Below, one piece after another: positions 1-64,000 of a stretch of DNA of 64,000 nucleotides. The notes under the pieces are model-generated. The model made no database searches. It saw only the letters and a list, made by a program, of their open reading frames with translations, and was not told where the DNA came from. The translations under genes were made by a program, and so were the position numbers. The stretch lies in IMG/VR virus record IMGVR_UViG_3300027278_000424. The stretch is one strand, 5' to 3'. The stretch comes from an uncultured virus (IMG/VR IMGVR_UViG_3300027278_000424). Taxonomy: Duplodnaviria > Heunggongvirae > Uroviricota > Caudoviricetes. Positions within the stretch are counted from its first letter, which is position 1; each line of letters starts with the position of its first letter.

Positions 1-399
1 ACTTTTATTAGAAAGAACCCGGCCCTAGAGTCATACTTAGAGGATAAAGGACATAACACAGATGAGGTTTGGGATCAAATTATGAAAGATAGAGGATCTG
101 TAGCAAACCTACCAGAAGATATCATGCCAGTAGATGATAAAGAGATATTCTTAACATTTGCCGAAATAAACCAACTTGCTCTAGTAGAACAAGCTTCTGT
201 TAGGCAGAAATATATTGATCAAACACAATCTCTAAACTTAGCGTTCGATCCAACAGATAGCCCTAAATTTATCAACTTAGTTCACCAAACTGCTTGGAAA
301 TTAGGAATAAAAACACTATATTACCTAAGAACAGATTCAGTTATAAACGGAGATATAGGTTCAAGAACTTCAGAAGACTGTTTATCCTGTGACGGATAA
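1..399 (+). CDS. nrdA: Ribonucleotide reductase large subunit, 3' end (starts before the window)
   Basis: Frame open from position 1; RQKYIDQTQSLNL and GIKTLYYLRT motifs; C-terminal CxxC (CLSCDG). Confidence 0.93.
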   Translation, partial: TFIRKNPALESYLEDKGHNTDEVWDQIMKDRGSVANLPEDIMPVDDKEIFLTFAEINQLALVEQASVRQKYIDQTQSLNLAFDPTDSPKFINLVHQTAWKLGIKTLYYLRTDSVINGDIGSRTSEDCLSCDG

Positions 400-414
400 A
401 AAAGTTGAAATGTT

Positions 415-1917
415 ATGAATAAATTAGAAGAAATTTTTAAAGCTTGGAATATTGCCTTTAATCCAGATAATAAACAATCTGAATTAGCATCCCAAAGAAT
501 AAAAATTTGCAATGCCTGTGAGCATAAGAAAACAGATTTAGGTATTAACAGATGTGGAGTATGTGGATGTGCACTTAAAGGTAAAGTTTTTTCTCCTGTT
601 ATTGGAGCCTGCCCAGAAGGTAAGTGGGATAAAATAGATAAAGAAATTATGCAAAAAGAAGATCCAATTACAGCAGAAGATACAATATTTGTACAAATAG
701 CATCTTATAGAGATCCACAATTAGTTCCAACGTTGAATGATCTATTTGAGAAAGCAGATTTTCCTGATAATTTAAGAGTAACGGTAGTTTGGCAAACTTC
801 CAAAGAAGACCAGTGGGATAATTTAGACCAATACAAAGATGATAGTAGGGTTAATGTAGTAGAGGTCCCATATCAAGAGTCTAAAGGGGCTTGTTGGGCA
901 AGAAATTTAATACAGCAACACTACAAAGGAGAGAAGTATACTTTTCAACTAGACTCCCATCATAGATTTATTGAAGGGTGGGATAGTATCTTAATTAATA
1001 TGTTGAGGTCTCTACAACAAGAAGGGTTCAAAAAACCACTTCTTACAAGTTACATATCTTCTTTTGACCCCGATAATGACCCAGAAGGAAGAGTACAAGT
1101 TCCCTGGAAAATGGACTTCGATAGGTTTACCCCAGAAGGAGTTGTGTTCTTTCTACCTTCGACTATAGAAAATCACCAATATCTATCTAAACCAATAAGC
1201 GCTAGATTTTACTCTGCTCACTTTGCTTTTACAGTTGGGGAATTCGCTAAAGAAGTACAGCACGATCCAGAATTCTATTTTCATGGAGAAGAAATTAGCA
1301 TAGCAGTAAGAGCGTATACACATGGGTATGATTTATTTCACCCTCACAAGGTAGTAGCATGGCATGAATATACTAGAAAAGGCCGGACTAAACACTGGGA
1401 TGATAGCAAAACATGGTCACAGACTAATACGTATACACACAAAAGGGTAAGACAGTTATTAGGTACCGATGGGGAAGAAATGACTAATGATTTTGGAATA
1501 TATGGATTAGGTACTGAACGTTCGTTAAGTGATTATCAAAGATACGCTGGTATCAGATTTAGAGATAGAGGAGTGCAGAAATACACTACCGGAAACTTTC
1601 TTGCCCCTAACCCTCCAGTAGACGATTATGAAAATTCATTCTTTAGTATATTTAAACATTGTATAAATGTACATAGAAATTCTTTACCGGAGACAGATTA
1701 CGATTTACTGGTAGTAGCTTTCTTAGATGAGAATGGAGCTGATCTTTATAGAAAAGACGCAGAAAAAACAGAAATGGATCGTATTTTTAGCGCTGATGGT
1801 GAATGGTTAAATATTTGGAGAGAATACACCGGACCACTTCCTCATAAATGGTTAGTATGGCCACATTCGGTTTCTAAAGGTTGGTGTGATAGAATAGAAG
1901 GTAATTTAGGTAACTAA
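415..1917 (+). CDS. GT-A glycosyltransferase (GlcNAc-transferase/GT60-like) with N-terminal Cys-rich domain
   Basis: IFVQIASYRDP, GACWAR, QLDSHHRF, FHGEEI motifs; N-terminal CxxC...CxxCxC...CPxGKW. Confidence 0.8.
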   Translation: MNKLEEIFKAWNIAFNPDNKQSELASQRIKICNACEHKKTDLGINRCGVCGCALKGKVFSPVIGACPEGKWDKIDKEIMQKEDPITAEDTIFVQIASYRDPQLVPTLNDLFEKADFPDNLRVTVVWQTSKEDQWDNLDQYKDDSRVNVVEVPYQESKGACWARNLIQQHYKGEKYTFQLDSHHRFIEGWDSILINMLRSLQQEGFKKPLLTSYISSFDPDNDPEGRVQVPWKMDFDRFTPEGVVFFLPSTIENHQYLSKPISARFYSAHFAFTVGEFAKEVQHDPEFYFHGEEISIAVRAYTHGYDLFHPHKVVAWHEYTRKGRTKHWDDSKTWSQTNTYTHKRVRQLLGTDGEEMTNDFGIYGLGTERSLSDYQRYAGIRFRDRGVQKYTTGNFLAPNPPVDDYENSFFSIFKHCINVHRNSLPETDYDLLVVAFLDENGADLYRKDAEKTEMDRIFSADGEWLNIWREYTGPLPHKWLVWPHSVSKGWCDRIEGNLGN

Positions 1918-1918
1918 C

Positions 1919-2830
1919 ATGAATACACTTGTAACTGCAATTTATAACCACAGCCCTCATTCAAGAATAGGTGGAAGAGGTTATAGATGGGAAGATTATG
2001 TCGCCCCGTTTGAAAACCTACTACATTTAGGTTGTAATATTGTAGTCTATACTCAAGACGACCTAGTACAGGTTATTCAAGATTACTTTACCAAAAAAGC
2101 GTTCTTTAATTACAAAGTAATACCCTATAATCTCAACAACTATAAACACTCAGACAGTATATATAAACTTAAGGAGCTTTATAACATAATTGATAAAAAC
2201 GGATTAGCTGAAGGTCGTTCAATTGTGGATAATGATAGAAATTACCATTTATGTTTATCCAAAACATACTTTGTTTCTGAGGTTATAAAAAATAACTACT
2301 TCGAATCAGAAAGGTACTATTGGATAGATGGAGGTCTATTTCATCATGGTCTATTTCCGGAAAGTTTAGGAGGGATAGAAAGAAGAACAGTACCTAATCC
2401 TGACAACTATTGGCCACAGAATAAAAAAAGTTTATGTAACCCCTTATTTTTTGAAAAACTCAATACAAAAGTAAAAGATAAACTACTGTTTATAGGAATA
2501 GACAGTTACTACAGCCGTCATTTTTCACTAATTAAGAGTAATTTAGCTGGCCCTGATAAAATTACCCATGTAGTAGGAGGATTGTTTGGAGGAGATAAAA
2601 ATAAAGTCTTAGAACTATGTGAAAAGTTTGATGATAAAATTTCACAAGTTATTTCAGCAAAAATACTCACACTAGAGGAAGAGATACTATCTATAGTATA
2701 TGAAGAAAACTTCTTAGACCAAGATTATATTAAATTCTCAGACTGGGGTCATGATATACCTACCGAACGAAACTATTTAGGGGTCCAACCAGGATCAAAT
2801 TCTTTCTACAAAATTTTTAAAGATGAGTAA
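1919..2830 (+). CDS. HtrL/YibB-like glycosyltransferase
   Basis: TLVTA start, YYWIDGG, VVGGLFGG, EEEIL motifs. Confidence 0.65.
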   Translation: MNTLVTAIYNHSPHSRIGGRGYRWEDYVAPFENLLHLGCNIVVYTQDDLVQVIQDYFTKKAFFNYKVIPYNLNNYKHSDSIYKLKELYNIIDKNGLAEGRSIVDNDRNYHLCLSKTYFVSEVIKNNYFESERYYWIDGGLFHHGLFPESLGGIERRTVPNPDNYWPQNKKSLCNPLFFEKLNTKVKDKLLFIGIDSYYSRHFSLIKSNLAGPDKITHVVGGLFGGDKNKVLELCEKFDDKISQVISAKILTLEEEILSIVYEENFLDQDYIKFSDWGHDIPTERNYLGVQPGSNSFYKIFKDE

Positions 2831-4466
2831 AGTTACTTTAGTTACCGGATTATGGGATATCAGTAGATCCGAATTATCAGAAGGTTGGGGAAGATCGTTT
2901 GAAGACCACTATATACCTAAGTTTAAAGAACTTTTAGAGGTACCGCATAACTTAATAATATTCGGTGAAGAGTCTTTGAGAGAAACGGTGTTTAGTATTA
3001 GATCTAAAGAAAATACACAGTTTATCGTAAGAGATAAGACTTGGTTTAATAACGAATTTTTTAATAAAATTCAAGAAATAAGAAAAAACCCGGATTGGTA
3101 CAATTTAGCTGGATGGTTAAAAGAATCTACACAAGCTAGTTTAGAGTACTATAATCCGTTAGTAATGTCCAAAATGTTCTTACTCAATGACGCAAGAATA
3201 ATGGATACTTTTGATTCAGATCAAATGTACTGGATTGATGCCGGACTAACAAACACTGTTCATAAAGGGTACTTTACATCGGACTTAGTTATAGATAAAA
3301 TTAGTAAACAAGTTACTAACTTTAATTTTGTTTGTTTCCCCTACCAAGCTGAAAATGAAATACATGGTTTTAAATTTAAAGAATTATGTAATTTAGCTGG
3401 TAAAAAAGTAGAATTAGTAGCTAGAGGTGGATTTTTTGGAGGACCAAAAGACTCTATAGAACAAACAGTAAATATATACTATTCCCTACTTAGTGAAACT
3501 TTAGGAAATAGTTTAATGGGAACAGAAGAATCTCTATTTTCCATAATGGTATATAAATACCCAGATTTATTTTCATATAGTAAAATAGAATCCAATGGGT
3601 TGATGAGTTACTTCTTTGAAAAAGTCAAAAATAGTAAAGTTATATTTGAGAACGTTAGAGGAAAAGCTCCGGTTGATTACAAAAGGGTTGGATTATATGT
3701 CATAACTTACAATTCACCTACTCAATTTGAAACTCTTTGTAAATCTTTTGAACAATACGATCAACATTACCTGGACTTACCTAAAAAAGTACTCCTTAAC
3801 AACTCTATAGATAGAACTACAGATATAAAGTATAAGGAGCTATGTGAAAAGTACGGATTTGAGGAAATAAAAAAAGACAACATAGGGATATGCGGCGGCC
3901 GTCAATTTGTAGCTGAACATTTTGACCAAGACACTACTACAGATTACTGTTTATTTTTTGAAGACGATATGTTCTTTTATAACGGTCAAGATGAAAGTTG
4001 TAGAAATGGTTTTTTAAGGAAAGTATCCGGTCTATATAAAAAATCTTTAGAGATAGCCCATAAAGAAGATTTTGATTACCTTAAGATGAACTTTACTGAA
4101 TTCTACGGAGATAATACCCGTCAATGGAGCTGGTATAATGTACCGCAACATGTTAAAGATGAATTATTTTCAGACAGTAAAACAGAAGCCCCATTCTTAA
4201 AATTTAAAAACATAAAATCCTATAGAGGGCTACCTTACGCTACCGGTGATATCTACTATTGTAACTGGCCTCAAATAGTTTCTAAAAAAGGAAATAAAAA
4301 AATGTTTTTGAATACTAAATGGGACCACCCATACGAACAGACCTGGATGTCACATATATACCAAGAGACAGTCAAGGAAAATATAGAAACAGGTATACTA
4401 TTGTTAACACCTACTGAACATGATAGGTTTGAATTCTACCCAAAAGAAGAAAGACGGGAAAATTAA
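2823..4466 (+). CDS. HtrL/YibB-like domain fused to GT-A glycosyltransferase domain
   Basis: TLVTGLWDI, YWIDAG, GGFFGG, GTEES; C-terminal half has NIGICGGRQ and FFEDD. Confidence 0.7.
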   Translation: MSKVTLVTGLWDISRSELSEGWGRSFEDHYIPKFKELLEVPHNLIIFGEESLRETVFSIRSKENTQFIVRDKTWFNNEFFNKIQEIRKNPDWYNLAGWLKESTQASLEYYNPLVMSKMFLLNDARIMDTFDSDQMYWIDAGLTNTVHKGYFTSDLVIDKISKQVTNFNFVCFPYQAENEIHGFKFKELCNLAGKKVELVARGGFFGGPKDSIEQTVNIYYSLLSETLGNSLMGTEESLFSIMVYKYPDLFSYSKIESNGLMSYFFEKVKNSKVIFENVRGKAPVDYKRVGLYVITYNSPTQFETLCKSFEQYDQHYLDLPKKVLLNNSIDRTTDIKYKELCEKYGFEEIKKDNIGICGGRQFVAEHFDQDTTTDYCLFFEDDMFFYNGQDESCRNGFLRKVSGLYKKSLEIAHKEDFDYLKMNFTEFYGDNTRQWSWYNVPQHVKDELFSDSKTEAPFLKFKNIKSYRGLPYATGDIYYCNWPQIVSKKGNKKMFLNTKWDHPYEQTWMSHIYQETVKENIETGILLLTPTEHDRFEFYPKEERREN

Positions 4467-4765
4467 CCCTATTTATATTAAATAAGTTTTATACCAATCG
4501 TTTTTTAATATTTATACGCAAAACGTTTCTACAATATGAAATTTATATTATTTATAGTAGGTTTTATAGTTACTATGTCAGCTATTGGGTAGGTAAATTA
4601 CCGCCCAAATTTTTTTCATCACCGATGTACGGAGATAAAACCCACTTCTCCGGTACCGTAGTCCCTTATAGGTTTTTCCAATTTTACCCCCTTTGTAGTT
4701 TATATTTCAAAAATAAGTTCATATATTAAGTTATATGTTATGTAGTATGAATTAACGAATAAATT

Positions 4766-4951
4766 ATGAATGAACAAACATGTAATTTACCTGAAGTAGA
4801 ACAATTAAAAACATTACTAAAAGAAGAAAAGAATATAGTCTGGTACATGAGATGCCCAATCGTAGAAGGATCACCAGCAGCCAAAAGATACTTAAAACAA
4901 CAGATTAAAAAATTTAGATCAAAACAAAAAGAAAAATATGGAGGATTGTAG
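4766..4951 (+). CDS. Hypothetical protein
   Basis: 61-aa ORF downstream of a promoter-like -7 box at 4722-4729. Confidence 0.6.
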   Translation: MNEQTCNLPEVEQLKTLLKEEKNIVWYMRCPIVEGSPAAKRYLKQQIKKFRSKQKEKYGGL

Positions 4952-4982
4952 TTGGAATAACGAAAGATTCTTCTTATATTTA
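4952..4982 (+). promoter_or_regulatory. Bacteroidota-type promoter (TTG-N20-TATATTTA)
   Basis: One of about 21 copies of the same bipartite motif in the window. Confidence 0.75.
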
Positions 4983-5002
4983 TAGAAATAAAACAGTTAT
5001 AT

Positions 5003-5149
5003 ATGTCAAAAACATCAGCAAAACAACGCTACACTCAGTTAATGGAATGGTTACCTACAGTTAAACAAGGTAAAGCATCAACACCAGGATCTAAAGCTCC
5101 TGCACGTACTTTTTCAAAAGCAGACACTTATAATAGAGACAAAAGATAA
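5003..5149 (+). CDS. Small basic hypothetical protein, 48 aa (not in ORF track)
   Basis: MSKTSAKQRYTQLMEWLPT...; follows a promoter; TAATG coupling to thioredoxin. Confidence 0.65.
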   Translation: MSKTSAKQRYTQLMEWLPTVKQGKASTPGSKAPARTFSKADTYNRDKR

Positions 5150-5409
5150 TGAAAAAAATAATTAAATTTTATGCCGATTGGTGCGGTCCTTGTAAGGTAT
5201 ACGGGAAGTCTTGGGATAAGGTAGCAAAAAAGTATGACGGTCAAGTAGAATTTGTTAGTATAAACATTGAAGAAGATACTACAGGCTTAGCTGCACAATA
5301 CAAAGTAAAGAGTATCCCACATACGGTCCTAATTAAAGAAGACGGAACCGAAGTTACAAAAAGTGGTAGAATATCACAAGAAGAGTTAGAAGAATTAGTT
5401 TTATCTTAA
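5149..5409 (+). CDS. trxA: Thioredoxin
   Basis: FYADWCGPCK active site; SIP cis-Pro motif. Confidence 0.93.
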   Translation: MKKIIKFYADWCGPCKVYGKSWDKVAKKYDGQVEFVSINIEEDTTGLAAQYKVKSIPHTVLIKEDGTEVTKSGRISQEELEELVLS

Positions 5410-5421
5410 AAATCAAAATAA

Positions 5422-5730
5422 ATGTTACGCAAACCAGATTCAATCCCAGCAGGGGATACAGTTATTACAGACCCAGTAATGGAACCGTTTTTTATCTCTA
5501 AATCTCAATCAGGCGGTTATACCGTTTACGAAAGAGTAATTAAAGGTAATAACGATACAGAGTATATTAAAACAGTATCTTATCCAGCTTCATTTAATGG
5601 AGCATTAAAAAGAGTAGCAAATGAAAAACTCAATAATGGTGAAAGTAAAGTATATTCTCTTAATGAGTATGTCACTCGTTGGGAAAATATTCAAAAAGAA
5701 ATGTTGTCAATAACTTCAATTGAGTTGTAG
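5422..5730 (+). CDS. Hypothetical protein
   Basis: 102-aa ORF in a tightly packed operon. Confidence 0.7.
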   Translation: MLRKPDSIPAGDTVITDPVMEPFFISKSQSGGYTVYERVIKGNNDTEYIKTVSYPASFNGALKRVANEKLNNGESKVYSLNEYVTRWENIQKEMLSITSIEL

Positions 5731-5732
5731 AC

Positions 5733-5873
5733 ATGTTAGAAACGGTTATGCACGCCTTAGGAATATGTGGGGATGTTCATCCTAAATTAGTTGACACTAT
5801 CCCTTTTATTCACTATCTTAATAATTCAGCGTTTGCCTATACGCTTAAGAATACCTGGCAAAATTTAATATAA
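5733..5873 (+). CDS. Possible small protein, 46 aa (not in ORF track)
   Basis: MLETVMHALGICGDVHPKL...; fills the gap before queC but overlaps a promoter motif and an RNA structure. Confidence 0.4.
   Translation: MLETVMHALGICGDVHPKLVDTIPFIHYLNNSAFAYTLKNTWQNLI
5791..5821 (+). promoter_or_regulatory. Promoter upstream of queC (TTG-N20-TATCTTAA)
   Basis: Matches the window-wide motif. Confidence 0.6.
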
Positions 5874-5878
5874 TTACA

Positions 5879-6673
5879 ATGGCAAAAAATGTTGTAGTAT
5901 CCTTATCAGGAGGGATGGATTCCTCTACTCTATTATTACGTGCTCTTTCTACGTATGACACAGTAACAGCTTTATCTTTTAACTATGGTCAGAAACATAG
6001 TGTTGAACTTCAAAGAGCTCAAGCACTTGTTGACTACCTTAAGTCTAAAGGTCAAAATGTTACTTACCAATTAATTGAACTAAATGGATTAGTTAACCTA
6101 TTAGACTCAGCTTTAGTATCAGGCGGAGATGATGTACCGGAAGGTCATTATGAGCAAGATAATATGAAAGCTACTGTAGTACCTAACCGAAACAAAATCT
6201 TTAGCTCTATCACACAAGCTGTAGCTTTATCAGTAGCAAATAGAACTGGTAATAATACAGATATTGCTTTAGGTATTCATGCCGGAGATCATGCCGTATA
6301 TCCAGACTGTAGACAAGAGTTTAGAGATGCAGATGATGAGGCATTTAGACAAGGAAATTGGGATGCTGATAAGGTTGGGTTTTTTACACCATATTTATTA
6401 ACTGATAAGTTCGGTATTTTACAAGATGGTTTAATTTTATGTGATCTGTTAGATTTAGACTTCGATGAAGTTTACAAAAGAACTAACACCTCATACAAAC
6501 CTTATCCATCAGGTAACTCAGATTACAAATCAGCATCTTCAGTAGAACGTATTGAAGCGTTTATTAAACTTGGTCGTAAAGACCCAGTTCAATATGAAGA
6601 TGAAACTGGCCCAGTAAGCTGGGAAGTAGCTAAGTCTGCAGTTGAGAAGGTATTAGCCGATCACGCAGGTTAA
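5879..6673 (+). CDS. queC: 7-cyano-7-deazaguanine synthase
   Basis: SGGMDS PP-loop, FNYGQKH, VVPNRN, YPDCR. Confidence 0.95.
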   Translation: MAKNVVVSLSGGMDSSTLLLRALSTYDTVTALSFNYGQKHSVELQRAQALVDYLKSKGQNVTYQLIELNGLVNLLDSALVSGGDDVPEGHYEQDNMKATVVPNRNKIFSSITQAVALSVANRTGNNTDIALGIHAGDHAVYPDCRQEFRDADDEAFRQGNWDADKVGFFTPYLLTDKFGILQDGLILCDLLDLDFDEVYKRTNTSYKPYPSGNSDYKSASSVERIEAFIKLGRKDPVQYEDETGPVSWEVAKSAVEKVLADHAG

Positions 6674-6680
6674 AAGGATT

Positions 6681-6753
6681 GCCTCCGTAGCTCAGTTGGT
6701 AGAGCAGCTGATTTGTAATCAGCAGGTCATCGGTTCGAATCCGGTTGGAGGCT
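6681..6753 (+). tRNA. tRNA-Thr(TGT)
   Basis: Acceptor GCCTCCG/TGGAGGC; anticodon loop TTTGTAA; GGTTCGAATCC T-arm; no encoded CCA. Confidence 0.95.
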
Positions 6754-6760
6754 CAAGATT

Positions 6761-6844
6761 GCTCGAGTGGTGGAATTGGTAGACACGTTGGACTTAAAAT
6801 CCAATGGACATTAGTCCGTGCGGGTTCAAGTCCCGCCTCGAGTA
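6761..6844 (+). tRNA. tRNA-Leu(TAA)
   Basis: Acceptor GCTCGAG/CTCGAGT; loop CTTAAAA; long variable arm. Confidence 0.95.
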
Positions 6845-6850
6845 CAAATA

Positions 6851-6935
6851 GGAAGATTGGCAGAGTGGTCGAATGCGGCAGTCTTGAAAACTGTTGACTG
6901 TAACAGGTCCGGGGGTTCGAATCCCTCATCTTCCG
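6851..6935 (+). tRNA. tRNA-Ser(TGA)
   Basis: Acceptor GGAAGAT/ATCTTCC; loop CTTGAAA; long variable arm. Confidence 0.95.
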
Positions 6936-6942
6936 CAATATT

Positions 6943-7016
6943 GGTCTGGTAGTTCAGTTGGTTAGAATACCTGCCTGTCACGCAGGGGGTCGCGAGTTCG
7001 AGTCTCGTCCAGACCG
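6943..7016 (+). tRNA. tRNA-Asp(GTC)
   Basis: Acceptor GGTCTGG/CCAGACC; CCTGC-CTGTCAC-GCAGG anticodon arm. Confidence 0.95.
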
Positions 7017-7030
7017 CAAAATAAATTAAT

Positions 7031-7104
7031 GGGGGATTAGCTCAGCTGGCTAGAGCGCCTGCCTTGCACGCAGGAGGTCATCGGTTCGACTCCGATATTC
7101 TCCA
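7031..7104 (+). tRNA. tRNA-Ala(TGC)
   Basis: Acceptor GGGGGAT/ATTCTCC with G3-U70; loop CTTGCAC. Confidence 0.95.
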
Positions 7105-7110
7105 CTTATT

Positions 7111-7182
7111 GGCCCGTTCGTCTAGGGGTTAGGACGCCAGGTTTTCATCCTGGTAACAGGGGTTCGATTCCCCTACGGGCTA
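7111..7182 (+). tRNA. tRNA-Glu(TTC)
   Basis: Acceptor GGCCCGT/ACGGGCT; CCAGG-TTTTCAT-CCTGG. Confidence 0.95.
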
Positions 7183-7191
7183 CAAAATGAC

Positions 7192-7263
7192 TGGTCTATG
7201 GTGTAATTGGCAACACAGCTGGTTTTGGTCCAGTCGTTCTAGGTTCGAGTCCTAGTAGACCAA
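7192..7263 (+). tRNA. tRNA-Gln(TTG)
   Basis: Acceptor TGGTCTA/TAGACCA; loop TTTTGGT. Confidence 0.93.
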
Positions 7264-7275
7264 CTAAACACAGGT

Positions 7276-8334
7276 ATGAAAGAAAACTACATATGCTCAG
7301 TTCCGTTTACTTCGTTTGAAATTCAGGATAAAGAGAATTACCTGTGCTGTGCCTCTTGGCTTACTAAGTCTATTCCTAAAAGTGAATCTATAAAAAATTC
7401 ATGGAATTCTATTGAAGCTAATGAAATAAGGGAATCTATTTTAGACGGATCCTATAAATACTGCGATGAAAATCAATGTCCTTTTTTAAATCAAGTACAG
7501 AAATTCGGTAGTATAGGAAAAGTAGAACCACTGTACTTAAAAGAACAACTACCTAGAGCACTAAAGCAGCAAATAAGTAACTTTGAGAATAAAAAATTAG
7601 AACCTCAAGTAATTCAGTTTTCTTTTGATAGAAGTTGCAACCTTGAATGCCCTACTTGCAGAATAGGAATTATTACTGCTAATAGTAAAAAAATTAAAGA
7701 AGTAGAAGCCACAATACAGGAAATAGAGGATACCTATTCAAATTCTATAACTATTCTTTACATAACCGGTTCCGGTGATCCTTTTATATCAGTAGGATTT
7801 AGAAATTTTTTACGGAATTTTAATAAAGAGAAGTATCCTAATTTAAAACAAATACATCTACATACAAACGCTACAAAGTGGAATAAGAAAATGTGGAATT
7901 CTATGAAGAATATACATCCATATGTTAAAAGTTGTGAAATCTCTATTGATGCAGGAACAAAAGATACCTATGAAAATATAACCCGTATAGGAGGTAAATG
8001 GAATGAATTGATAGACAATTTAAAATTTATTTCTACAATACCTACACTCAAAAGAATTAAACCTTCTTTTGTTGTGCAAAAAGGAAACTATAGGGAAATG
8101 AAAATATTTTACGAATTAATGGTAAGTGTATTTGGCAATAAAGCAAATATATTCTACGGTAAAGTTAACAATTGGGGAACCTTTTCTGAAGAGGAGTTTA
8201 ACAAAATAAAAGTATGGGACAAAAAACACCCAGAATACAATAATTTTCTAAACGAAGTAAATAATACCCTACCTGCAAAAAATGCATGGAGTAATTTACA
8301 AGAATTTATAACTCCAACTAAGTATAACATATAA
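7276..8334 (+). CDS. Radical SAM protein with N-terminal SPASM/twitch-like Cys cluster
   Basis: CNLECPTC (CX3CX2C), GSGDPF, LHTNAT, ISIDAG; N-terminal C...CC...C...CP. Confidence 0.85.
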   Translation: MKENYICSVPFTSFEIQDKENYLCCASWLTKSIPKSESIKNSWNSIEANEIRESILDGSYKYCDENQCPFLNQVQKFGSIGKVEPLYLKEQLPRALKQQISNFENKKLEPQVIQFSFDRSCNLECPTCRIGIITANSKKIKEVEATIQEIEDTYSNSITILYITGSGDPFISVGFRNFLRNFNKEKYPNLKQIHLHTNATKWNKKMWNSMKNIHPYVKSCEISIDAGTKDTYENITRIGGKWNELIDNLKFISTIPTLKRIKPSFVVQKGNYREMKIFYELMVSVFGNKANIFYGKVNNWGTFSEEEFNKIKVWDKKHPEYNNFLNEVNNTLPAKNAWSNLQEFITPTKYNI

Positions 8335-8341
8335 GAACGTT

Positions 8342-9997
8342 ATGATACAATTAGGAATAGCAGCATTCTACCACGATTCAGCAGCATGTATCGTCAAAGA
8401 CGGTAAAGTAATAGCCGCAGTAGAAGAAGAAAGATTTACAGAAATTAAACACGATGCTGCATTTCCTGTAAATGCAATAAAATGGTGTCTGAAAGAAGCA
8501 AGAATTAAAATCACAGACATAGATGAAGTATGTTGGTATGAGAATCCTGAAACTAAAAAAGATAGAGTTAATAAAATCTTTAATAAAAGACCATTTACTA
8601 CTTTTTTTCTTCGGAAGAAATTCTTACGGGAGTTTAAAACAAAGAATCCGGCTACGTTATTACAAACTATTGGATACACAGGAAGGATATCTTTCGTTGA
8701 CCATCATATGTCTCATGCTGCTTTTAGTTTTCTTACTAGCCCTTACCAATCTGCCGCGATTCTAACCGTAGACGGTGTAGGAGAATGGGAAACAGTAGGA
8801 ATATACAAAGGTTCAGAAAACGGTATAGAGAAGGTGTTATCCATTGATTTCCCCAACTCTCTCGGTATGTTATACTCTACGGTAACATCTTATTTAGGGT
8901 TTAAACCTAATGAAGGAGAGTACAAGGTAATGGGTCTAGCACCGTATGGAAATGCCTCTAAATACTTCGATAAATTAGATAAGATATTTTGTCATTCAGA
9001 TAATAAATTCTGGATAGATCAAAGATACTTTACTTGGGAGTATTCAGAACGTATAATGTTCAATAAAAAGTTTTGCAAATTACTTGGATTACCGCCAAGA
9101 CTTCCGGAAGATGAATTAACACAAGACCATAAAGATTTAGCAGCAGCTTTACAAAAAATCTACGAAAGAGAATTTGTAAGACTGGTCAAAAGAGCTAAAC
9201 TTATGACAAGAGAAGTAAATTTATGCCTAGGAGGCGGATGTGCCTACAACGGTGTAGCAAATTCATTAGCATATGATCATTTTGACAGTATTCATATTCC
9301 TTTTGCACCTTCCGATGCGGGATCAGCAATAGGAGCTTGTCTATATCAGTATAGAGGAGAAAGACAAGATAATTCATCACCATATTTAGGTCCTGAATAC
9401 ACTAATTTCATAGTTCAGAGTACATTACATGGGTATGAAGATAAAGTTCAATGGTTTAAATTAACAGAAGAAAAGTTAATTAAAAAAACAGCAGAACTTT
9501 TAAGAGGTCAAAATATAATAGCTTGGTTTCAAGGTAGAATGGAGTTTGGAGCAAGAGCTTTAGGAAACCGTTCAATTTTAGCATCTCCAAAAGATCCTAA
9601 AATGAGAGAGAAGCTAAATTACGTAATAAAAAAGAGAGAAGGATTTAGACCATTCGCTCCTTCCGTAACAGAAGAACAAGCCGATAGATGGTTTTATGTT
9701 CAAGAGAATATACCTTATATGAATCAAGTTGTAAACGCCAAAGTAAGAGACTTAGAAGCTGCAACACATGTAGACGGATCATGTAGAGTTCATACAGTAA
9801 CTAAAAAACAAAATCCAAGATATCACGCACTCATTACTGAACTTGGTAGAATAGATGAAAAAGCAGTTGTACTCAACACCTCTTTTAATCTTAAAGATCA
9901 AACAATCACTATGACTCCAAAACAAGCAATAGAAAGATTTATAAATTCAGAAATAAACTATTTAGTAATCAATAATTTTTTAATAAGAAAAATATGA
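8342..9997 (+). CDS. O-carbamoyltransferase (NodU/CmcH family)
   Basis: HDSAA, EEERF, HHMSHA, DGVGE, GEYKVMGLAPYG, EFGARALGNRS, FRPFAP, LNTSFN. Confidence 0.93.
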   Translation: MIQLGIAAFYHDSAACIVKDGKVIAAVEEERFTEIKHDAAFPVNAIKWCLKEARIKITDIDEVCWYENPETKKDRVNKIFNKRPFTTFFLRKKFLREFKTKNPATLLQTIGYTGRISFVDHHMSHAAFSFLTSPYQSAAILTVDGVGEWETVGIYKGSENGIEKVLSIDFPNSLGMLYSTVTSYLGFKPNEGEYKVMGLAPYGNASKYFDKLDKIFCHSDNKFWIDQRYFTWEYSERIMFNKKFCKLLGLPPRLPEDELTQDHKDLAAALQKIYEREFVRLVKRAKLMTREVNLCLGGGCAYNGVANSLAYDHFDSIHIPFAPSDAGSAIGACLYQYRGERQDNSSPYLGPEYTNFIVQSTLHGYEDKVQWFKLTEEKLIKKTAELLRGQNIIAWFQGRMEFGARALGNRSILASPKDPKMREKLNYVIKKREGFRPFAPSVTEEQADRWFYVQENIPYMNQVVNAKVRDLEAATHVDGSCRVHTVTKKQNPRYHALITELGRIDEKAVVLNTSFNLKDQTITMTPKQAIERFINSEINYLVINNFLIRKI

Positions 9998-10110
9998 AAT
10001 TAATACAGTGGATTAAAGCCAAAATTTGGGAATATAAAAAAGAAAAAGAGTATAAGAAAAAGATCGCTGAATTAAAAAAAAGAGATCCTTTTACGTATAA
10101 AAACTTCTAA
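9994..10110 (+). CDS. Small basic protein coupled to carbamoyltransferase, 38 aa (not in ORF track)
   Basis: ATGA overlap; MKLIQWIKAKIW...KKRDPFTYKNF. Confidence 0.6.
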   Translation: MKLIQWIKAKIWEYKKEKEYKKKIAELKKRDPFTYKNF

Positions 10111-10115
10111 AAAAG

Positions 10116-10146
10116 TTTGTAGATTAAATTTATATTCTTATCTTAA
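10116..10146 (+). promoter_or_regulatory. Promoter of the queD/queE unit (TTTG-N19-TATCTTAA)
   Basis: Matches the window-wide motif. Confidence 0.7.
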
Positions 10147-10159
10147 GATATAAGACGAT

Positions 10160-10190
10160 AGTGTCGTAGCACCACTTTAAAAACACCGGA
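10160..10190 (+). promoter_or_regulatory. Candidate preQ1 class I riboswitch
   Basis: AGUG-UCGUAGCAC-CACU-UUAAAAACAC: short P1, UCG...C loop and A-rich tail, between a promoter and the ATG of a queD/queE operon. Confidence 0.6.
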
Positions 10191-10484
10191 ATGGCAATGT
10201 ATAGAGCTAACCGCCCAGTAGATTTAAAAACAGGAGAAGATTTAGAACAAGATCTTAACAACCTAAGAGAGCAGATTGAAAAAGATCTGTACGAAGTCAA
10301 TCAAAGACAGACTACACAAAAATTAAAGGATATACCAAATCCTAAATTACATCAAATAATCTCATTTGTAAAATCCGCCATACGAATTGTATTCTCATTT
10401 GTAGGTATAATAGGATTTTATGAATTGGGATTTTTTGGCTTACTAATAGCCGAAATAGTTGGTATTTACGAAGAATTAGTTTAA
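10191..10484 (+). CDS. Hypothetical protein with C-terminal hydrophobic segments
   Basis: Hydrophobic stretches ending LLIAEIVGIYEELV; first gene of the queD operon. Confidence 0.7.
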   Translation: MAMYRANRPVDLKTGEDLEQDLNNLREQIEKDLYEVNQRQTTQKLKDIPNPKLHQIISFVKSAIRIVFSFVGIIGFYELGFFGLLIAEIVGIYEELV

Positions 10485-10493
10485 ATTAAAGTT

Positions 10494-10961
10494 ATGGGAA
10501 AATTTCAATCAACAAAAGTCTTTGACGGATTCAGTACGGTATTTCGTCAATGGAGGGCAGATGGTACTCACTGCCAAAAATTACACGGATACGGAGTATC
10601 TTTTAAACTATGGTTTGAAGGAGATCTAGATGAAAGAAACTGGGTCTGGGATTTCGGAGGAATGAAAAGAGCTAAAGGAACAATCGATGGGATGTCTCCT
10701 AAAGATTGGATGGACTATATGTTTGACCACACTTTTATCGTAGCCGAAGATGATCCATTCAGAGATTCCTTCTTAAAGATGGATGAGGCTGGTGTAGCAC
10801 AGGTAAGAATAGTACCTGCTACCGGTGCAGAAAGGTTTGCACAATTTGTATACGACAAGGTAGGGCCTTTTATAGAGACTGAGACTGAAGGTCGAGTAAA
10901 AGTTATAAAAGTAGAATTTAGAGAACACGGTAAAAACTCAGCTATATATGTCCCTAGGTAG
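10494..10961 (+). CDS. queD: 6-carboxytetrahydropterin synthase
   Basis: HCQKLHGY, WDFG, FDHT, AERFA, C-terminal E...NSA. Confidence 0.9.
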   Translation: MGKFQSTKVFDGFSTVFRQWRADGTHCQKLHGYGVSFKLWFEGDLDERNWVWDFGGMKRAKGTIDGMSPKDWMDYMFDHTFIVAEDDPFRDSFLKMDEAGVAQVRIVPATGAERFAQFVYDKVGPFIETETEGRVKVIKVEFREHGKNSAIYVPR

Positions 10962-11727
10962 AATAGAAGATTTCGATAAAAATCTACCTATTGTAGAGAT
11001 TTATACTGCAGTACAATCAGAAGGTTCAAGAGCCGGGTACCCAACAGTGGTTATTAGAACTACAGGGTGTACCCATAGATGTTACTTTGGTGAAGGAGGC
11101 TGGTGTGATAGCTGGTATACTTCTATTCATCCAGAAAAAGGTAAATATTCCTTTAATGATATTATAAAAGCATATGATGATAATCCTCACATCACTGAAA
11201 TGATGTTGACAGGAGGTTCACCTTCTATGCATGGAAAATTAGTTAACGAATTAACACATTTAGCTCATGAGAGAGGCCTTTTTATTACTATGGAGAATGA
11301 AGGCTCCCATTACCTGGAAACTGACTATCCTATCAATTTATTGTCGATATCTCCTAAGTTCAGCAACTCAGTACCTGTCATCGGTGTTGCGACCCCTCAA
11401 GGTGGAATCACGGACGAAAGAATGGTAAAACAGCATAATAAGTTTAGGCTTAATTACGATGCTATTAAAAAAAGCATTGCTTATCATTCAGACTACCATT
11501 TAAAACCGGTATGGGATGGAAAAGATGAAAAGTCTTTACAAGAGATTTTAGACTGTATTAAAACTCTAGACGCACCTCAAGACAAAGTATGGTTTATGCC
11601 AGCAGGAGATACAAGAGAAGCATTACAGAAGTCTTACCCGATTTTATTTGACTGGGTGAGAGATAACGGATACAGGTTAACATGGAGACCGCATATTATT
11701 GCGTTTGAAGATCAAAGAGAAGTTTAA
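10948..11727 (+). CDS. queE: 7-carboxy-7-deazaguanine synthase (radical SAM)
   Basis: EIY..VQSEG..AG.P.V.IRT.GC; CX3CX7C; LTGGSP; SISPK; overlaps queD. Confidence 0.92.
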   Translation: MSLGRIEDFDKNLPIVEIYTAVQSEGSRAGYPTVVIRTTGCTHRCYFGEGGWCDSWYTSIHPEKGKYSFNDIIKAYDDNPHITEMMLTGGSPSMHGKLVNELTHLAHERGLFITMENEGSHYLETDYPINLLSISPKFSNSVPVIGVATPQGGITDERMVKQHNKFRLNYDAIKKSIAYHSDYHLKPVWDGKDEKSLQEILDCIKTLDAPQDKVWFMPAGDTREALQKSYPILFDWVRDNGYRLTWRPHIIAFEDQREV

Positions 11728-11731
11728 AACT

Positions 11732-11944
11732 ATGGCACAATATCAAGTAATTAAAATGCTTCGTAAAATCACAGAAGCAGACAGAGAAAAAGCACTAATG
11801 ACATTAGAGCTACTTACACAAAATCCAGCTGGAATTGGAGACCACTCTACAGAAGATTTTTACAATAATGCAATAGAAGCAATTAAAGCATTGGCTGAAG
11901 CCGATGATGTATTGGAAACTATAGAACGTTATTATCCTAACTAA
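11732..11944 (+). CDS. Hypothetical protein (likely start MAQYQ)
   Basis: Contains NPAGIGDHS; the start at 11732 avoids overlap with queE. Confidence 0.7.
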   Translation: MAQYQVIKMLRKITEADREKALMTLELLTQNPAGIGDHSTEDFYNNAIEAIKALAEADDVLETIERYYPN

Positions 11945-11947
11945 GAT

Positions 11948-12259
11948 ATGAGTTATATAATTGGATCACCTTGTGTTAGTACCTGCGATACTGCCTGTGT
12001 TGATGTCTGCCCTGTAGACTGTATTCACGGCCCTATAGACGTAACAGGTGCAGGAGCAGAAGTAGCCGGAATGACCAAAGAGGAGATAGAAGGAAAAATG
12101 CTATATATTAACCCTGACGAATGTATTGACTGCGGAGCTTGCCTACCAGAATGCCCGGTAAAAGCAATCTTTGATTCAGAACAAGATGCAATTGAAGCAG
12201 GAGAAGAAGAGTACGTTCATAAGAACTACGAGTTTTTTGGACTTAAATTTATCAACTAA
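11948..12259 (+). CDS. 4Fe-4S dicluster ferredoxin
   Basis: [10 protein letters not shown] and [12 protein letters not shown]. Confidence 0.92.
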
Positions 12260-12263
12260 CATA

Positions 12264-12848
12264 ATGAGAGTAAAACTAAGCCTAACCCTTATACTATTAA
12301 TTCAGGTAGTATTCGCACAAAAAAGACATAGGGTAGAATTCCAAGTAGATGATCTATATAAAGGTATTTATTCTGAAGTTTATGAACAACCACTGTATGT
12401 GGAATATACTGTTAAATGTCCCAACGGACAAGCATCTAGATCTGGAATGGATTTTTATACCGATAAAGATATACATACTTCTGACAATTTAGATTACGTA
12501 GATAATGTTTGGGACAAAGGACACTTAGCCCCTGCTGCCTCTTTTTCTTGTGATGTAAAGACACTTAAAAAAACATTTAGCTACCTTAATTCAGCACTCC
12601 AGCATCAAAACTTAAATAGAGGACAGTGGAGCCAATTAGAATCTTTTGAAAGAGATTTAGCAAACTTTTTTGAGGTTAAGGTTAGAATAGAAGTATTGTT
12701 TGAAGGAAAATTAACAGTTTTACCATCAGGAGCGACAGTACCATCCGGGTTCGTAAAAACTATAGAGTTTGACGGGAGAAAGGTTATTTTTAAATTTCCT
12801 AATAACGGAACGCATATTTCAAATTGGATAGAATATAGAACAAACTAA
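12264..12848 (+). CDS. DNA/RNA non-specific endonuclease with signal peptide
   Basis: DKGHLAPAA, TFSYLN, QNLNRGQW..LE; likely start MRVKLS. Confidence 0.85.
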   Translation: MRVKLSLTLILLIQVVFAQKRHRVEFQVDDLYKGIYSEVYEQPLYVEYTVKCPNGQASRSGMDFYTDKDIHTSDNLDYVDNVWDKGHLAPAASFSCDVKTLKKTFSYLNSALQHQNLNRGQWSQLESFERDLANFFEVKVRIEVLFEGKLTVLPSGATVPSGFVKTIEFDGRKVIFKFPNNGTHISNWIEYRTN

Positions 12849-12851
12849 GAT

Positions 12852-13271
12852 ATGACAGAAAAGGTTTTTTTTAATTGGGATTGGGTTAATTTACAATTAG
12901 CTCTAATTCACCAACAGGTTTCAAAAGTAAAATACAACATCAGGCACGTAAGTGGAATTCCAAGAGGAGGTTTAATTCCGGCAGTTCTATTCTCACATAG
13001 GTATGGTTTTAAATTTATGGAGTTAGAACAGGCTAAAAATCTAACTACAGCAGCTAGAAAACAAGTCTTAGTATTTGACGATATAGCAGATACTGGAATT
13101 ACACTTTCAGAATTAGAAGGGTATGCGTTTAGAACAGCAACACTTGCTACAAGAGAGGGAAGTAAAATCATACCTACATTCACCGGAGAATTAATTACCA
13201 ACGATGATTGGTTAGTATTCCCCTGGGAAGAAAAAGATTCAAAAACAATTCAAGATTATCTTGTCAAATAG
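12852..13271 (+). CDS. Type I phosphoribosyltransferase (xanthine-guanine PRT-like)
   Basis: IPRGG, VLVFDDIADTGIT PRPP loop, WLVFPWE. Confidence 0.88.
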   Translation: MTEKVFFNWDWVNLQLALIHQQVSKVKYNIRHVSGIPRGGLIPAVLFSHRYGFKFMELEQAKNLTTAARKQVLVFDDIADTGITLSELEGYAFRTATLATREGSKIIPTFTGELITNDDWLVFPWEEKDSKTIQDYLVK

Positions 13272-13312
13272 AAAGATATTTCTTATATTTAAGTATACAA
13301 AAACAGTTATAG

Positions 13313-14020
13313 ATGGCTAAAAAATTTATTAAAGGAACCGAATTGGTTCAAGCAGGTTTTGCAAATGGTATTTCTACTCAATTAGCTCAAAAGCAGGCTA
13401 AAGATGGACCCGAAGCTAGACTTACCGAAATGGAGAAAAATGAAATCATTTTAAATGCTTCTAATGCATTTGCAGATTTCTTAACAGCTTTAGGAGTAGA
13501 TTACAAATCAGATCCTAACTCATCAGAAACTCCAACTAGAGTAGCTAAAGCATATGTTAACGACTTATGGGCAGGAAGGTATTCTCCTTTAGATAGAGTT
13601 ACAGCTTTCCCTTCAGATGGGTATGATGGTATCGTACAAGAAAGCAGAATACCTGTTATCTCTATGTGTTCTCATCACCATCAGCAAATTAGAGGAGAAG
13701 TAAGCATTGCTTATATTGCCTCAGAAAATGGTAAAGTAGTAGGATTATCCAAACTAAACAGAATTGTAGAACAATTTGGAAGAAGAGGAGCAATTCAAGA
13801 GCAATTAACTGTTGCAATCCATAATGCAGTAGATAAAATCTGTGAAGGAAACCAAGGAGTAGCCGTAATGATAAATGCTACACATGCTTGTGTATCCTGT
13901 AGAGGAGTTAAGCATCAAGGTGCAGCTATGCAGACTGCAAAATTAACAGGAGCATTTTTACACGAAGATTCAGCTAAAGCAGAGTTCTACAAAAATATAG
14001 AATTATCAATTAGAAACTAA
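13313..14020 (+). CDS. folE: GTP cyclohydrolase I
   Basis: TPTRVAK, SMCSHHH, VGLSKLNR, QEQLT, HACVSCRG. Confidence 0.95.
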   Translation: MAKKFIKGTELVQAGFANGISTQLAQKQAKDGPEARLTEMEKNEIILNASNAFADFLTALGVDYKSDPNSSETPTRVAKAYVNDLWAGRYSPLDRVTAFPSDGYDGIVQESRIPVISMCSHHHQQIRGEVSIAYIASENGKVVGLSKLNRIVEQFGRRGAIQEQLTVAIHNAVDKICEGNQGVAVMINATHACVSCRGVKHQGAAMQTAKLTGAFLHEDSAKAEFYKNIELSIRN

Positions 14021-14030
14021 AATTAATTTT

Positions 14031-14246
14031 ATGAGCATAATACCCGCAGAATTATATTACTGGCAAGTCACAGTAGAATTCAAAAGAGAGAACGATAGAG
14101 GTCGAATTCAAAAAGTAAAAGAAATTTACTTAGTAGATGCTATGACCGGAACAGAAGCAGAAGCTAAAACCTACAAAGAGTTAGAAGGAGAATCAGACTT
14201 TAAGGTAGTAAGCCTGACACAATCAAGAATTATAAAAGTTTATTAG
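14031..14246 (+). CDS. DUF4494-like protein
   Basis: KVKEIYLVDAMTGTEAEA resembles the Bacteroidota DUF4494 family. Confidence 0.65.
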   Translation: MSIIPAELYYWQVTVEFKRENDRGRIQKVKEIYLVDAMTGTEAEAKTYKELEGESDFKVVSLTQSRIIKVY

Positions 14247-14251
14247 AATTT

Positions 14252-14270
14252 GGTCCTTCGGGACCTTTTT
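14252..14270 (+). terminator. Intrinsic terminator overlapping the next promoter
   Basis: GGTCC-TTCG-GGACC then TTTTT; lies within TTTG(14249)-N20-TATCTTTA(14273). Confidence 0.8.
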
Positions 14271-14302
14271 CTTATCTTTATATTATATAAAAAATAAAAG
14301 TT

Positions 14303-14806
14303 ATGCAATTATCATTATTTGAAGAAGAAGGGTATATACCTTTTGTATCTGAAGTAGAAACATTTAACGCAACCTTTGGTAAACCAAACAATTATGTTCC
14401 AACCATACCTGAAAAGAAAGAATGGCAGTTCGTCTATGATTTTATCCTCGAAGAACTTGAAGAATATAGACAAGCTTGTGAAAATGGAGACATCGTGGAA
14501 GTTTTGGACGCTCTTTGCGATATTACTTATGTTTCCCTTGGGAACGGTGCTATGTTACATGGTCTTAAAGCAAAGATATGGCCAGCCTATCAAGAAGTCC
14601 AAGCAAGTAATATGTCAAAAGCTTGTAAAACTGAAGCAGAAGCCATACTTACCGTCAGCAAAAGAAGTGAAGAGCAAGGTGAGGCCTGCCATTTTGAAAA
14701 GATTGCAGAAGGAAGATATATTGTGTACCGTACTAGAGACCGAAAAGTAATGAAATCTGTTAACTACTTCAGACCAGACTTAAAACAATTTTTTGATGGC
14801 AATTAA
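14303..14806 (+). CDS. MazG-like NTP pyrophosphohydrolase (PRA-PH-like)
   Basis: EELEEY, EVLDALCDITYV, EVQASNMSK, KVMKS. Confidence 0.88.
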   Translation: MQLSLFEEEGYIPFVSEVETFNATFGKPNNYVPTIPEKKEWQFVYDFILEELEEYRQACENGDIVEVLDALCDITYVSLGNGAMLHGLKAKIWPAYQEVQASNMSKACKTEAEAILTVSKRSEEQGEACHFEKIAEGRYIVYRTRDRKVMKSVNYFRPDLKQFFDGN

Positions 14807-14993
14807 TTTAGAAGAACATAAAGTTTATGTAGAGAGTCATAAAATGGAAATGGTTCCCCTTTCTATTGCAATAGCAGCTATTGAACAAGCTAGCAATTTA
14901 CAAGCCTATCAAGCTAAGTTAGATGAAGCAATGAAAATGATGAATGATGCTTTTAAAGATATTAATAATACAGTAGAAGAAATAGATGATTAA
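14793..14993 (+). CDS. Hypothetical protein
   Basis: 66-aa ORF overlapping both neighbours. Confidence 0.65.
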   Translation: MMAINLEEHKVYVESHKMEMVPLSIAIAAIEQASNLQAYQAKLDEAMKMMNDAFKDINNTVEEIDD

Positions 14994-15786
14994 AATAGCA
15001 CACGAAAGCCCTAAAAGTATATTTACAGATGTACAAAAAGTTACCGATTATGATTATGCTTTAGTACATTTATTTGAAGAAGATGAAGAGTACTTAGAAC
15101 AGTTTAAAGTAGCTTTAAGAAAAGGTAGAGAGGTTATACTAGATAACTCTATCTTTGAATTAGAAGAAGCTTTTGATGCTGAAAAGTTTGCCGGATGGGT
15201 TGAAAGATTAAGACCTACCTGGTATATAGTACCAGATGCCTTAGAGAATGTTAAAAAGACTATGTCTCAAATGGCTGAATGGAATTTTAGATATAAAGAC
15301 CTGCCAGGCAAGAAGATAGGGGTAGTTCAAGGGAAGTCATATGAAGAGATAAAAGCTTGTTACATTTATATGAATGAGTTAGCTGATGTTGATATGATAG
15401 CGATATCCTTTGACTACTCGTACTATACTAAGTCTGTCCCACATCCTAACAAATATGTAAGTTGGATGCTTGGAAGGGTTAAACTCTTAGGAGACTTAAT
15501 GAAAGACGGTGTAATCAATGAGAGTAAACCTCATCACCTATTAGGATGTGGTCTACCTCAAGAATTCTCCTTCTACTCACAGTATCCCTGGATCTACTCA
15601 TTAGATACTTCTAACCCAGTAGTACATGGTATAAAAGGAATCGAGTACGGAGAAGACGGCTTATGGTCTAAAGAGTCTCAAAAGTTATTTGAACTTATTA
15701 ATTACGAAGTAGAAGATACAAATACGATCTTATACAATATTAATAAATTTAGATGGTTTACAAATGGCGAAAAGAAAACGGTATAA
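14986..15786 (+). CDS. dpdA: TGT-like TIM-barrel protein, probable DpdA deazaguanine DNA transglycosylase
   Basis: ILDNS, IVPD, GVVQG, HHLLG, SLDTS motifs in que-gene context; short, no TGT Zn site seen. Confidence 0.72.
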   Translation: MIKIAHESPKSIFTDVQKVTDYDYALVHLFEEDEEYLEQFKVALRKGREVILDNSIFELEEAFDAEKFAGWVERLRPTWYIVPDALENVKKTMSQMAEWNFRYKDLPGKKIGVVQGKSYEEIKACYIYMNELADVDMIAISFDYSYYTKSVPHPNKYVSWMLGRVKLLGDLMKDGVINESKPHHLLGCGLPQEFSFYSQYPWIYSLDTSNPVVHGIKGIEYGEDGLWSKESQKLFELINYEVEDTNTILYNINKFRWFTNGEKKTV

Positions 15787-15934
15787 AATAGGAGAGTTTG
15801 TAGAGTTTGCTTTTGCAGGTAGCACTGAAAAAGGAAAAGTTACACATATTAATGAAGCCGGAAGACTAACTGTCGATGATGGAAAGTATACCTACCCTGT
15901 AGATGTTGAACAAGTAATAAATGTTATAAAATGA
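15764..15934 (+). CDS. Small SH3-like hypothetical protein, 56 aa (not in ORF track)
   Basis: MAKRKRYKIGEFVEF...; ATGA-coupled to the next gene. Confidence 0.6.
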   Translation: MAKRKRYKIGEFVEFAFAGSTEKGKVTHINEAGRLTVDDGKYTYPVDVEQVINVIK

Positions 15935-16506
15935 ATAAACCTTGGATTTGTTTTTTCTCACAAACTGGAACTGAGATAGTAGATTTAGTAGAGAGACTCG
16001 GAAGACTCCCAGATAGAATTATTACTAACGAAAGACCTGAAAATCTCAGACAGATTAATAAACAGATCCTTTCTTGGGGTAACATAGAAGAGATTCTATA
16101 CTATACTCCGAATAAACCTACTGTAGAAGATTATGAAAGACTTCTAAGTAAGTTTGATAATCCGGTTATAACTCTACATGGCTGGCTAAGAGTGATACCT
16201 CCAGAACTTTGTGAAAAGTATACAATGTTTAATGGTCACCCTGGTCTCATTACAGACTATCCTGAACTTAAAGGTAAAGATCCTCAAGTAAGAACTTGGG
16301 ATGGAATTAAGAAAGATATCTACCCTACAGCAGGATGTGTTATTCATAGAGTTACAGCTGGAGTAGATGAAGGAAAGGTTTTATCTTTTGAAAGATTTTC
16401 TACTTGGGATATAGCCACTCTTGATGAATTATTTGACACCTTAAGAGACAGGAGTCTCTACTTATGGGTAAATTTACTTAAGGGAATAGTTGTAGAAAAG
16501 AAATAG
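15931..16506 (+). CDS. PurN-like formyltransferase, probable preQ1 formyltransferase (DpdN-like)
   Basis: FFSQTG, LHGWLRVIP, NGHPG, GCVIHRVTAGVDEG; next to the DpdA-like gene and queF. Confidence 0.8.
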   Translation: MNKPWICFFSQTGTEIVDLVERLGRLPDRIITNERPENLRQINKQILSWGNIEEILYYTPNKPTVEDYERLLSKFDNPVITLHGWLRVIPPELCEKYTMFNGHPGLITDYPELKGKDPQVRTWDGIKKDIYPTAGCVIHRVTAGVDEGKVLSFERFSTWDIATLDELFDTLRDRSLYLWVNLLKGIVVEKK

Positions 16507-16539
16507 TCTTCTTATCTTTATAGAAATAAAATAGGTTAT

Positions 16540-17058
16540 ATGATCAAAAGAATCGCATTAGTAGGAGCTAGTAGTACAGGTAAGACTACTGTTTACGAAT
16601 TACTTAAAAACAAAATACCTAAATACGAATTTATAAACGAATCTACCCGTAGTGTAGCTAAATATGGTTTTCCTATAAATGAACTAGGAACATCAGAAAC
16701 ACAGCTTGCTATTAGTAGTTTTCATTTAGAAGCGTTACTATCAGGTAACAATACCCTACTAGATAGATGTTATATGGATTTAGCTGTATATTCATCATTC
16801 ATGCCTAATATCTCTACAGAAGCATTTAGCTATATTATGGATACTTGGGAGAGAGTAAAAAACGAATATACCCATTATGTTTATTTTCCTATCGAATTTC
16901 AATCAGTTGATGATGGAGTTAGAAGTGTAAATGAAGAATGGAGAAAAGATATTGACTTACAATTTCAAAATCTACTAGAAGGAGTAAGACAGCCCTACCT
17001 AACTGTAACAGGGTCACCATTGCAGAGAGTTGAACAAATATTAGAATTTATTAGTTAA
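16540..17058 (+). CDS. P-loop nucleotide kinase/ATPase (AAA_28/NadR-like)
   Basis: GASSTGKTT Walker A, LDR, DDGVR. Confidence 0.8.
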   Translation: MIKRIALVGASSTGKTTVYELLKNKIPKYEFINESTRSVAKYGFPINELGTSETQLAISSFHLEALLSGNNTLLDRCYMDLAVYSSFMPNISTEAFSYIMDTWERVKNEYTHYVYFPIEFQSVDDGVRSVNEEWRKDIDLQFQNLLEGVRQPYLTVTGSPLQRVEQILEFIS

Positions 17059-17060
17059 TT

Positions 17061-17969
17061 ATGTCAGACGTTAAAAATTACGAAGAAGTAGTAAAAATTG
17101 CTGGAAAGCATTTAGGTAAAGTAGGTGGTGATGGTTATTCAGACCAGTATAACCCAGAATTGTTAGTAAAGGTACCGAGATACCTTAATCGTGAAGCATA
17201 CGGCATCGATGATAACAACCTTCCATTTGTAGGTGTAGATACTTGGAATGCATATGAAGTATCAGCTATTACAACTAAAGGACAACCGGTTGCCGGAATG
17301 CTTAAAATTGTTTGTCCTGCCGATTCATCTCATCACGTTGAATCCAAATCAATTAAGTTATATTTGAATTCATTTAATATGACCCGCATTGGTGAATCAG
17401 CCAGAGAATGTATTTTAGGAATTGAAGCAAGAGTTAAAAGAGATTTAGATGAATTATTAGAAACTAACACAACTGTTTCTTTTTATCAATCAGAAAATGA
17501 AGTTCCAGCTATAGGATTTGTATATAAAGATTTATCTGAATATACAGACTTAGATGCAATTGACTTTACAGCTTTTAAATCAGATTCTTCACAGTTAGAG
17601 GCAGAAGATGGAAATGGTTTTCATAAGGAGTACAGATCAAACTTATTAAGATCTAACTGTAGAGTTACAAACCAACCGGACTGGGGGGATGTATTTATTA
17701 ATATTAAAGGTGAAAAAGTTCCAACAGCTGAATCATTAGCCAAATATATTGTATCTCACAGAACTGTATCCCACTTCCATGAAGAGATTTGTGAAATGAT
17801 TTATATGCACTTAAAAGAAGCTTTTGATCCTGAAGAATTAATGGTAACTTGTTTGTATACCCGTAGAGGAGGATTAGATATTAATCCAATTAGGGCTTCA
17901 CATTCAATGTTGATACCTGAATTCTTTACCTCTCCAGATTATAGAATCGCTAAAACTTTAAGACAGTAA
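17061..17969 (+). CDS. queF: NADPH-dependent preQ0 reductase, long (type II) form
   Basis: ESKSIKLYLNSF, SNCRVTNQPDWG, FHEE, YTRRGGLDINP. Confidence 0.95.
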   Translation: MSDVKNYEEVVKIAGKHLGKVGGDGYSDQYNPELLVKVPRYLNREAYGIDDNNLPFVGVDTWNAYEVSAITTKGQPVAGMLKIVCPADSSHHVESKSIKLYLNSFNMTRIGESARECILGIEARVKRDLDELLETNTTVSFYQSENEVPAIGFVYKDLSEYTDLDAIDFTAFKSDSSQLEAEDGNGFHKEYRSNLLRSNCRVTNQPDWGDVFINIKGEKVPTAESLAKYIVSHRTVSHFHEEICEMIYMHLKEAFDPEELMVTCLYTRRGGLDINPIRASHSMLIPEFFTSPDYRIAKTLRQ

Positions 17970-18229
17970 TGGCTGAGAAAGTAATCGAAGAACAACTAGA
18001 GTTGATTGCAACCAGAGTACCCCCTGGAGATAATTGGGAACTGACCATCGATAAAGAAAATATTATCGAAGGGTTGGTTCCAACTCTTACTACGTACTTA
18101 AGGAAAACTAAATTCAAAGGAGACTACAGATTAGCTCCATTAAGAGGAAAGTTATACGCAATCGTAGAAAAAGAAATATTTATAGAAGAACCCGAACCAG
18201 AAAAGTTTGATCTGTACGGAGAACTATAA
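17969..18229 (+). CDS. Hypothetical protein
   Basis: TAATG-coupled to queF. Confidence 0.7.
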   Translation: MAEKVIEEQLELIATRVPPGDNWELTIDKENIIEGLVPTLTTYLRKTKFKGDYRLAPLRGKLYAIVEKEIFIEEPEPEKFDLYGEL

Positions 18230-18814
18230 ATGTCTAGATACCTCAAGAAAATATCCCATAAGTATGAATTCCTCAAATTAGAACTTGAAGAGACTGAAGA
18301 AGAACTCGAAAGCTACCTAAGTGAATGGAGTAAACTGTTTGGAAAATATTTTGTTCAAAAGGAATCTGAAATGTGGGTTAATGAAGAGACCGGAGAGATG
18401 AGAAAAGATCCTCCAGGCAAAGAAGAGGAAAAACCTACAAAGAAACAAAAACCGGAAAAACTTAAAAAACTGTATAAAAAGTTATCTACTTACACCCATC
18501 CTGATAAAGGAGGAAAGGTAGATGACTTTAATGCGGTAAAAGAAGCTTATCAGAAGGAGAATCTACTAGAACTACTTAAGTTTGCCGGTCTCTACGACTT
18601 GGACTTTGAACTTGAAGAGGAAGATGAAACTCTAGTTAATAAAACGTTTACAAACATTCAAGAAGAAATACAAGGTCACAAAGGTTCAATGGCCTGGGCG
18701 TACGGCAAAGGAGATAAAGCAGCAAAATTAGCTGTAATAAAGAACCTAGAAAATCATTTAGGTATAATAATAAAAAAAGAAGATTACCCAAAAGAGTTGT
18801 TGGATCTTATATAA
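18230..18814 (+). CDS. J-domain-containing protein
   Basis: KLYKKLSTYTHPDKGG..DDF..VKEAY. Confidence 0.75.
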   Translation: MSRYLKKISHKYEFLKLELEETEEELESYLSEWSKLFGKYFVQKESEMWVNEETGEMRKDPPGKEEEKPTKKQKPEKLKKLYKKLSTYTHPDKGGKVDDFNAVKEAYQKENLLELLKFAGLYDLDFELEEEDETLVNKTFTNIQEEIQGHKGSMAWAYGKGDKAAKLAVIKNLENHLGIIIKKEDYPKELLDLI

Positions 18815-18852
18815 AGTATTCGTATCTTTATATTAAATAAAAATGGTTATAA

Positions 18853-21216
18853 ATGCAGTTAGAAAAGAAGTACTACACCGTTCAAGATAGTGAAACGTTA
18901 AAACTACTACACCAACACATCCTAGACTCAGATGTAATAGCAGTCGATACAGAGACGACTGGTCTAAACCCCAGAAAAGATAAAATTATCGGATGGTCAG
19001 TATCCGGAGATGAAGGTATTGGGTTCTATCTTCCTACTTTAGTATGGGATTATCATAGAGAAGAGTTAATCTTACAAGAGATTGATGAGACCTCTACCGA
19101 GCTTTTAAGTAGAAATTTACTTAAGCTTTTGAAAGGAAAGAAATTAGTATTTCACAATGCTTCCTTTGACGTTCAATTTATTAAAAATTACTACGGTGTT
19201 GACTTATTAGAAGACATCTGGGTAGATACTGGACTCTTAGTTCATACTGTTTATGAGGAAGGAGCTTTTGGCTTTGGTAATCCTTTTGGACTGAAATCTA
19301 TAGCTATTATGAATCAGGAGGCTCTTGGCCTGAACGTAGAAGAAGCTGCTAACCAGGAGCAAATTGAACTTAAAGAATCTATTAAGAAAAATGGTGGCTC
19401 TGTTACTAAAGAAAGCTTTGAAATCTACAAGGCTGATCTTGACATCCTTAGCAAGTATGCTAGTGCTGATACTGACCTTACCCTTCGCATTTGTAATCTA
19501 TATTTGGATAAATTACGAGATGAAGGTTTGGAGAAATTCTTCTTTGAAGATGAAGTAATGCCTGTTTATAGAGAGGTAACTGTACCGATGGAATCATACG
19601 GTGTAGAACTCGATATGGACTTAATAGAGCAAACACACAAAGAGATCTCAGAAGATCTTGAAGATAATAAAGATATTGTAATGAAATCCTTATTAGAGAC
19701 CTCAGAAGCGAAATCATGGGTAGTTAAGACTGCATTAGATAACTACCCAGTATCACCAAAAGGTAACTGGGCACAGAATATTGTTGCAAGATACTCTATT
19801 CCTTTACCTAAATCAGAAAAAACAGGTAAGTATTCACTTACCCAGAAAAATATAGAAGCATTTGAACCCTCTAGTGAAAAAGAAGAGAAAGTAAAGCAGT
19901 TCCTATTAACCGGAGACGAGACCCTTATCGATGAGGTAGAAAGATACCGAATCTCGATGGCAATGTGGAGGGAATCAAACGACGGAGATCTTATTAATAT
20001 CCAGTCTAAAAAACACTTGGGTGAGATCGTCTTCGGTTATATGGGAATTGAACCTCTTAAAGCAGCAGGGCAGACTAAATCAGGTAGAGCTCAATTCGAT
20101 ATGGATATGATCGAAGAGTTATCTAAAACTTATACTTGGGCTGAAAACCTAAGAGTATATAACAAGTTACTTAAAATTAAATCTACCTACGTAGACAGGT
20201 TCAGAGACAGAGCCGAAGACGGTAAATACTATTTCTACTTCAAACAGAATGGTACTGTATCAGGACGCTATGGATCAGATGCACAGCAGCTTCCTAAACC
20301 CAAAGAGGAAGGAGAAGATGCTCCGATTATTGTTAAGTATACCAATATCGTGAGAAAGTTTATGATTGCCGGAGAAGGTAGAAAAGTAATCGATGCCGAT
20401 TACGAATCATTAGAACCTCATTGCTTTGCATCTGTAACAGGCGATACTGCTTTACAGGAAATCTTTAACAAAGGCTGGGACTTCTACTCTACAGTTGCTA
20501 TTAAAACTGAAAGATTAGATCAGGATCGTAAAAGATTCCCTAACGGAGTCTCAGCAGACAAGAAAGCACCCAACTACCTTAAGAACTTAGATGCTCCTGC
20601 TCGTAATAAAGCAAAAGCTTATTCATTAGGTATTGCATACGGTATGGAAGCTTATGCTCTTAAAATGACTTTAGGTATTGATCAGAAGAAAGCTGAAGAA
20701 TTAGTTCAAGGTTATTTAGATGGATTTCCTCAGCTTAAAGAATGGAGAGAGAATTCTAGACTTCAAGTCAAAGCTCACGGTTACATTAAAAACTATGTAG
20801 GACGAGTTAGACACTTACCTAAAGTTCAGAAGACTTATATGAAGTTTCAAGACCGTATGATGGATTGGAGATTTAGAAAAGAGTTAGAAGCTAAATACGG
20901 TAAAGAAGTAGTAATACAAGCTTATAGAGATTACCGAAACGGACTTAATAACTGCCTTAACTTCCAACTTCAATCATTAGCAGCTGCAGTAGTAAACCGT
21001 GCAGCGGTACAGATTAATAGAAAAGCTATAGAGTTAGGAATAGATGCTAAATGTCAGGCACAGGTCCATGATCAACTTATTGTGAATGTATCAGAAAAAG
21101 ATGCAGAAATGTTTGCACCTCATGTACAGCATATAATGGAAACTACGACTGTACTACCAGGAGTAACCCTAAAAGCACCACCAGAAATTGCAAATAACTG
21201 GGCGGATGGACATTAA
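18853..21216 (+). CDS. polA: Family A DNA polymerase (3'-5' exonuclease plus polymerase; no 5'-3' exonuclease)
   Basis: DTETTGL, HNASFD, YASAD exonuclease motifs; TVSGR, DADYESLE, RNKAKAYSLGIAYG, QVHDQ. Confidence 0.93.
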   Translation: MQLEKKYYTVQDSETLKLLHQHILDSDVIAVDTETTGLNPRKDKIIGWSVSGDEGIGFYLPTLVWDYHREELILQEIDETSTELLSRNLLKLLKGKKLVFHNASFDVQFIKNYYGVDLLEDIWVDTGLLVHTVYEEGAFGFGNPFGLKSIAIMNQEALGLNVEEAANQEQIELKESIKKNGGSVTKESFEIYKADLDILSKYASADTDLTLRICNLYLDKLRDEGLEKFFFEDEVMPVYREVTVPMESYGVELDMDLIEQTHKEISEDLEDNKDIVMKSLLETSEAKSWVVKTALDNYPVSPKGNWAQNIVARYSIPLPKSEKTGKYSLTQKNIEAFEPSSEKEEKVKQFLLTGDETLIDEVERYRISMAMWRESNDGDLINIQSKKHLGEIVFGYMGIEPLKAAGQTKSGRAQFDMDMIEELSKTYTWAENLRVYNKLLKIKSTYVDRFRDRAEDGKYYFYFKQNGTVSGRYGSDAQQLPKPKEEGEDAPIIVKYTNIVRKFMIAGEGRKVIDADYESLEPHCFASVTGDTALQEIFNKGWDFYSTVAIKTERLDQDRKRFPNGVSADKKAPNYLKNLDAPARNKAKAYSLGIAYGMEAYALKMTLGIDQKKAEELVQGYLDGFPQLKEWRENSRLQVKAHGYIKNYVGRVRHLPKVQKTYMKFQDRMMDWRFRKELEAKYGKEVVIQAYRDYRNGLNNCLNFQLQSLAAAVVNRAAVQINRKAIELGIDAKCQAQVHDQLIVNVSEKDAEMFAPHVQHIMETTTVLPGVTLKAPPEIANNWADGH

Positions 21217-21315
21217 AAATTAAAATCAAGTATATTTATATTAAAGAAGATTGACCCTAGAGCTTTCAACTTTTAAATTAACCGGAGATCTTAGGACTCC
21301 ACAAATTACATCATT

Positions 21316-21729
21316 ATGAGTAACATTTTTTTACATGAACGAAATCCGTTCGACATTTTAGTCCGCAATTTTTTGCAAACAGCCAATGGTTACGCACCAC
21401 TAGCAGAATCCAAACTTCCTCACCCAGTAGACATTTACGAGACAGAGACACATCTAGTGTTCGACATCGCTTGTACAGGAGTTTCTCAAGAAGAGCTCGA
21501 GGTACAGACTCAAAATAATACATTACGGGTAAATTACAATAAAGTAGATAAAGACGACGAGGCAAAATATATCCACAGAGGTATAGCCAAACGTTCGTTT
21601 AATTTAGGATGGAAAATCGATAGTAAATTTGATTTAAGTAAAGCTGATGCTGAATTTAAATACGGATTACTAAAGATTGCAATTCCATACGCTAAAGGGT
21701 CAGAAGTAAAGACTCTTAAAATAAAATAG
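21316..21729 (+). CDS. Hsp20/alpha-crystallin small heat-shock protein
   Basis: PVDIYE, YIHRGIAKRSF, AEFKYGLLKIAIP. Confidence 0.92.
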   Translation: MSNIFLHERNPFDILVRNFLQTANGYAPLAESKLPHPVDIYETETHLVFDIACTGVSQEELEVQTQNNTLRVNYNKVDKDDEAKYIHRGIAKRSFNLGWKIDSKFDLSKADAEFKYGLLKIAIPYAKGSEVKTLKIK

Positions 21730-21782
21730 ATTAATTCCGCTCTAGGGTTTGATCTTTAAATAAATCTTCATATATTAATATA

Positions 21783-21977
21783 ATGAACAAAGAGGTTATA
21801 GAAGTTCGAGGAAACTTGTATCAAGTAGTTAGAAAAATTAAAGAGTCTCAAGTTAACGGTAACGTAGACGGATTAAAGGCTTGGAGAGAACTTCTTCACT
21901 GTGATACAATGTTTAACTCGAATGGAGTATACTACCTAGTAAAAGAAATAACAGACGTAAATATAAACAATGAGTAA
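21783..21977 (+). CDS. Hypothetical protein
   Basis: 64-aa ORF after a promoter at 21748-21778; overlaps groES. Confidence 0.65.
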   Translation: MNKEVIEVRGNLYQVVRKIKESQVNGNVDGLKAWRELLHCDTMFNSNGVYYLVKEITDVNINNE

Positions 21978-22278
21978 AAAGTTACAACCAACAAACGACA
22001 GAATCCTCATCAAACCTATTGATGAAGGAGAACAGACTTACGGTTCAATCGTAATTCCAGATTTAGGAAAAGAGAAACCAGAAATGGGAGAAGTATTAGC
22101 AGTAGGTCCAGGGCGTCAGTCGGAACTTGACCCTTCTAAACTTATTACAGTTAGATCCTGTAAAGTAGGAGATGTAGTCCTTGTACCTAAAATCGGAACA
22201 TTAAGAATTGATTTCGAAGGTGAAGAGTATTATATCGCACAAGATAGAGAAATTTTAGCAGTTGTAAAAGAAGCATAG
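21970..22278 (+). CDS. groES: Co-chaperonin GroES
   Basis: PTNDRILIK, IVIPD..KEKP..GEVLAVGPG, EILAV. Confidence 0.95.
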   Translation: MSKKLQPTNDRILIKPIDEGEQTYGSIVIPDLGKEKPEMGEVLAVGPGRQSELDPSKLITVRSCKVGDVVLVPKIGTLRIDFEGEEYYIAQDREILAVVKEA

Positions 22279-22280
22279 AT

Positions 22281-23927
22281 ATGAGTAAGAAAATTACATT
22301 TTCAAATGACGCTAGAAATAAACTAGCTGACGGAGTAGATAAATTAGCAAATGCAGTTACAGCAACATTAGGTCCATCAGGCCGTAATGTTATCATCGAA
22401 CAAGATATGGGTAATCCAGTATCTACGAAAGATGGTGTAACAGTAGCTAAATCTATTGTACTAAAAGATAAAGTAGAGAATTTAGGAGCACAGATTGTTA
22501 AACAAGCTTCTATTAAGACGGCAGAACAGGCAGGTGATGGTACAACAACATCTACCTTACTTGCACAAACTATTCTTAATGACGGTATTGATTCTTTAGA
22601 TGCAGGATCAAATGCAGTAGACGTTAAGAGAGGTATTGATAAAGCAGTAAAAGAAGTAGTTAAGTTTTTAGAAACTGATTACTCAAAAGAAATAACGGAT
22701 GAAGAACAGCTAAAACAAGTCGCTACAATTTCAGCCAACAACGATACAGAAGTTGGAGAATTGATCTCTACTGCTATGGATAAAGTAGGAAGAGATGGTG
22801 TTGTTACAATCGAAGAATCCAAAACAGGAGAAACATATCTCGAAACAGTCGAAGGTATGCAATTCAATCGCGGTTATAAGTCTCCATACTTCGTTACGGA
22901 TAACTCTACCATGACTGCTGTTCTTCAAAAACCGTTGATTTTAATTACCGACAAGAGGTTAAATGCAATCAAAGAGTTACTTCCAATCCTAGAAAGTGTC
23001 TCACAGCAGAACAGATCTTTATTAATAATTGCTGAAGACCTAGATGGAGAAGCTTTATCGACACTAGTAGTTAACAAAATGAGAGGAATCTTATCTGTAG
23101 CTGCAGTTAAAGCTCCTGACTTTGGAGATAGAAGAAAAGCAGTCCTAGAAGATATCGCAATCTTAACCGGGGGTCAAGTAATCTCATCAGAGAAAGGAAT
23201 GAGATTTGAGAAGTTTGACACTAATTGGTTAGGTTCAGCTAATAAAGTTACAGTAGGTAAAGATACTACTACCATCATTGACGCTAAAGGAGATGAAGAG
23301 AAGATTACCCAAAGAGTAGAAGAGATTAAAAATCAAATTGATGATACTAAATCTCCATACGAAAAAGAAAATCTTCAAGATAGATTAGCTAAATTCATCG
23401 GCGGTATTGCAATCGTTCACGTAGGAGGAATGACAGAAGTAGAGATGAAAGAGAAGAAAGATAGAGTTGACGATGCACTACATGCAACCAAAGCAGCTTT
23501 AGAAGAAGGAATCTTACCTGGAGGAGGAATTGCATTACTAAATGCAGCCACAATGCTAGAAAGTAGATTAGACTCAATTGAATCTAAAGATGAATACAAA
23601 GGATATCAAATTGTATTGAATGCATGCGAAGCTCCTTTCAGAAAAATCTTATTAAACGCAGGTTTTACTTCAGATAAGATAGGAGAAATTGATACAGAGT
23701 TACAAAACTCTAAAGATAAATGGTTAGGTTTTAACCCAAGAGCTGACAAAACAGTTAATATGTTTGAAGCAGGAATTATTGATCCAACCAAAGTTACAAG
23801 ATTAGCACTAGAAAATGCAGCATCGGTTGCTGGTACGATGTTGATTACAGAGGCAGTAGTCTCTAACTTACCAGAGAAAAACAAAAAAGAAAGTAATGGT
23901 ATGGATCCAAACATGCTATTAGGATAA
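22281..23927 (+). CDS. groEL: Chaperonin GroEL
   Basis: [51 protein letters not shown]. Confidence 0.97.
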
Positions 23928-23949
23928 ATTAAATTTTAAAATTAAGATT

Positions 23950-24120
23950 ATGTCAAAAAAACAAGAATTATTCGAAGCAATTGAAGCTAACTTTACAGAG
24001 TTAGCAGAAAACAATGCAGGAACTACTAAAGCATCTCAACAGAGAGCTCGTAAGGCAGCAGGAGAGATCAAGAAATTGATTACCGACTACCGTAAAGCTT
24101 CCGTAGAAGAGTCTAAGTAA
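23950..24120 (+). CDS. Histone H1-like (Hc1-like) protein, 56 aa (not in ORF track)
   Basis: GTTKASQQRARKAAGEIKKLITDYRKASV matches the KAA..RARK...K..RK.S pattern. Confidence 0.75.
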   Translation: MSKKQELFEAIEANFTELAENNAGTTKASQQRARKAAGEIKKLITDYRKASVEESK

Positions 24121-24179
24121 TCCGAGGGGCGGGGGCGTTTCTCTCTCCCGCACCGAAGGTGCCACGCGCATTTTTAACT

Positions 24180-24208
24180 AACCCTACCCTCAACCGGTGG
24201 GGTTTTTT
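24180..24208 (+). terminator. Intrinsic terminator after the groESL-Hc1 unit
   Basis: AACCCTACC...GGTGGGGTT stem followed by a T-run. Confidence 0.7.
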
Positions 24209-24318
24209 ATTGCCATATAGTTGCCATCCTGCTAAAATTGTGTTATCTTAGTTTAAGAGAAGTTCAAGAGAAGTTCAATTTTGGACTATTTATTAACATA
24301 ACCCCTAAACACCGGCAT

Positions 24319-24624
24319 ATGAAAAAGATCTTATTTGCATTAGCAATGCTTGTATCTGCCATAGGACTTGCACAGGAAAAGACCTATAAAGTAGTAAATG
24401 AAAATACCGTAGCAGTCACCATTAAATTTGATGGAGCACCGACACAAAAAGGTATCTATACAAAGGTAGATGGAGTGTTTAAACCCCACGGTATATGGAC
24501 ACAATATGACGAGAATAATCGCGTTACCCTGCGGGTGATGTATCTGGAAGGTAAAAAAGTCTGGGTCGAGAAAGATTTTGGTGCAACACAGGTTGTAATA
24601 AATTATAAAGAAGGGGCTATTTAG
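24319..24624 (+). CDS. Secreted hypothetical protein (likely start MKKILF)
   Basis: Signal peptide ending AIGLA/Q; MORN-like HGIWTQYDEN. Confidence 0.7.
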   Translation: MKKILFALAMLVSAIGLAQEKTYKVVNENTVAVTIKFDGAPTQKGIYTKVDGVFKPHGIWTQYDENNRVTLRVMYLEGKKVWVEKDFGATQVVINYKEGAI

Positions 24625-24637
24625 CCTCTTTTTTTTT
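24612..24637 (+). terminator. Intrinsic terminator
   Basis: AGGGGCT-ATTT-AGCCTCT then poly-T. Confidence 0.75.
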
Positions 24638-24727
24638 GTTTAGAAGAAAAGATTTCTTATATTTATTAATATGCAAGACTTTATATTTTTCGAGGAATCG
24701 TGGAATGATAACCAAAACATAAATCAA

Positions 24728-24847
24728 ATGAGTTCTAAATTTTTTGGCAACAGCCTAACACCCAGTACAAGTAAAAGTAAAGTTAAAAACAGCAAAGGAA
24801 AAAATGTTGTTAAACAAGTTGTAAAAAAAGCCGGAAGAGGTAAATAA
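24728..24847 (+). CDS. Small Lys-rich protein, 39 aa (not in ORF track)
   Basis: MSSKFFGNSLTP...KKAGRGK; abuts apt. Confidence 0.5.
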   Translation: MSSKFFGNSLTPSTSKSKVKNSKGKNVVKQVVKKAGRGK

Positions 24848-25339
24848 ATGGATTTTAAAAGTTATATCAAAGAGGTTCCAAACTTTCCTAAAGAAGGTAT
24901 TTTATACCGAGACATCCAACCCCTATTACAAGATTCAGTAGCATTCTATGATGCAATATATGCGATGGGAGAACTCATTGATATGGATAAAGTAGATTAC
25001 TTTGTTGGAATCGAATCAAGAGGATTTATATTTGCAGCTGCTTTAGCAGCAATCAACCTGAAAGGATTTAAAATGATTCGTAAAGCAGGTAAACTTCCCG
25101 ATAGAGGAGCAGCCCTATGTAGAACTGAATATGATCTTGAATACGGTTCAGATATAATTGAAATGGAAAGCGGCTGGGGTAATGTTGTCTTAGTAGATGA
25201 TGTTTACGCTACAGGAGGGACAATGAAAGCAGCAGAAGAACTAGCAGATTTTGCCGGATATCAAGTAATCGATTCTCTATGTTTATTGGATATAGGAATC
25301 GTAAAAGACCATAAAACAAAATGCGTAATATCTTATTAG
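24848..25339 (+). CDS. apt: Adenine phosphoribosyltransferase
   Basis: PNFPKEGILYRDI, GIESRGF, RKAGKLP, YDLEYG, LVDDVYATGGT. Confidence 0.93.
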   Translation: MDFKSYIKEVPNFPKEGILYRDIQPLLQDSVAFYDAIYAMGELIDMDKVDYFVGIESRGFIFAAALAAINLKGFKMIRKAGKLPDRGAALCRTEYDLEYGSDIIEMESGWGNVVLVDDVYATGGTMKAAEELADFAGYQVIDSLCLLDIGIVKDHKTKCVISY

Positions 25340-25875
25340 TATCAGCAACCAAACTCGAACATCATGATAGAGAGTTATTTGGTATTCCAATTCATATTAT
25401 AGGAGTTGGAAAAGTAGAAGCAGCTTTAAATACAAAAAAGCTTATAGAGAATCATAAACTGGCCCACGGTGGTGGAAAACCTTCCCGTGTAATTAATTTC
25501 GGTTCTTGCGGTAATCTTAAAAATCATAAAAGAGGTGAAGTTCTAGAAATAGGAACCGTATATGATGACTTCTATGGATGTGTAGTTCCTGAACACGACC
25601 CTATAGAGATTACAAATTCACCTTACAAACTTTTCACTACAGATACTTTCTATGATACATCAGAAGTCTACAGTAAAAGTTATGTAGAAAATATAAAAAA
25701 ATGTGATGTTGTAGATATGGAAGGATATTCCATAGCAAAAGTTTGTCAGAACGAAAGAATTTCCTTATCTTTGTATAAGTGGGTTAGTGATGATGGCTCA
25801 ACAGAAGACTGGCAAGCAAACGCAGCAGCAGGTTATAACAACTTTAAAAAGTTATTCAAAGAAAAGTATTTATGA
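25321..25875 (+). CDS. MTA/SAH nucleosidase-like (PNP_UDP_1 family)
   Basis: GVGKVEAA, INFGSCG, VDMEG, KWVSD. Confidence 0.82.
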   Translation: MRNILLVSATKLEHHDRELFGIPIHIIGVGKVEAALNTKKLIENHKLAHGGGKPSRVINFGSCGNLKNHKRGEVLEIGTVYDDFYGCVVPEHDPIEITNSPYKLFTTDTFYDTSEVYSKSYVENIKKCDVVDMEGYSIAKVCQNERISLSLYKWVSDDGSTEDWQANAAAGYNNFKKLFKEKYL

Positions 25876-26828
25876 AAATTAGAACAGCAGAATTCGTATC
25901 ACCAAGACACCCAGACAAATTATGTGATGGAGTATCAGACGCAATCTTAGACGCTTATTTAGCCGGTGATCCAGATTCTAGATGTGCAATCGAAACCATG
26001 GGAGGTCATGGTAAAGTATTTATTACAGGAGAGGTTACATCTAAAACTAAAGTAAATGACTCTACTATTAAAGCTTATGTAGCTAACCTAACAGGTATCA
26101 CAGACGTAACTATTAACCTAGTTATTCAATCACCAGAAATAGCCCAAGGGGTAGATACCGGAGGAGCTGGTGATCAGGGTATTATGATAGGTTATGCTTG
26201 TAACGATAACAACGAACAGGTACCTCAAGAGTACTACCTTGCTAGAAAATTAAACAGAGAGATATACAGAAAGTATCCATTCGATGGAAAGACACAAGTT
26301 ACATTAAGCGGTAAGAGTGTTAGGGTTGTAGCGTCATTTCAAAATGCTCCAAAAGCAGACTTAGAAACTATGTGTACAGATTTTTTCAAAAGAGAAAAAT
26401 ACACAATTAAAGAACTTCACTGTAATCCAGCCGGAGATTGGAAACAAGGAGGTTTTGATGCAGATGCAGGAGTTACTGGAAGAAAATTAGCCGTTGATAA
26501 TTACGGACCTAGAGTGCCAATCGGAGGAGGAGCTTTCTCAGGTAAAGATGCAACTAAAGTAGATAGATCGGCAGCCTATATGGCAAGACGTGTTGCTGTA
26601 GACTACCTCAAAAAGTATAAAGCAAGTGAAGTTATCGTTCAGCTATCTTATGCTATTGGGTATGATCAACCTTTACAGGCATTAGCACAGGTAGACGGTA
26701 AAGATATACAAATTAAAGATTACGATTTATCTCCAAAAGGAATCATAGAGTTTCTAGATTTAAAGAAACCAATGTTCTTTGAAACTTCAAAATGGGGAGC
26801 GATGGGTAACAATTTTAACTGGAAATAA
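25872..26828 (+). CDS. metK: S-adenosylmethionine synthetase (compact)
   Basis: HPDKLCD, GAGDQG, DGKTQV, GRKLAVDNYG, GGGAFSGKDATKVDRS. Confidence 0.95.
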   Translation: MKIRTAEFVSPRHPDKLCDGVSDAILDAYLAGDPDSRCAIETMGGHGKVFITGEVTSKTKVNDSTIKAYVANLTGITDVTINLVIQSPEIAQGVDTGGAGDQGIMIGYACNDNNEQVPQEYYLARKLNREIYRKYPFDGKTQVTLSGKSVRVVASFQNAPKADLETMCTDFFKREKYTIKELHCNPAGDWKQGGFDADAGVTGRKLAVDNYGPRVPIGGGAFSGKDATKVDRSAAYMARRVAVDYLKKYKASEVIVQLSYAIGYDQPLQALAQVDGKDIQIKDYDLSPKGIIEFLDLKKPMFFETSKWGAMGNNFNWK

Positions 26829-26842
26829 ATAAAATAAATGTT

Positions 26843-27109
26843 ATGAGTGATTCAATTAAAAAGTACGAAGAGTTAGTAGAAGAAGGTAGAATATCAACCA
26901 CTGGTCCAAAAACAACCTATATCTATGAATCTCCAGATAAAGGAGAAACTGTCACTAGAAGACCTTTTCTAGGTGACATCTCAGATAGAGAGCTAATTAA
27001 AAAACCTATCTTAAGTGAAGGAGATAAAAAACTAGCTTACAATATTTTAATTGAATACTCAGAAGCATCTATATTAGAAGCAGCTAGAATTTTACAGAGT
27101 GGAAGATAA
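26843..27109 (+). CDS. Hypothetical protein
   Basis: Contains IYESPDKGETVTRR. Confidence 0.7.
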   Translation: MSDSIKKYEELVEEGRISTTGPKTTYIYESPDKGETVTRRPFLGDISDRELIKKPILSEGDKKLAYNILIEYSEASILEAARILQSGR

Positions 27110-27536
27110 AATTTGGTACAGTATTGAAAATAGAATGCCGTACGGGGAGGTAAAAGGAGTCGTACAGGTAACCAATTCTAATTCTTTCAAATTTATTAAG
27201 GAAATACAAGAAAGTATAGAAGCTTTCAATAGAGAAATAGAATGGGATCAAATGTGGGATTTAAAAGAAACCCAAAAACGGTTCTCTAATAATGAAGTTT
27301 TATTTTTACTTCGTGATAAAAAAGGAGCTTTAGGGCATGTATGGTTTGATGAAGACTATCTTTATAATATGTTTGTTAGTGATAGAAGAGAAGCTGGGAT
27401 GCCAGTAAAATTTATCCTACATTGCTTCAACTATACACCGTATAAAGAAATCAGACTTTATTGTGATAAGTGGAACTATAGGGCACAGAAATTCTTTGAA
27501 AAAGTTGGAGCTAAAGAAATTTCTTCTTATCTTTAA
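27099..27536 (+). CDS. GNAT-like acetyltransferase
   Basis: LYNMFV and N.RAQKFFEKVG motifs; GTG start. Confidence 0.6.
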   Translation: MEDKIWYSIENRMPYGEVKGVVQVTNSNSFKFIKEIQESIEAFNREIEWDQMWDLKETQKRFSNNEVLFLLRDKKGALGHVWFDEDYLYNMFVSDRREAGMPVKFILHCFNYTPYKEIRLYCDKWNYRAQKFFEKVGAKEISSYL

Positions 27537-27538
27537 GT

Positions 27539-28045
27539 ATGAATATAAATCTACCCTATAGTCCGACTACTAGTCTAGAAGAATTAGAAGATCACCTAAC
27601 TACTAACTACTTCAAAAAACCTTACGATAGGTTTATGTGGTGGAGAAGTTATACGTTAAAGAATAAACCTCTTACTTCTAGACATCCATTTAAGGATAGA
27701 ATACTTAACGGTGATTTCGATATAGGTTCGTTTAAGTATGAAGCCCAAGTTGTAGAACATAGAATGAACGACAAATGGAGAGAGCTTTATAGGGATACCG
27801 GAAGGTATGTAGAAGAGACTTCTTTAGATAGAGCTAGACGTAAAAGACTATTAGAAGACTTTGAAAAGGACGAAGCTAATAAACTTCAGGAACTTGAAAG
27901 AGGATTCTTACAGACGTTTAAACTTACTAAGGAACAGTACGAAGAAGAGGTAATGAATACCGACTTAGAGCTAATAGAATTATACTTTTATATTGAAGAA
28001 AAATACGGGACATATTGGAAACCCGCTAAGATTCCTTTAAAATAG
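27539..28045 (+). CDS. Hypothetical protein
   Basis: 168-aa ORF after a promoter at 27505-27535. Confidence 0.7.
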   Translation: MNINLPYSPTTSLEELEDHLTTNYFKKPYDRFMWWRSYTLKNKPLTSRHPFKDRILNGDFDIGSFKYEAQVVEHRMNDKWRELYRDTGRYVEETSLDRARRKRLLEDFEKDEANKLQELERGFLQTFKLTKEQYEEEVMNTDLELIELYFYIEEKYGTYWKPAKIPLK

Positions 28046-28075
28046 TATATTTATAATAAATACAAATAATCATTT

Positions 28076-28378
28076 ATGAAAACAATTGGAATAATCCTTT
28101 TAATTTTAGTAGTAGTTGCCGGTGGTATTTTCGTAGCAACAAAATTCTTCAAAAAATTTAAAGACGAAGATAATGACGGTATTCCTGATGCTGTAGAGGA
28201 TGCAGTAGAAGACGGGAAAGAAATCATTCAAGATGTTAAAGAAAGAGCAAAAAGAGTTAAAGAAGAACTCGGAGATGTTAAAGATGCAGCTAAAGAGGTA
28301 ATCAATCAGGCTGGAGATGTAGTAGACGCTGCAAAGAAAAAACCAAGAAGAGGAAGAAAACCAAAACAAACCAAATAA
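28076..28378 (+). CDS. Membrane-anchored coiled-coil protein
   Basis: N-terminal TM segment, DEDNDGIPD, basic tail. Confidence 0.7.
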   Translation: MKTIGIILLILVVVAGGIFVATKFFKKFKDEDNDGIPDAVEDAVEDGKEIIQDVKERAKRVKEELGDVKDAAKEVINQAGDVVDAAKKKPRRGRKPKQTK

Positions 28379-28379
28379 T

Positions 28380-28604
28380 ATGAAATTTATTTTAATCGCC
28401 GTAGCTTTAGCAGCAGCAGCATTTTTTATTGCAAAGAAACTTAAAGCTAAAAAAGAAGAAGTAGTAGCGCCTGCTAAAAAGGTAACACCAAAAGCACCTA
28501 CTAAAAAGAAAACTAACACTGTTAAACCAGCAGGAGGAGCATCTTTATCAGAATCAAATTCTAATGGAGATTATTATAGAAAGCCACGTAAGGCAAAGAA
28601 ATAA
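28380..28604 (+). CDS. Membrane-anchored basic protein
   Basis: N-terminal hydrophobic helix; Lys-rich remainder. Confidence 0.6.
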   Translation: MKFILIAVALAAAAFFIAKKLKAKKEEVVAPAKKVTPKAPTKKKTNTVKPAGGASLSESNSNGDYYRKPRKAKK

Positions 28605-28609
28605 TTAAT

Positions 28610-28837
28610 ATGCAACAAAATTTAAATGTCGACATCAATCAAACGACAGGGGTTACATGTGACGAGTGCGGAAACGGATATTTCGAACAACAGCTCGTAC
28701 TTAGAAAAGCATCAGGACTCCTTACAGGAACAGGTCAACCGGCCTACATCCCAATACCCGTTTTCGCTTGTACAAAATGCGGATCCGTCAACGGAGAGTT
28801 CTTACCAAAGGAAATTAAAAGCCTCGATGGGAAATAA
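28610..28837 (+). CDS. Zn-ribbon protein
   Basis: CDECG...CTKCG. Confidence 0.7.
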   Translation: MQQNLNVDINQTTGVTCDECGNGYFEQQLVLRKASGLLTGTGQPAYIPIPVFACTKCGSVNGEFLPKEIKSLDGK

Positions 28838-28980
28838 TTACTCCGGATTACAGGAGGATATATACAATACGGAGGACGATCTCTAGTAATAGATTTCGTT
28901 GTAGGAAGCGAGAGGGGGTGTAGGAACCCCCTTCCGCGTACAAAAAAGACTATTTATATAAAAGGAATGTTACACTTAAA

Positions 28981-29244
28981 ATGTTATTTATGTTAAATTA
29001 TTTAAAACGTAAATGGATGGCTTTTAGAGATATGTTTAAGGATGAAAACGACATCAACGAAAAAAACGTAGTAGGTTTTGCATCATTTGCAGTGATGGTT
29101 GTATTTGCAATTGCAGATATAGTCTCAGGATTTCTGGGTAAAGATTTAGTAGTAAACGAATTTATTTATAATTCATTTGTCATAATTACTTTAGGATCAT
29201 TTGGTATCGCTGAAGCAGGTAAGATATTTGGAAAAAAAGAATAA
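28981..29244 (+). CDS. Two-TM membrane protein, holin-like
   Basis: Two hydrophobic helices and a basic C-terminus; upstream of the candidate endolysin. Confidence 0.55.
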   Translation: MLFMLNYLKRKWMAFRDMFKDENDINEKNVVGFASFAVMVVFAIADIVSGFLGKDLVVNEFIYNSFVIITLGSFGIAEAGKIFGKKE

Positions 29245-29257
29245 ACAGTAACTACTA

Positions 29258-29464
29258 TTGAAAGACAGGATTGTAAATATACTAGCAATAGGTATTCTAA
29301 TACTATTAGGTTTTATAGTAGTAGGAGATTTTGCAGTTGCATTAGAGGAAAATAGACCTATTGATGATTCTGTAATACACCTATTACAAATAACAATTAC
29401 AGGACTTATAGGAATAATAGGAACATACTTCGGTATGAATAATAGTAATAATAATAAAAATTAA
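29258..29464 (+). CDS. Two-TM small membrane protein, holin-like
   Basis: Two hydrophobic helices, IIGTYFG; TTG start. Confidence 0.5.
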   Translation: MKDRIVNILAIGILILLGFIVVGDFAVALEENRPIDDSVIHLLQITITGLIGIIGTYFGMNNSNNNKN

Positions 29465-29478
29465 AAAAAAGAAAGATT

Positions 29479-30300
29479 ATGTCAAATTGGTTTAAAAAAG
29501 CTGCAAATAGTATTAAAAAAGAAACTACTAAAGCTGCTAACACGGTTGCAAAAGAAACTACTAAAGCTGCTAACACGGTTGCAAAAGAAACTACTGATGC
29601 AGCTAACACGGTTGCAAAAGAAACTACTAAAGTAGCCAATCAAGTAGCAAAGACAACTACAAACATCTATACTGATTCTAAAAAAGCAATAGTTCATACA
29701 ACTAATGTAGTAGCTAAAAATACTGAAGAAGCAGCCAAACAAGGATTAGATGTAGCTTCTGATACCTGGAAAGAAGGAAGCAAACAGGCAATCGAATTTG
29801 CTAAAGATGGACTAGAAGTAGTAGAAGATGTGGCAGAAGATATTAAAGACGCAGCAGAAGATGCTGTTGAATGGTTAGACCAAAATGCTTGTTACATTGG
29901 ATTAAATATGGCATTAACAACTGGATGTGTAATGTATTTCACTCCTAAACCAGCACCAGCTGACCCTGGAACGGTAACATCAACAACTATCAGTGCAACA
30001 ATGATAACAGCAATGTCCACCATGGGTCAAAAAGCAGCAATGGCGGCAGTATCAACAGTAATTGGTAACCTTTTAGCCGATGGAATATTCTTAATCCCAG
30101 GAGTAAAAGGAGCTTGCAATAAAAAATTACTTACAAAGGTACTTACGAATGTAGTAGGACAAGCAAACCCAATATATGCAACAGCAGCTTTATCCACACC
30201 GGCAGGTGTAGGTTTATTTGTAGGCTCAGTAGTATCTCCAATAGTAGCAACACTTATTTGTGAAGGAGTAGTACCAAATGGATTTTCAAAACTAGACTAG
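29479..30300 (+). CDS. Protein with N-terminal 11-aa amphipathic repeats and hydrophobic C-terminal half
   Basis: KETTKAANTVA repeats; several Gly/Ala-rich hydrophobic helices. Confidence 0.75.
   Translation: MSNWFKKAANSIKKETTKAANTVAKETTKAANTVAKETTDAANTVAKETTKVANQVAKTTTNIYTDSKKAIVHTTNVVAKNTEEAAKQGLDVASDTWKEGSKQAIEFAKDGLEVVEDVAEDIKDAAEDAVEWLDQNACYIGLNMALTTGCVMYFTPKPAPADPGTVTSTTISATMITAMSTMGQKAAMAAVSTVIGNLLADGIFLIPGVKGACNKKLLTKVLTNVVGQANPIYATAALSTPAGVGLFVGSVVSPIVATLICEGVVPNGFSKLD
29518..29649 (+). repeat. Coding tandem repeat, 4 x 33 bp
   Basis: aaagaaactactaaagctgctaacacggttgca: two exact copies and two diverged. Confidence 0.9.
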
Positions 30301-30312
30301 TAAAAGCAGATT

Positions 30313-30918
30313 ATGAAGTTTTCAGCAGAGAAAATAAAAAAAGCAGTTGAATCAAAAGGATATAAATTCTTCGAAGGAGGAAACTACAACCTTAATATTA
30401 TAGGAGTTAGAAACTCAGACACTAAAGGTAAAGTTACTAATAGATTTGATGACTTAATTACAGTATCTTACCAAGTAGACGGAGTACAGAAGTATCATGA
30501 ATTCGATGCAACTACCGATCCAGGTTCTCATTGGGAAAGGAATTTACTTAATGAAGACGGAGTAGCAATACTATGCCCAGGTCAGTATAGAGGTTCCCAT
30601 ACTATTGGAATGCATCAAGGTAAATACGAGGCTCTAAAACAACAGAAACCTGTCAAAGTTTACCGAGATAATAACAAAGACGGTGATTATGATATGTTAG
30701 AAGAAAATATCAAAGAAGGTATTTTTGGAATCAACATTCATAGAGCTACAGCTAAAGAAGGAGGAAAGTCCACTCAAGTTGACAAATGGTCTGCAGGGTG
30801 TCAGGTAATAGCAGCAAATAGTGATTTTAAACTACTTATGGAATTAGCTCACAAAGCAGCAGACTTGTACGGTAAATCATTTACCTATACGTTAATTGAA
30901 TCAAAAGACATCTTATAG
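30313..30918 (+). CDS. Probable endolysin (L,D-transpeptidase/YkuD-like Cys-His enzyme)
   Basis: GINIH...WSAGCQV fits the HX14-17SxGC pattern; lysis-like context. Confidence 0.6.
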   Translation: MKFSAEKIKKAVESKGYKFFEGGNYNLNIIGVRNSDTKGKVTNRFDDLITVSYQVDGVQKYHEFDATTDPGSHWERNLLNEDGVAILCPGQYRGSHTIGMHQGKYEALKQQKPVKVYRDNNKDGDYDMLEENIKEGIFGINIHRATAKEGGKSTQVDKWSAGCQVIAANSDFKLLMELAHKAADLYGKSFTYTLIESKDIL

Positions 30919-30953
30919 TTGTCTAATAGGAAATAAATACCTATCTTAAAGTT

Positions 30954-31340
30954 ATGAGCACAAGAAATACATTAATATTAGGTCTAGCAGGTGTCGCTAT
31001 ATTCTATTTGTTATATAAACAAAAAGAGTTCGATACCTCTTCCTATCTTAATAAGATAGTAGATCTTGAGAAAAAAGTAGATTCGCTTCATAGTCAAAAT
31101 AAAACACTTAATGTAGAACTAAAAACTTTAGAAGATGCATTAGCTAGGTATGACAAAGAAGTAGATAGTCTAGAAAATAGTATAGTAATAATAAAAAGAA
31201 GAACGGATGAAAAACTACGTAATGTTAGTAGTCTTACTCTGTCTGAGCTTCAAAGCTTTTTCACAGAAAGATACAATTCAAGTAGTACGCCTACAGGAAC
31301 CAATAGCCCGACTAGTGGTGAAGGATCTGATAATAGGTGA
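30954..31340 (+). CDS. N-terminal TM plus coiled-coil protein (i-spanin-like)
   Basis: TM anchor and heptad-rich body; its 3' end overlaps the next ORF by 134 nt. Confidence 0.55.
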   Translation: MSTRNTLILGLAGVAIFYLLYKQKEFDTSSYLNKIVDLEKKVDSLHSQNKTLNVELKTLEDALARYDKEVDSLENSIVIIKRRTDEKLRNVSSLTLSELQSFFTERYNSSSTPTGTNSPTSGEGSDNR

Positions 31341-31605
31341 TGGCTTACAGAAAGAACTTGCTGTATCTAGATTAGTTATAGAAACACTAAAAACTAAATC
31401 CATTACTCAAGACAGCATTATATTTAATTTTAAATCTCAAGTACTTAATTTAAATTCAATATTAATTACTAAAGATGAGCAATTTAAGATACAAGAAAAA
31501 CTTTCTAAAGACTTACAACAAGCTCTTAAGAAAGAGAAGTTTAAAAATAAGTTATTCTCAATAGGTACACCAGTCTTAATTTTAGGCGCATTACTTTTGA
31601 AATAA
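31207..31605 (+). CDS. Secreted coiled-coil protein (spanin partner-like)
   Basis: Signal peptide ending AFS/Q, coiled coil, hydrophobic C-terminus. Confidence 0.55.
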   Translation: MKNYVMLVVLLCLSFKAFSQKDTIQVVRLQEPIARLVVKDLIIGDGLQKELAVSRLVIETLKTKSITQDSIIFNFKSQVLNLNSILITKDEQFKIQEKLSKDLQQALKKEKFKNKLFSIGTPVLILGALLLK

Positions 31606-32777
31606 TGATTGAAACTATAAAAAGAAATACACTACCTACCATAATTGCGTTAGCAGCACTTTCAGTATCAGCATCAGCAGCATTTTATTCTGTTAGTGGA
31701 CTAAGTAAATTATTTGCAGGAGCAGCATTAGAGGTAACAATAATGGCTGGTTCATTAGAGGTAGCTAAGCTTGTTATCGCTTCACTTCTTTACCAATACT
31801 GGGATACATTAAATAAGTACCTTAGAACCTATCTCTCCATTGCAGCCTTTGTACTAGTATTGATTACTAGTATGGGTATATATGGATTTTTAAGTGCGGC
31901 ATATCAAGACACATACAGGCAATTAACAGTTAAAGAGAATCAAACTGCATTCCTAACCCAAAAGAAAGATTTCTATGAAAAAGATGTTATCAGATATGAT
32001 GGCGAACTTGAAAGAATCTCTAGCAATATTTCTACTCTCAGTAACGCAAAATCTACCGCAATCCAAATTAAGGACACATCGGTGGTTGGAGGCGTTAGAA
32101 CCACCATCTCTACTGCAGAGCTTAGACTTGCCCAGCAGCGTATCGGAGTTGAAGAGGAGAATAGAAAACAAGTACAAGCTAAAAGAGAAATAGCAGCAGA
32201 TAGCTTACAAAAATACCAACTTCAGATATTAGATTTAGATAACAATACAGAAGTAGCCGGAGAATTAGGACCATTACAGTACCTTTCCGGACTTACAGGA
32301 GCTCCGATGGATAAGATTATAAACATCTTACTCCTTGTAATCATATTTGTATTTGATCCTTTAGCTATATCACTTGTAATAGCAGCTAACTTCGCTTTTG
32401 ATCAGGCCAAACCTAAATGGAACCTTTATGGAGAAATAGAAGATGATTTTAGTGAATGGGATGATTTAGATGAAGAAGAACCTAACGGAGATCTTAAAAG
32501 AGCTGCTGAAAAATATAAAGAAATTAGTAGAGATGAATTAGTATCCGAAGAAGAGATAATGGAAGACCTTGACCCTAAAGAAATAGAAGTCATAGATCCA
32601 GAAACCGTTACAGGAGAAGAAGAATGGAGAACATTGAATGAGGACGATACTGAAATAAAAGAAAAAAAAGTAACCCGTATACTTCAAAAAACTCCTTCTA
32701 AAAGAAGAGTAGAATTCTCTGATGGCACCCAAGGATGGGTTGATAAAGGAGATGAGGATAAGATAATCTATATGTAA
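31605..32777 (+). CDS. Multi-TM coiled-coil membrane protein
   Basis: Three N-terminal TM segments, coiled coil, IIFVFDPLAI TM, acidic tail. Confidence 0.75.
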   Translation: MIETIKRNTLPTIIALAALSVSASAAFYSVSGLSKLFAGAALEVTIMAGSLEVAKLVIASLLYQYWDTLNKYLRTYLSIAAFVLVLITSMGIYGFLSAAYQDTYRQLTVKENQTAFLTQKKDFYEKDVIRYDGELERISSNISTLSNAKSTAIQIKDTSVVGGVRTTISTAELRLAQQRIGVEEENRKQVQAKREIAADSLQKYQLQILDLDNNTEVAGELGPLQYLSGLTGAPMDKIINILLLVIIFVFDPLAISLVIAANFAFDQAKPKWNLYGEIEDDFSEWDDLDEEEPNGDLKRAAEKYKEISRDELVSEEEIMEDLDPKEIEVIDPETVTGEEEWRTLNEDDTEIKEKKVTRILQKTPSKRRVEFSDGTQGWVDKGDEDKIIYM

Positions 32778-32822
32778 TATAACTTTACCAATATTTATTA
32801 ATAAACATAAAACAATATAACA

Positions 32823-33086
32823 ATGAGTGAAGAATTAAACTTTGAAGAGCAGCCAATCTTTGTACCTCAAGAAGAAGTACAGGAAATAGCTGAACAAACT
32901 CCTGAAGAAGCTCCTGCACCAGTAGAAGTTAAAAAAGTTAAAGAAGTAAAAAAATCAAACGAGGTGAAGGTAGTTAGAATAGTTCAACACTTACCTAGTG
33001 GATATAGATTACTTTTAGAAGGAGGAGAAATTGTTAAAGTAAGAAAATCTCAGTTCATACAAGGACAGAAGACAGTAAAACTTTAA
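32823..33086 (+). CDS. Hypothetical protein
   Basis: Acidic N-terminus, basic beta-rich C-terminus. Confidence 0.65.
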   Translation: MSEELNFEEQPIFVPQEEVQEIAEQTPEEAPAPVEVKKVKEVKKSNEVKVVRIVQHLPSGYRLLLEGGEIVKVRKSQFIQGQKTVKL

Positions 33087-33109
33087 AACTTTTTTTAAAC
33101 AAAATATGT

Positions 33110-33137
33110 AAAAGAGTTGTCTAACGACGACTCTTTT
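33110..33137 (+). terminator. Hairpin/terminator overlapping a promoter
   Basis: AAAAGAGTTGTC-TAAC-GACGACTCTTTT; contains TTG(33117) of the promoter with -7 box at 33140-33147. Confidence 0.65.
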
Positions 33138-33169
33138 CTTATATTTATAGTATAGATAATTAATTAGTT

Positions 33170-33478
33170 ATGAGTAAAAATAGCGATATTTACGGAACAT
33201 GGACAATGGACAGTACAGCAGGGACTGTAAAAACAGATAAGTATGTCCAATCAGTAAAAAAAGCATTTGAACAAAGATCTCAAACTGGGATCAAAAAGTA
33301 CAATACTACTTTAGAAAGAGAAGATCTAAACTTCCTTGATTGGTTACAGCATCTACAAGAAGAATTGATGGATGCTACATTGTATGTTGAACGATTAAAA
33401 ACAAGTTATGCCGAAGAAGTTACCAAAGTTAGTAAAGGAAGTATGGGAAAGCAAACTAAAGCAGAGCCCAAAGAGTAA
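33170..33478 (+). CDS. Hypothetical protein, possibly MazG-like all-alpha
   Basis: RSQTGIKKYNTTL...HLQEELMDATLY acidic motif. Confidence 0.55.
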   Translation: MSKNSDIYGTWTMDSTAGTVKTDKYVQSVKKAFEQRSQTGIKKYNTTLEREDLNFLDWLQHLQEELMDATLYVERLKTSYAEEVTKVSKGSMGKQTKAEPKE

Positions 33479-34346
33479 CAAACACATTTCCTACTCACAG
33501 TTAAATTCTTTCGCTTCTTGTCAAAAACAATGGTACTTACAGTACGTTAAGAAATTAGCTCCTTATGAAGGTTCCATTCATGCTATGTTTGGAACTGCAA
33601 TGCATGAAACTATTCAGACTTGGTTGACAACTTTGTATTACGATAAAGTTAAAACTGCTAATGAGATGGACTTAGATGCTTTACTGTATGAGAATATGGT
33701 TAAAGCATATAAATCTACTAAAGCACAGAATAGCTTTCAGGAATTTACTTCATTAGAGGAAATGAATATGTTTTACTTAGACGGCAAACACATCTTAAAC
33801 TTTTTAAAGAAAAAAAGAGGTGGGTACTTTAGTACTAAGGGAACTTATTTGGCCGGTGTAGAGACGCTACTATACCAAGAATTACGCCCTGGAGTACAGT
33901 TTAAAGGCTTCATCGATTTAGTATTTTATAGTGAAGTATTAGATGAATGGACAATCATTGATATTAAAACCTCCACTTCAGGATGGAATGATTACGCTAA
34001 GAAGGACGATAACAAGATTGCACAAATTCTACTCTATAAAGAGTTCTTTTCCAAGCAGTTTGATATTCCAATTGATAAAATAAATGTAGAGTACTTTATA
34101 CTGAAACGTAAGGTACCAAAAGATGCTGAGTTTGCTGCAATGGAACGTAGAGTACAGCAATTTAGACCTCCGTCCGGAAAGATTAAAAGAGGTCAAGCAG
34201 TATCACTAATGAATAATTTTGTAGAGACAGCAGTCGATATAGATGGTGAGTATATTGATAAAGACTATCCAACTTCTCCTTCGAAAAGTACATGTATGTT
34301 TTGTGCTTTTAAGAAAATGAGGATATGTCCTGATGCTGTTTTATAA
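33408..34346 (+). CDS. PD-(D/E)XK Cas4/RecB-like exonuclease
   Basis: SYSQL...C, GTAMHE, KGFIDL, IIDIKT, QILLY, C-terminal CxxC...C. Confidence 0.85.
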   Translation: MPKKLPKLVKEVWESKLKQSPKSNKHISYSQLNSFASCQKQWYLQYVKKLAPYEGSIHAMFGTAMHETIQTWLTTLYYDKVKTANEMDLDALLYENMVKAYKSTKAQNSFQEFTSLEEMNMFYLDGKHILNFLKKKRGGYFSTKGTYLAGVETLLYQELRPGVQFKGFIDLVFYSEVLDEWTIIDIKTSTSGWNDYAKKDDNKIAQILLYKEFFSKQFDIPIDKINVEYFILKRKVPKDAEFAAMERRVQQFRPPSGKIKRGQAVSLMNNFVETAVDIDGEYIDKDYPTSPSKSTCMFCAFKKMRICPDAVL

Positions 34347-34379
34347 TTTATATATATTTATATATAGAACAATTTAGTT

Positions 34380-34562
34380 ATGAAACAAGACGAAAAACTT
34401 ACCTCGGTAAAAATCACACAGCCATTATTTGATGAATTCAAGATGGCATCATTACAAAACAACTTTTCATTTAAAAAGCTTGCAGATCGTGCAATTTATC
34501 TTTATCTTACTGATAGAGACTTCCGTGAAAAAGTACACAAACAGAATAACATTAAACTTTAA
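34380..34562 (+). CDS. Small DNA-binding protein (ribbon-helix-helix-like)
   Basis: KLTSVKI strand followed by two helices. Confidence 0.55.
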   Translation: MKQDEKLTSVKITQPLFDEFKMASLQNNFSFKKLADRAIYLYLTDRDFREKVHKQNNIKL

Positions 34563-34564
34563 TA

Positions 34565-36013
34565 ATGACTGACAAATTTGGTTATATCCCAAAAGACGAA
34601 AGAAAAAACGTCTTACTTTTATGTGATGATATTCGAATGCATTCCGGTATTGCTACTATGGCAAGAGAGTTTGTAGTTGGAACAGCACAACATTTTAATT
34701 GGTTTCAAGTAGGAGCAGCTTTACAGCATCCAGACGCAGGAAAGGTGTTTGACCTGTCAGAAGACATAAATAACCGTACCGGTATAAAGGATGCTTCTGT
34801 AAAAGTAATGCCTAATAACGGCTATGGAGATGCTACATTGATTAGAAGGTTACTTAAACAAGAAAAACCAGATGCTATCTTTATCTTTACGGATCCAAGA
34901 TACTGGACATGGCTGTTTGAAATCGAAAGAGAGATTAGATCTCAAATTCCAATTATGTGGTTAAACATCTGGGATGACTATCCTGCACCGATGTATAATA
35001 AAAGCTATTACGACTCAGTAGATGTCTTAATGGCAATCTCTAAACAAACTAAAAATATTAACGAATTAGTTTTAGGAGAAGAAGCTAAAAATAAACTCAT
35101 TAAGTATGTACCTCATGGTATTAACAGTAACGACTTCTTTCCTATCACAAAAGATCATAAATTATATCCAGACTTAGTTAAGTTTAAACAAGATACTATT
35201 CCAAATAAGGATGTAGAGTTTGTAGTTTACTTTAACTCAAGAAACATTAACAGAAAGAGACCAGGAGACGTAATTCTATCTTATAAATTCTTCTGTGACA
35301 GAATAGGAAAAGAAGCAGCTAAGAAATGTGCTTTAGTGATGCATACAGCAGCAGTAGATCAAAATGGAACTGATCTAAGAGCTGTAAAAGAAGCATTAAC
35401 AGATCCAGAATATGTTAACATTTATTTCTCTCAGGCTAAGATTAATACAGCCCAGATGAATATGATGTACAACATGGCTGATGTTACTATGTTAATCTCA
35501 TCTAATGAAGGATGGGGATTATCTTTGACAGAATCTATGATGGCAGGTACAATGATAGTTGGTGCTGTTACAGGAGGAATGCAAGATCAAATGAGATTCG
35601 AAGACGGTAATGGTAACTGGGTTGATTTTAGTTCTGACTTTCCTTCCAATCATAGAGGTACAATTAAACAATGCGGAGATTGGGTTGAACCAGTCTTCCC
35701 ATCAAACATCTCATTAACAGGTTCACCTTCTACTCCATATATTTTTGACGACAGAGTTTCATCAGAAGATGTAGCCATAGCTTTAGAGAAAGTATATAAC
35801 TTATCTACAGAAGAGAGAATCAAAAACGGACTGAAAGGTAGAGAATGGGTTACTTCAGACGAATCTCAAATGTCAGCCGATACAATGTGTAAGAACATTA
35901 TAGAGGTTATGGATGAAGGATTCAAAACATTTAAACCTAGACCAAGTTTTGAAATTCATAAAGCTGGTCCAAGACCATTAAAGAAAGTTACACATAAATT
36001 AACAGGTTATTAA
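34565..36013 (+). CDS. GT-B (GT4-like) glycosyltransferase
   Basis: SGIATMA, VPHGI, RNINRK, SSNEGWGLSLTESM. Confidence 0.88.
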   Translation: MTDKFGYIPKDERKNVLLLCDDIRMHSGIATMAREFVVGTAQHFNWFQVGAALQHPDAGKVFDLSEDINNRTGIKDASVKVMPNNGYGDATLIRRLLKQEKPDAIFIFTDPRYWTWLFEIEREIRSQIPIMWLNIWDDYPAPMYNKSYYDSVDVLMAISKQTKNINELVLGEEAKNKLIKYVPHGINSNDFFPITKDHKLYPDLVKFKQDTIPNKDVEFVVYFNSRNINRKRPGDVILSYKFFCDRIGKEAAKKCALVMHTAAVDQNGTDLRAVKEALTDPEYVNIYFSQAKINTAQMNMMYNMADVTMLISSNEGWGLSLTESMMAGTMIVGAVTGGMQDQMRFEDGNGNWVDFSSDFPSNHRGTIKQCGDWVEPVFPSNISLTGSPSTPYIFDDRVSSEDVAIALEKVYNLSTEERIKNGLKGREWVTSDESQMSADTMCKNIIEVMDEGFKTFKPRPSFEIHKAGPRPLKKVTHKLTGY

Positions 36014-36014
36014 G

Positions 36015-37274
36015 ATGAGTAAACCATTAGCAGTAGTAAGCTGCCCTATAGACACATATTCAGGATACGGAGCAAGAGCAAGAGACTTTGTAAAAGCTTT
36101 GATCGATTTAGATAAGTACGACGTAAAGGTTTTATCTCAAAGATGGGGTAACACTAGATTTGGTTATTTAGAAGATCATAATGAAGATGATTTAAGTTCT
36201 AGAATTATACCTAACATGACTGTTAAACCAGACTTATGGGTACAGATTACAGTACCGAATGAGTTTCAAAAAGTAGGTAAGTTTAACCTAGGAGTTACCG
36301 CTGGAATGGAAACTACATTAGTTCATAATACTTGGATTGAAGGATGTAATAGAATGGATCTAAACCTAGTATCATCAGAACATAGTAAAAAGACTTTTTT
36401 AGATACTGTGTATATTAAAGAGGATACTAAAACAAAACAACCTACTGGAGAATTAAGATTAACATCTCCTATGGAGGTTTTATTAGAAGGAGCTGATTTA
36501 ACTAAATACTTTCCGACTACAAGTTCATTAGACTTATCTCCTATAAAAGAATCATTTTGTTTCTTATTTGTAGGTCATTGGTTAAATGGTGACTTTGGTC
36601 AAGATAGAAAAAATGTAGGGTATATGATTAAATCTTTCTTAGAGACATTTAAGAATAAAAAAGATGCACCTGCTTTGATTCTAAAGACTAGTCAAGTTAC
36701 TACTTCTATTACGGATAGAGAAGCAGTATTAGATAAGATAGAACAAATTAGACAATCAGTTAAAGGTACCTTACCAAACATCTATCTCTTCCATGGAGAT
36801 GTAAGTGATTCGGAAATGAATGAACTTTACAATCATCCAAAAGTAAAAGCGATGATTTCGTTTACTAAAGGAGAAGGATTTGGAAGACCGTTATTGGAAT
36901 TCAGCCTTGTTAATAAACCTATCATAGCTTCAGGTTGGTCTGGACATGTAGACTTTTTAGATAAAGAATTTACAAACCTAGTAAGCGGGGAGTTAACACC
37001 AGTACATCCATCAGCAGCATCTAAGGATATGATACTTACCGAAGCTAAATGGTTTAGTGCAGATGAAGCAGCAGTAGGAAGAATTTTAAAAACAGTACAC
37101 AAAGACTACAAAAAGTTCTTATCTTTATCTAAGAGACAAGGACATAAAAGTAGAACAGAGTTTAGTTACGAAAAGATGGTAGAAGTATTAGGTAGAACAT
37201 TAGACCAATACGTTCCAGAATTTACTAAACAGATAGAATTAAATTTACCAAAATTAGATTTACCAAAATTATAG
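36015..37274 (+). CDS. GT-B (GT4-like) glycosyltransferase
   Basis: SGYGARAR, DRKNV, KGEGFGRPLLE. Confidence 0.85.
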   Translation: MSKPLAVVSCPIDTYSGYGARARDFVKALIDLDKYDVKVLSQRWGNTRFGYLEDHNEDDLSSRIIPNMTVKPDLWVQITVPNEFQKVGKFNLGVTAGMETTLVHNTWIEGCNRMDLNLVSSEHSKKTFLDTVYIKEDTKTKQPTGELRLTSPMEVLLEGADLTKYFPTTSSLDLSPIKESFCFLFVGHWLNGDFGQDRKNVGYMIKSFLETFKNKKDAPALILKTSQVTTSITDREAVLDKIEQIRQSVKGTLPNIYLFHGDVSDSEMNELYNHPKVKAMISFTKGEGFGRPLLEFSLVNKPIIASGWSGHVDFLDKEFTNLVSGELTPVHPSAASKDMILTEAKWFSADEAAVGRILKTVHKDYKKFLSLSKRQGHKSRTEFSYEKMVEVLGRTLDQYVPEFTKQIELNLPKLDLPKL

Positions 37275-37276
37275 TT

Positions 37277-37729
37277 ATGAAAGATCAATTAGTAGACTGT
37301 AAACGATGCGGAGGAAACGCATGTTACGAACAGCACATAGACGAATCAACAACTACCTGGTTATGTATGGGGTGCGGGTTTACAACCTCAACTCTAATGA
37401 ATGAAGGAGGAAAAGTAGTAGGGGACTTAATAGAAACTTCTCCAACTCTTTACAAAGATCTACTCTTCACAGACGATACTAAAAAAGTATGGGCTCCAGC
37501 AACAATGACATTACCAGAAAAAGGAATGGTATTCTTAGATGGTACATCAGAAAAGGAATGGAAATGGGCTGCAGTAAAAGCTATTAAGATTACAGAGGAG
37601 GAAAGAAAAGTAAAAAACTTCCCTAACGATCAGACATATAAAATGGATATGGCTGGCATTAAACATTACGGTCAAAGAGAGTTTATGGATGCTTTAGAGT
37701 TAATTGGTTTCTACGAAATAGGAGAGTAA
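37277..37729 (+). CDS. Hypothetical protein with N-terminal Zn-ribbon
   Basis: CKRCG...CMGCG. Confidence 0.7.
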   Translation: MKDQLVDCKRCGGNACYEQHIDESTTTWLCMGCGFTTSTLMNEGGKVVGDLIETSPTLYKDLLFTDDTKKVWAPATMTLPEKGMVFLDGTSEKEWKWAAVKAIKITEEERKVKNFPNDQTYKMDMAGIKHYGQREFMDALELIGFYEIGE

Positions 37730-38353
37730 ATGAAAATTAGTTACGCAATAACAGTATGTAATGAGTTTGTAGAAATACAAAAGCTTGTTAACTTTCTTAG
37801 AGAGAATAAAAGAACTCAAGATGAGATTGTTATACTCTTTGATCAGAAGAACGGTGACCAAGAAGTAGCCAACTGGTTAACTAAACAAAGTAAATACCCA
37901 AATGTTCAGTTCTGGAGAGGATTCTTTGATGGCCATTTCGCTGATTGGAAAAATAAATTGACAGAATACTGTGAAGGAGATTATATCTTTCAGATTGATG
38001 CCGATGAATTGCCTAATAAAATTCTCATTGATAACCTACCTAATATACTAGAGGCTAACCCTACAGTTGATATGTTAAGAGTTTCTAGAATTAATACTGT
38101 TGAAGGATTAACAGAAGAGCATATTAAGAAATGGGGATGGACGGTAAATGAAAAAGGTTGGGTTAACTGGGCAGACTGGCAAATGAGAATCTATAGAAGA
38201 CATCCTGATATTAAGTGGAAAAATAAAGTTCATGAAGTATTGGATGGATTTAAAATACACGGGATGTTACCAATGGAGGAAGAGTATGCTCTATACCATC
38301 CAAAAGATATAGAAAGACAAGAAAAACAAAACGCATACTACGATACATTATGA
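37730..38353 (+). CDS. GT2 glycosyltransferase
   Basis: ISYAITVCNE, IFQIDADE, W...VHE. Confidence 0.85.
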   Translation: MKISYAITVCNEFVEIQKLVNFLRENKRTQDEIVILFDQKNGDQEVANWLTKQSKYPNVQFWRGFFDGHFADWKNKLTEYCEGDYIFQIDADELPNKILIDNLPNILEANPTVDMLRVSRINTVEGLTEEHIKKWGWTVNEKGWVNWADWQMRIYRRHPDIKWKNKVHEVLDGFKIHGMLPMEEEYALYHPKDIERQEKQNAYYDTL

Positions 38354-38664
38354 AACCAAAAAGTAATATATACGTAGATATAGATGAAACTATCTGTGAT
38401 TATGAGTACAGAGAAGATAAGTTTAACTACAACTTAGCAAGACCTATACAAATTAATATAGATAAAATTAATAGACTCTATATTCAGGGACATTTAATTA
38501 CATACTGGACTGCTAGAGGTTCAAGAACTGGGGAAGACTGGTACGAAGTTACTAAAAATCAATTAGAGGAATGGGGATGTAAGTACCACTTCTTAAGTGT
38601 AGGAGAAAAACCTGCATATGATTTACTGATATGTGATAAATCTAGAAGGATAGAGGAGATATGA
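38350..38664 (+). CDS. Minimal HAD-family phosphatase
   Basis: VDIDETIC, WTARG, KP.YDLLICDK. Confidence 0.8.
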   Translation: MKPKSNIYVDIDETICDYEYREDKFNYNLARPIQINIDKINRLYIQGHLITYWTARGSRTGEDWYEVTKNQLEEWGCKYHFLSVGEKPAYDLLICDKSRRIEEI

Positions 38665-39512
38665 AAAAAACCTATATAATAGCTGAAATCGGAATTAACC
38701 ATCAGGGTGATATTAATATTGCAAAACGGTTAATAGATATTGCAGCAGCAGCTGGATGTGATGCAGTAAAGTTTCAAAAACGTAACCCCGATATAGCAGT
38801 CCCTGCAGCACAAAAAAATAAACCTCGTAGATGGCAAGGTCAAGATATGACCTATCTTGAATATAAGTATAAGGTTGAATTCGGTAAAGAAGAATACGAC
38901 GAAATCGATCGATACTGTAAGCAGCAAAACATTACTTGGTCAGCTTCACCATGGGATTATGATTCGGTTGAATTTTTAAAACAGTATGATTTACCGTTTA
39001 TAAAAGTACCTTCTGCTATGTTAACAAATCATAAACTGCTTACTTCATGTATGAAGAGTAGTATGAGAGTAATACTTTCAACAGGAATGTCCACTGAAGA
39101 AGAAATAGATGAAGCAGTTAATGTATTAAGAAAAGCTAAACATTTTTTTAGAAACCCTCATCCAATAGGATTACTACATTGTAATTCTTCCTACCCTGCT
39201 CCTGTAGAAGAACTTAACTTATCCGCTATAAAGACCTTAACCGAAAAATACCCTGATTGTGAAATAGGATACTCAGGACATGAGATATTACTAGGTACGA
39301 CAGTAGCGTCAGTACTACTAGGAGCGTCAATTGTAGAGAGACATGTTACACTAGATAGGAATATGGAGGGATCGGATCATGCATGCTCTGTTACTCCACA
39401 TGGTCTTTTTAAACTAGTTTCAGGAATAAGAGATTTAGAAAAAGCATATGGGGATGGACAAATCAAAGTAACTGAAACTGAAAAAGCTGTTAAAGAAAAA
39501 CTTAGAGGATGA
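38661..39512 (+). CDS. neuB: N-acetylneuraminate/nonulosonate synthase
   Basis: IAEIGINHQG, DAVKFQ, LSTGM, LHCNSSYP, GYSGHE, ERHVTLDR...SDH. Confidence 0.9.
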   Translation: MKKTYIIAEIGINHQGDINIAKRLIDIAAAAGCDAVKFQKRNPDIAVPAAQKNKPRRWQGQDMTYLEYKYKVEFGKEEYDEIDRYCKQQNITWSASPWDYDSVEFLKQYDLPFIKVPSAMLTNHKLLTSCMKSSMRVILSTGMSTEEEIDEAVNVLRKAKHFFRNPHPIGLLHCNSSYPAPVEELNLSAIKTLTEKYPDCEIGYSGHEILLGTTVASVLLGASIVERHVTLDRNMEGSDHACSVTPHGLFKLVSGIRDLEKAYGDGQIKVTETEKAVKEKLRG

Positions 39513-40192
39513 AAAACTTAAATGAAATAGCATTTGTAGTTCAGGCAAGACTTAATAGTAAAAGGGTACCTCAAAAGATGATTCGTCCATTTGCTGGTGA
39601 TACGTTATTTGGTATAGTATTAGACAAGCTATTGGACTGCAAAAATATACCTAACGAAAATATATTTGCTTCTATATACGAAGACGAGCTTATAGAGATT
39701 GTAGATAATAAACCAATCAGTTATTTTGTTAGAAGTAAAGAATCAGCCGAAGAAGAGGACAATTTACAATTAATATACGAATGGCATGATAAGCTTCCAG
39801 CTAAGTACAAGTACGTAGTTCTAATTTCTGGTTGTAATCCATTACTTCAAATAAATACGATTGATAGGTTTATAGAAAAGTTCGTAAACCAACAGGAAGA
39901 AAATCTATTTGCAGTCATAGAAAAAAGACAGTACTTCTGGAATAAACAAGGTAAGATGATTAATGATTGGCCGGTAGGTGAAACAATAATGAATACGAAA
40001 GTCATTGAACCTACATATGAAGCAGCACATTGTCTCTACGCTTCTAGATTAGATACTATAAAAAATAATAAATTTATGGTAGATTTTTCAAAAGAAAACC
40101 TTACCTTATATACTATACCAGAACTAGAGTCATTTGATATCGATTACGAATGGCAATTTAAAACAGCTGAACTGTTGTATGAAAAAATTTAA
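39509..40192 (+). CDS. neuA: CMP-nonulosonic acid synthetase (cytidylyltransferase)
   Basis: QARLNSKRVPQK, CNPL, FDIDYEWQF. Confidence 0.82.
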   Translation: MKNLNEIAFVVQARLNSKRVPQKMIRPFAGDTLFGIVLDKLLDCKNIPNENIFASIYEDELIEIVDNKPISYFVRSKESAEEEDNLQLIYEWHDKLPAKYKYVVLISGCNPLLQINTIDRFIEKFVNQQEENLFAVIEKRQYFWNKQGKMINDWPVGETIMNTKVIEPTYEAAHCLYASRLDTIKNNKFMVDFSKENLTLYTIPELESFDIDYEWQFKTAELLYEKI

Positions 40193-41006
40193 AGTAGGAG
40201 TATTAGGAAACGGATTCGTAGGAGAGAGTCAAGCATTTGCTTTCTCACCAACTACCGATTTAAGAATTTATGATGTAGATCCATTAAAAGCTACTCATAC
40301 AAAAGAACAAGTAGACGAATGTGATTTTATATTTGTTTGTGTTCCAACACCAATGTATAAAGATGGTTCACAAGATCTATCTTATATTGAAAAAGTATTT
40401 GAAGAGGCAGTAGAAGGGCCAATCTATATTATCAAATCTACAGTGCTACCCGGTACCACAAAAGAACTCTCTGAGAAATATAATAAGATTAATATAGTAT
40501 TTAGTCCTGAGTTTTTAACTGAGAGAACCGCTAAGTTAGATATGTTAACACAAGCAAGAATTATCTTTGGAGGACCAAGACAGCATACTAGAAAAGTAAG
40601 AGATTTGTTTGAGCAAAGATTCATGAATAGAAATATAATTGAAACAGACTCTACAACTGCTGAGTTAATCAAATATATGAACAATACTTTCTTTGCAACC
40701 AAAGTATCTATCATGAATGAATTCAAAAGACTTTCAGATGCAATAGGAACTGATTGGGAGACAGCTTTATATGGATTTGCTTCTGACGGAAGGATAGGAG
40801 ATAGCCACTTACATGTCCCTGGACCAGACGGTAGAATGGGATACGGAGGAACTTGTTTTCCTAAAGATGTTAACGCTATTATAAAATACGGAGAAAAATA
40901 TGGAACTCCTATGAATACTATAGCTGCAGGTTGGAAGACCAACCTAGAGGTTAGACCAGAAAAAGATTGGGAAAAAGATAAAGGTAGAGCAGTAAGCGAT
41001 GATTAA
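40180..41006 (+). CDS. UDP-glucose/GDP-mannose dehydrogenase, short form without the C-terminal domain
   Basis: GNGFVG, CVPTP, KSTV.PG, SPEFL, GYGGTCFPKD; likely start MKKFKV. Confidence 0.85.
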
Positions 41007-41685
41007 AAATAGTTTTAGGGAAGATATAGAGTTCATTTTTACTAAACTAAAAAATAAAGAGAAGTTTAGTTTTAGTAAATACGCTGATGGAGAGTTCGCA
41101 ATACTAGCTAACCAACGTATAACCAATATCGATAATTGGACTTTTGATCCAACAAAACATTCTGAGATTAGGAATGAATTAATAAGATCGTTCCAATTTA
41201 AAGATCCTGAATACTACGTAGGAGTTAGCTGTAAGTGCTGCCAACCTGAACAAATAGTAAACTGGATGAGACAAGAATCAAAACAAGATGTTCTTACTTG
41301 GGCTAACATATTTGTTAATAGTAACTACCCTTACTTCCAAGAGAATTTTATTCCGGAATTTAGTAACCATAAAGTAGTTTTATTTGCAAGAGAAGATGCT
41401 CGTACAAATGAATTACCATTTGAAGTAGAACATATACCTATAACTTCGGAAGCTTTTATAGATAATTTTGATATGGTAGAAAATTTTCCTATAGAAGAAT
41501 ATAAAGACAAGTTATTTTTATTCTGTGCTGGACCATTAGGTAACATGTTAGCAGCTAAATTTTGGGAAAAGAATAAAGAGAATACATATCTTGATATAGG
41601 TTCAACATTAAACGGATACTTAACTGAAACTAATAGAGGGTACCTTAAAGGAGGTAACACAGCACTAAAAACTTGTATATGGTAA
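40999..41685 (+). CDS. GT-D-fold-like protein
   Basis: FSFSKYADGE, CAGP, YLDIGS. Confidence 0.55.
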   Translation: MIKNSFREDIEFIFTKLKNKEKFSFSKYADGEFAILANQRITNIDNWTFDPTKHSEIRNELIRSFQFKDPEYYVGVSCKCCQPEQIVNWMRQESKQDVLTWANIFVNSNYPYFQENFIPEFSNHKVVLFAREDARTNELPFEVEHIPITSEAFIDNFDMVENFPIEEYKDKLFLFCAGPLGNMLAAKFWEKNKENTYLDIGSTLNGYLTETNRGYLKGGNTALKTCIW

Positions 41686-42659
41686 ATAAAGTCTTAATTT
41701 GTTTTGGAACAAGACCTGAATGGTTGAAAGTAAAACCTTTAGTTGAGACTTTAGATAACTGTCAACTACTCTTTACCGGTCAACATAAAGACTTACTTGC
41801 TGATATAAAAGTAGACTATAGAATAGAAATAGGAGATCAAACAAATAGACTTGATCAAATCATAAGTGACTGCTTACTTCAATTCCCAGAAGGAGACTTC
41901 GATACAGTCTTAGTTCACGGCGATACAGTTTCAGCTCTTGCTTGTGCTCTAGCAGCATTTAGTAGAAAGAAAAAAATCATTCACCTTGAAGCAGGTTTAA
42001 GATCTCATGATTTGACTCAACCTTACCCGGAAGAAGGGTACAGACAAATGATATCTAGAATAGCAGATATAAACTTTGCTCCAACTGAACTGTCAGCTGA
42101 GAATTTAAAACAAGAAAGAGTTTTAGGAACAACACACATTGTAGGTAATTCAGTTTTAGATAACTTACTGCCATTAAAAGATGAAGCAGTATATGGAGAC
42201 AAAGTTCTAGTCACCTTACATAGATGGGAGAATCATATTTGGATGGATAAATGGTTTAAAGAAGTAAACCAACTAGCGATTGATAACCCTACCTTAGAGT
42301 TTATCATTCCTCTACACCATCATCCCGAAGTACAAAAACATAGAGAATTACTAACACATGTTAATGTAGTTCCGTCTTTACCTCATACTGAACTTTTAGA
42401 TATAATGTTACAATCTAAACTCATCATATCAGATAGCGGAGGACTTCAGGAAGAAGGAACATTCTTTAATAAGAAAGTAATTGTATGTAGAGATGTAACT
42501 GAAAGACCAGAAGGTATAGAAACAGGACATTTACATTTATGTCATTACCCAGAACAGATATCTGATATCTTTTATAAGATTTTAAATAATTACGAAATAG
42601 ATACAAAATGTCCATACGGTGAAGGTAATACAGCCAAACTAGTTAAAGATTTACTATGA
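41673..42659 (+). CDS. wecB: UDP-N-acetylglucosamine 2-epimerase
   Basis: GTRPE, TGQH, HGDT, HLEAGLR, TLHR, DSGGLQEE, TERPEG. Confidence 0.9.
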   Translation: MYMVNKVLICFGTRPEWLKVKPLVETLDNCQLLFTGQHKDLLADIKVDYRIEIGDQTNRLDQIISDCLLQFPEGDFDTVLVHGDTVSALACALAAFSRKKKIIHLEAGLRSHDLTQPYPEEGYRQMISRIADINFAPTELSAENLKQERVLGTTHIVGNSVLDNLLPLKDEAVYGDKVLVTLHRWENHIWMDKWFKEVNQLAIDNPTLEFIIPLHHHPEVQKHRELLTHVNVVPSLPHTELLDIMLQSKLIISDSGGLQEEGTFFNKKVIVCRDVTERPEGIETGHLHLCHYPEQISDIFYKILNNYEIDTKCPYGEGNTAKLVKDLL

Positions 42660-43372
42660 TAACAGTTGTACTAAATAGCTACAAAAGAGCACAATACCTA
42701 CCTGAACAGATAAAAGCCATTAGGGAACAATCTATTCCTGTAGACGAAATAATGGTATGGTCAAACAAACCAGAAGAAGGGTTACAGTACAATATAGATA
42801 ATTTAGGAGTTAAGGTAGCTTATGCAAATCATAATTTCAAGTTTCATGGTAGATTTGCTTTTGGTTTATTAGCTAGAAGCGAGTATGTAGCTTTTTTTGA
42901 TGACGATACAATACCTGGACCTAAATGGTTTGAATCTTGTTTAAAATACTCAGAGGAAAATATTATACTAGGTTCAACAGGAGTTAAGTATTTAGGAGAT
43001 GCTTATGACCCGCATGAAAAGTATGGCTGGAATGGAATAAAAAGTAATAAACTAGAAGATGTTGACTTAGTTGGACATTCATGGTTTATGAAAAGATCTA
43101 CTTTAAAGTACTTATGGGAAGAAGATCCCATCTCTTGGGAGAACGGAGAAGATATTCAACTGTCTGGTTTTGCTTATAAATACGGAAACATAAGAACAGC
43201 AGTACCCCCTCACACTCTAGATAATAGAGAGGAATGGGGAAGTATAAAAGGAGACGTATACGGAAATGATGAAAATGCTTCTCATTGGAAAGGTAATCAT
43301 TCACCGTTACGTAATCAGATTTCTAAAACATTAATGGAACAAGGATACAAAAAAGTAATAGATAGAATATGA
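42656..43372 (+). CDS. GT2-like glycosyltransferase
   Basis: ITVVLNSYKR, FFDDD, GEDI. Confidence 0.8.
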   Translation: MITVVLNSYKRAQYLPEQIKAIREQSIPVDEIMVWSNKPEEGLQYNIDNLGVKVAYANHNFKFHGRFAFGLLARSEYVAFFDDDTIPGPKWFESCLKYSEENIILGSTGVKYLGDAYDPHEKYGWNGIKSNKLEDVDLVGHSWFMKRSTLKYLWEEDPISWENGEDIQLSGFAYKYGNIRTAVPPHTLDNREEWGSIKGDVYGNDENASHWKGNHSPLRNQISKTLMEQGYKKVIDRI

Positions 43373-44217
43373 AAGTACTAGTAACAGGCGGAGCTGGTTT
43401 TATCGGAACAAATATTGTTAATAAACTTCTTAAAGAGGGGCATGAAGTTATGTCTTTAGATAATTACGATAGTGGCCTTAAAGAGAATGAACTACCTGGA
43501 TGTATATACAAAGAAGGAGAGTTAGAGTTCTTAAAGTACTTTAATGGAAACGGATTTGATATAGTTTACCATCTAGCAGCTTTATCTAGAATACAGCCTT
43601 CATTTGAAAATCCATTAGAAACTTTCAGAGTAAATACCGAAGGAAGTTTAATTGTAGCTGATTGGGCTAAAAAGTACAACGTAAAGGTTGTTTATGCCGG
43701 TTCATCTTCAAGATGGCATGATCCATTACAATCACCTTACGCAGCTTTTAAACATATGGGAGAAGAAATCTTTAAAATGTATAGAAAGGTATACGGGTTA
43801 AATGTAGAAATAGCTAGATTCTATAATGTATATGGACCGAAAGAAATAGTAGATGGAGATTGGGCAGCAGTTATAGGAATATGGAGACGTCAAGTTAGAG
43901 ATGGAGAACGTATTACAATAGTAGGTGATGGAGAACAGAGAAGAGACTTTACTCATGTTCACGACATAGTAGACGCTTTATATAAAATTGGTATTGGAAA
44001 AGAATCACACGAAGATGCTTGGGAATTAGGAACAGGAGTCAACTACTCTATCAACGAAGTATTTGATATGTTTAAAAGTAGGTTTAATGTTGAAGCAGTA
44101 TACTTACCAGACCAGAAAGGAAACTATAGAAAGACTTTAAGAGAGAATGATGATAGTTTATTACGTTTAGGTTGGAAACCTGAAGATCAATTACTATCTT
44201 ATATAAACAGCTTATGA
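43369..44217 (+). CDS. NAD-dependent sugar epimerase/dehydratase
   Basis: TGGAGFIG, HLAA, YAAFK, RFYNVYGP, RDFTHV.D. Confidence 0.92.
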   Translation: MKVLVTGGAGFIGTNIVNKLLKEGHEVMSLDNYDSGLKENELPGCIYKEGELEFLKYFNGNGFDIVYHLAALSRIQPSFENPLETFRVNTEGSLIVADWAKKYNVKVVYAGSSSRWHDPLQSPYAAFKHMGEEIFKMYRKVYGLNVEIARFYNVYGPKEIVDGDWAAVIGIWRRQVRDGERITIVGDGEQRRDFTHVHDIVDALYKIGIGKESHEDAWELGTGVNYSINEVFDMFKSRFNVEAVYLPDQKGNYRKTLRENDDSLLRLGWKPEDQLLSYINSL

Positions 44218-44963
44218 AATTAGTAGTATATACAGCCCTATTTGCAGACGAATCTCTACCTTTAGAAGATGTAGGAAGGTTTTTTCCATTCACTCATGAC
44301 AAAGGAGGTGTAGAGTACATAGCGTTTACAAATAGAGAAGACCTAAAATCAGACTTTTGGGATGTAAGAGGTATAGAAAAAGAAGGGGATAAGTCATTTA
44401 GAATGATGTCTAGGTTCTTAAAATGGAACCCAACAAAAGCTAATCTTCCGGAACATACTCATTCATTATGGATGGACTCACAATGTTATTTCCAATACGA
44501 ACCTACAGCTATTGTTGATGGATACTTGAAAGACAAATACCATACAGCTATGCATCATCATACAGACCTACAAAGTATCTATGTAGAAGGAATGGTAACA
44601 TCGTATGTTTACTTTAATGACAAACCTTCTATTGTTAATAGACAATTAGAAAGATACTTCGAAGAAGGGCATCCTTATCAATATGATCATTACGAAACTG
44701 GAATACTTATTAGAAAGAACTGTAAGGAAGCTAATGAACTTGGAGAGACTGTTTATAATGAACTCTCCAACGGAAGTATTAGAGATCAACTATGTACACC
44801 ATATGTAGTTAAAAAGAGGAGAGACAAAGGAGATGAAGGTATACTAACAATACAAGAATCTTTCACAGGACATAGAGGACAGCTACCTCTACCTAAATCA
44901 AAAATATTTTTTACAGAACCAAAACCAAGCGAAAAGCTTAAAGAAGATTTAACAAAGAGATGA
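44214..44963 (+). CDS. DUF616-like glycosyltransferase
   Basis: VVYTAL, SLWMD, ETGILIR, RDQL. Confidence 0.7.
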   Translation: MKLVVYTALFADESLPLEDVGRFFPFTHDKGGVEYIAFTNREDLKSDFWDVRGIEKEGDKSFRMMSRFLKWNPTKANLPEHTHSLWMDSQCYFQYEPTAIVDGYLKDKYHTAMHHHTDLQSIYVEGMVTSYVYFNDKPSIVNRQLERYFEEGHPYQYDHYETGILIRKNCKEANELGETVYNELSNGSIRDQLCTPYVVKKRRDKGDEGILTIQESFTGHRGQLPLPKSKIFFTEPKPSEKLKEDLTKR

Positions 44964-45133
44964 AAAAGTACATTGTAGAGTTTACGTATCTAGACGGAAC
45001 AAAAGAAGAAGTAGAGTTTTTAACCGATAGAATTGATTGGACTATAAACCAATACTGCCGTAATAGAATGATAGCTAATTCACAAGTTTTAACAGAAGGA
45101 TCATCAAATAGTAAAAAAATGTTATTAGGTTAA
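44960..45133 (+). CDS. Small hypothetical protein, 57 aa (not in ORF track)
   Basis: ATGA-coupled; MKKYIVEFTYLDG...KKMLLG. Confidence 0.55.
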   Translation: MKKYIVEFTYLDGTKEEVEFLTDRIDWTINQYCRNRMIANSQVLTEGSSNSKKMLLG

Positions 45134-45176
45134 CTATTTATTTGTATACCCGAAAAAGATTTCTTATATTTAAGAT

Positions 45177-45554
45177 ATGAAACAATTAGAAAAATTAGTA
45201 AAAGAAGTTATAACTGAAGCAGCTAAAATTAACTTTGCTGGACATTCATTTATGCTTAAGGTTGACACTAATGAGGATCCTCAGAAGAAAGGTGTAAAGG
45301 TTCAATTTATTCCAACACAGTTTGGACAAATGACTCCAACCGAACAAAATGATATTGCAATCGAATTGGAAACTAGACTTGAAAAAGGATTAGGTCAGTT
45401 TGATATGAGAGTAGAAAGAGACAGAAACTTAAAGGATAAAACTATTATAGGTTTCTTTATCTATATTGAATATTTCGATAGAATTATTCGTAAGGCTCTA
45501 GCAGGAGAGAATCCTGATCAAGGAGACGCTGGTGCAGAACCAGAACAAGTGTAA
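45177..45554 (+). CDS. Hypothetical protein
   Basis: ORF directly after a promoter at 45141-45172. Confidence 0.7.
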   Translation: MKQLEKLVKEVITEAAKINFAGHSFMLKVDTNEDPQKKGVKVQFIPTQFGQMTPTEQNDIAIELETRLEKGLGQFDMRVERDRNLKDKTIIGFFIYIEYFDRIIRKALAGENPDQGDAGAEPEQV

Positions 45555-45572
45555 CTTAAAACCAGTTTACAG

Positions 45573-45731
45573 ATGAATGGGTATCGATTTTACAGTAAAG
45601 AAGACCCTGAAAAAGAAACTATTATGGCCTGGCCTTCTAGTTCTTTTGAAACGGCAGTAGAAAGATTTGCACAAATTAAGAATCTTCCAGTAGAAGATTT
45701 TACTAAACTATTTGAAGTAGAAAGATTATGA
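45573..45731 (+). CDS. Small hypothetical protein, 52 aa (not in ORF track)
   Basis: MNGYRFYSKEDPEKE...; ATGA-coupled to the next gene. Confidence 0.55.
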   Translation: MNGYRFYSKEDPEKETIMAWPSSSFETAVERFAQIKNLPVEDFTKLFEVERL

Positions 45732-46135
45732 TTGAACCTAGAAAAAAAGTCAGACAAGTCCTATTTTCTATTCATCAATTATCTTACCGCATCAAAGAAA
45801 AATCCCCAAGTAACGAGCATATGAATAAAAAAATATTCATAGAGGTTTTAGAACAATTAAAGTTAATCGAAGAGCGTAGGGATTTTATGGAAGAAGAAAT
45901 AGGAATGGATATGACACAGTACGAAGATCAATTCTTCTCAGTCATTGAGAACCTATTTAAATTAGCTTTCAATAAACAGCAACTTGGACTCATTCAATTA
46001 TACCTCTATCAGTTAGTACCGGACAAAGAATGGGACGGAACAATCACAATAGAATTAGGTAAAGAAGAAAAGGTAGTAAATTTTAAAACACCTGAAGATG
46101 TTTGGAATACTATAAACTTATTTACAAATGGTTAA
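45728..46135 (+). CDS. Hypothetical protein
   Basis: 135-aa ORF. Confidence 0.7.
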   Translation: MIEPRKKVRQVLFSIHQLSYRIKEKSPSNEHMNKKIFIEVLEQLKLIEERRDFMEEEIGMDMTQYEDQFFSVIENLFKLAFNKQQLGLIQLYLYQLVPDKEWDGTITIELGKEEKVVNFKTPEDVWNTINLFTNG

Positions 46136-46457
46136 CGTAAGTGATACAGCAGCACAGCAGCTACTAAATATATTTATAGAAGAGAATAAAGACCCAAAAG
46201 AAAACTACGTAAGAGTAGGAGTTAAATCAGGAGGATGTTCCGGTTTATCTTACATATTAGACTTTGAGGATAAAGCTTCGGAAGACGATAAAGTAGTAGA
46301 ATCAAATGGAGTAAATCTTCTTATAGATAAAAAGAGTCTTTTATACCTTATCGGGACTACATTAGAATATTCTTCCGGACTAAACGGTAAAGGATTTCAT
46401 TGGACTAATCCAAACGCACAAAGAAGTTGCGGATGTGGAGAAAGTTTTTCACTATAA
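46128..46457 (+). CDS. iscA: A-type Fe-S cluster carrier (IscA/HesB)
   Basis: GGCSGLSY and NPNAQRSCGCGESF. Confidence 0.93.
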   Translation: MVNVSDTAAQQLLNIFIEENKDPKENYVRVGVKSGGCSGLSYILDFEDKASEDDKVVESNGVNLLIDKKSLLYLIGTTLEYSSGLNGKGFHWTNPNAQRSCGCGESFSL

Positions 46458-46517
46458 AGTTGCTAGATTAAATTATTATTCTTATATTTAGTATTATTAA
46501 TTAACTAAAGGTTATAT

Positions 46518-46901
46518 ATGCAATTAGAAATGATTGAGTGCCCTAAATGCGGCAACGACTTCCCATTAAAAAGAAAAGAGTTAGGTTACCATGTATGTGT
46601 TAACTGTTCGACAACTAAAGCAGTAGTAGGCGTTACTACAGTAGAAGGAAGTGGAGACCATACTTACAATGATCTTATTATTATGGATCAAGATCAATAC
46701 CTTTCTATTAAAAGAAAAGAAGCTGAACTATCAGGTAAGAAATCAGACTTATTAGAAATTCTAGACTTAGACAGAGACGAAAACGAAGTAAGCCAATCAG
46801 TAAAAGAACAAGTCAACGTAATATTAGATGACGACTTGGAAGCAGAGGAAGACGAACAAGACGTTGACAGAACAGGTCAAATAGAAGGAATAGATTACTA
46901 G
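46518..46901 (+). CDS. Zn-finger protein with acidic tail
   Basis: CPKCG...R.ELGY..CVNC. Confidence 0.7.
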   Translation: MQLEMIECPKCGNDFPLKRKELGYHVCVNCSTTKAVVGVTTVEGSGDHTYNDLIIMDQDQYLSIKRKEAELSGKKSDLLEILDLDRDENEVSQSVKEQVNVILDDDLEAEEDEQDVDRTGQIEGIDY

Positions 46902-46902
46902 T

Positions 46903-47898
46903 ATGGATTTTGAAAATTACTTTAGAGACATAGGAAGGAAAGTTATATACAAAGCTGTAAACGGTGAGTACGACAAAGGTATAGATATGTTTAGTTATAA
47001 TGCTAAAGGAATAGATAACCATAAAAATCTCTATAAGTCTATACCTAATTTTAAAACTCAAGAGGATTTATGGGAGTTCTTATTAACTCACTTACCGGAT
47101 GGGTATAAAGTTGGCACTTTTAACTTACCTCCTGAAGATATATACTCTGTATTTAGCCCAATCGACCTAGTACATCAAGCTATTGAGTTTTTGGAACTAT
47201 ACAAGGAAGGTAGTGATTGGAAAGCTTTGATTAGCGATCTAGAATTTAAAAATGGTAAAACACTACTCTTACCTGTATACACACACTATTTTAAATTATC
47301 TCAATTAGCACGTATCTACATAAAGGCTGGTCTAAATTTTACATACCCTCCAACTGCAAATAAAATTTTAAACTTACCTAAATACTTCTTACACCCAGGA
47401 GGTTTTAGACAGTTAATCTACCAAGTATTTTCACCTGATAAAAATATAGAAGTGCTTGGGCTAGCAGCTAAAGATGTTGAAGTAGTTAAAGAATTTAACA
47501 GTACTGAGAGTATATTAGAGTATTTTAAACTTAATACAGAAACAGCAGAATTAGATATTACCTTACATGGTTTCGAAAATTTACTCCTGCCTCAATTTGC
47601 TTTCGGCTATACAGACTACCACAAAGGACTAAAATCAGAGTTTATAAACTTTCTCAAATTTTTTGATTCTGTAAACATATTTACCAACTTTATGTTTACT
47701 CATAAGAGTATAGATCAAAGTAAAGTAAAAACTGATTACTTTATAGAATTAGAAGATAAGGAAGATCCAATAATAATACTAAAAGTATTTCTTCTACTAC
47801 CTTTTTTAGAAACTAAAGATAGACACTATTTTGAGGAAATCCCAGGTGTAGTAGTAAGAGAATTAAAACCGATTAAGATTACTAAAACTAACAACTAA
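46903..47898 (+). CDS. Hypothetical protein
   Basis: 331-aa ORF; no family recognised. Confidence 0.7.
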   Translation: MDFENYFRDIGRKVIYKAVNGEYDKGIDMFSYNAKGIDNHKNLYKSIPNFKTQEDLWEFLLTHLPDGYKVGTFNLPPEDIYSVFSPIDLVHQAIEFLELYKEGSDWKALISDLEFKNGKTLLLPVYTHYFKLSQLARIYIKAGLNFTYPPTANKILNLPKYFLHPGGFRQLIYQVFSPDKNIEVLGLAAKDVEVVKEFNSTESILEYFKLNTETAELDITLHGFENLLLPQFAFGYTDYHKGLKSEFINFLKFFDSVNIFTNFMFTHKSIDQSKVKTDYFIELEDKEDPIIILKVFLLLPFLETKDRHYFEEIPGVVVRELKPIKITKTNN

Positions 47899-47901
47899 AA
47901 A

Positions 47902-48534
47902 TTGCCTAGAGCTCCAAAAATATTAACCAAAGAAGATATACAAAGAGCACAATTAAGAACTCGTTCTAATTTAGCAGCAGCAAGATATCTTCATGTTTCC
48001 TACCCACACTATAGGAAGTATGCTTTGTTATTTAAAAACGAAGACGGAGTTACTTTATTTGAAGCTCATAAAAATCAAGAGGGTAAAGGTATAGCCAAAT
48101 TTAATCCTAACGGAATAAATGAACCTCCTCTATTAGATATCTTAGAAGGTAGAGTACCTTTAGAACATTTTGACTCAAAAAGAATCAAAGAGAGAATAAT
48201 CTTTGAAGCTCTAATAGAAGAGAAATGTGCCCATTGCGGATTCTCAGAGAAGAGAGTACATGATACTAAAGTACCTATCATCTTAAACCATAAGGACGGT
48301 AATAGGAAGAACTGGCTTGTCGAGAATTTAGAATTCTTATGTTACAATTGTGCATTTTTGTACGCTACTTCTCCTATTACCGACAATCAGGTAGATAGAA
48401 TGGAAGATTATGTAGATAAATCTGATGAAGAGTTTACTTGGGAGATGGATGAAGCTACAGTAGAACATCTTAAGAACTTAGGACTGTACGAAGAAGAGAA
48501 GAGACCTGGAGATGAGTACATCTCTAGACTTTAA
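47902..48534 (+). CDS. HNH-like nuclease with N-terminal HTH
   Basis: SNLAAARYLHVSY; CAHCG...LNHKDGN..N...ENLEFLCYNC; TTG start. Confidence 0.75.
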   Translation: MPRAPKILTKEDIQRAQLRTRSNLAAARYLHVSYPHYRKYALLFKNEDGVTLFEAHKNQEGKGIAKFNPNGINEPPLLDILEGRVPLEHFDSKRIKERIIFEALIEEKCAHCGFSEKRVHDTKVPIILNHKDGNRKNWLVENLEFLCYNCAFLYATSPITDNQVDRMEDYVDKSDEEFTWEMDEATVEHLKNLGLYEEEKRPGDEYISRL

Positions 48535-48547
48535 TCTATTTATTATT

Positions 48548-48697
48548 ATGACAAAGAAGAAAACTAGTAAGCTTTCTACCTTTAAAAAGAATAAACCTCT
48601 CGAAAGAAAAGTAGCCGATGACTTAGTAAGGCTACATGAACGTAATGAAAAGTTACGTGAAAAAGAGATAGGAACTTCCTTTTTAGACCTATTTTAG
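48548..48697 (+). CDS. Small basic hypothetical protein (likely start MTKKK)
   Basis: Follows a TATTTAT motif. Confidence 0.5.
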   Translation: MTKKKTSKLSTFKKNKPLERKVADDLVRLHERNEKLREKEIGTSFLDLF

Positions 48698-48748
48698 TTG
48701 GTCGTTATCTTTTTTTTCCTTATCTTTAATTAACTTAAAAAACCTATT

Positions 48749-49312
48749 ATGATGTATAGATATGACAGAGTAACTTTGGAATTTAAAAAAATTAAGTATA
48801 GTGAAATTTTCTTTAAAACTATATTAGCAACTGTAGTTCTATTTACTCTTTTTAGTTTAACCTATAAATTAGATAGAACTAAAATAGATCAACTCACCGA
48901 CGAAGAGAAACTAATAATTATCTCAGACTATAATGAATTTTCGGAAGAAAAACTTGTTGCTAAGATTAAGGAATTGAACTTTAGATACCCACATATTGTA
49001 TTAGCACAAGCAAAACTAGAAACAGGTTACTTTAAATCAGAAAGTTTTACTTACGCTAATAACTTATTTGGTATGAAACAAGCTAAAGCAAGAGCAAATA
49101 CTGCTGTTGGAACTTCAAGAGGTCATGCTCGTTACGATAGTTGGATTGAAAGTCTATATGACTATGCTCTTTTCCATAACGCTTATTTAAATAAGTTAAG
49201 AACTGAAGCACTCTACTACGCCTACTTAGGTCAAAATTATGCTGAAGATCCTAAATATGTCGATAAATTAAAAGCTATAGTAGAAAAACAAGAATTAAAA
49301 AATAAATTCTAA
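48749..49312 (+). CDS. Membrane-anchored glucosaminidase (GH73-like) peptidoglycan hydrolase
   Basis: AQAKLETG, NNLFGMK, YAEDPKY; N-terminal TM segment. Confidence 0.85.
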   Translation: MMYRYDRVTLEFKKIKYSEIFFKTILATVVLFTLFSLTYKLDRTKIDQLTDEEKLIIISDYNEFSEEKLVAKIKELNFRYPHIVLAQAKLETGYFKSESFTYANNLFGMKQAKARANTAVGTSRGHARYDSWIESLYDYALFHNAYLNKLRTEALYYAYLGQNYAEDPKYVDKLKAIVEKQELKNKF

Positions 49313-49318
49313 AAAGTT

Positions 49319-49687
49319 ATGAATTTACTATTTCCAAAGTATAAATTATCAGACAAAGAAATACAAATTAAACATATTATTGAAAACCTAATTAATGACC
49401 CTGTTACTGTTAAGTTAATGGATCCAATTACATCTCATTATTACTTAGATAACAAAAAGTTGGGATACTTTATTCTCATTAGTTACAGTATTATAAAAAT
49501 TACAAATCATAAATTCTACTATACAGAAAATATTAGCAGTAGATTTAGCAGTGAAATTGAAAAATCAATCCAGGTAGCAATAAGTAAAGATAGAAGAAGA
49601 ATTGAAGACGAAATGTTTAAAAACGAATCTGATCTTTTGACAAATATTCTTAAAAAAGTCACAGTTCCTAGTTTGAAATCTGAATAA
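49319..49687 (+). CDS. Hypothetical protein
   Basis: 122-aa ORF. Confidence 0.65.
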   Translation: MNLLFPKYKLSDKEIQIKHIIENLINDPVTVKLMDPITSHYYLDNKKLGYFILISYSIIKITNHKFYYTENISSRFSSEIEKSIQVAISKDRRRIEDEMFKNESDLLTNILKKVTVPSLKSE

Positions 49688-49721
49688 TATTTCTTATCTT
49701 TATGTATATAAAAAATAGGTT

Positions 49722-50039
49722 ATGGCAGAAAAGAGGGGTGAAATTGAGAAAATTATAAATGATTTCAACACAGCTGGTAGTTTAGAGATAAACCATCCTG
49801 TAGTAGGTTGGCATAGAGTTACAGCTAAAGACTTCAGATCATTTGATGGCGAAAGAAGAATTACCGAGCCTGAATATACCAGACTTAGTACGGTTGAAGT
49901 TCCTATGAAGACAGTAGAGTACTTTGGCCCTGTATACTATTGGGGAACTAATAAAGAAGTACGTCCTACTAATTCAGGAAAGATAATTGATAGCCCTATA
50001 CAGGCAAAGTTAAACAGAATCTCAGGAAGTAAAGGTTAA
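49722..50039 (+). CDS. Hypothetical protein
   Basis: After a promoter at 49672-49702. Confidence 0.7.
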   Translation: MAEKRGEIEKIINDFNTAGSLEINHPVVGWHRVTAKDFRSFDGERRITEPEYTRLSTVEVPMKTVEYFGPVYYWGTNKEVRPTNSGKIIDSPIQAKLNRISGSKG

Positions 50040-50043
50040 TATA

Positions 50044-50337
50044 GTGAAGTTACATTTCGAAAATACACACGAGTTTGAAGTCCTATTCAAAAATAAATCA
50101 ATAGAAGTTACAAATGCTATCTACTTAGGTATTGAAAAAGCAATGCAGGATGGTAAAAAGACTGCTATGTTATTTGAGATTACTTTCGAAGAAGCAGAAA
50201 GAGCATTTGAAATATCTCTTCCCCGATCTCAATGGGTACAGGCATTAGAGTCCTGTCTTAAACATTTTCACGAACTTGAAATGTCAAATGAAGCAATAGA
50301 TTGCTGGAAACTATTAGAAGCAGCAAAAGTCTGGTAA
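50044..50337 (+). CDS. Hypothetical protein
   Basis: 97-aa ORF, GTG start. Confidence 0.65.
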   Translation: MKLHFENTHEFEVLFKNKSIEVTNAIYLGIEKAMQDGKKTAMLFEITFEEAERAFEISLPRSQWVQALESCLKHFHELEMSNEAIDCWKLLEAAKVW

Positions 50338-50354
50338 AAATAAAAAGTAAAGTT

Positions 50355-50615
50355 ATGCCAATAAAAAAAGTATCAGTTACAAAGACATCACAGTATTATG
50401 TAGATGGGGAAGGTACAGTAGATAGAGATCGAATAGTTACTCTATCTCATGATTGGACTGAAAGAGACATAACCCTCTTTAAGAAACTAGCCAAACAAGG
50501 CGGTACCTGTAGACTTCAGGGGCTTAAGTATACAATCATACCAGGAGAAAAAATAACAACATCCAAAGGATGGGCGGATGCTGGAGCAGCTCCAATGCCT
50601 GGACCAGAAAATTAA
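50355..50615 (+). CDS. Hypothetical protein (likely start MPIKK)
   Basis: Packed ORF. Confidence 0.6.
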   Translation: MPIKKVSVTKTSQYYVDGEGTVDRDRIVTLSHDWTERDITLFKKLAKQGGTCRLQGLKYTIIPGEKITTSKGWADAGAAPMPGPEN

Positions 50616-50620
50616 TAGTT

Positions 50621-50869
50621 ATGAAAGAACAAGACTTAATTGATCTAGGATTTATAAAGAATGATGTATCAGCAGAAGAATCAGGAGATATTTCATTCTA
50701 CTACTATACTTATGATATTACAGATGAGTTGTGTTTGATATCAAGTGATGATGGAGAGGCTAAAAAAGATGGATGGTCTGTAGAGATGTTTGATTACGAT
50801 GGTATTAAGTTTACTAATGTAGAAGACTTAAAAACTCTTATTGATGTTATAGAAAGGAATAAGTTATGA
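50621..50869 (+). CDS. Hypothetical protein (likely start MKEQD)
   Basis: Packed ORF, ATGA-coupled to the next gene. Confidence 0.65.
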   Translation: MKEQDLIDLGFIKNDVSAEESGDISFYYYTYDITDELCLISSDDGEAKKDGWSVEMFDYDGIKFTNVEDLKTLIDVIERNKL

Positions 50870-51513
50870 AAAATAGGTTCGAACTAAAAGATACCCGAAC
50901 ATTTGGACAAAAGGTAAAATCCTTTCTTCAATCACTTTTATTTTGGAAAGGTAGAAAGAAAGGAATGATTCACACTCGTAATTTAGAGTGGGGTGATTTT
51001 CGTTATATCTTTTTTCCTAAAAAGTTAGAAAAGTTTGGGTATTTAGGAATCACATTCTACAAAGAAGATAGTCCTTACTTTAAAGCAATCTATCCATTAG
51101 TTCTTGCAATGGATTATGAAGCAAAACCAAAATGGTGTCCAAGATGGTTTCTTCGTTTTCTTCATGTCTTCGGTGATGATAAAAGTTTGGTAAGAGTTAG
51201 AAACCATAAGTTGAGTAATCTACATAGAAGATTAACCAAAGGAATTCAGTTCTGGGATTGGAAAACAAAATGGACTGATTATGACCTTCGTATTTCCATA
51301 AGTGGACCAGAACATCTACAAAATCTTGCTGATAATATAGAACGAGGGTATTATAGTAGAGGTAGACAAAAAGAGTTGGTAGAACAGATTAAAAAATTTG
51401 ACCCGAGTGCAGGTATTATTTGGGGTAGTGTTAGTAGGTTAGAAGAACAACTTGAAGAACTAGAAAATAAAGAAGATGAAAGCAATACTAGAATTTCAAC
51501 TCCCGGAAGATAA
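50866..51513 (+). CDS. Hypothetical protein
   Basis: 215-aa ORF. Confidence 0.7.
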   Translation: MKNRFELKDTRTFGQKVKSFLQSLLFWKGRKKGMIHTRNLEWGDFRYIFFPKKLEKFGYLGITFYKEDSPYFKAIYPLVLAMDYEAKPKWCPRWFLRFLHVFGDDKSLVRVRNHKLSNLHRRLTKGIQFWDWKTKWTDYDLRISISGPEHLQNLADNIERGYYSRGRQKELVEQIKKFDPSAGIIWGSVSRLEEQLEELENKEDESNTRISTPGR

Positions 51514-51709
51514 ACAAGATTTTGATTTCGCAACTCAAGGTTCGGATTGGTGGAATGTTTGTTGGGAAATGGACCAATGGCTCAGAGGAGAAATGAAACA
51601 TCCAGCTGGCGATATGAGCGATGATACTTACGAGGCATTACAAAAATGTAGAGAGAAACTAAGAGAACTGATTGACGATAGTAACCTTAATTTAGATAAC
51701 GTATTATGA
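51476..51709 (+). CDS. Hypothetical protein
   Basis: MKAILEFQLPED start, typical of small phage ORFs. Confidence 0.65.
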   Translation: MKAILEFQLPEDKQDFDFATQGSDWWNVCWEMDQWLRGEMKHPAGDMSDDTYEALQKCREKLRELIDDSNLNLDNVL

Positions 51710-52035
51710 GTAAAGTAGAACAAAGAAAGATACTAATTGATATAATGAAAGCAGACGAAGCTTCTGGTCTATATGAAGAGTTAAATTGGAAGCTTGTTAG
51801 AGAAAGAGATGGACTTACTAAAGAATCAGAAAAGGTTCTATGGATTGAATTTAATGAAGATGGTAGATTTAAAGAGAAGTTTGATGAGGTAGCAGTAGGA
51901 AGATCTCTTCTTATGTCTCCATTCAATCAGTTCTTTACATGGCAGACTACTTCTATAACAGAGATAGTAGAGCAGAAAGAGGATTACATTAAATTCAAAA
52001 CACAAAATTCAAACTACGAATTATTTAAGTTATGA
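51706..52035 (+). CDS. Hypothetical protein
   Basis: Contains WQTT and FKTQNSNYEL. Confidence 0.65.
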   Translation: MSKVEQRKILIDIMKADEASGLYEELNWKLVRERDGLTKESEKVLWIEFNEDGRFKEKFDEVAVGRSLLMSPFNQFFTWQTTSITEIVEQKEDYIKFKTQNSNYELFKL

Positions 52036-52445
52036 AAGCATATAAAATGACAAACCGATATGGAGATAAATTTACATTTACTCCTCAAGAAGACGGAACC
52101 ATATTATGGGAAGGTAATTTTGAATATTGTAGATTTGGTTGGCCTAATGACTACACAAAAGCCTTCTTTGAATATACAAGAGATACCGGAGGAGGTATTT
52201 CATTAGAACAGTTTAGAGAATTAGTTCACGCTTATGATGAGGTAAAAGAATCATATGTATTAGAAGACAATAAATATAGAGAACTTGTTACATCTAATAA
52301 AGCTATTATTAATATGGTAGATCCATCTGGCGGACCATACTTAACTTCCGGAATGGCAGTAGAAAGTATATCTAAAGAATTAACTGATATGGAAATAGAG
52401 AGATTTGAATCGGTTAAAGAGGGTTGGAAAATATATTTAAGATAG
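52032..52445 (+). CDS. Hypothetical protein
   Basis: Contains NRYGD and VDPSGGPY. Confidence 0.7.
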   Translation: MKAYKMTNRYGDKFTFTPQEDGTILWEGNFEYCRFGWPNDYTKAFFEYTRDTGGGISLEQFRELVHAYDEVKESYVLEDNKYRELVTSNKAIINMVDPSGGPYLTSGMAVESISKELTDMEIERFESVKEGWKIYLR

Positions 52446-52505
52446 TTGTTTATTTGAATTATTCTTCTTATATTAAGGTATAATTAAAAAATGATAATAA
52501 AGGTT

Positions 52506-53723
52506 ATGAAAAAAATTATTTTAAGTCTAAGCATTCTTTTTATAGTTAGCTGTACAAAAGATTCATTTACAGATACTGAACTTGAAAAAGTAATTGACAC
52601 AGTACCTATCGCAGATAACCCATTTAGTGTAACCTATACACCCGATTATACGAAACCTTCTTACTATACCAGATTGCCATTTCCAGAAAATGTAAAAAAT
52701 GGTACATATAGAGAGTTTAGCAATTGGCACCCTCCTCTAGAAGCTGTAGTTTTAGACTACGATAAAGATGGTTACTTAGACATTATAGACAATCAATCAG
52801 ACTACGGGGTATTTAGAAGAAACAGTATACTATTTCTAAAAGGTAATTCTTCTGGTAAGTTAGATATTGATAGGGAGAACTCATATAAACATACTGGTCT
52901 CATTCATGGGCGGAAAGGTCTTGTAGGTGATTACAATGGAGATGGATGGCCAGATGTATTTTTTATTGGACATGGATACGATGTAGTAGACGGAAATCCA
53001 AGAGATGAATACCCCATAATGCTCCTTAATAATCAGGGGAAAGATTTTGAATATAGAGCTTTTGAATCAGTAGTTGGTTTTTTTCATACGGGTGCTAGTG
53101 GAGATATAGATAACGATGGAGATTTAGATATACTAGTAATTGACGGTACTAAAGGAGTTAGTAATTCTTATATCTTTATCAACGACGGAAGTGGTAACTT
53201 TGAAAAGAAAACTTTAGATCAATATTCGTCTATACCTAATAATCTCTATGATTCATTTTTCCAAAAATGGACTGTGGAACTAAAAGATATAGACAACAAC
53301 GGGTACTTAGATATTATAATAGCTGGTGCACCGGATATGTATGATAGTACACCGCCTACTATAATGTTGAATTCTGCAAATGGATTTACCAGTAAAATTG
53401 AACTACCAAGAGAACCTGTATATAAATTAGTTGTAGATATAGACTTTTATGATTTTGATGGTGACGGGATAGATGAGTTAATACTAAACAGAACACCTTT
53501 AAATTATATATCTTATAAAGTTACTATTCATAGTTTAACTAGTGACGAGTACTTAACCACTACCTACTTCAATAACAGTGAGTATACAGGTCAGACTTCA
53601 GATAAATGGATGTATTGGATTTCTATCATTGAAAAAGATGGGGAACTATATTTAAAGGGAGACGATATGTATACTCCACATGAATGGATTTTTGAAGATG
53701 GAAAGTTTAAAAAAATAAAATAA
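52506..53723 (+). CDS. FG-GAP/VCBS repeat lipoprotein
   Basis: Lipobox IVSC; repeats DYDKDGYLD, DYNGDGWPD, DIDNDGDLD, DIDNNGYLD, DFDGDGIDE. Confidence 0.85.
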   Translation: MKKIILSLSILFIVSCTKDSFTDTELEKVIDTVPIADNPFSVTYTPDYTKPSYYTRLPFPENVKNGTYREFSNWHPPLEAVVLDYDKDGYLDIIDNQSDYGVFRRNSILFLKGNSSGKLDIDRENSYKHTGLIHGRKGLVGDYNGDGWPDVFFIGHGYDVVDGNPRDEYPIMLLNNQGKDFEYRAFESVVGFFHTGASGDIDNDGDLDILVIDGTKGVSNSYIFINDGSGNFEKKTLDQYSSIPNNLYDSFFQKWTVELKDIDNNGYLDIIIAGAPDMYDSTPPTIMLNSANGFTSKIELPREPVYKLVVDIDFYDFDGDGIDELILNRTPLNYISYKVTIHSLTSDEYLTTTYFNNSEYTGQTSDKWMYWISIIEKDGELYLKGDDMYTPHEWIFEDGKFKKIK

Positions 53724-54122
53724 ATGATAAAAGGAGTAATTGCCGGAAACTTTGACGTAATGCATCCAGGCTACATAAAGATGTTTAAAGAAGCAGCAGC
53801 AAATTGCGACTGTTTAGTAGTCTTACTTCATACTGACCCTTCTATTGAACGCCCACATAAGCTTAAACCTATTCTATCTATAGAAGAACGTAAAGAGATG
53901 TTGTTTGAATTAAAATCAATATGTGGCATACTTACGTATACTTATGAAGAACAGCTCTTAGACTTACTAAAAATGGGGGAGTTTGATGTAAGGTTCCTTG
54001 GAGATGATTATAAAGGTAAGCCTTTTACTGGAGACTATCTAAACATTCCTATTTATTATTTGAATAGGGATCACGGGTGGTCTACTACAAAGTTTAAAAA
54101 AATGATAGCTAAAACTGTATGA
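53724..54122 (+). CDS. Cytidylyltransferase (TagD/RfaE-II-like)
   Basis: AGNFDVMHPGY, ER.EML, LGDDY, R.HGWSTT. Confidence 0.85.
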   Translation: MIKGVIAGNFDVMHPGYIKMFKEAAANCDCLVVLLHTDPSIERPHKLKPILSIEERKEMLFELKSICGILTYTYEEQLLDLLKMGEFDVRFLGDDYKGKPFTGDYLNIPIYYLNRDHGWSTTKFKKMIAKTV

Positions 54123-54308
54123 TAATACAGGAAAAGATTTTAACCCCTCACCTAGCTACAGAAGTTACTTCCGGAAAACGTTTAGTACTCGTATAATGTT
54201 CTTAAGACAAGAAAACTTACAAATTAAAAGTGGATTAATTTGAATCTTCTTATTAGATTACAAAACATACCTATATTTATATTAAATAAAGCTTTATAAC
54301 TTATAATC

Positions 54309-56513
54309 ATGAAAGGAACCCTTTTTTCAACAGATTTTGTTAAAGACTCTAATGGAAACTTAAGATTGCTTGAAATCAATACAGATACTGCTATTGTTTC
54401 TTCTGCAATCAAACAATTAGACTTTACAGGATTTAAACAAGTATTAGAAAGTAATTCTATTACAAAAGTAAAGACAATCCATAAACTATATCAAGAAGAT
54501 ATCGTAGAAGCATTAAAAGCATACTTAGATGCAAATGTACCTTCAGTAAACTCTTTTGAAAGTATAGTTGAAGATAGCAACACTATTTATCCTACATCTG
54601 TAGAAGATGCAGCAGATACCTTTATCTTAAGGTTAGCTTATGATGAAGCTGCATTATTAGATAGTGAATATGCTAAAAACACACACAATATTCTAAAACT
54701 ATTCAGCGACAATGGGCAAATTAGTTCAACAGTTGGGTATTATTATGCTGGAGGCGGTAGTATAGAAGACCACCTTACAAGAGATTTTAATGCTGAAAAC
54801 GTTCCTGATATTTTAGTTAAAAACTTGAACACTACTTTAGGAGAGCCGATTGAGTTCTTTAAAATAGGTCAATCAAGTAAGACAGCTGAAGATAGATTTG
54901 CTGATGTATTCGATATGTTAGATGATACTAAAATTGCTATGAACTTCTACAACGATGAAGCAGCAGCAAAAGTAGAATCTTTTAGAACATTACACATAGT
55001 ATACGGAAGCGACCTAAACGTTATCGATGTAGCAGGATTTAAATCTTCAGCTATATTAGATAAACCAGCTTCTCTATCAGTAGTAGATGAAGATATAGTA
55101 ACGAAAGTAGATGTAAAGCACTACCATGAATTAACTACTACATTACCTAGATTTGGAGTAGGTTCTAACTACGGAGGTATCTTTGAAGAAGAGTTTATTG
55201 TAAAAGCAGACGGTACGTTAGTACCTATTAAAGACGCTACAGTAGGAGATTCCTTTAAATCATACTTTATTTCAGGTTCACCCGATACAGACATTGAATC
55301 AGAATATCTAGCATGGACTTACCCAGGATCTGAATTACCTAGTGGTTCTTACGCTACAACTTCTACTTTAGTAAACAACTTAGAAGTAGGTTTATTCTAT
55401 AATATGATCTTCCACGTAACTTTACAAGACGGAAGTGATTTTAGAGCAACAGGAAACTCTCACGTATTAGTTTACGATGTACAGGCAGACTTATTAAAGT
55501 ATGTTGCAGTAAACTATCTATCATCAGATAAACATAAATTAATATCTGCAGGAAATGGATTAGTAGATATTACAGGAGTTGTTTGTGAGATATTAGATGG
55601 GGAGTATTCTTCTCATATTCTAGATATGGAAATAGCCGATACATTCTTCATCGGTGATGGACAATTAAGCGTTAAGATTGTTGCCCACAACTGCTTCCCA
55701 GCTGGTACTAAAATTACAATGGCTGATGGTTCAGTCAAAAACATTGAAGACGTTAAGGCAGGAGATAAACTATTAACTATCAACGAAAATACTTTAGAAC
55801 AATCAGAAGGTAGAGTTGGAGATGTATTAGTTAAGAAAGATAGATTGTTATTCGAATTCAAATTAGAAGACGGAGGAGTAATCAAATCTACATCTCATCA
55901 CAGATATTTCGTAAAAGAAAAGTCATGGTTAACTGCTCAAGATATTCAAGTAGGAGACGTATTAGTTAGATCAAACGGAGATGATGTCAAAGTAGAATCA
56001 ATTGAACAGCACGAAGGTGAGTTTGAAGTATTCCATATTATTGATGTAAAAGATAACCATACTTACTACGCAGAAGATATTTTAGTTCATAACTATAAAG
56101 CTTGTTTCATCGCTGGAACAGAGATTACTTTAGCGAATGGAGATGTTAAAAATATCGAAGATGTAGCAGTAGGAGAAGAAGTTCTTACTTACAACGAAGA
56201 TAAAAAAGAAACAGAAGCAGGAGTAGTAGGAGACTTGAAGAAACATGAAGTTCAATCTGTAATCAGATTAACTCTTGATAATGAGAATGTAATCGTAACA
56301 ACTGAAGAACATCCTTTCTATGTAGTAGATGCAGGATGGGTAAAAGCAGGAGAATTACAACCATTAGATGTTTGTTTAAAAGAAGACGGTAAAGAATCTC
56401 TAATCTCTTCAGTAGAGGTATTAGAAGAGAAACATGAAGTATTTAACTTACTAAGCGTTTCTGAAAACCATAACTTCTTCGCTAACGGAATATTAGTTCA
56501 CAATAAAAAATAA
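54309..56513 (+). CDS. Protein with ATP-grasp-like N-terminus and three tandem Hint domains
   Basis: DF.KD..G.LRLLEIN; Hint units end VAHN (aa461), LVHN (aa595), LVHN (aa732); CFPAGT and CFIAGT block A motifs. Confidence 0.85.
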   Translation: MKGTLFSTDFVKDSNGNLRLLEINTDTAIVSSAIKQLDFTGFKQVLESNSITKVKTIHKLYQEDIVEALKAYLDANVPSVNSFESIVEDSNTIYPTSVEDAADTFILRLAYDEAALLDSEYAKNTHNILKLFSDNGQISSTVGYYYAGGGSIEDHLTRDFNAENVPDILVKNLNTTLGEPIEFFKIGQSSKTAEDRFADVFDMLDDTKIAMNFYNDEAAAKVESFRTLHIVYGSDLNVIDVAGFKSSAILDKPASLSVVDEDIVTKVDVKHYHELTTTLPRFGVGSNYGGIFEEEFIVKADGTLVPIKDATVGDSFKSYFISGSPDTDIESEYLAWTYPGSELPSGSYATTSTLVNNLEVGLFYNMIFHVTLQDGSDFRATGNSHVLVYDVQADLLKYVAVNYLSSDKHKLISAGNGLVDITGVVCEILDGEYSSHILDMEIADTFFIGDGQLSVKIVAHNCFPAGTKITMADGSVKNIEDVKAGDKLLTINENTLEQSEGRVGDVLVKKDRLLFEFKLEDGGVIKSTSHHRYFVKEKSWLTAQDIQVGDVLVRSNGDDVKVESIEQHEGEFEVFHIIDVKDNHTYYAEDILVHNYKACFIAGTEITLANGDVKNIEDVAVGEEVLTYNEDKKETEAGVVGDLKKHEVQSVIRLTLDNENVIVTTEEHPFYVVDAGWVKAGELQPLDVCLKEDGKESLISSVEVLEEKHEVFNLLSVSENHNFFANGILVHNKK

Positions 56514-56518
56514 GAATC

Positions 56519-56659
56519 ATGCCAGTAGTATATAAATCATTTGATTACCAAACAGAAGCAAGAGACAAAGCAGTAGAAGCAGCAGATGTAACTACAAAAC
56601 AGCAAATGAATGACATCGTTGCAAGCTTTGTAAATTTATTTAAAGCTAAACACCTATAG
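56519..56659 (+). CDS. Small protein, 46 aa (not in ORF track)
   Basis: MPVVYKSFDYQTEARDKAVEAADV...FKAKHL; fills the gap in the operon. Confidence 0.65.
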   Translation: MPVVYKSFDYQTEARDKAVEAADVTTKQQMNDIVASFVNLFKAKHL

Positions 56660-56673
56660 TATACAGCTTTAAA

Positions 56674-57201
56674 ATGGTTACTGAAAAAACGTTATTCTCA
56701 CAACAAGATTGCGAATACATTAAATCATTTTATGATGTAGCAATTGAGAAGAACGAAAAAGGTTTCAAAATAAACTCAGACAAATACCCACAAGGTATAG
56801 CAATAAAAGACGGTTCAGCAGTATCATGGAATGAAATCCAAAACGATACTCTGGACCGTTTCTTGTTAAGTAAGCTTATAGAGTTAGAAATAACTTCACT
56901 CCCTTATCTTAAGCTAATGAAGTACGGAGTCGGAAATGAAATGAAACCTCATAGAGATTTTCAGGCATATGATACAAGTACAATCTATAGATCAACAACA
57001 ATACAGCTAACCAGTCCGGAAGATTATAAAGGAGGAGAGTTATATGTAGAAGGAGTAAAAGCTAGTAATATACAAGGAACTGCAATTATGTTTAACCCCT
57101 ATCAAACACATTGGGTTACAGAGATTACTGAAGGAGAAAGATGGGTTATAGTAGCTTTTTTAGAAGAGTTTCATTTTAATACTAAGAAAAGTTTATTATG
57201 A
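56674..57201 (+). CDS. 2OG-Fe(II) oxygenase (prolyl hydroxylase-like)
   Basis: HRD, YKGGEL, H.V.EI.EGER. Confidence 0.88.
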   Translation: MVTEKTLFSQQDCEYIKSFYDVAIEKNEKGFKINSDKYPQGIAIKDGSAVSWNEIQNDTLDRFLLSKLIELEITSLPYLKLMKYGVGNEMKPHRDFQAYDTSTIYRSTTIQLTSPEDYKGGELYVEGVKASNIQGTAIMFNPYQTHWVTEITEGERWVIVAFLEEFHFNTKKSLL

Positions 57202-57707
57202 TTGATCAAAAAGTATTATTTACAGCAGAAGAATGTGAGTGGTTGAAATCCGCACAATCAACTATATACCCACCAGTAGAAGATACTAAATGGTGGGAGT
57301 CACATCGTATAAATTATAGATTTAAAAATATACAAGAAAGAGAAGTATTTGAACAGTCACGTTTAGATTTTGTTGCTAGTAGAGTTAAACAATTAGGAGT
57401 GAAATCTGTTCCTACATATAAAATTATACATTACGGTAAAGGTGGATTCTTCGCCCCTCACATAGATTCAGGGAGAAACCATCCAATTAGAAGAAAAACA
57501 TTATTAGTGCAGCTATCCTCTAAAGAAGATTATTCTGGAGGTGATATGTATGTTAAGGGTGTACTTTTTGAAAAGACAATAGGCAATACAATATTATTTG
57601 ATTCGTCATTAACTCATGAACTAAAATTAATAGAAGGAGGAAATAGATTAGTTATGGTCACATGGTTATCTATTTATAACCTTGAGAATCCTAAAACTTT
57701 ACTATGA
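57198..57707 (+). CDS. 2OG-Fe(II) oxygenase
   Basis: HID, YSGGD, HEL..IEGGNR. Confidence 0.88.
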   Translation: MIDQKVLFTAEECEWLKSAQSTIYPPVEDTKWWESHRINYRFKNIQEREVFEQSRLDFVASRVKQLGVKSVPTYKIIHYGKGGFFAPHIDSGRNHPIRRKTLLVQLSSKEDYSGGDMYVKGVLFEKTIGNTILFDSSLTHELKLIEGGNRLVMVTWLSIYNLENPKTLL

Positions 57708-58228
57708 TAACAGTTAAACATAACGTACTGTCGGATAGAGAGGTAAACAAGCTACTCACTTTATGGTATGATACAAAACCTAACCATATTATAACAGACG
57801 GCTATAAGTATAATATTGAAGCAGTAGAGATTTTAGACTACATAGATAAATTAAAACTTTCGTATTCTTTTCCAAAAGAACACTATAGGGACTTTATACT
57901 ACAGACAATAGATGAAACACATAGCAAAGCTCCTAATCATGACAAATATCACCGACATGAAAATGAATGGACATATGTTATGTACTTAAATGATAACTAT
58001 CAAGGAGGAGAAATAGAGTTTACTAATGGAACTATCATTAAACCACAAGTAGGAGATGTTATATACTTTTCACCTGAAGAAGGACATAGAGTTAAACCCC
58101 CATATGATTTTACCGAACAGTATTTTAAACACAACGGTAAGAGTATTCTTATGAATAAAAGATGGTCACTTGTCGGATTCATGAATTCTGACATTATAAA
58201 CGAGAATAAAAAAACATGCTTAATTTAA
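57704..58228 (+). CDS. 2OG-Fe(II) oxygenase (HxH variant)
   Basis: HRH, YLNDNYQGGE, HRV...R. Confidence 0.8.
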   Translation: MITVKHNVLSDREVNKLLTLWYDTKPNHIITDGYKYNIEAVEILDYIDKLKLSYSFPKEHYRDFILQTIDETHSKAPNHDKYHRHENEWTYVMYLNDNYQGGEIEFTNGTIIKPQVGDVIYFSPEEGHRVKPPYDFTEQYFKHNGKSILMNKRWSLVGFMNSDIINENKKTCLI

Positions 58229-58920
58229 TTTATACCTATTCAATCAAACTTAGCGGTAACAGTATAGAAAAATACGTTAAACTCCTAAATAAAGCATACC
58301 TACATAACAGTAAGTACCATTCTATAGTACTATATACCGATAGGGAGACATTACCGTATGTAGAAGATATTTTTCCGGAGATAAGATTAGTAGAAATAGA
58401 CAATCTTCAATTTATGGATGATATAAAAATGAAGATTATAGATAAACTTGAAAGCAATAGTATACTTACAGATTACGATATCTTTTTAAACTCACCTTTA
58501 ATACTTCCAGACAATTTTGATGTGTATGTAGATAGAAGAGGTAAGGTAAAAGAGTTAGTACTGTACAGCCATTTGTTTGAACATTTAAGACATGAAGGTT
58601 ATGGTATTTTTACTAAAGATGTAAATACCTATTTGAATGTAGGTATATTAAAAATCAACAGTGAACATAAAATAAAAGCTATTAAAGACGCATATTACGC
58701 TTTAAGAAATTGGTATGTGGATAATAAAATAGAAGAAAGAACTCAATTTACATACCATACAGGAGTATGCCCTTCTATAGCAGCTTTACAGTACAATTTA
58801 GATAAAATAGCTACTATAAGTAACTGGAAAGTATGTGAGATGAAAAAATACAACAACTACCATCATTTAGTTGGAGAAGATAAATTTAAAGAAATAAGCA
58901 CAAAAAATACTGTGATTTAG
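58216..58920 (+). CDS. Putative nucleotide-diphospho-sugar transferase (DUF6734-like)
   Basis: LYTD, DYD (DxD), NVGIL, YHHLVG. Confidence 0.55.
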   Translation: MLNLIYTYSIKLSGNSIEKYVKLLNKAYLHNSKYHSIVLYTDRETLPYVEDIFPEIRLVEIDNLQFMDDIKMKIIDKLESNSILTDYDIFLNSPLILPDNFDVYVDRRGKVKELVLYSHLFEHLRHEGYGIFTKDVNTYLNVGILKINSEHKIKAIKDAYYALRNWYVDNKIEERTQFTYHTGVCPSIAALQYNLDKIATISNWKVCEMKKYNNYHHLVGEDKFKEISTKNTVI

Positions 58921-58980
58921 TTGTCAAAACAGTATATTTTTCATATATTTAGATATATTAATCTATTAAAGACAAATGTT

Positions 58981-59169
58981 ATGAACAAATTATTTTTTGT
59001 ACCTTCAACCAAAATTAACGCAAGAATTGCCGACACTGTTGTTACAGGACAGCATATTACAGTAGAAGGGTTAACTTACCAAATGGTATCAAAAAGACCA
59101 CTTGGAAGAAGAGTACTAAGACGTCTAATTAACGAATCTACAAATACAAAAATTGTAATCTATTCATAA
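58981..59169 (+). CDS. Hypothetical protein (likely start MNKLFF)
   Basis: After a promoter at 58921-58951. Confidence 0.6.
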   Translation: MNKLFFVPSTKINARIADTVVTGQHITVEGLTYQMVSKRPLGRRVLRRLINESTNTKIVIYS

Positions 59170-59173
59170 CCAA

Positions 59174-59962
59174 ATGAAAGCAATATATAGCTACAAAATA
59201 TTCTCAGACCAACGTAAACCTTTAGATAAAACGTTTTGGAAACTAGCTGCATATAGTGTTAAGTCTGCTTCTAAGTATTATAGAACAGTTCTGTACTCCG
59301 ATGAAGAAAGTGGAAAGCTATTTGATAGACACGGAATTTATTTTGATGAGTATCATATTCTTCCTGAAATAGAAAATTATAAAGGAAGGGTTTATAGTGT
59401 ACCAAAAATATATGCAATGATTGCTGAGAAAGAGCCATATATTCATTTAGACTTTGACTCTGTAATACTGGAAGAGATTATATCTACACACACTATTACA
59501 TACGCATATACAGAAGTTGATTTAATAAATCTAGCAGGGTATGCTAGAATAGATTACGTATTTGGAGGATATGTAAGACCTTATCGAGACTTGTTGGTTG
59601 ATATATTTAAGGATGATATAATATATCCTGATTTTAATATAGTACCTAACCATTCTTTTCTGATGGTAAAAAATCCAACTATTGTTAGAGAGATTTACAA
59701 AAGAATACTCAGTAAAATACCAGCGGACATATTAGAAGAAGTAAGCCCTACATTATTAGAGCAATGTCTACTTTACCTATACTTAAAAGAAAATCAAACA
59801 GATATAGGATACTTAAGTTGGTATTCAGCAGAGAAGTTTTTAGAACGTGAGTTCGGTTCTTATAAATTTATACATTTACCATTTTACAACGAACCGGAAA
59901 AGAAAGAAGAAGTAGAGTTTGTTCTTAAAAAACTTGAAGAACAATTCGGCCCAATCGAATAA
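59174..59962 (+). CDS. Putative nucleotide-diphospho-sugar transferase (DUF6734-like)
   Basis: LYSD, PKIYA, PYIHLDFD, EQ, FIHL. Confidence 0.6.
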   Translation: MKAIYSYKIFSDQRKPLDKTFWKLAAYSVKSASKYYRTVLYSDEESGKLFDRHGIYFDEYHILPEIENYKGRVYSVPKIYAMIAEKEPYIHLDFDSVILEEIISTHTITYAYTEVDLINLAGYARIDYVFGGYVRPYRDLLVDIFKDDIIYPDFNIVPNHSFLMVKNPTIVREIYKRILSKIPADILEEVSPTLLEQCLLYLYLKENQTDIGYLSWYSAEKFLEREFGSYKFIHLPFYNEPEKKEEVEFVLKKLEEQFGPIE

Positions 59963-59977
59963 CAGTTATACCTTATT

Positions 59978-60328
59978 ATGAAAATTAAAGAGCTACTTTT
60001 AGGAGCCGTGTTATTTACTCTCGGACAGAGCATAGCCTGGTACCAGACTAATGGGCAATTTATAAGTAGTTGGATAAAAGAACATCCGTTACTTATGTCG
60101 GCAATAGTTGGAGTACCTGTTGGGATGTGTTATATTTACGGAACAACGTACACAGTAAGTGCTTTTGAAGGAGAATTATGGCCGGCAAGAATTATAGGAT
60201 TTACAACTGGTATATTTTCCTTTACAGTTCTTACTACACTACACTTAAATCAGACAATCGACCTTAAGACAGGTGTCATACTTAGTCTTGCAATTATAAT
60301 TATTTTACTACAAGCTTTTTGGAAATGA
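59978..60328 (+). CDS. Four-TM small membrane protein (SMR/EamA-like)
   Basis: Four hydrophobic helices. Confidence 0.6.
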   Translation: MKIKELLLGAVLFTLGQSIAWYQTNGQFISSWIKEHPLLMSAIVGVPVGMCYIYGTTYTVSAFEGELWPARIIGFTTGIFSFTVLTTLHLNQTIDLKTGVILSLAIIIILLQAFWK

Positions 60329-61209
60329 ATTTTTTAGATAGTCAATATCAAGACCTCCTCAAATACATTATTGAGAAAGGTCAAATAAAAGAAGATAGAA
60401 CCGGAACCGGAACATTATCAGTATTTGGTAGACAATTTAGACATGAGATGTCATTAGGCTTTCCTCTCCTAACAACAAAGAAGATAGCAGTCAAAACTAT
60501 GATGACTGAACTGAAATGGTTTCTAAAAGGAGATACTAATATCAAGTATTTAGTTGATAACGGTTGTAATATTTGGAATGGTGATGCTTATAAGAATTAT
60601 AGAAATAAGTTTGAACCAGCCCCTTATCAATTTACTCCAGATACAATGGAAGAGTTCATCAACAAAATCAAAACCGATGATGAGTTCGCAGAGGAGTGGG
60701 GTGAGTTAGGTCCAATATATGGAAAGCAATGGACTGATTGGAATGGTATAGACCAGATATTAAATCTTCTTAACTCAATAAAGAAGAACCCAAATAGTAG
60801 AAGATTGATGGTATCGGCTTGGAATGTAGGTGAATTACATGAGATGACATTACCTCCTTGTCATTACGGATTCCAGATAAATGTTAGAGGAGAGTATTTA
60901 GACCTAATGTGGAATCAAAGAAGTGTAGATACATTTTTAGGAGTACCTTTTAATATAGCCTCATATGGTCTGCTACTTAGTCTAATAGCGTATGAGACAG
61001 GTTATAAGCCTGGTTCTCTCATAGGATCTCTAGGAGATACACATCTATACACAAACCATATAGAACAGGCGAAGGAACAGATAAAAAGAACTTCATTTGA
61101 TCTTCCTACTCTTAAGATTATTTCATCTGATATTCTAAATGGAGAGTTTGAAGTAGAGTTTGAGAACTATATTTCACATCCTGCAATAAAAGCACCTTTA
61201 TCAAATTAA
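60319..61209 (+). CDS. thyA: Thymidylate synthase
   Basis: DRTGTGT, FPLLTTK, LGPIYG.QW, LPPCH, QRSVD.FLG.PFN, DTHLY. Confidence 0.96.
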   Translation: MEMNFLDSQYQDLLKYIIEKGQIKEDRTGTGTLSVFGRQFRHEMSLGFPLLTTKKIAVKTMMTELKWFLKGDTNIKYLVDNGCNIWNGDAYKNYRNKFEPAPYQFTPDTMEEFINKIKTDDEFAEEWGELGPIYGKQWTDWNGIDQILNLLNSIKKNPNSRRLMVSAWNVGELHEMTLPPCHYGFQINVRGEYLDLMWNQRSVDTFLGVPFNIASYGLLLSLIAYETGYKPGSLIGSLGDTHLYTNHIEQAKEQIKRTSFDLPTLKIISSDILNGEFEVEFENYISHPAIKAPLSN

Positions 61210-61265
61210 AGTTTGTAGTCTGAATTATTCTTCTTATATTAAGGTAGTTAAAAAAAGAAAAGGTT

Positions 61266-61631
61266 ATGCATTTAAGAACTACAAGAAGATTAGCTGAGAA
61301 GTATTTAAACAATTGTGAGAAAGTTTACGGATTAAGTAAGTTTCATGATAGCACTCCTTACATAGAGTTTCAACCTTATGTTCATTCTGTTTACACAGAA
61401 GATGATAATCCAATTGCAGAGTATATCTTTGACTATAATACTATTGTAATATACTATAAGAATATTCACAGTGCAGAAGATTTAGCTCAAACTATCGTTC
61501 ATGAATACCAACACTACTTACAATCACCAAGCTGGATGACTAGATACTATAATATGGGCTTCTGTTATTCAGACCATCCATATGAAATAGCAGCATTTAA
61601 TGAAGAGAAAAATTGGAAATTAGTTGCTTAG
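61266..61631 (+). CDS. Zn-metallopeptidase-like protein
   Basis: HEYQH plus PYEIAA. Confidence 0.7.
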   Translation: MHLRTTRRLAEKYLNNCEKVYGLSKFHDSTPYIEFQPYVHSVYTEDDNPIAEYIFDYNTIVIYYKNIHSAEDLAQTIVHEYQHYLQSPSWMTRYYNMGFCYSDHPYEIAAFNEEKNWKLVA

Positions 61632-61679
61632 TTAAAGTACATTTCACTATTTATTAAGAACTAAACTAAACTAGAATAT

Positions 61680-62492
61680 ATGGCATGTGGTTGTGGAAGA
61701 TCTCCAGACGGATGTAGAGGCTGGCACTCTTTAACAGAAGAAGAATTCAAAGTAGAATATGATGCGTTTCTAAAAGAAAAAGATGGTATCTTAAGAGTAA
61801 AAGAGGTAGAACATTATACCGATACTCTATTCAAATTCAAGTTAACTAAAACAGACGAATATAAATTTAAGGCCGGACAGTTTACAATGTTAAATGTAGA
61901 CGGTGCACCAAAAAGAGCTTATAGCTATACAAGTGGTCCGGAAGATGATTTTATAGAGTTCTATAGTATAAAGGTACCAAATGGACCTCTTACAAGTAAG
62001 CTTCAGAAGATACAAGTAGGAGACTTTGTAAATGTTTCTCCAAAAGCTACTGGAACACTCATAGTAGATAATCTTACAGAAGGAGACGATTTATGGTTAC
62101 TTGCTACAGGAACTGGAATTGCACCATTCATTAGTATGTTATGTGATCCTTTAACTTACGACAGATTTAAAAACATTCATGTTGTATGGTCGGTAAGAGT
62201 AAAAGAAGAACTAGACGCTTTTCATGATTGGTTAGGAAGTATAGGAATAGATTATATTCCAATTGTTACTCGAGATGATAGATGGGAAGGAGAGAAAGAA
62301 AGAATAACAACTCTTATTCAAAGAGGAGACATAATGAAAGATAGTACTCCAGATAATGATAAAGTAATGCTATGCGGTAATATGGACTTCAACAAAGAGA
62401 TAAAAAATCTACTTGTTGACGAAAGAGGATGGGTAGAAGGTAATAGTAGACAAGCAGGATCATTTGCTTTAGAGAAAGCTTTTGTTGGATAA
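61680..62492 (+). CDS. fpr: Ferredoxin-NADP+ reductase with N-terminal CDGSH-like Fe-S motif
   Basis: RAYSY, G.LTS.L, ATGTGIAPF, MLCGN; N-terminal CGCGRSPDGCRGWH. Confidence 0.85.
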   Translation: MACGCGRSPDGCRGWHSLTEEEFKVEYDAFLKEKDGILRVKEVEHYTDTLFKFKLTKTDEYKFKAGQFTMLNVDGAPKRAYSYTSGPEDDFIEFYSIKVPNGPLTSKLQKIQVGDFVNVSPKATGTLIVDNLTEGDDLWLLATGTGIAPFISMLCDPLTYDRFKNIHVVWSVRVKEELDAFHDWLGSIGIDYIPIVTRDDRWEGEKERITTLIQRGDIMKDSTPDNDKVMLCGNMDFNKEIKNLLVDERGWVEGNSRQAGSFALEKAFVG

Positions 62493-62552
62493 AAAGTTGC
62501 TGCAATGGACTATTATTCTTATATTAAGGTATAATTAAAAATAGTAAGAGTT

Positions 62553-62951
62553 ATGACAACAGCAAAACTTTATTTAGTTACTTTTGAGTATGAAGGTACA
62601 AAATTTTTCAAAGTAGGTATTACAGAAAAAGGAGATGTAATGGATAGGTTTAAGTACTCTATACTTAAATATAAACTAATGAACTTTAAAATACATAAGT
62701 CCTCTTGGTTTAAATCTTTGGAAGCAGCAGAGAAAGCTGAACAAAAATGCTTTGCAGACATTAAACAAACCTTTCCAGAAAATAACTATGTTGATGCTCA
62801 AGGGAACCACTACTTCCATAATAAGTGGTTAGATGAAAAGATAAATGGTATAACTGAAATCAGAGTATACAATGGAGAAGAGTATAAATTTGCATGGAAT
62901 TTTGTACATAATAATGGAGTAAATAAATATAAGGATTTAGTAGGTTCTTAG
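62553..62951 (+). CDS. GIY-YIG/T5orf172-like protein
   Basis: LYLV...FFKVGIT...R...E pattern. Confidence 0.5.
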   Translation: MTTAKLYLVTFEYEGTKFFKVGITEKGDVMDRFKYSILKYKLMNFKIHKSSWFKSLEAAEKAEQKCFADIKQTFPENNYVDAQGNHYFHNKWLDEKINGITEIRVYNGEEYKFAWNFVHNNGVNKYKDLVGS

Positions 62952-62990
62952 TAAACTTATTCTTATATTAAGGTATAAATAATAAGGGTT

Positions 62991-63284
62991 ATGAAAGCAG
63001 AAAAACATTATCAAGAGTGGTCTTTAGAAGAGTGTAGAGTTTATTTCAAAATGTATCTTGAATTAATTAAAAGGAGAGATGTTAAAGAAGTAAGAAAAGA
63101 GTTAGCCGAATTTTTTGGTAGGACTTATTCAGCTATAGGTTTCAAAGAGAGAGAAGTAGTAGGAGTGTTGACTGAAGGTCAACAAGGAATTTATACTTAC
63201 GGTGAGAATATGGTTACAGCTACTAACGAAGCATTAGAAGCTTCTGGTATGAGTGTTATACGTTTTAAAATGTTATTCGAATAA
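62991..63284 (+). CDS. Hypothetical protein (possible HTH)
   Basis: WS.EE...ELAEFFGRTYSAI. Confidence 0.6.
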   Translation: MKAEKHYQEWSLEECRVYFKMYLELIKRRDVKEVRKELAEFFGRTYSAIGFKEREVVGVLTEGQQGIYTYGENMVTATNEALEASGMSVIRFKMLFE

Positions 63285-63285
63285 T

Positions 63286-63684
63286 ATGGCATTATGGGAT
63301 GTAGATGGAGAGATAGTGTATACAGAAGGTAGCCTGTCTCTAACGCCTGAAAAGGCAAATGCTTTATTTGTTACTCGTCATCGATATAAAATACCTTATT
63401 CAAATGTCGGTATGGGCGGTTTTGTTAAGACTGATAGAGGAACTTTTCATACTCCTTCTTGGATACAAGTTCATCCTCAAACTTCTTTTGAAGATTTAGA
63501 AGTAGAAAAGAAACCTTTCGAAGAGTTGTTTGTTGAAGAAAAGAAATGGGAGTTTAAATCAGGCTCTTCAGATAAAGTATATACTGTTAAACATAATAAG
63601 AGAGGAGAACTTTCTTGCGACTGTATGGGGTATATTGGTCATAGAAAATGTAAACACATAACAGTAGTTAAAGAAAGCTTATGA
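63286..63684 (+). CDS. SWIM zinc-finger protein (likely start MALWD)
   Basis: YTV...CDCMG...CKHI. Confidence 0.75.
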   Translation: MALWDVDGEIVYTEGSLSLTPEKANALFVTRHRYKIPYSNVGMGGFVKTDRGTFHTPSWIQVHPQTSFEDLEVEKKPFEELFVEEKKWEFKSGSSDKVYTVKHNKRGELSCDCMGYIGHRKCKHITVVKESL

Positions 63685-63902
63685 GAATAATTATAGAGTA
63701 TTTTGTTTGGTATATACTACCGGGACTATTTTGGGCAGGATTTTTGGAGTGGTTTACAACTACCAAATTAGAAGGTATATTTGGACAGCCTTGGAAAATG
63801 CCGGAAAGATTAATGCATTCATTTTTATGGCCGCTATCATTCTTAAAGTTTGCAATCGAATTTCTAAAAGGTTTATTTGGATACTATGACGAAGAAGAAT
63901 AG
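63681..63902 (+). CDS. Small membrane protein
   Basis: Two hydrophobic segments, FLWP. Confidence 0.6.
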   Translation: MRIIIEYFVWYILPGLFWAGFLEWFTTTKLEGIFGQPWKMPERLMHSFLWPLSFLKFAIEFLKGLFGYYDEEE

Positions 63903-64000
63903 AAATATAGGTTTACTCATTCTATTTTTACTTTTAGCTTTAGTTGCTATAATAGTATTTACATATAGAGAAAAGACATTTAATATAGTTGAATTAGGTA

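Follow-up and report, generated by a model that had tools for sequence, protein, structure and literature searches.

We asked what a viral gene with three Hint units might do together with the genes that follow it, namely a 46-aa open reading frame (p46), three 2OG-Fe(II) oxygenases (ox1, ox2, and ox3), and two glycosyltransferase-like proteins (GT1 and GT2), in a 64,000-nt stretch of DNA (the window) from an uncultured virus of the Caudoviricetes (IMG/VR record IMGVR_UViG_3300027278_000424). A preliminary description had read this locus as a system of ligation, hydroxylation, and glycosylation, with the 46-aa peptide as one candidate substrate. The sequence features that it named are confirmed (Table 1), and its overall interpretation is supported in part: the co-occurrence of the genes, the ATP-grasp-type fold, and the paralogy of the GT-like proteins stand, but the precursor peptide and the fixed pathway are weakened or lack support.

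Table 1. Features of the locus (positions in the window)
Feature	Position	Strand	Remarks
AT-rich motif TATTTATATTAAATAAAG...	54274..54298	+	27 nt 5' of start codon
Hint ORF, head gene	54309-56513	+	734 aa; ATP-grasp-like domain and three Hint units
ATP-grasp-like ligase domain (putative), residues 1-279	54309..55145	+	AF2 model, fold matches
Hint1, residues 285-461	55161..55691	+	BIL-like; no position-1 nucleophile; terminal His-Asn
Hint2, residues 462-595	55692..56093	+	Cys1, TSHH, terminal HN, then Tyr; Pfam Hint/PT-HINT/Intein_splicing
Hint3, residues 599-732	56103..56504	+	Cys1, TEEH, terminal HN, then Lys-Lys-stop
p46, 46-aa partner protein	56519..56659	+	Starts 5 nt past Hint stop
ox1, 2OG-Fe(II) oxygenase PF13640	56674..57201	+	HRD...H; tail KKSLL
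ox2, 2OG-Fe(II) oxygenase PF13640	57198..57707	+	HID...H; tail PKTLL; ATGA-coupled to ox1
ox3, 2OG-Fe(II) oxygenase PF13640, H-x-H/D subgroup	57704..58228	+	HRH; tail KKTCLI; ATGA-coupled to ox2
GT1, GT-A-fold transferase-like protein	58216..58920	+	D-x-D invariant; tail KNTVI
p82, small conserved protein	58981..59169	+	62-aa form 89% identical in L005; 15/80 loci
GT2, DUF6734-family protein	59174..59962	+	Invariant HLDFD motif; no tail
mem116, 116-aa hydrophobic membrane protein	59978..60328	+	Near module in 11/80 loci

A putative self-cleaving, ligase-like protein heads the locus

The three Hint units that had been claimed for the head protein are present, two of them detected by Pfam/NCBIfam (Hint3 with 101.9 bits to PT-HINT and matches to TIGR01445 and TIGR01443) and the first by fold alone. 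In the AF2 model of the core of the protein (pLDDT 93.2), ATP-grasp and Hint were the sole folds among the top 44 VIA rows. The best structural matches of Hint1 were BIL domains and the "ubiquitin-dispensing" BIL2 domain of Tetrahymena BUBL (PDB 6TMM/6Y75, 2LWY), with VIA Z 18.3 and rmsd 1.9 over 142 aligned residues for BIL2 and Z 18.2 for the BIL domain of C. thermocellum. In the family alignment of 114 rows, N461 is found in all 114, H460 and D444 in 110 each, and E441 in 109, and the block-B His in just 9. Like BIL and BIL2 proteins, the phage protein carries tandem Hint units in one polypeptide that are expected to process without splicing. Unlike BIL2, however, Hint1 lacks Cys1, the block-B His, and flanking ubiquitin-like domains, and the phage Hints further differ from both in being fused to an ATP-grasp domain, in having only Lys-Lys past the last His-Asn, and in their viral host. 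Hint1 thus appears, from alignment and model, to be a Cys-less BIL-type Hint that retains only the C-terminal (Asn-cyclization) half of the intein machinery.

Because Hint2 and Hint3 have no +1 nucleophile, they are predicted to cleave or transfer rather than splice: Cys1 would form a thioester at the N-terminal junction, and the terminal His-Asn would cut the C-terminal junction. Compared with a relative that has 80% identity in the core, Hint2 is 96% and Hint3 93% identical, and both appear to be under constraint. Family members differ in their number of Hints, from none to three; when motifs were roughly counted, 50 dereplicated viral proteins carried one (19), two (24), or three (5) canonical Hints, and 2 were unparsed. 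Occasional exchange is suggested by 9 of 125 comparisons, in which a Hint3-like module was >15 points closer than the core.

Residues 1-279 had no match in Pfam, NCBIfam, or PDB-profile searches, and their ATP-grasp assignment is made by fold. The model aligned with glutathione-synthetase-like proteins, YgiC, GspS, and Cp1B (VIA Z 9.8-8.2, 200-225 residues aligned, rmsd 3.9-4.8; Foldseek E 1.7e-5 against 2hgs) and more weakly with ArgX/LysW, LysX, RimK, and TTLL11 (VIA Z 6.6-5.8). The named language-model neighbors of the head protein, which serve as leads only, were ATP-grasp families (scores 0.86-0.88). Eight residues (D9, E22, N24, T25, R108, D118, K171, and R226) are conserved in 109 or more of the 114 rows; from alignment offsets and residue numbers, D9, E22, and N24 may correspond to the residues that bind Mg in GspS and human glutathione synthetase, and the N-terminal E-x-N strand presumably resembles that of the permuted eukaryotic enzymes of this branch. 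The domain shares its fold with the glutathione synthetase/glutathionylspermidine synthetase/YgiC-YjfC/Cp1B branch but differs in lacking sequence-level similarity, in its size (~280 residues versus 370-600), in its fusion to Hints, and in needing, or at least carrying, a separate 46-aa subunit. The model therefore points to a carboxylate-amine ligase domain with a minimal ATP-grasp fold, of the glutathione-synthetase/GspS type, in line with the ATP-grasp idea of the preliminary description.

The family comprises 244 representative clusters at E<=0.001, all viral, and its N-domain has no Pfam family; among the family matches listed, the domain lies at the protein's own N-terminus in 144 of 150. 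A Pfam scan of 28 members gave a Hint-family match in 13 and no Pfam match of any kind in 14, the latter mostly shorter forms of 432-531 aa. Judged by sequence and model, the head protein would be a previously undescribed self-cleaving, ligase-like protein.

A 46-residue partner is predicted to clamp the head protein

A p46 homolog lies directly behind the Hint gene in 80/80 related viral loci (50 distinct sequences), and the 46-aa ORF, unannotated when first remarked on, is by this conservation a true gene. Its Tyr-5 is invariant, Lys-6 and His-45 are shared by 90% or more of the rows, and the middle is more variable; the last residue varies (L, S, M, T, or extra residues). In predicted complexes with the ATP-grasp/Hint1 core, p46 scored ipSAE 0.86, 0.83, and 0.82, and three controls all scored 0.00; the ipSAE mark of the tool was reached by 116/157 solved complexes and 2/215 mismatched pairs in a calibration that had no riding ligand and of which user-made alignments were not part. 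The partner was modeled with pLDDT >=90, and the runs shared at least 97% of contacts. In the predicted complex, residues 1-11, 13-22, and 26-46 of p46 (with gaps) touch the core through 130 contacts, the N-terminal strand docks by β-augmentation, and the helix packs over the hydrophobic side of the sheet in the ATP-grasp domain (F10, L18, L20, I23, L116, L117, L131, and F132).

It had been suggested that p46 is a substrate for modification, and the locus could accordingly be read as a RiPP-like pathway, in which p46 is the precursor, the ATP-grasp domain, oxygenases, SET, radical-SAM, and methyltransferase proteins tailor it, and the Hints are built-in proteases or a scaffold. The strict Hint-p46 linkage, neighboring enzyme classes typical for peptide tailoring, the conservation pattern of p46, and the Cys-rich peptides that follow His-Asn in some distant family members all favor such a pathway, as does the docking of the p46 strand, which is leader-peptide-like. 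Leader peptides dock on recognition domains by β-augmentation. Graspetide/microviridin clusters likewise set a small ORF beside an ATP-grasp gene, with oxygenase, methyltransferase, and radical-SAM neighbors. The phage ATP-grasp domain, however, is of another branch. Further, p46 is conserved at both ends and nearly all of its residues touch the core in the model, as expected of a subunit rather than of a substrate whose chain enters an active site; neither a leader/core split with a hypervariable core nor export or peptidase genes were seen; and the common tail borne by the phage tailoring enzymes (see below), which sets them apart from graspetide clusters, would be left unexplained. We consider this pathway unlikely. 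A role as a small subunit, clamping the ATP-grasp domain to Hint1 as the complexes predict, is thus more likely for p46 than one as a RiPP precursor.

The genes behind p46 vary and share a C-terminal tail

The three oxygenases score 39.5, 39.4, and 35.3 bits against PF13640 (Pfam cut-off 27) and are probably prolyl-hydroxylase-like. The claim that all are ATGA-coupled holds for the ox1/ox2 and ox2/ox3 junctions; p46 and ox1 are separated by a 14-nt gap, and ox3 and GT1 overlap by 13 nt. As reported, one of the three, ox3, has HxH in place of HxD (HRH), where relatives from its subgroup show HAH, HNH, and HQD. GT1, described as a DxD GT-like protein, gave a model (pLDDT 87.3) that shares the GT-A fold and the D-x-D with retaining enzymes (GT6, GT8, glycogenin, and LgtC; VIA Z 11.2-10, Foldseek E 8.5e-6). 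The second GT-like gene is, as proposed, a distant GT1 paralog (hhalign probability 95.6%, E 1.1e-8); GT2 scores 25.7 bits in Pfam against a cut-off of 27, has an Atlas score of 0.98, and is placed in DUF6734 (PF20508) by its relatives, 8/9 of which match this family. Neither GT1 nor GT2 matched any Pfam glycosyltransferase family, and no mention of DUF6734 was found in the literature searched.

Of the 50 dereplicated loci, 46 have a 2OG oxygenase within 6 kb, and the gene directly behind p46 encodes a 2OG oxygenase in 20, a SET protein in 16, and another protein in 14; radical-SAM and methyltransferase proteins also occur downstream. By sequence comparison, the Hint-p46-enzyme set forms a gene module that is conserved and confined to viruses. 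The enzymes in it vary, however, as the relative with the 80% identical core lacks ox3, GT1, GT2, and mem116. Because of this absence, and because GT2 recurs only in near-identical copies, we find no fixed pathway of ligation, hydroxylation, and glycosylation.

The C-terminal tail that links the downstream enzymes is a new observation, absent from the preliminary description. A tail of the form K-[STKN]-[LI]-[IL] is common to unrelated enzymes (2OG 49/101, SET 15/28, radical SAM 15/24, GT1-like 18/20, and c6 13/20, with methyltransferases also among the bearers), although a Fisher test on these families is circular because they were chosen once the tail was known. It is missing from Hint (0/50), p46 (0/40), carbamoyltransferase (0/14), and PhoH (0/9) proteins. 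The position profile and whole-genome counts are fairer tests: in 38/50 loci (76%) the tail is found on the first ORF downstream that reaches 90 aa, compared with a genome-wide rate of about 5% (7/155, 20/329, and 14/251 ORFs). In the window, 6/110 ORFs bear it, four of which are the four genes after p46, i.e. ox1-3 and GT1, and a complete relative of 245 kb has a run of six genes with tails straight behind the Hint gene and p46 slot. Some findings speak against a link between the head gene and the tails. GT2 has no tail, and another complete relative, G004, had 0/3 strict-pattern tails near its Hint gene; its adjoining oxygenase ends in HNLSLI, without Lys. The numbers of Hint modules and tail genes did not correlate (rho -0.16, p 0.26). 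In the GT1 model the tail (residues 228-234) is disordered, with pLDDT <50.

The variable gene content raises the alternative of a loose accessory cluster in a hyperplastic region, whose enzymes have host or virion targets and work without the Hint protein, the tail being a habit of the lineage or a side effect of overlapping genes. In keeping with this, cyanophage isolates have 2OG clusters without the head gene, and 85/188 tail genes overlap the next ORF; ATGA overlaps favor A-ending last codons (ATA, TTA), which may explain part of the make-up of the tail. Yet the tail joins proteins of unrelated folds and is concentrated behind p46, its codons are varied, more than 30 nt separate 46/188 tail genes from the next ORF, and the four annotated 2OG/dioxygenase genes examined in a cyanophage isolate have no tail. 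Moreover, with the GT1-like family as bait, the head gene was again present in 14/18 loci, and the one divergent GT1-like copy (L130) with neither a tail nor a nearby head gene fits a link between the two. A loose cluster is hence improbable in our view.

A model for the head complex and the tails

The reading that we favor, as a tentative one that falls short of probable, is that an autoprocessing head enzyme with its p46 subunit serves a variable train of tail-sharing enzymes by recognizing their tails. The head gene would encode an ATP-grasp ligase, a BIL-type Hint, and two mini-Hints; p46 would hold the ATP-grasp and Hint1 domains together; and the genes behind it would supply modifying enzymes with a flexible tail ending in a free carboxylate, which we infer to be recognized by the head complex. 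In ATP-grasp ligases of the glutathione-synthetase branch, a carboxylate, in many cases that of a peptide C-terminus, is activated so that an amine can attack it. With these relatives as the model, the most likely chemistry would be ATP-dependent amide formation at the terminal carboxylate of the tail. In LysX/ArgX-LysW, RimK-S6, and tubulin tyrosine ligase, a small protein or protein C-terminus is likewise the ATP-grasp substrate; unlike in that group, the last residue of p46 is unconserved, p46 is modeled as a clamp, and the candidate tags are hydrophobic K-x-L-I tails on many enzymes instead of acidic ones. Alternatively, the tail lysine might be captured by a Hint-made thioester, in the manner of BIL2, which moves its N-terminal neighbor onto lysine via a thioester to give Lys-isopeptide conjugates without ATP (PMC8616854). 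Either chemistry would let the phage tag its own enzymes, cap them, or tether them, which, if true, suggests a new viral way of tagging or assembling enzymes.

It seems quite improbable that the ATP-grasp domain instead yields a metabolite for host takeover that resembles glutathione, a polyamine, or a peptide, with the Hints as self-cutting domesticated or selfish intein relics, for although its best non-Hint neighbors are small-molecule ligases, namely glutathione synthetase, GspS, trypanothione synthetase, and Cp1B (the E-64 ligase, reported in PMC12568646), and the varying Hint number and module exchange would suit relics, Hint1 is never lost and its terminal His-Asn is invariant across the 114 sequences (H460 as counted above), Hint2 and Hint3 are better conserved than the core, a dedicated small subunit is predicted to bridge ligase and Hint1, and the tails and fixed gene order would be left unexplained.

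Upstream motif and flanking genes

The motif noted upstream of the head gene is present, TATTTATA occupying positions 54274-54281, and the AT-rich element that begins there is a possible phage promoter. The count of TATTTATA in the window is not above chance (18 matches versus 14.08 expected; 18 was reached in 22/100 shuffles). The promoter of its own that had been proposed for GT2 is not supported: promoter-like sites number 41 versus 45.4 expected from shuffles. mem116 has no family match. The ATG at 58981 is the probable true start of p82, for a length of 62 aa. The + strand holds 14/18 TATTTATA copies, mostly intergenic, and a longer word, TATTTATATTAAATAAG, is common to the copies at 4470 and 54274. 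Against the favored reading, a tail-bearing acetyltransferase-like gene and an oxygenase lie ~6.5 kb from the module.

The Hint gene and p46 form the fixed unit of a variable gene cluster

The layout of the open reading frames (ORFs) proved to be as the preliminary description had it: the gene of the Hint protein (the head gene) is followed by p46, an ORF that starts 5 nt past the Hint stop codon, and then by three 2OG-Fe(II) oxygenase genes, of which ox1/ox2 and ox2/ox3 indeed overlap as ATGA, and by the gene of the glycosyltransferase-like protein GT1, which overlaps ox3 by 13 nt. The coordinates of these and the other features are collected in the table.

Coordinates of the features discussed (positions in the window unless a locus or contig is named)
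Feature	Coordinates	Strand	Remarks
Intergenic copies sharing TATTTATATTAAATAAG	4470-4494; 54274-54298
tRNA cluster	6681-7264		seven genes (Thr, Leu, Ser, Asp, Ala, Glu, Gln)
GroEL, phage-encoded	22281-23927		phrog_5725, E 8e-165
Glycosyltransferase, UDP-glucose dehydrogenase, epimerase, and carbamoyltransferase genes	34565-44963; 415-1917; 8342-9997		large set
Head (Hint) gene	54309-56513	+	734 aa; core 1-461 (Hint1 285-461), Hint2 462-595, Hint3 599-732
p46	56519-56659		46 aa
ox1	56674-57201		oxygenase
ox2	57198-57707		oxygenase
ox3	57704-58228		oxygenase
GT1	58216-58920
p82	58981-59169
GT2	59174-59962
mem116	59978-60328
Tail-ended genes	56674-58920; contig G002 (locus L089) 48285-52254		also loci L008-L085
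Thymidylate-synthase homologue	60319-61209		296 aa
Its counterpart in related locus L005	L005:7686-8675		329 aa
GNAT-like acetyltransferase	L111:1615-2142		ends SPKSIL; with next row, contig G000 66614-67662
2OG oxygenase	L111:2142-2660		ends KDSTLI
Second, weaker Hint1-region matches	contig G001 117757-118200; contig G002 149913-150347

Related loci were collected by a profile-guided scan of IMG/VR, which gave 107 confirmed loci; the best 80 of the 107, on contigs that reach 326 kb, were kept, and clustering at 90% identity reduces them to 50 groups. In 80/80 loci, the Hint stop codon is followed within ~100 nt by the start of a 43-53-aa ORF, always of one family (78 were tallied first, and loci L029 and L058 were then added). 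When proteins of the window were used as phmmer queries, matches were found in 64 (ox1), 71 (ox2), 40 (ox3), 8 (GT1), 15 (p82), and 11 (mem116) of the 80 loci; GT2 was matched in 2 of the 80, both identical copies. Past the Hint gene and p46, the first ORF of 90 aa or more encodes a 2OG oxygenase in 20 of the 50 dereplicated loci, a SET-domain protein in another 16, and some other protein in the remaining 14. Genes for 2OG oxygenases, SET-domain proteins, and radical SAM proteins occur somewhere in the locus in 46, 23, and 20 of the 50, respectively, and 14 of them have a carbamoyltransferase close to the Hint gene. A relative with an 80% identical core has kept Hint, p46, ox1, ox2, and p82 and is missing ox3, GT1, GT2, and mem116. 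Because these four genes are missing there and the gene that follows p46 varies, the fixed unit consists only of Hint and p46, and the enzyme train varies. Of the operon proposed earlier, the Hint-p46 pair and 2OG oxygenases as a class recur in related phages, and the presence of ox3, GT1, and GT2 varies.

Proteins of unrelated folds share a C-terminal tail

Proteins of unrelated folds encoded in the window and in related loci end in K-[STKN]-[LI]-[IL]-COOH (hereafter the tail). It is present on 49/101 2OG oxygenases, 15/28 SET-domain, 15/24 radical SAM, and 18/20 GT1-like proteins, on 13/20 members of family c6 and 9/21 of family c5, and on 5/9 methyltransferases, and was not found on Hint proteins (0/50), p46 (0/40), carbamoyltransferases (0/14), PhoH (0/9), p82 (0/11), or mem116 (0/10); a Fisher test on the tail families is circular because they were picked after the tail was seen. 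By position (n = 262), Lys is found at -4 in 147, Leu/Ile at -2 in 190, and Ile/Leu at -1 in 210. Counts over all ORFs and by gene position are a fairer test. A looser form of the pattern occurs in 6 of the 110 ORFs of the window, four of the six being the four consecutive genes after p46, and in 7/155, 20/329, and 14/251 ORFs of whole contigs. Counted from the Hint gene, this looser form is found at position +1 in 38/50 loci and at +2 to +6 in 42-62%; before the gene, the values are 22/50 at -1 and 8-28% at -2 to -6. Elsewhere, these genomes seldom carry the tail. In a complete relative of 245 kb, six tail-ended genes follow straight after the Hint gene and the p46 slot, and this run holds three of the genome's four strict tails; the local tail signal of a second complete relative is weak.

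Tail codons vary, each of the three stop codons is in use, and 46 of 188 tail genes lie >30 nt from the next ORF. Judged from the sequences, the tail is therefore probably a protein-level motif, with ATGA overlaps biasing the last codon, and a role as a DNA-level signal is made less likely by the same observations. In the GT1 model, the tail is disordered. No tail was found on the four annotated 2OG/dioxygenase genes of one Synechococcus myovirus isolate region. With GT1-like proteins as bait, the head gene was present in 14/18 loci; L119, L121, and L125 are without a clear head gene, the match lying near a contig end in all three, and L130, which has a divergent GT1-like copy, has neither the tail nor a head gene within 10 kb. 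A ratio of one Hint module per tail gene was ruled out (rho -0.16, p 0.26). Just past the window, ~6.5 kb downstream of the module, a GNAT-like acetyltransferase and a 2OG oxygenase also end in tails, so that the tail is not confined to the operon and is found on a further class of enzyme. That the genes make up a loose accessory cluster seems unlikely to us; the varying enzyme train lies on the side of this reading, and the sharing of the tail by unrelated folds and its local concentration lie on the other.

The core of the Hint protein belongs to a family common in uncultured large phages

Residues 1-450 of the Hint protein have no match in Pfam or NCBIfam; the Hint/intein signatures of these databases are confined to residues ~450-732, and PHROG matches cover the Hint part only. 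Against isolate phages, a nucleotide search of the region gave no match and the protein gave 51 records, all 30 listed matches being confined to the Hint part (residues 387-732), so that residues 1-386 have no isolate phage match among the matches listed. With residues 1-290 as the HMMER query, we found 244 representative proteins (clusters at 50% identity; E<=0.001), and this N-domain lies at the protein's own N-terminus in 144/150 listed members. Family lengths group near 450-500, 600-650, 740-790, and 900 aa. When 28 members were scanned with Pfam, 13 had Hint-family matches and 14 had no match, the latter mostly shorter forms of 432-531 aa. Because the N-domain is N-terminal and short forms without Pfam-detectable Hints exist, residues 1-461 are the conserved core. 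The one remaining scanned member, P0123, a class II tRNA-synthetase fragment joined to a piece of the N-domain, was set aside as a chimera.

Members of the family are common in large phages known only from uncultured sources and are encoded on at least 107 viral contig stretches. A scan of the genomes of 185,579 species gave a sole match, L110, on a 2.8-kb contig of a Cyanobium metagenome-assembled genome; this is probably phage DNA binned with the picocyanobacterium and hints weakly at the hosts of some relatives.

Variants of the architecture were also seen. In contigs G001 and G002, from related phages, a second, weaker Hint1-region match lies inside other ~580-aa ORFs. Twelve distant members (P0112, P0114, P0116, P0119, P0126, P0129, P0131, P0132, P0134-P0136, and P0147) have C-terminal Cys-rich stretches of ~30-45 residues and no Hint modules; in the three that were aligned, the stretch follows the core His-Asn, and such stretches may be releasable peptide cargo. 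A further subgroup (P0003, P0009-P0011, P0016, P0018, P0021, P0036, P0038, and P0057) shares the conserved end ..SGLGDN..LN.KY.RQ.., not ..VHNK, and P0021 matches Pfam Vint.

Residues 1-279 are predicted to adopt an ATP-grasp-type fold

From 114 aligned sequences, AlphaFold2 modeled the core with a pLDDT of 93.2 and a pTM of 0.88. In VIA comparisons, the closest structures to residues 1-279 are 5oeu (Z 9.8, rmsd 4.6, 218 aligned), YgiC (Z 9.2), and GspS (Z 9.1), within a set of glutathione-synthetase-like proteins, YgiC, GspS, trypanothione synthetase, and the E-64 ligase Cp1B (Z 9.8-7.6, 188-225 aligned); LysX/ArgX, RimK, and TTLL11 match more weakly (Z 6.6-5.8). Foldseek gave an E of 1.7e-5 to 2hgs. 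Because every non-Hint protein among the best 44 VIA matches is an ATP-grasp ligase, we accept for the modeled domain an ATP-grasp-type fold of the glutathione synthetase/GspS branch. By sequence, the curated ATP-grasp, GSH_synth, and GSP_synth families of Pfam and NCBIfam were not matched, and a profile of 39 N-domains against the PDB gave only chance thioredoxin matches (E 0.078 or weaker). The named language-model neighbors are ATP-grasp families, with scores that are lead-level only. Asp-9, Glu-22, Asn-24, Thr-25, Arg-108, Asp-118, Lys-171, and Arg-226 are conserved in 109-114 of the 114 aligned sequences, and their alignment offsets may match those of the Mg-binding Asp/Glu-x-Asn in GspS and human glutathione synthetase.

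p46 is predicted to clamp the core

The p46 family is conserved at both ends and variable in the middle (consensus ..[VIL]YK.. / ..NR.. / ..NF[IF]xYFKAKH[LS]), Tyr-5 being invariant and Lys-6 and His-45 present in at least 90% of rows. Predictions of the complex of core, ATP, and p46 gave ipSAE values of 0.86, 0.83, and 0.82, compared with 0.00 in three controls; p46 has a pLDDT of at least 90, and contacts agree to at least 97% between runs. When the tool was calibrated, 116 of 157 solved complexes reached the mark, as did 2 of 215 mismatched pairs; unlike the p46 prediction, that set had no riding ligand and no custom alignments. In the model, residues 3-8 of p46 pair with a strand of Hint1 (424-431) and the C-terminal helix packs on a hydrophobic face of the ATP-grasp sheet. 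The prediction supports binding of p46 to the core, posed as a clamping subunit, and this speaks against a free precursor peptide. The preliminary description had taken the 46-aa peptide as a possible RiPP-type precursor: its linkage to the Hint gene stands in all 80 loci, and the precursor role is made less likely by the predicted pose. We consider a RiPP-like pathway acting on p46 rather improbable.

Hint1 appears limited to Asn cyclization, and Hint2 and Hint3 to thioester formation and cleavage

The nearest structures to Hint1 are BIL domains (VIA Z 18.3, rmsd 1.9, 142 aligned, Tetrahymena BIL2; Z 18.2, a Clostridium thermocellum BIL domain; Foldseek E 5.9e-9). Its terminal Asn is conserved in 114/114 sequences, the preceding His in 110, and two acidic residues of block F in 109 and 110; it is without a position-1 nucleophile, and the block-B His is found in only 9/114. 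Hint1 should thus have kept only Asn-cyclization (C-terminal cleavage) chemistry. Pfam scores are 101.9 (PT-HINT), 75.3 (Intein_splicing), and 49.5 bits (Hint). Hint2 and Hint3 have the Cys-1, TSHH or TEEH, and His-Asn of Hint/BIL autoprocessing domains, and Hint1 has the C-terminal set only. In established intein chemistry, Cys-1 forms the N-terminal thioester, the terminal Asn makes the C-terminal cut, and splicing needs a +1 nucleophile. None of the three Hints combines a position-1 nucleophile, a terminal Asn, and Cys/Ser/Thr at +1 as an intein does: Tyr comes after Hint2 and Lys-Lys-stop after Hint3. Going by their motifs, Hint2 and Hint3 could form the thioester and make the C-terminal cut but, with these +1 residues, could not splice.

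In 50 dereplicated relatives, the residue past His-Asn is mostly Lys, Phe, Arg, or Ala, and Cys in only 10 cases, in which the next Hint starts directly there (a noisy regex count). By a rough motif count, these relatives have one canonical Hint in 19 cases, two in 24, and three in 5, with 2 unparsed, and the usual protein end is His-Asn-Lys. Every Hint has the invariant His-Asn and at least one residue after it, which suggests a role of Asn cyclization itself. Hint2 and Hint3 are 39.6% identical to one another; in the relative with the 80% identical core they are 96% and 93% identical, respectively, and must therefore be under strong constraint, which rules out decaying selfish inteins. That the protein is a small-molecule ligase with passenger Hints, for which its structural neighbors could speak and against which this constraint may be set, is a quite improbable reading.

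Oxygenases and glycosyltransferase-like proteins

ox1, ox2, and ox3 score 39.5, 39.4, and 35.3 bits against PF13640 (cut-off 27) and have the features of prolyl-4-hydroxylase-like 2OG-Fe(II) oxygenases. ox1 (HRD) and ox2 (HID) show the HxD...H...R pattern; across the family, the distal His is invariant and the Arg is present in at least 90% of rows. The HxH noticed earlier in one oxygenase is the HRH of ox3, whose subgroup reads H-x-H/D (HRH, HAH, HNH, HQD), and because of HRH we count ox3 as a putative oxygenase with a variant triad. The isolate phages that best match ox1 are Synechococcus myoviruses.

GT1 and GT2 match no Pfam glycosyltransferase family, and their profiles gave chance matches only against PDB sequences. 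The GT1 model (pLDDT 87.3) has a GT-A fold, and the family has an invariant D-G/Y-D (Asp-86 and Asp-88 in 27 sequences), in keeping with the DxD protein first described. VIA neighbors are YeGT (Z 11.2, rmsd 3.5, 179 aligned), LgtC (11.0), and glycogenin (10.9), with LtpM and LARGE1 also at Z 11.2-10, and Foldseek gave an E of 8.5e-6 to GT6 enzymes. Sugar transfer by GT1 is no more than likely because nucleotidyltransferases of the same fold match at Z 9-10. For GT2, described as a paralogue, a comparison of profiles shows homology to GT1 (probability 95.6%, E 1.1e-8). It scores 25.7 bits against DUF6734 (PF20508; cut-off 27), PF20508 is annotated in 8/9 of its relatives (precomputed annotation), and its Atlas neighbors are DUF6734 clusters (0.98); by its relatives, GT2 probably belongs to DUF6734.

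A possible role of the head complex

On this anatomy, gene linkage, set of folds, and tail we base a reading of the module. We infer, tentatively, that the head complex (the Hint protein with p46) recognizes the tails. Its chemistry is more doubtful: our first choice is that the complex would use ATP to cap, ligate, or cyclize (Lys to C-terminus) the tails, because the ATP-grasp branch in question, including glutathione synthetase and GspS, activates C-terminal carboxylates of peptides. As a second choice, itself improbable, a Hint thioester would capture the tail lysine, as BIL2 does (PMC8616854). The module might be a new phage-encoded protein-conjugation/capping system, in which an ATP-grasp/Hint enzyme of two subunits would recognize a K-x-L-I-COOH tag carried by a changeable set of modifying enzymes and then carry out ATP-dependent ligation/cyclization of their C-termini or one-shot Hint-thioester capture of their tag lysine; in this complete form the reading is doubtful and, if true, would describe a ubiquitin-free way to assemble, stabilize, or package an enzyme toolkit. 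Action of the head pair on the tails would represent a new enzyme-tagging mechanism and a source of self-cleaving, ligating protein tools, and would help to explain why 2OG oxygenases of unclear role are so numerous in marine phages. Without the head-tail link too, the annotation yields a universally linked 46-aa predicted subunit, a Hint apparently confined to Asn cyclization, and a C-terminal tag across folds. The parts (ATP-grasp, BIL/Hint, 2OG oxygenases, and the GT-A fold) are known; in the literature searched, the combination is not in print, and we found no account of ATP-grasp and Hint domains combined in phage, nothing on a bacterial intein-like domain with glutathionylspermidine, and no mention of DUF6734.

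Genome setting and promoter-like words

The window comes from a viral contig of 94.8 kb with an estimated completeness of 58%; its G+C is ~0.30-0.39, and the + strand holds nearly all genes. The seven tRNA genes, GroEL, the sugar genes, a family-A DNA polymerase, and a baseplate wedge gene mark the source as a large tailed phage, probably a myovirus.

The word TATTTATA is present at position 54274 as first noted. Its 18 copies in the window are not above chance (14.08 expected; 22 of 100 shuffles reach 18); 14 of the 18 lie on the coding strand, mostly in intergenic positions, and two intergenic copies have TATTTATATTAAATAAG in common. TATTTATA/TATTTATATTAAATAAG is a plausible candidate for a phage promoter element. 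TATTTATA is the reverse complement of the T4 late promoter word, and a T4 late promoter is ruled out by the orientation, which only 4/18 copies share with T4. The promoter ascribed to GT2 drew no support from a general promoter scan, which gave 41 sites compared with 45.4 expected. The thymidylate-synthase homologue is 62% identical to its counterpart in L005, compared with 85-95% for the flanking genes, which suggests that this gene has been replaced between the two phages.

Follow-up and report, generated by a model that had tools for sequence, protein, structure and literature searches.

An uncultured-phage gene probably encoding an ATP-driven amide-bond ligase with one half-disabled and two intact Hint domains

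Background

What is a viral protein that carries three Hint domains in a row, nearly without flanks, behind an enzyme-like N-terminus, and what may such domains do beside residues that do not suit canonical splicing? The question is raised by a 734-aa gene of an uncultured marine virus (IMG/VR record IMGVR_UViG_3300027278_000424), whose whole analysed stretch of 64,000 nucleotides is here called the window. Hint domains serve as tools of protein engineering, and natural BIL-type Hints that work in tandem, almost extein-free and with Tyr or Lys as neighbours, would extend the range of junctions known to be tolerated. Our literature search found no paper describing an ATP-grasp domain followed by tandem Hints, though this layout is common in uncultured phages.

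Domain architecture of the gene

We deduce that the gene consists of a probable ATP-driven amide-bond ligase, one half-disabled Hint and two intact Hints (Table 1). The frame is open throughout in translation, and the junctions read ...AHN/CFPAGT, LVHN/YKA/CFIAGT and LVHN/KK-stop, the same residues that the original prediction had given. The gene is real and conserved in phages: an identical 734-aa gene is present on three IMG/VR contigs, the same gene was recovered in many marine runs, and 120 homologues among the matches listed fully cover aa 1-461.

Table 1. Features of the gene and of the open reading frames directly downstream (positions in the window)
Feature	Position	Strand	Description
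Whole gene	54309..56513	+	ATP-grasp, Hint-1, Hint-2, YKA, Hint-3, KK and stop; frame open
N-domain, aa 1-289	54309..55175	+	Minimal ATP-grasp fold of glutathione synthetase / GspS / YgiC type in the predicted model
E22-I-N24	54372..54380	+	E-x-N motif of ATP-grasp enzymes at the N-terminus; kept in 295/295
Hint-1, aa 290-461	55176..55691	+	Gly at position 1, degenerate block B; block-F acids and terminal His-Asn kept
Hint-2, aa 462-595	55692..56093	+	Intact BIL/PT-HINT-type mini-Hint (Cys1, T-x-x-H, His-Asn), directly after Asn461
YKA spacer, aa 596-598	56094..56102	+	Variable linker
Hint-3, aa 599-732	56103..56504	+	Intact BIL/PT-HINT-type mini-Hint, just before the terminal lysines
KK	56505..56510	+	End of the short Lys-ending tail of the family; terminal K in 182/275
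46-aa ORF	56519..56659	+	Putative partner; 5 nt past the stop of the family gene
2OG-Fe(II) oxygenase-like gene	56674..57201	+	Pfam 2OG-FeII_Oxy_3, 1.2e-9; end tag ...KKSLL
2OG-Fe(II) oxygenase-like gene	57198..57707	+	Pfam, 1.2e-9; end tag ...PKTLL
2OG-Fe(II) oxygenase-like gene	57704..58228	+	Pfam, 2.4e-8; end tag ...KKTCLI
Gene without Pfam match	58216..58920	+	End tag ...TKNTVI

For the N-terminal domain, profile searches gave no match above threshold to an ATP-grasp family. No Pfam family matched aa 1-289; when 72 homologues were scanned for the ATP-grasp families of Pfam (GSP_synth, GSH_synth_ATP and others), GSP_synth matched only five of them, at best with E = 0.054 and far under the cut-off. 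The best 60 of 78 matches in a profile search of the PDB were all Hints, with no ATP-grasp chain, and leads from the ESM Atlas to ATP-grasp families were sub-threshold only (scores of 0.80-0.82). The signal comes from the predicted model (pLDDT 95.6), which Foldseek matched to 2hgs (2.9e-6), YjfC 7uk6 (3.4e-6) and GspS 3o98 (6.7e-6); at E <= 1e-3 there were 40 matches, and among those listed all belong to the glutathione synthetase (GS)/GspS branch. The top 11 of 48,161 chains compared by VIA were likewise all GS/GspS-type, aligned from model residue 1 over 188-222 residues with Z scores of 7.1-9.7, moderate values that were obtained with a predicted model and go with an rmsd of 4-5 Å. RimK, LysX, TTLL and Ddl reached Z scores of 4.5-6.3 and aligned only from about residue 50. 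The element order of glutathione synthetase is a circular permutation of that in classical ATP-grasp enzymes.

Residues D9, E22, N24, T25 and D118 are kept in 100% of the 295 distinct members of the family, R108 and R226 in 99%, K171 in 97% and K185 in 95%; the E-x-N pair and these Lys and Arg residues are candidates for binding metal and ATP. The ATP-grasp reading of the original prediction is thus supported both by the fold (Foldseek and VIA) and by the invariant N-terminal motif (D9, E22, N24 and T25), and the domain is probably an ATP-grasp of the GS/GspS (YgiC/YjfC) structural type, as moderate fold scores and the motif suggest.

One degenerate and two intact Hint domains

Hint-1 had no Pfam match either. 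Its profile aligned with that of Hint-2 at an hhalign probability of 95.9% (E = 6e-9, 125 columns), against 0.1% for the control alignment of the N-domain with Hint-2, and its AlphaFold model (pLDDT 93.2) superposed in VIA on BIL2 6y75 (Z = 19.1, rmsd 1.6 Å, 141 residues) and on 2lwy (Z = 18.1). On the evidence of this model, Hint-1 is a true Hint fold. It is 38 residues longer than Hint-2, mainly by one insert around aa 321-350. Gly290 stands in the place of Cys1, because model residue 290 superposes on the first residue of the RecA and Prp8 inteins; Gly is found there in 267/295 members, and Cys is never among the four commonest residues. Block-B H385 is kept in only 120/295 members, E441 in 285, D444 in 289, H460 in 288 and N461 in all 295. 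This pattern of conservation suggests that the N-terminal chemistry of Hint-1 has been lost and its C-terminal chemistry (block-F Glu/Asp and His-Asn) retained; at most, the domain could cut its own C-terminus by cyclising Asn461.

The two stretches of Hint-2 and Hint-3 are recognised by Pfam (PT-HINT, 4.5e-29; Intein_splicing, 6e-21; Hint, 5.2e-13), and the PDB sequence matches are the BIL domain 2lwy for aa 462-595 (1e-14) and BIL2 (6tmm/6y75) for aa 598-732 (2.4e-11). Sequence profiles and folds hence agree on three Hint modules, the first without Cys1 and with His-Asn, as had been proposed. Hint-2 and Hint-3 are each 134 aa long and 40% identical to each other in the hhalign alignment, with the catalytic sets C462, T528/H531 and H594-N595 in the former and C599, H668 and H731-N732 in the latter. 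Among the 120 homologues listed, C462 is kept in 119, H594 in 115, N595 in 118, C599 in 116, N732 in 113 and K733 in 99, while T528 and H531 are invariant across 28 diverse members.

The residues at +1 after Hint-2 (F/Y/K/W/S) and after Hint-3 (K/D/E) vary over the same 120 listed homologues, and most Hints of the family have Lys or Arg at +1 or +2. In the gene studied here the +1 residues are Tyr596 and Lys733 and not the Cys, Ser or Thr of canonical class-1 inteins, which rules out that route, in line with the original prediction. Canonical inteins also occupy conserved insertion sites of conserved host proteins and often carry a homing endonuclease; these Hints lie in a variable tail, and the Pfam matches include no endonuclease family, so that the claim of a missing homing endonuclease stands as well. 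What Hint-2 and Hint-3 do have are the sequence features of A-type BIL domains, namely the terminal His-Asn, no nucleophile at +1 and location in a variable region; such domains are described in the available text of PMC7765530 as occurring in variable regions of non-conserved proteins.

The family and its variable tail

The family built on the core of about 460 residues (ATP-grasp and Hint-1) has no fewer than 260 clusters and is in practice virus-only. Three Hints, as described in the original prediction, are not supported as its defining state: among the 295 distinct members the same core precedes no canonical Hint in 34, one in 70, two in 185 and three in 6. The two-Hint members and the three IMG/VR contigs bear out that the architecture is conserved and, as the original prediction had argued, not an assembly artefact. 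Cores that are 67% identical differ by none versus one Hint, and others that are 68% identical by two versus three.

The spacers between intact Hints range from 1 to 37 residues (K, KK, RF, WK, YKA, FKYGS, FKYGGGGGGS, KPPPPTLA and a Cys-rich 37-mer), and because of this variation YKA is better read as a linker than as the defined tripeptide product that had been suggested. When the flanks are joined in silico, the final residue is K in 182/275 members and K lies within the last two residues in 219/275; many members have a tail of just K or AK. The joined flanks resemble Hint-less tails. For instance, P0145, which has no Hint, carries PAPPPKL, and L056, with one Hint, carries AP and RGIPKL. The Cys-rich spacer of P0201 likewise resembles what is seen in distant Hint-less members, whose tails are Cys-rich, and in distant members such tails of 30-130 residues follow the His-Asn. 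In the tree of Hints one clade (support 0.999) consists almost wholly of first-slot Hints (130 of its 133 members), whereas last-slot Hints are spread over at least four clades common to one-, two- and three-Hint proteins. The first-slot lineage therefore looks vertically inherited, and the Hints appear to be inserts in a tail that is short, ends mostly in Lys and is present in Hint-less relatives as well.

The core matched no PHROG family, and a scan for related loci with member P0238 as query returned no relative. Among cultured phages, tblastn gave Hint-level matches only, with 0/51 records covering at least 80% of the protein, and megablast gave no match. A cellular origin was rejected, the single match in 185,579 species genomes lying on a MAG contig of 2.8 kb. 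Alleles without the Hints were sought in contigs of four runs and no clean joint was seen; one DNA contig has a skip of 1437 bases, but a side of it spans 30 letters at 85% likeness, which does not make a credible Hint-less allele. RNA-library contigs from two studies span portions of the gene and continue into the small ORF downstream, and may be DNA carry-over.

Neighbouring genes

A 43-53-aa homologue of the small ORF lies within 32 nt downstream at 54/56 distinct loci, and an HMM found it at the other two, hence at 56/56. Its Tyr5 is invariant and its Lys6 is present in at least 90%; both ends of the small protein are conserved, while the middle is variable and the last residue is not fixed. 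The ORF has no PHROG family.

Enzymes encoded nearby (2OG oxygenases, radical SAM and SET proteins) have in common a C-terminal tag, K-x-[LI]-[IL], which occurs in 46/52 first downstream ORFs as against 5/53 control ORFs of the window. In the present record all four ORFs directly downstream carry it, compared with 9/112 others (family gene left out). A Pfam scan of 80 tagged neighbours, a random subset of 308, recovered 26 2OG oxygenases, 8 radical SAM, 5 SET, 4 DUF6734, 3 GDSL-like, 2 DUF932, one sulfotransferase and one dCMP deaminase, and 30 had no match. That the tag merely results from ATGA stop/start overlaps was considered and rejected: it is commonest with such overlaps (99/131), yet it is found in 38/77 cases at gaps of 11-40 nt, is encoded by many synonymous codons with all three stop codons, and occurs in 0/7 window genes away from the array that were checked by eye for 4-nt overlaps.

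Proposed course and alternative explanations

The explanation we favour combines a ligase-Hint-1 core, tail Hints that remove themselves, YKA as a linker, and the small ORF and tagged enzymes as partners; taken as a whole, we hold it with moderate confidence. The intact Hints most likely remove themselves after translation, each chemical step being read from conserved residues and from relatives. A thioester would form at Cys1 of each intact Hint (Cys462 and Cys599), the terminal Asn (Asn595 and Asn732) would be cyclised and the Hint removed. The flanks would then either be cut or, as with BIL domains, become joined via an amine that is freed or belongs to a lysine. Hint-1 would undergo only the cyclisation of Asn461, with a cut at its own end. 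The mature product left by such self-removal would be the ligase-Hint-1 core, either bare or with a few residues of the tail (YKA and KK), and this core probably cooperates with the putative 46-aa partner and acts on or with the neighbouring enzymes that end in the tag. Against this stands that a cut by Hint-1 at Asn461 would lose the whole tail; selection for clean splicing of a selfish insert would then be weak, and the strong conservation of the catalytic residues of Hint-2 and Hint-3 would fit a function of their own as well; moreover, as the Hints contain no endonuclease, there is no evident route for their spread.

An alternative, which takes up the idea of the original prediction, is conjugation in the manner of BUBL: Hint-2 would turn the Asn461-Cys462 bond into a thioester, and the core or the fragments between Hints would be passed to an external amine, such as that of a lysine in a phage or host protein. 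The Hints would then be ATP-free ligation modules and not removable inserts. BIL2, among the closest solved relatives, passes its N-flank to lysines of several substrates according to the available part of PMC8616854, both intact Hints keep their catalytic residues nearly without exception though almost nothing stands between them, and Lys or Arg follows most Hints. However, the function of the family does not need Hints, since 34/295 members have none and 70/295 only one, and the spacers differ in both length and sequence; we therefore regard conjugation as unlikely. That the Hints are inactive structural repeats, or their tandem an artefact of assembly, is highly improbable in view of the recovery of the same gene from three contigs and many marine runs, the two Hints of 185/295 members, the nearly invariant Cys1, block-B Thr/His and terminal His-Asn, and the mere 40% identity of Hint-2 to Hint-3.

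The neighbourhood could instead point to a RiPP-like maturation module, in which the 46-aa ORF or the tail past Asn461 would be the substrate, modified by the ligase and the tagged enzymes, with Hint-1 freeing the tail through cyclisation of its Asn. The small ORF is indeed always adjacent, the tagged neighbours are rich in 2OG oxygenases, radical SAM and SET proteins (26, 8 and 5 of the 80 scanned), and distant members have Cys-rich tails. We consider it quite unlikely all the same, as the tail is just K or AK in many members, the small protein is conserved at both ends around a variable middle with no fixed last residue, neither a RiPP recognition element nor a protease was found, and the closest folds are those of small-molecule or peptide-polyamine ligases, with only Z = 5.1 for the RiPP ATP-grasp 7mgv. 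A further and rather improbable possibility is that of a virus-only hub for protein modification, where a GspS-type ligase on a half-Hint scaffold would, together with the 46-aa micro-protein, recognise the K-x-[LI]-[IL] C-termini of phage enzymes and amidate, cap or tether their carboxylates, the Hints acting as timer or activator. If true, phages would have in it a novel means of marking and organising enzymes of their own.

Under the favoured explanation of self-removing tail Hints, the lasting element is the core, a common ATP-grasp-Hint fusion among tagged enzymes. Its lack of Pfam and PHROG matches, the fixed micro-protein and the end-tagged neighbours suggest that abundant phages of sea and fresh water carry an enzymatic module that has gone unstudied, and the substrate of the core could explain why 2OG oxygenases and radical SAM enzymes stand in long arrays in such phages.

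Comparison with known systems

The top fold matches of the N-domain include eukaryotic glutathione synthetase (2hgs, 1m0t) and nematode GS-like effectors (5oeu, 5oet), with which it shares the order of elements (5oeu: Z = 9.7 over 218 residues). The phage domain is only 8-13% identical to these chains and is without their first 110-160 residues, the alignments beginning at chain residues 113-160. E. coli YgiC/YjfC and the synthetase domain of GspS (7uk6, 7uk8, 7uka, 3o98, 2io7) are also among the top matches (Foldseek 3.4e-6 to 1.3e-5; VIA Z = 9.1 and 8.4), and since the alignment begins at model residue 1, the E-x-N hairpin comes first in both. In contrast to them, the phage domain is shorter (about 280 residues) and fused to a Hint; it is about 10-12% identical, without a profile-level match. 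These nearest structural relatives of the ligase core join an amine to the C-terminal carboxylate of a peptide, and YgiC/YjfC are termed peptidylpolyamine synthetases in the text available from PMC12568646.

Hint-1 resembles class 2 and class 3 inteins (KlbA 2jmz and DnaB 6bs8, both among its fold matches) in having no nucleophile at position 1 and a terminal His-Asn, and here Cys stands at its +1. Unlike those inteins, it is a constant part of the protein and not an insert, and its block-B His is unconserved. We rejected a class-2-like intein spliced via Cys462, as the +1 position of Hint-less members, filled by A, K, P, I, Y or N, offers no nucleophile.

The Clostridium thermocellum BIL domain 2lwy is the best sequence match of Hint-2, and PT-HINT its best Pfam family. 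A-type BIL domains and Hint-2/Hint-3 have in common Cys1, T-x-x-H and His-Asn, without Cys, Ser or Thr at +1 and without an endonuclease. Their hosts, however, are secreted bacterial or toxin proteins, and a phage enzyme is outside the described range; the present protein also differs in its two tandem Hints with three and two flanking residues and no downstream cargo domain. According to one review (PMC7765530), in its available text, A-type BIL domains are able to cleave, though not to ligate, their flanks, which counts against joining of the flanks here. BIL2 of the Tetrahymena thermophila BUBL1 locus (6y75, 6tmm), the best sequence match of Hint-3 and the best fold match of Hint-1, is reported in the available part of PMC8616854 to join flanks via a lysine amine without a nucleophile at +1. 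In the phage protein a lysine follows Hint-3, but the flanks of BIL2 are ubiquitin-like cargo domains, whereas those of the phage protein are the ligase-Hint core and one or two lysines. Because BIL2, on that account, joins through a lysine amine, a non-nucleophilic +1 residue is by itself compatible with flank joining.

Architecture of the tandem-Hint protein

Translation of the intact ORF reproduces the junctions of the original prediction (...KIVAHN/CFPAGT..., ...LVHN/YKA/CFIAGT... and ...LVHN/KK-stop). Residues 462-595 (Hint-2) and 599-732 (Hint-3) are clear Hint domains, matched in two stretches by the Pfam families PT-HINT (4.5e-29), Intein_splicing (6e-21) and Hint (5.2e-13), while no Pfam endonuclease family matches the 734-aa protein, as had been anticipated for a homing endonuclease. 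In sequence comparison with solved chains, residues 462-595 match best to the BIL (bacterial intein-like) domain of Clostridium thermocellum, 2lwy (1e-14), and residues 598-732 to the Tetrahymena BIL2, 6tmm/6y75 (2.4e-11). Both Hints measure 134 aa, and because their mutual identity is only 40% a duplicated-assembly artefact is excluded. In both, Cys1, the block-B Thr/His and the His-Asn are near-invariant across homologues.

Profile matching and superposition of a predicted model together show residues 290-461 (Hint-1) to be a Hint domain, despite the lack of any Pfam match. In profile-profile comparison of 120 homologues, Hint-1 matches Hint-2 (probability 95.9%, E 6e-9, 125 columns) and Hint-3 (76.5%, E 2e-5), with 0.1% for the control comparison of the N-domain (residues 1-289) with Hint-2. 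In the AlphaFold model of residues 1-461 (119-sequence alignment, pLDDT 93.2, pTM 0.88), superposition matches the Hint-1 part with BIL2 6y75 (Z 19.1, rmsd 1.6 A over 141 residues) as well as with 2lwy (Z 18.1). Against RecA, Prp8 and other inteins, model residue 290 coincides with their residue 1, and hence Gly290 stands where Cys1 would be, bearing out the predicted replacement. This position is Gly in 267 of 295 distinct members, with His, Ala and Ile, not Cys, next in frequency. Only 120 members keep the block-B His (H385); E441 (285), D444 (289), H460 (288) and N461 (all 295) are retained. Hint-1 has thus lost, with Cys1 and a well-kept block-B His, the means for an N-terminal acyl shift, and it retains the residues for Asn cyclisation as in inteins. 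Its activity would be limited at most to cutting at its own C-terminus.

Positions of the gene, its partner ORF and other genes in the window
Feature	Coordinates	Strand	Description
Intact ORF	54309-56513	+	734 aa
Partner ORF	56519-56659	+	46 aa, 5 nt after the stop of the gene
7-deazaguanine (queuosine-type) genes	5879-14020		QueC-like, QueD-like, QueE-like, GTP cyclohydrolase; adjoining carbamoyltransferase and phosphoribosyltransferase
Chaperone genes	21316-23927		phage-encoded Hsp20 (4.6e-19), GroEL-like chaperonin (8.2e-165)
Sugar-related genes	34565-44963		long series of glycosyltransferase, UDP-glucose dehydrogenase and nucleotide-sugar epimerase genes
FG-GAP/VCBS-repeat protein	52491-53723		410 aa, two genes upstream; FG-GAP_3 9.6e-22, lipoprotein-like N terminus
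Tagged genes	56674-58920		four genes in a row after the partner ORF, ends K/T-x-[LV]-[LI]

The N-domain

The N-terminal motif noted originally is real and is conserved more strongly than any other part of the protein, with M1, D9, E22, N24 and T25 present in 295 of 295 members. Modelled alone, residues 1-289 (pLDDT 95.6) have 40 Foldseek matches in the PDB at E <= 1e-3, and those listed belong to one ATP-grasp branch only, including human glutathione synthetase (2hgs, 2.9e-6), YjfC (7uk6, 3.4e-6), yeast GS, glutathionylspermidine synthetase (3o98), YgiC (7uk8) and trypanothione synthetase. The same GS/GspS branch provides the top 11 structural alignments among 48,161 representative chains (Z 7.1-9.7, rmsd 4-5 A, 188-222 residues aligned), which start from model residue 1, whereas the classical enzymes RimK, LysX/ArgX, TTLL, Ddl and PurK match more weakly (Z 4.5-6.3) and align only from residue ~50. 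Therefore the E-x-N hairpin comes first in the phage N-domain, as it does in the GS/GspS branch, in which the classical ATP-grasp fold is circularly permuted in this way. No Pfam family matches the N-domain of this protein, GSP_synth matches 5 of 72 members weakly (E 0.054 at best), and the best 60 of 78 matches in a PDB profile search are all Hints. We accept the predicted ATP-grasp fold from Foldseek and structural alignment of the model, at moderate scores that sequence profiles do not corroborate. Since each of the acidic, Lys and Arg residues expected is kept in 95-100% of the 295 members, ATP-grasp activity is also likely.

Distribution of the family

A search with the core (residues 1-461, N-domain plus Hint-1) gave 530 proteins at E <= 1e-3 among 8000 scored candidates, and the best 120 of these cover the full core at 39-100% identity. 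An exhaustive comparison with 1.84 billion cluster representatives returned 260 clusters at E <= 1e-3, 100 of them at E <= 1e-30. Nearly all full-length matches align from their own residue 1, and the remainder resemble fragments; their source annotations are 'intein/homing endonuclease' or 'hypothetical protein'. A relative is encoded in 101 of the 128 IMG/VR candidate stretches, on contigs as long as 326 kb, and 185,579 species genomes gave a single match, on a 2.8-kb MAG contig. No full-length relative was found in cultured phages, and the core matches no PHROG family. Hence the core family is viral in practice.

The record containing the window is a linear virus of 94.8 kb, estimated to be 58% complete, in which Hint-2 and Hint-3 are the only two PT-HINT matches. 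Phage genes in the window include a DNA polymerase, endolysins, GroEL and the 7-deazaguanine set, the last of which suggests modified DNA bases. The stretch is present in many marine metagenome runs, and RNA-library contigs from two studies cover parts of the gene at >=99%, one of them spanning Hint-3 through the partner ORF; these contigs show presence in RNA libraries and do not prove transcription. Among contigs compared from four runs, no allele without a Hint was seen.

Variation in Hint number and in the tail

Behind the core, 295 distinct members carry 0 (34), 1 (70), 2 (185) or 3 (6) canonical Hints, as counted with an HMM built from the Hints of the family in a sample biased to relatives of the query. 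The number changes between fairly similar cores: a 67%-identical pair differs by none versus one Hint, and a 68%-identical pair by two versus three (a 99%-identical pair was disregarded, as one partner appears truncated). Between the first two canonical Hints, the spacer ranges from 1 to 37 residues and varies in sequence (for instance K, KK, R, RF, WK, YKA, FKYGS, FKYGGGGGGS, KPPPPTLA and a Cys-rich 37-mer). This makes YKA a linker, rejected as a conserved product, and the tripeptide product of the original prediction is not supported.

Read together, the flanks of the Hints form a short tail, typically of 4-13 residues, with Lys last in 182 of 275 members and within the last two residues in 219. 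These joined tails resemble those of Hint-less members. For instance, the Hint-less P0145 ends in PAPPPKL, while L056, with one Hint and a core 67% identical to that of P0145, has AP and RGIPKL flanking its Hint; the Cys-rich 37-mer between the two Hints of P0201 likewise resembles tails of distant Hint-less members. Such Cys-rich tails, ~30-130 residues behind the His-Asn, occur in P0235, P0237-P0245, P0249, P0251, P0252 and P0260-P0262. In two other distant members, P0205 and P0233, the core His-Asn is followed by ~70 C-terminal residues resembling the ends of tail-fibre/virion proteins (Pfam Peptidase_S74, E 0.0035; phrog_6121, 1.4e-8), a predicted self-cleaving module of a different type in the same place as the Hints.

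A tree built from 458 Hints groups 130 first-slot Hints, all from two-Hint proteins, in one clade of 133 (support 0.999), and last-slot Hints fall into at least four clades common to one-, two- and three-Hint proteins. Because of the Hint counts, the likeness of the tails and this tree, we read the tail as having two insertion slots, directly behind the core Asn and directly before the terminal Lys, occupied by BIL-type Hints with a history of gain, loss or replacement.

Probable processing of the protein

Intact Hint-2 and Hint-3 would most probably each form a thioester at Cys1 and cyclise their terminal Asn, and would thereby leave the protein. With Tyr or Lys at +1 the class-1 intein route is closed, in line with the earlier view that normal splicing is improbable. 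Other routes could be those of BIL domains, such as that of BIL2, which uses a lysine amine to join its own flanks (PMC8616854). A review has A-type BILs cleaving at the C-terminus and unable to ligate (PMC7765530). Dassa et al. 2004, cited in that review, name both splicing and auto-cleavage in their title. Depending on whether flanks are joined or only cleaved, the end product would be the core plus YKA and KK, or the core ending at Asn461.

A view of the Hints as purely selfish inserts is weakened, as a cut by Hint-1 at Asn461 would lose the tail anyway; the strong conservation of intact Hints may thus reflect a function of their own. On this ground the original idea that the Hints yield activated fragments for ligation to other molecules is retained as an alternative, though an unlikely one.

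Partner ORF and end-tagged neighbours

At 54 of the 56 distinct viral loci, a partner homologue of 43-53 aa lies no more than 32 nt behind the gene, and an HMM finds it slightly further downstream in the other two. Across 54 sequences Tyr5 never varies, and at least 90% of them retain Lys6; no PHROG family is matched.

Genes around the family gene share a C-terminal end tag, K(-4) [KSNT](-3) [LI](-2) [IL](-1). Two hydrophobic final residues occur in 46 of 52 first downstream ORFs versus 5 of 53 control ORFs of the window, and the tagged share declines with distance both upstream and downstream. The four ORFs that come next after the gene in this record are all tagged, ending in ...KKSLL, ...PKTLL, ...KKTCLI and ...TKNTVI, and 9 of 112 other ORFs carry the tag (family gene excluded). 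Two genes ~9 kb further on, outside the window (G000:C1:66614-67662), end in ...PKSIL and ...DSTLI, and related loci have up to 12 consecutive tagged genes, e.g. L041 and L050. An origin of the tag as a by-product of ATGA overlaps was rejected. A Pfam scan of 80 tagged ORFs, a random subset of 308, gave 2OG-Fe(II) oxygenases (26), radical SAM (8), SET (5), DUF6734 (4), GDSL-like (3), DUF932 (2), sulfotransferase (1) and dCMP deaminase (1), with no match for 30. At L022, L034, L057, L073 and L081 the first tagged gene behind the partner ORF encodes a small SET-domain protein (Pfam SET, 7.4e-11 to 1.2e-4), not a 2OG oxygenase.

Comparison with known systems

The observation behind the original prediction is confirmed and its interpretation partly supported: the ATP-grasp domain, Gly290 and the absence of an endonuclease stood, and the YKA product did not. 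Our full-text search, with most subscription journals outside its coverage, found no paper on an ATP-grasp-Hint fusion or such tandem Hints, and the one phage paper mentioning glutathionylspermidine synthetase concerns ordinary gss genes (PMC9992855). BIL/PT-HINT Hints and a GS/GspS-type ATP-grasp are known kinds of part; their fusion is undescribed as far as searched, as are the half-Hint core, its micro-protein partner and the array of tagged enzymes. YgiC and YjfC have been termed 'peptidylpolyamine synthetases' (PMC12568646). Because the nearest structural relatives of the N-domain join a peptide C-terminal carboxylate to an amine, it is an attractive guess, by analogy, that the predicted ligase is linked to the C-terminal tags of its neighbours.
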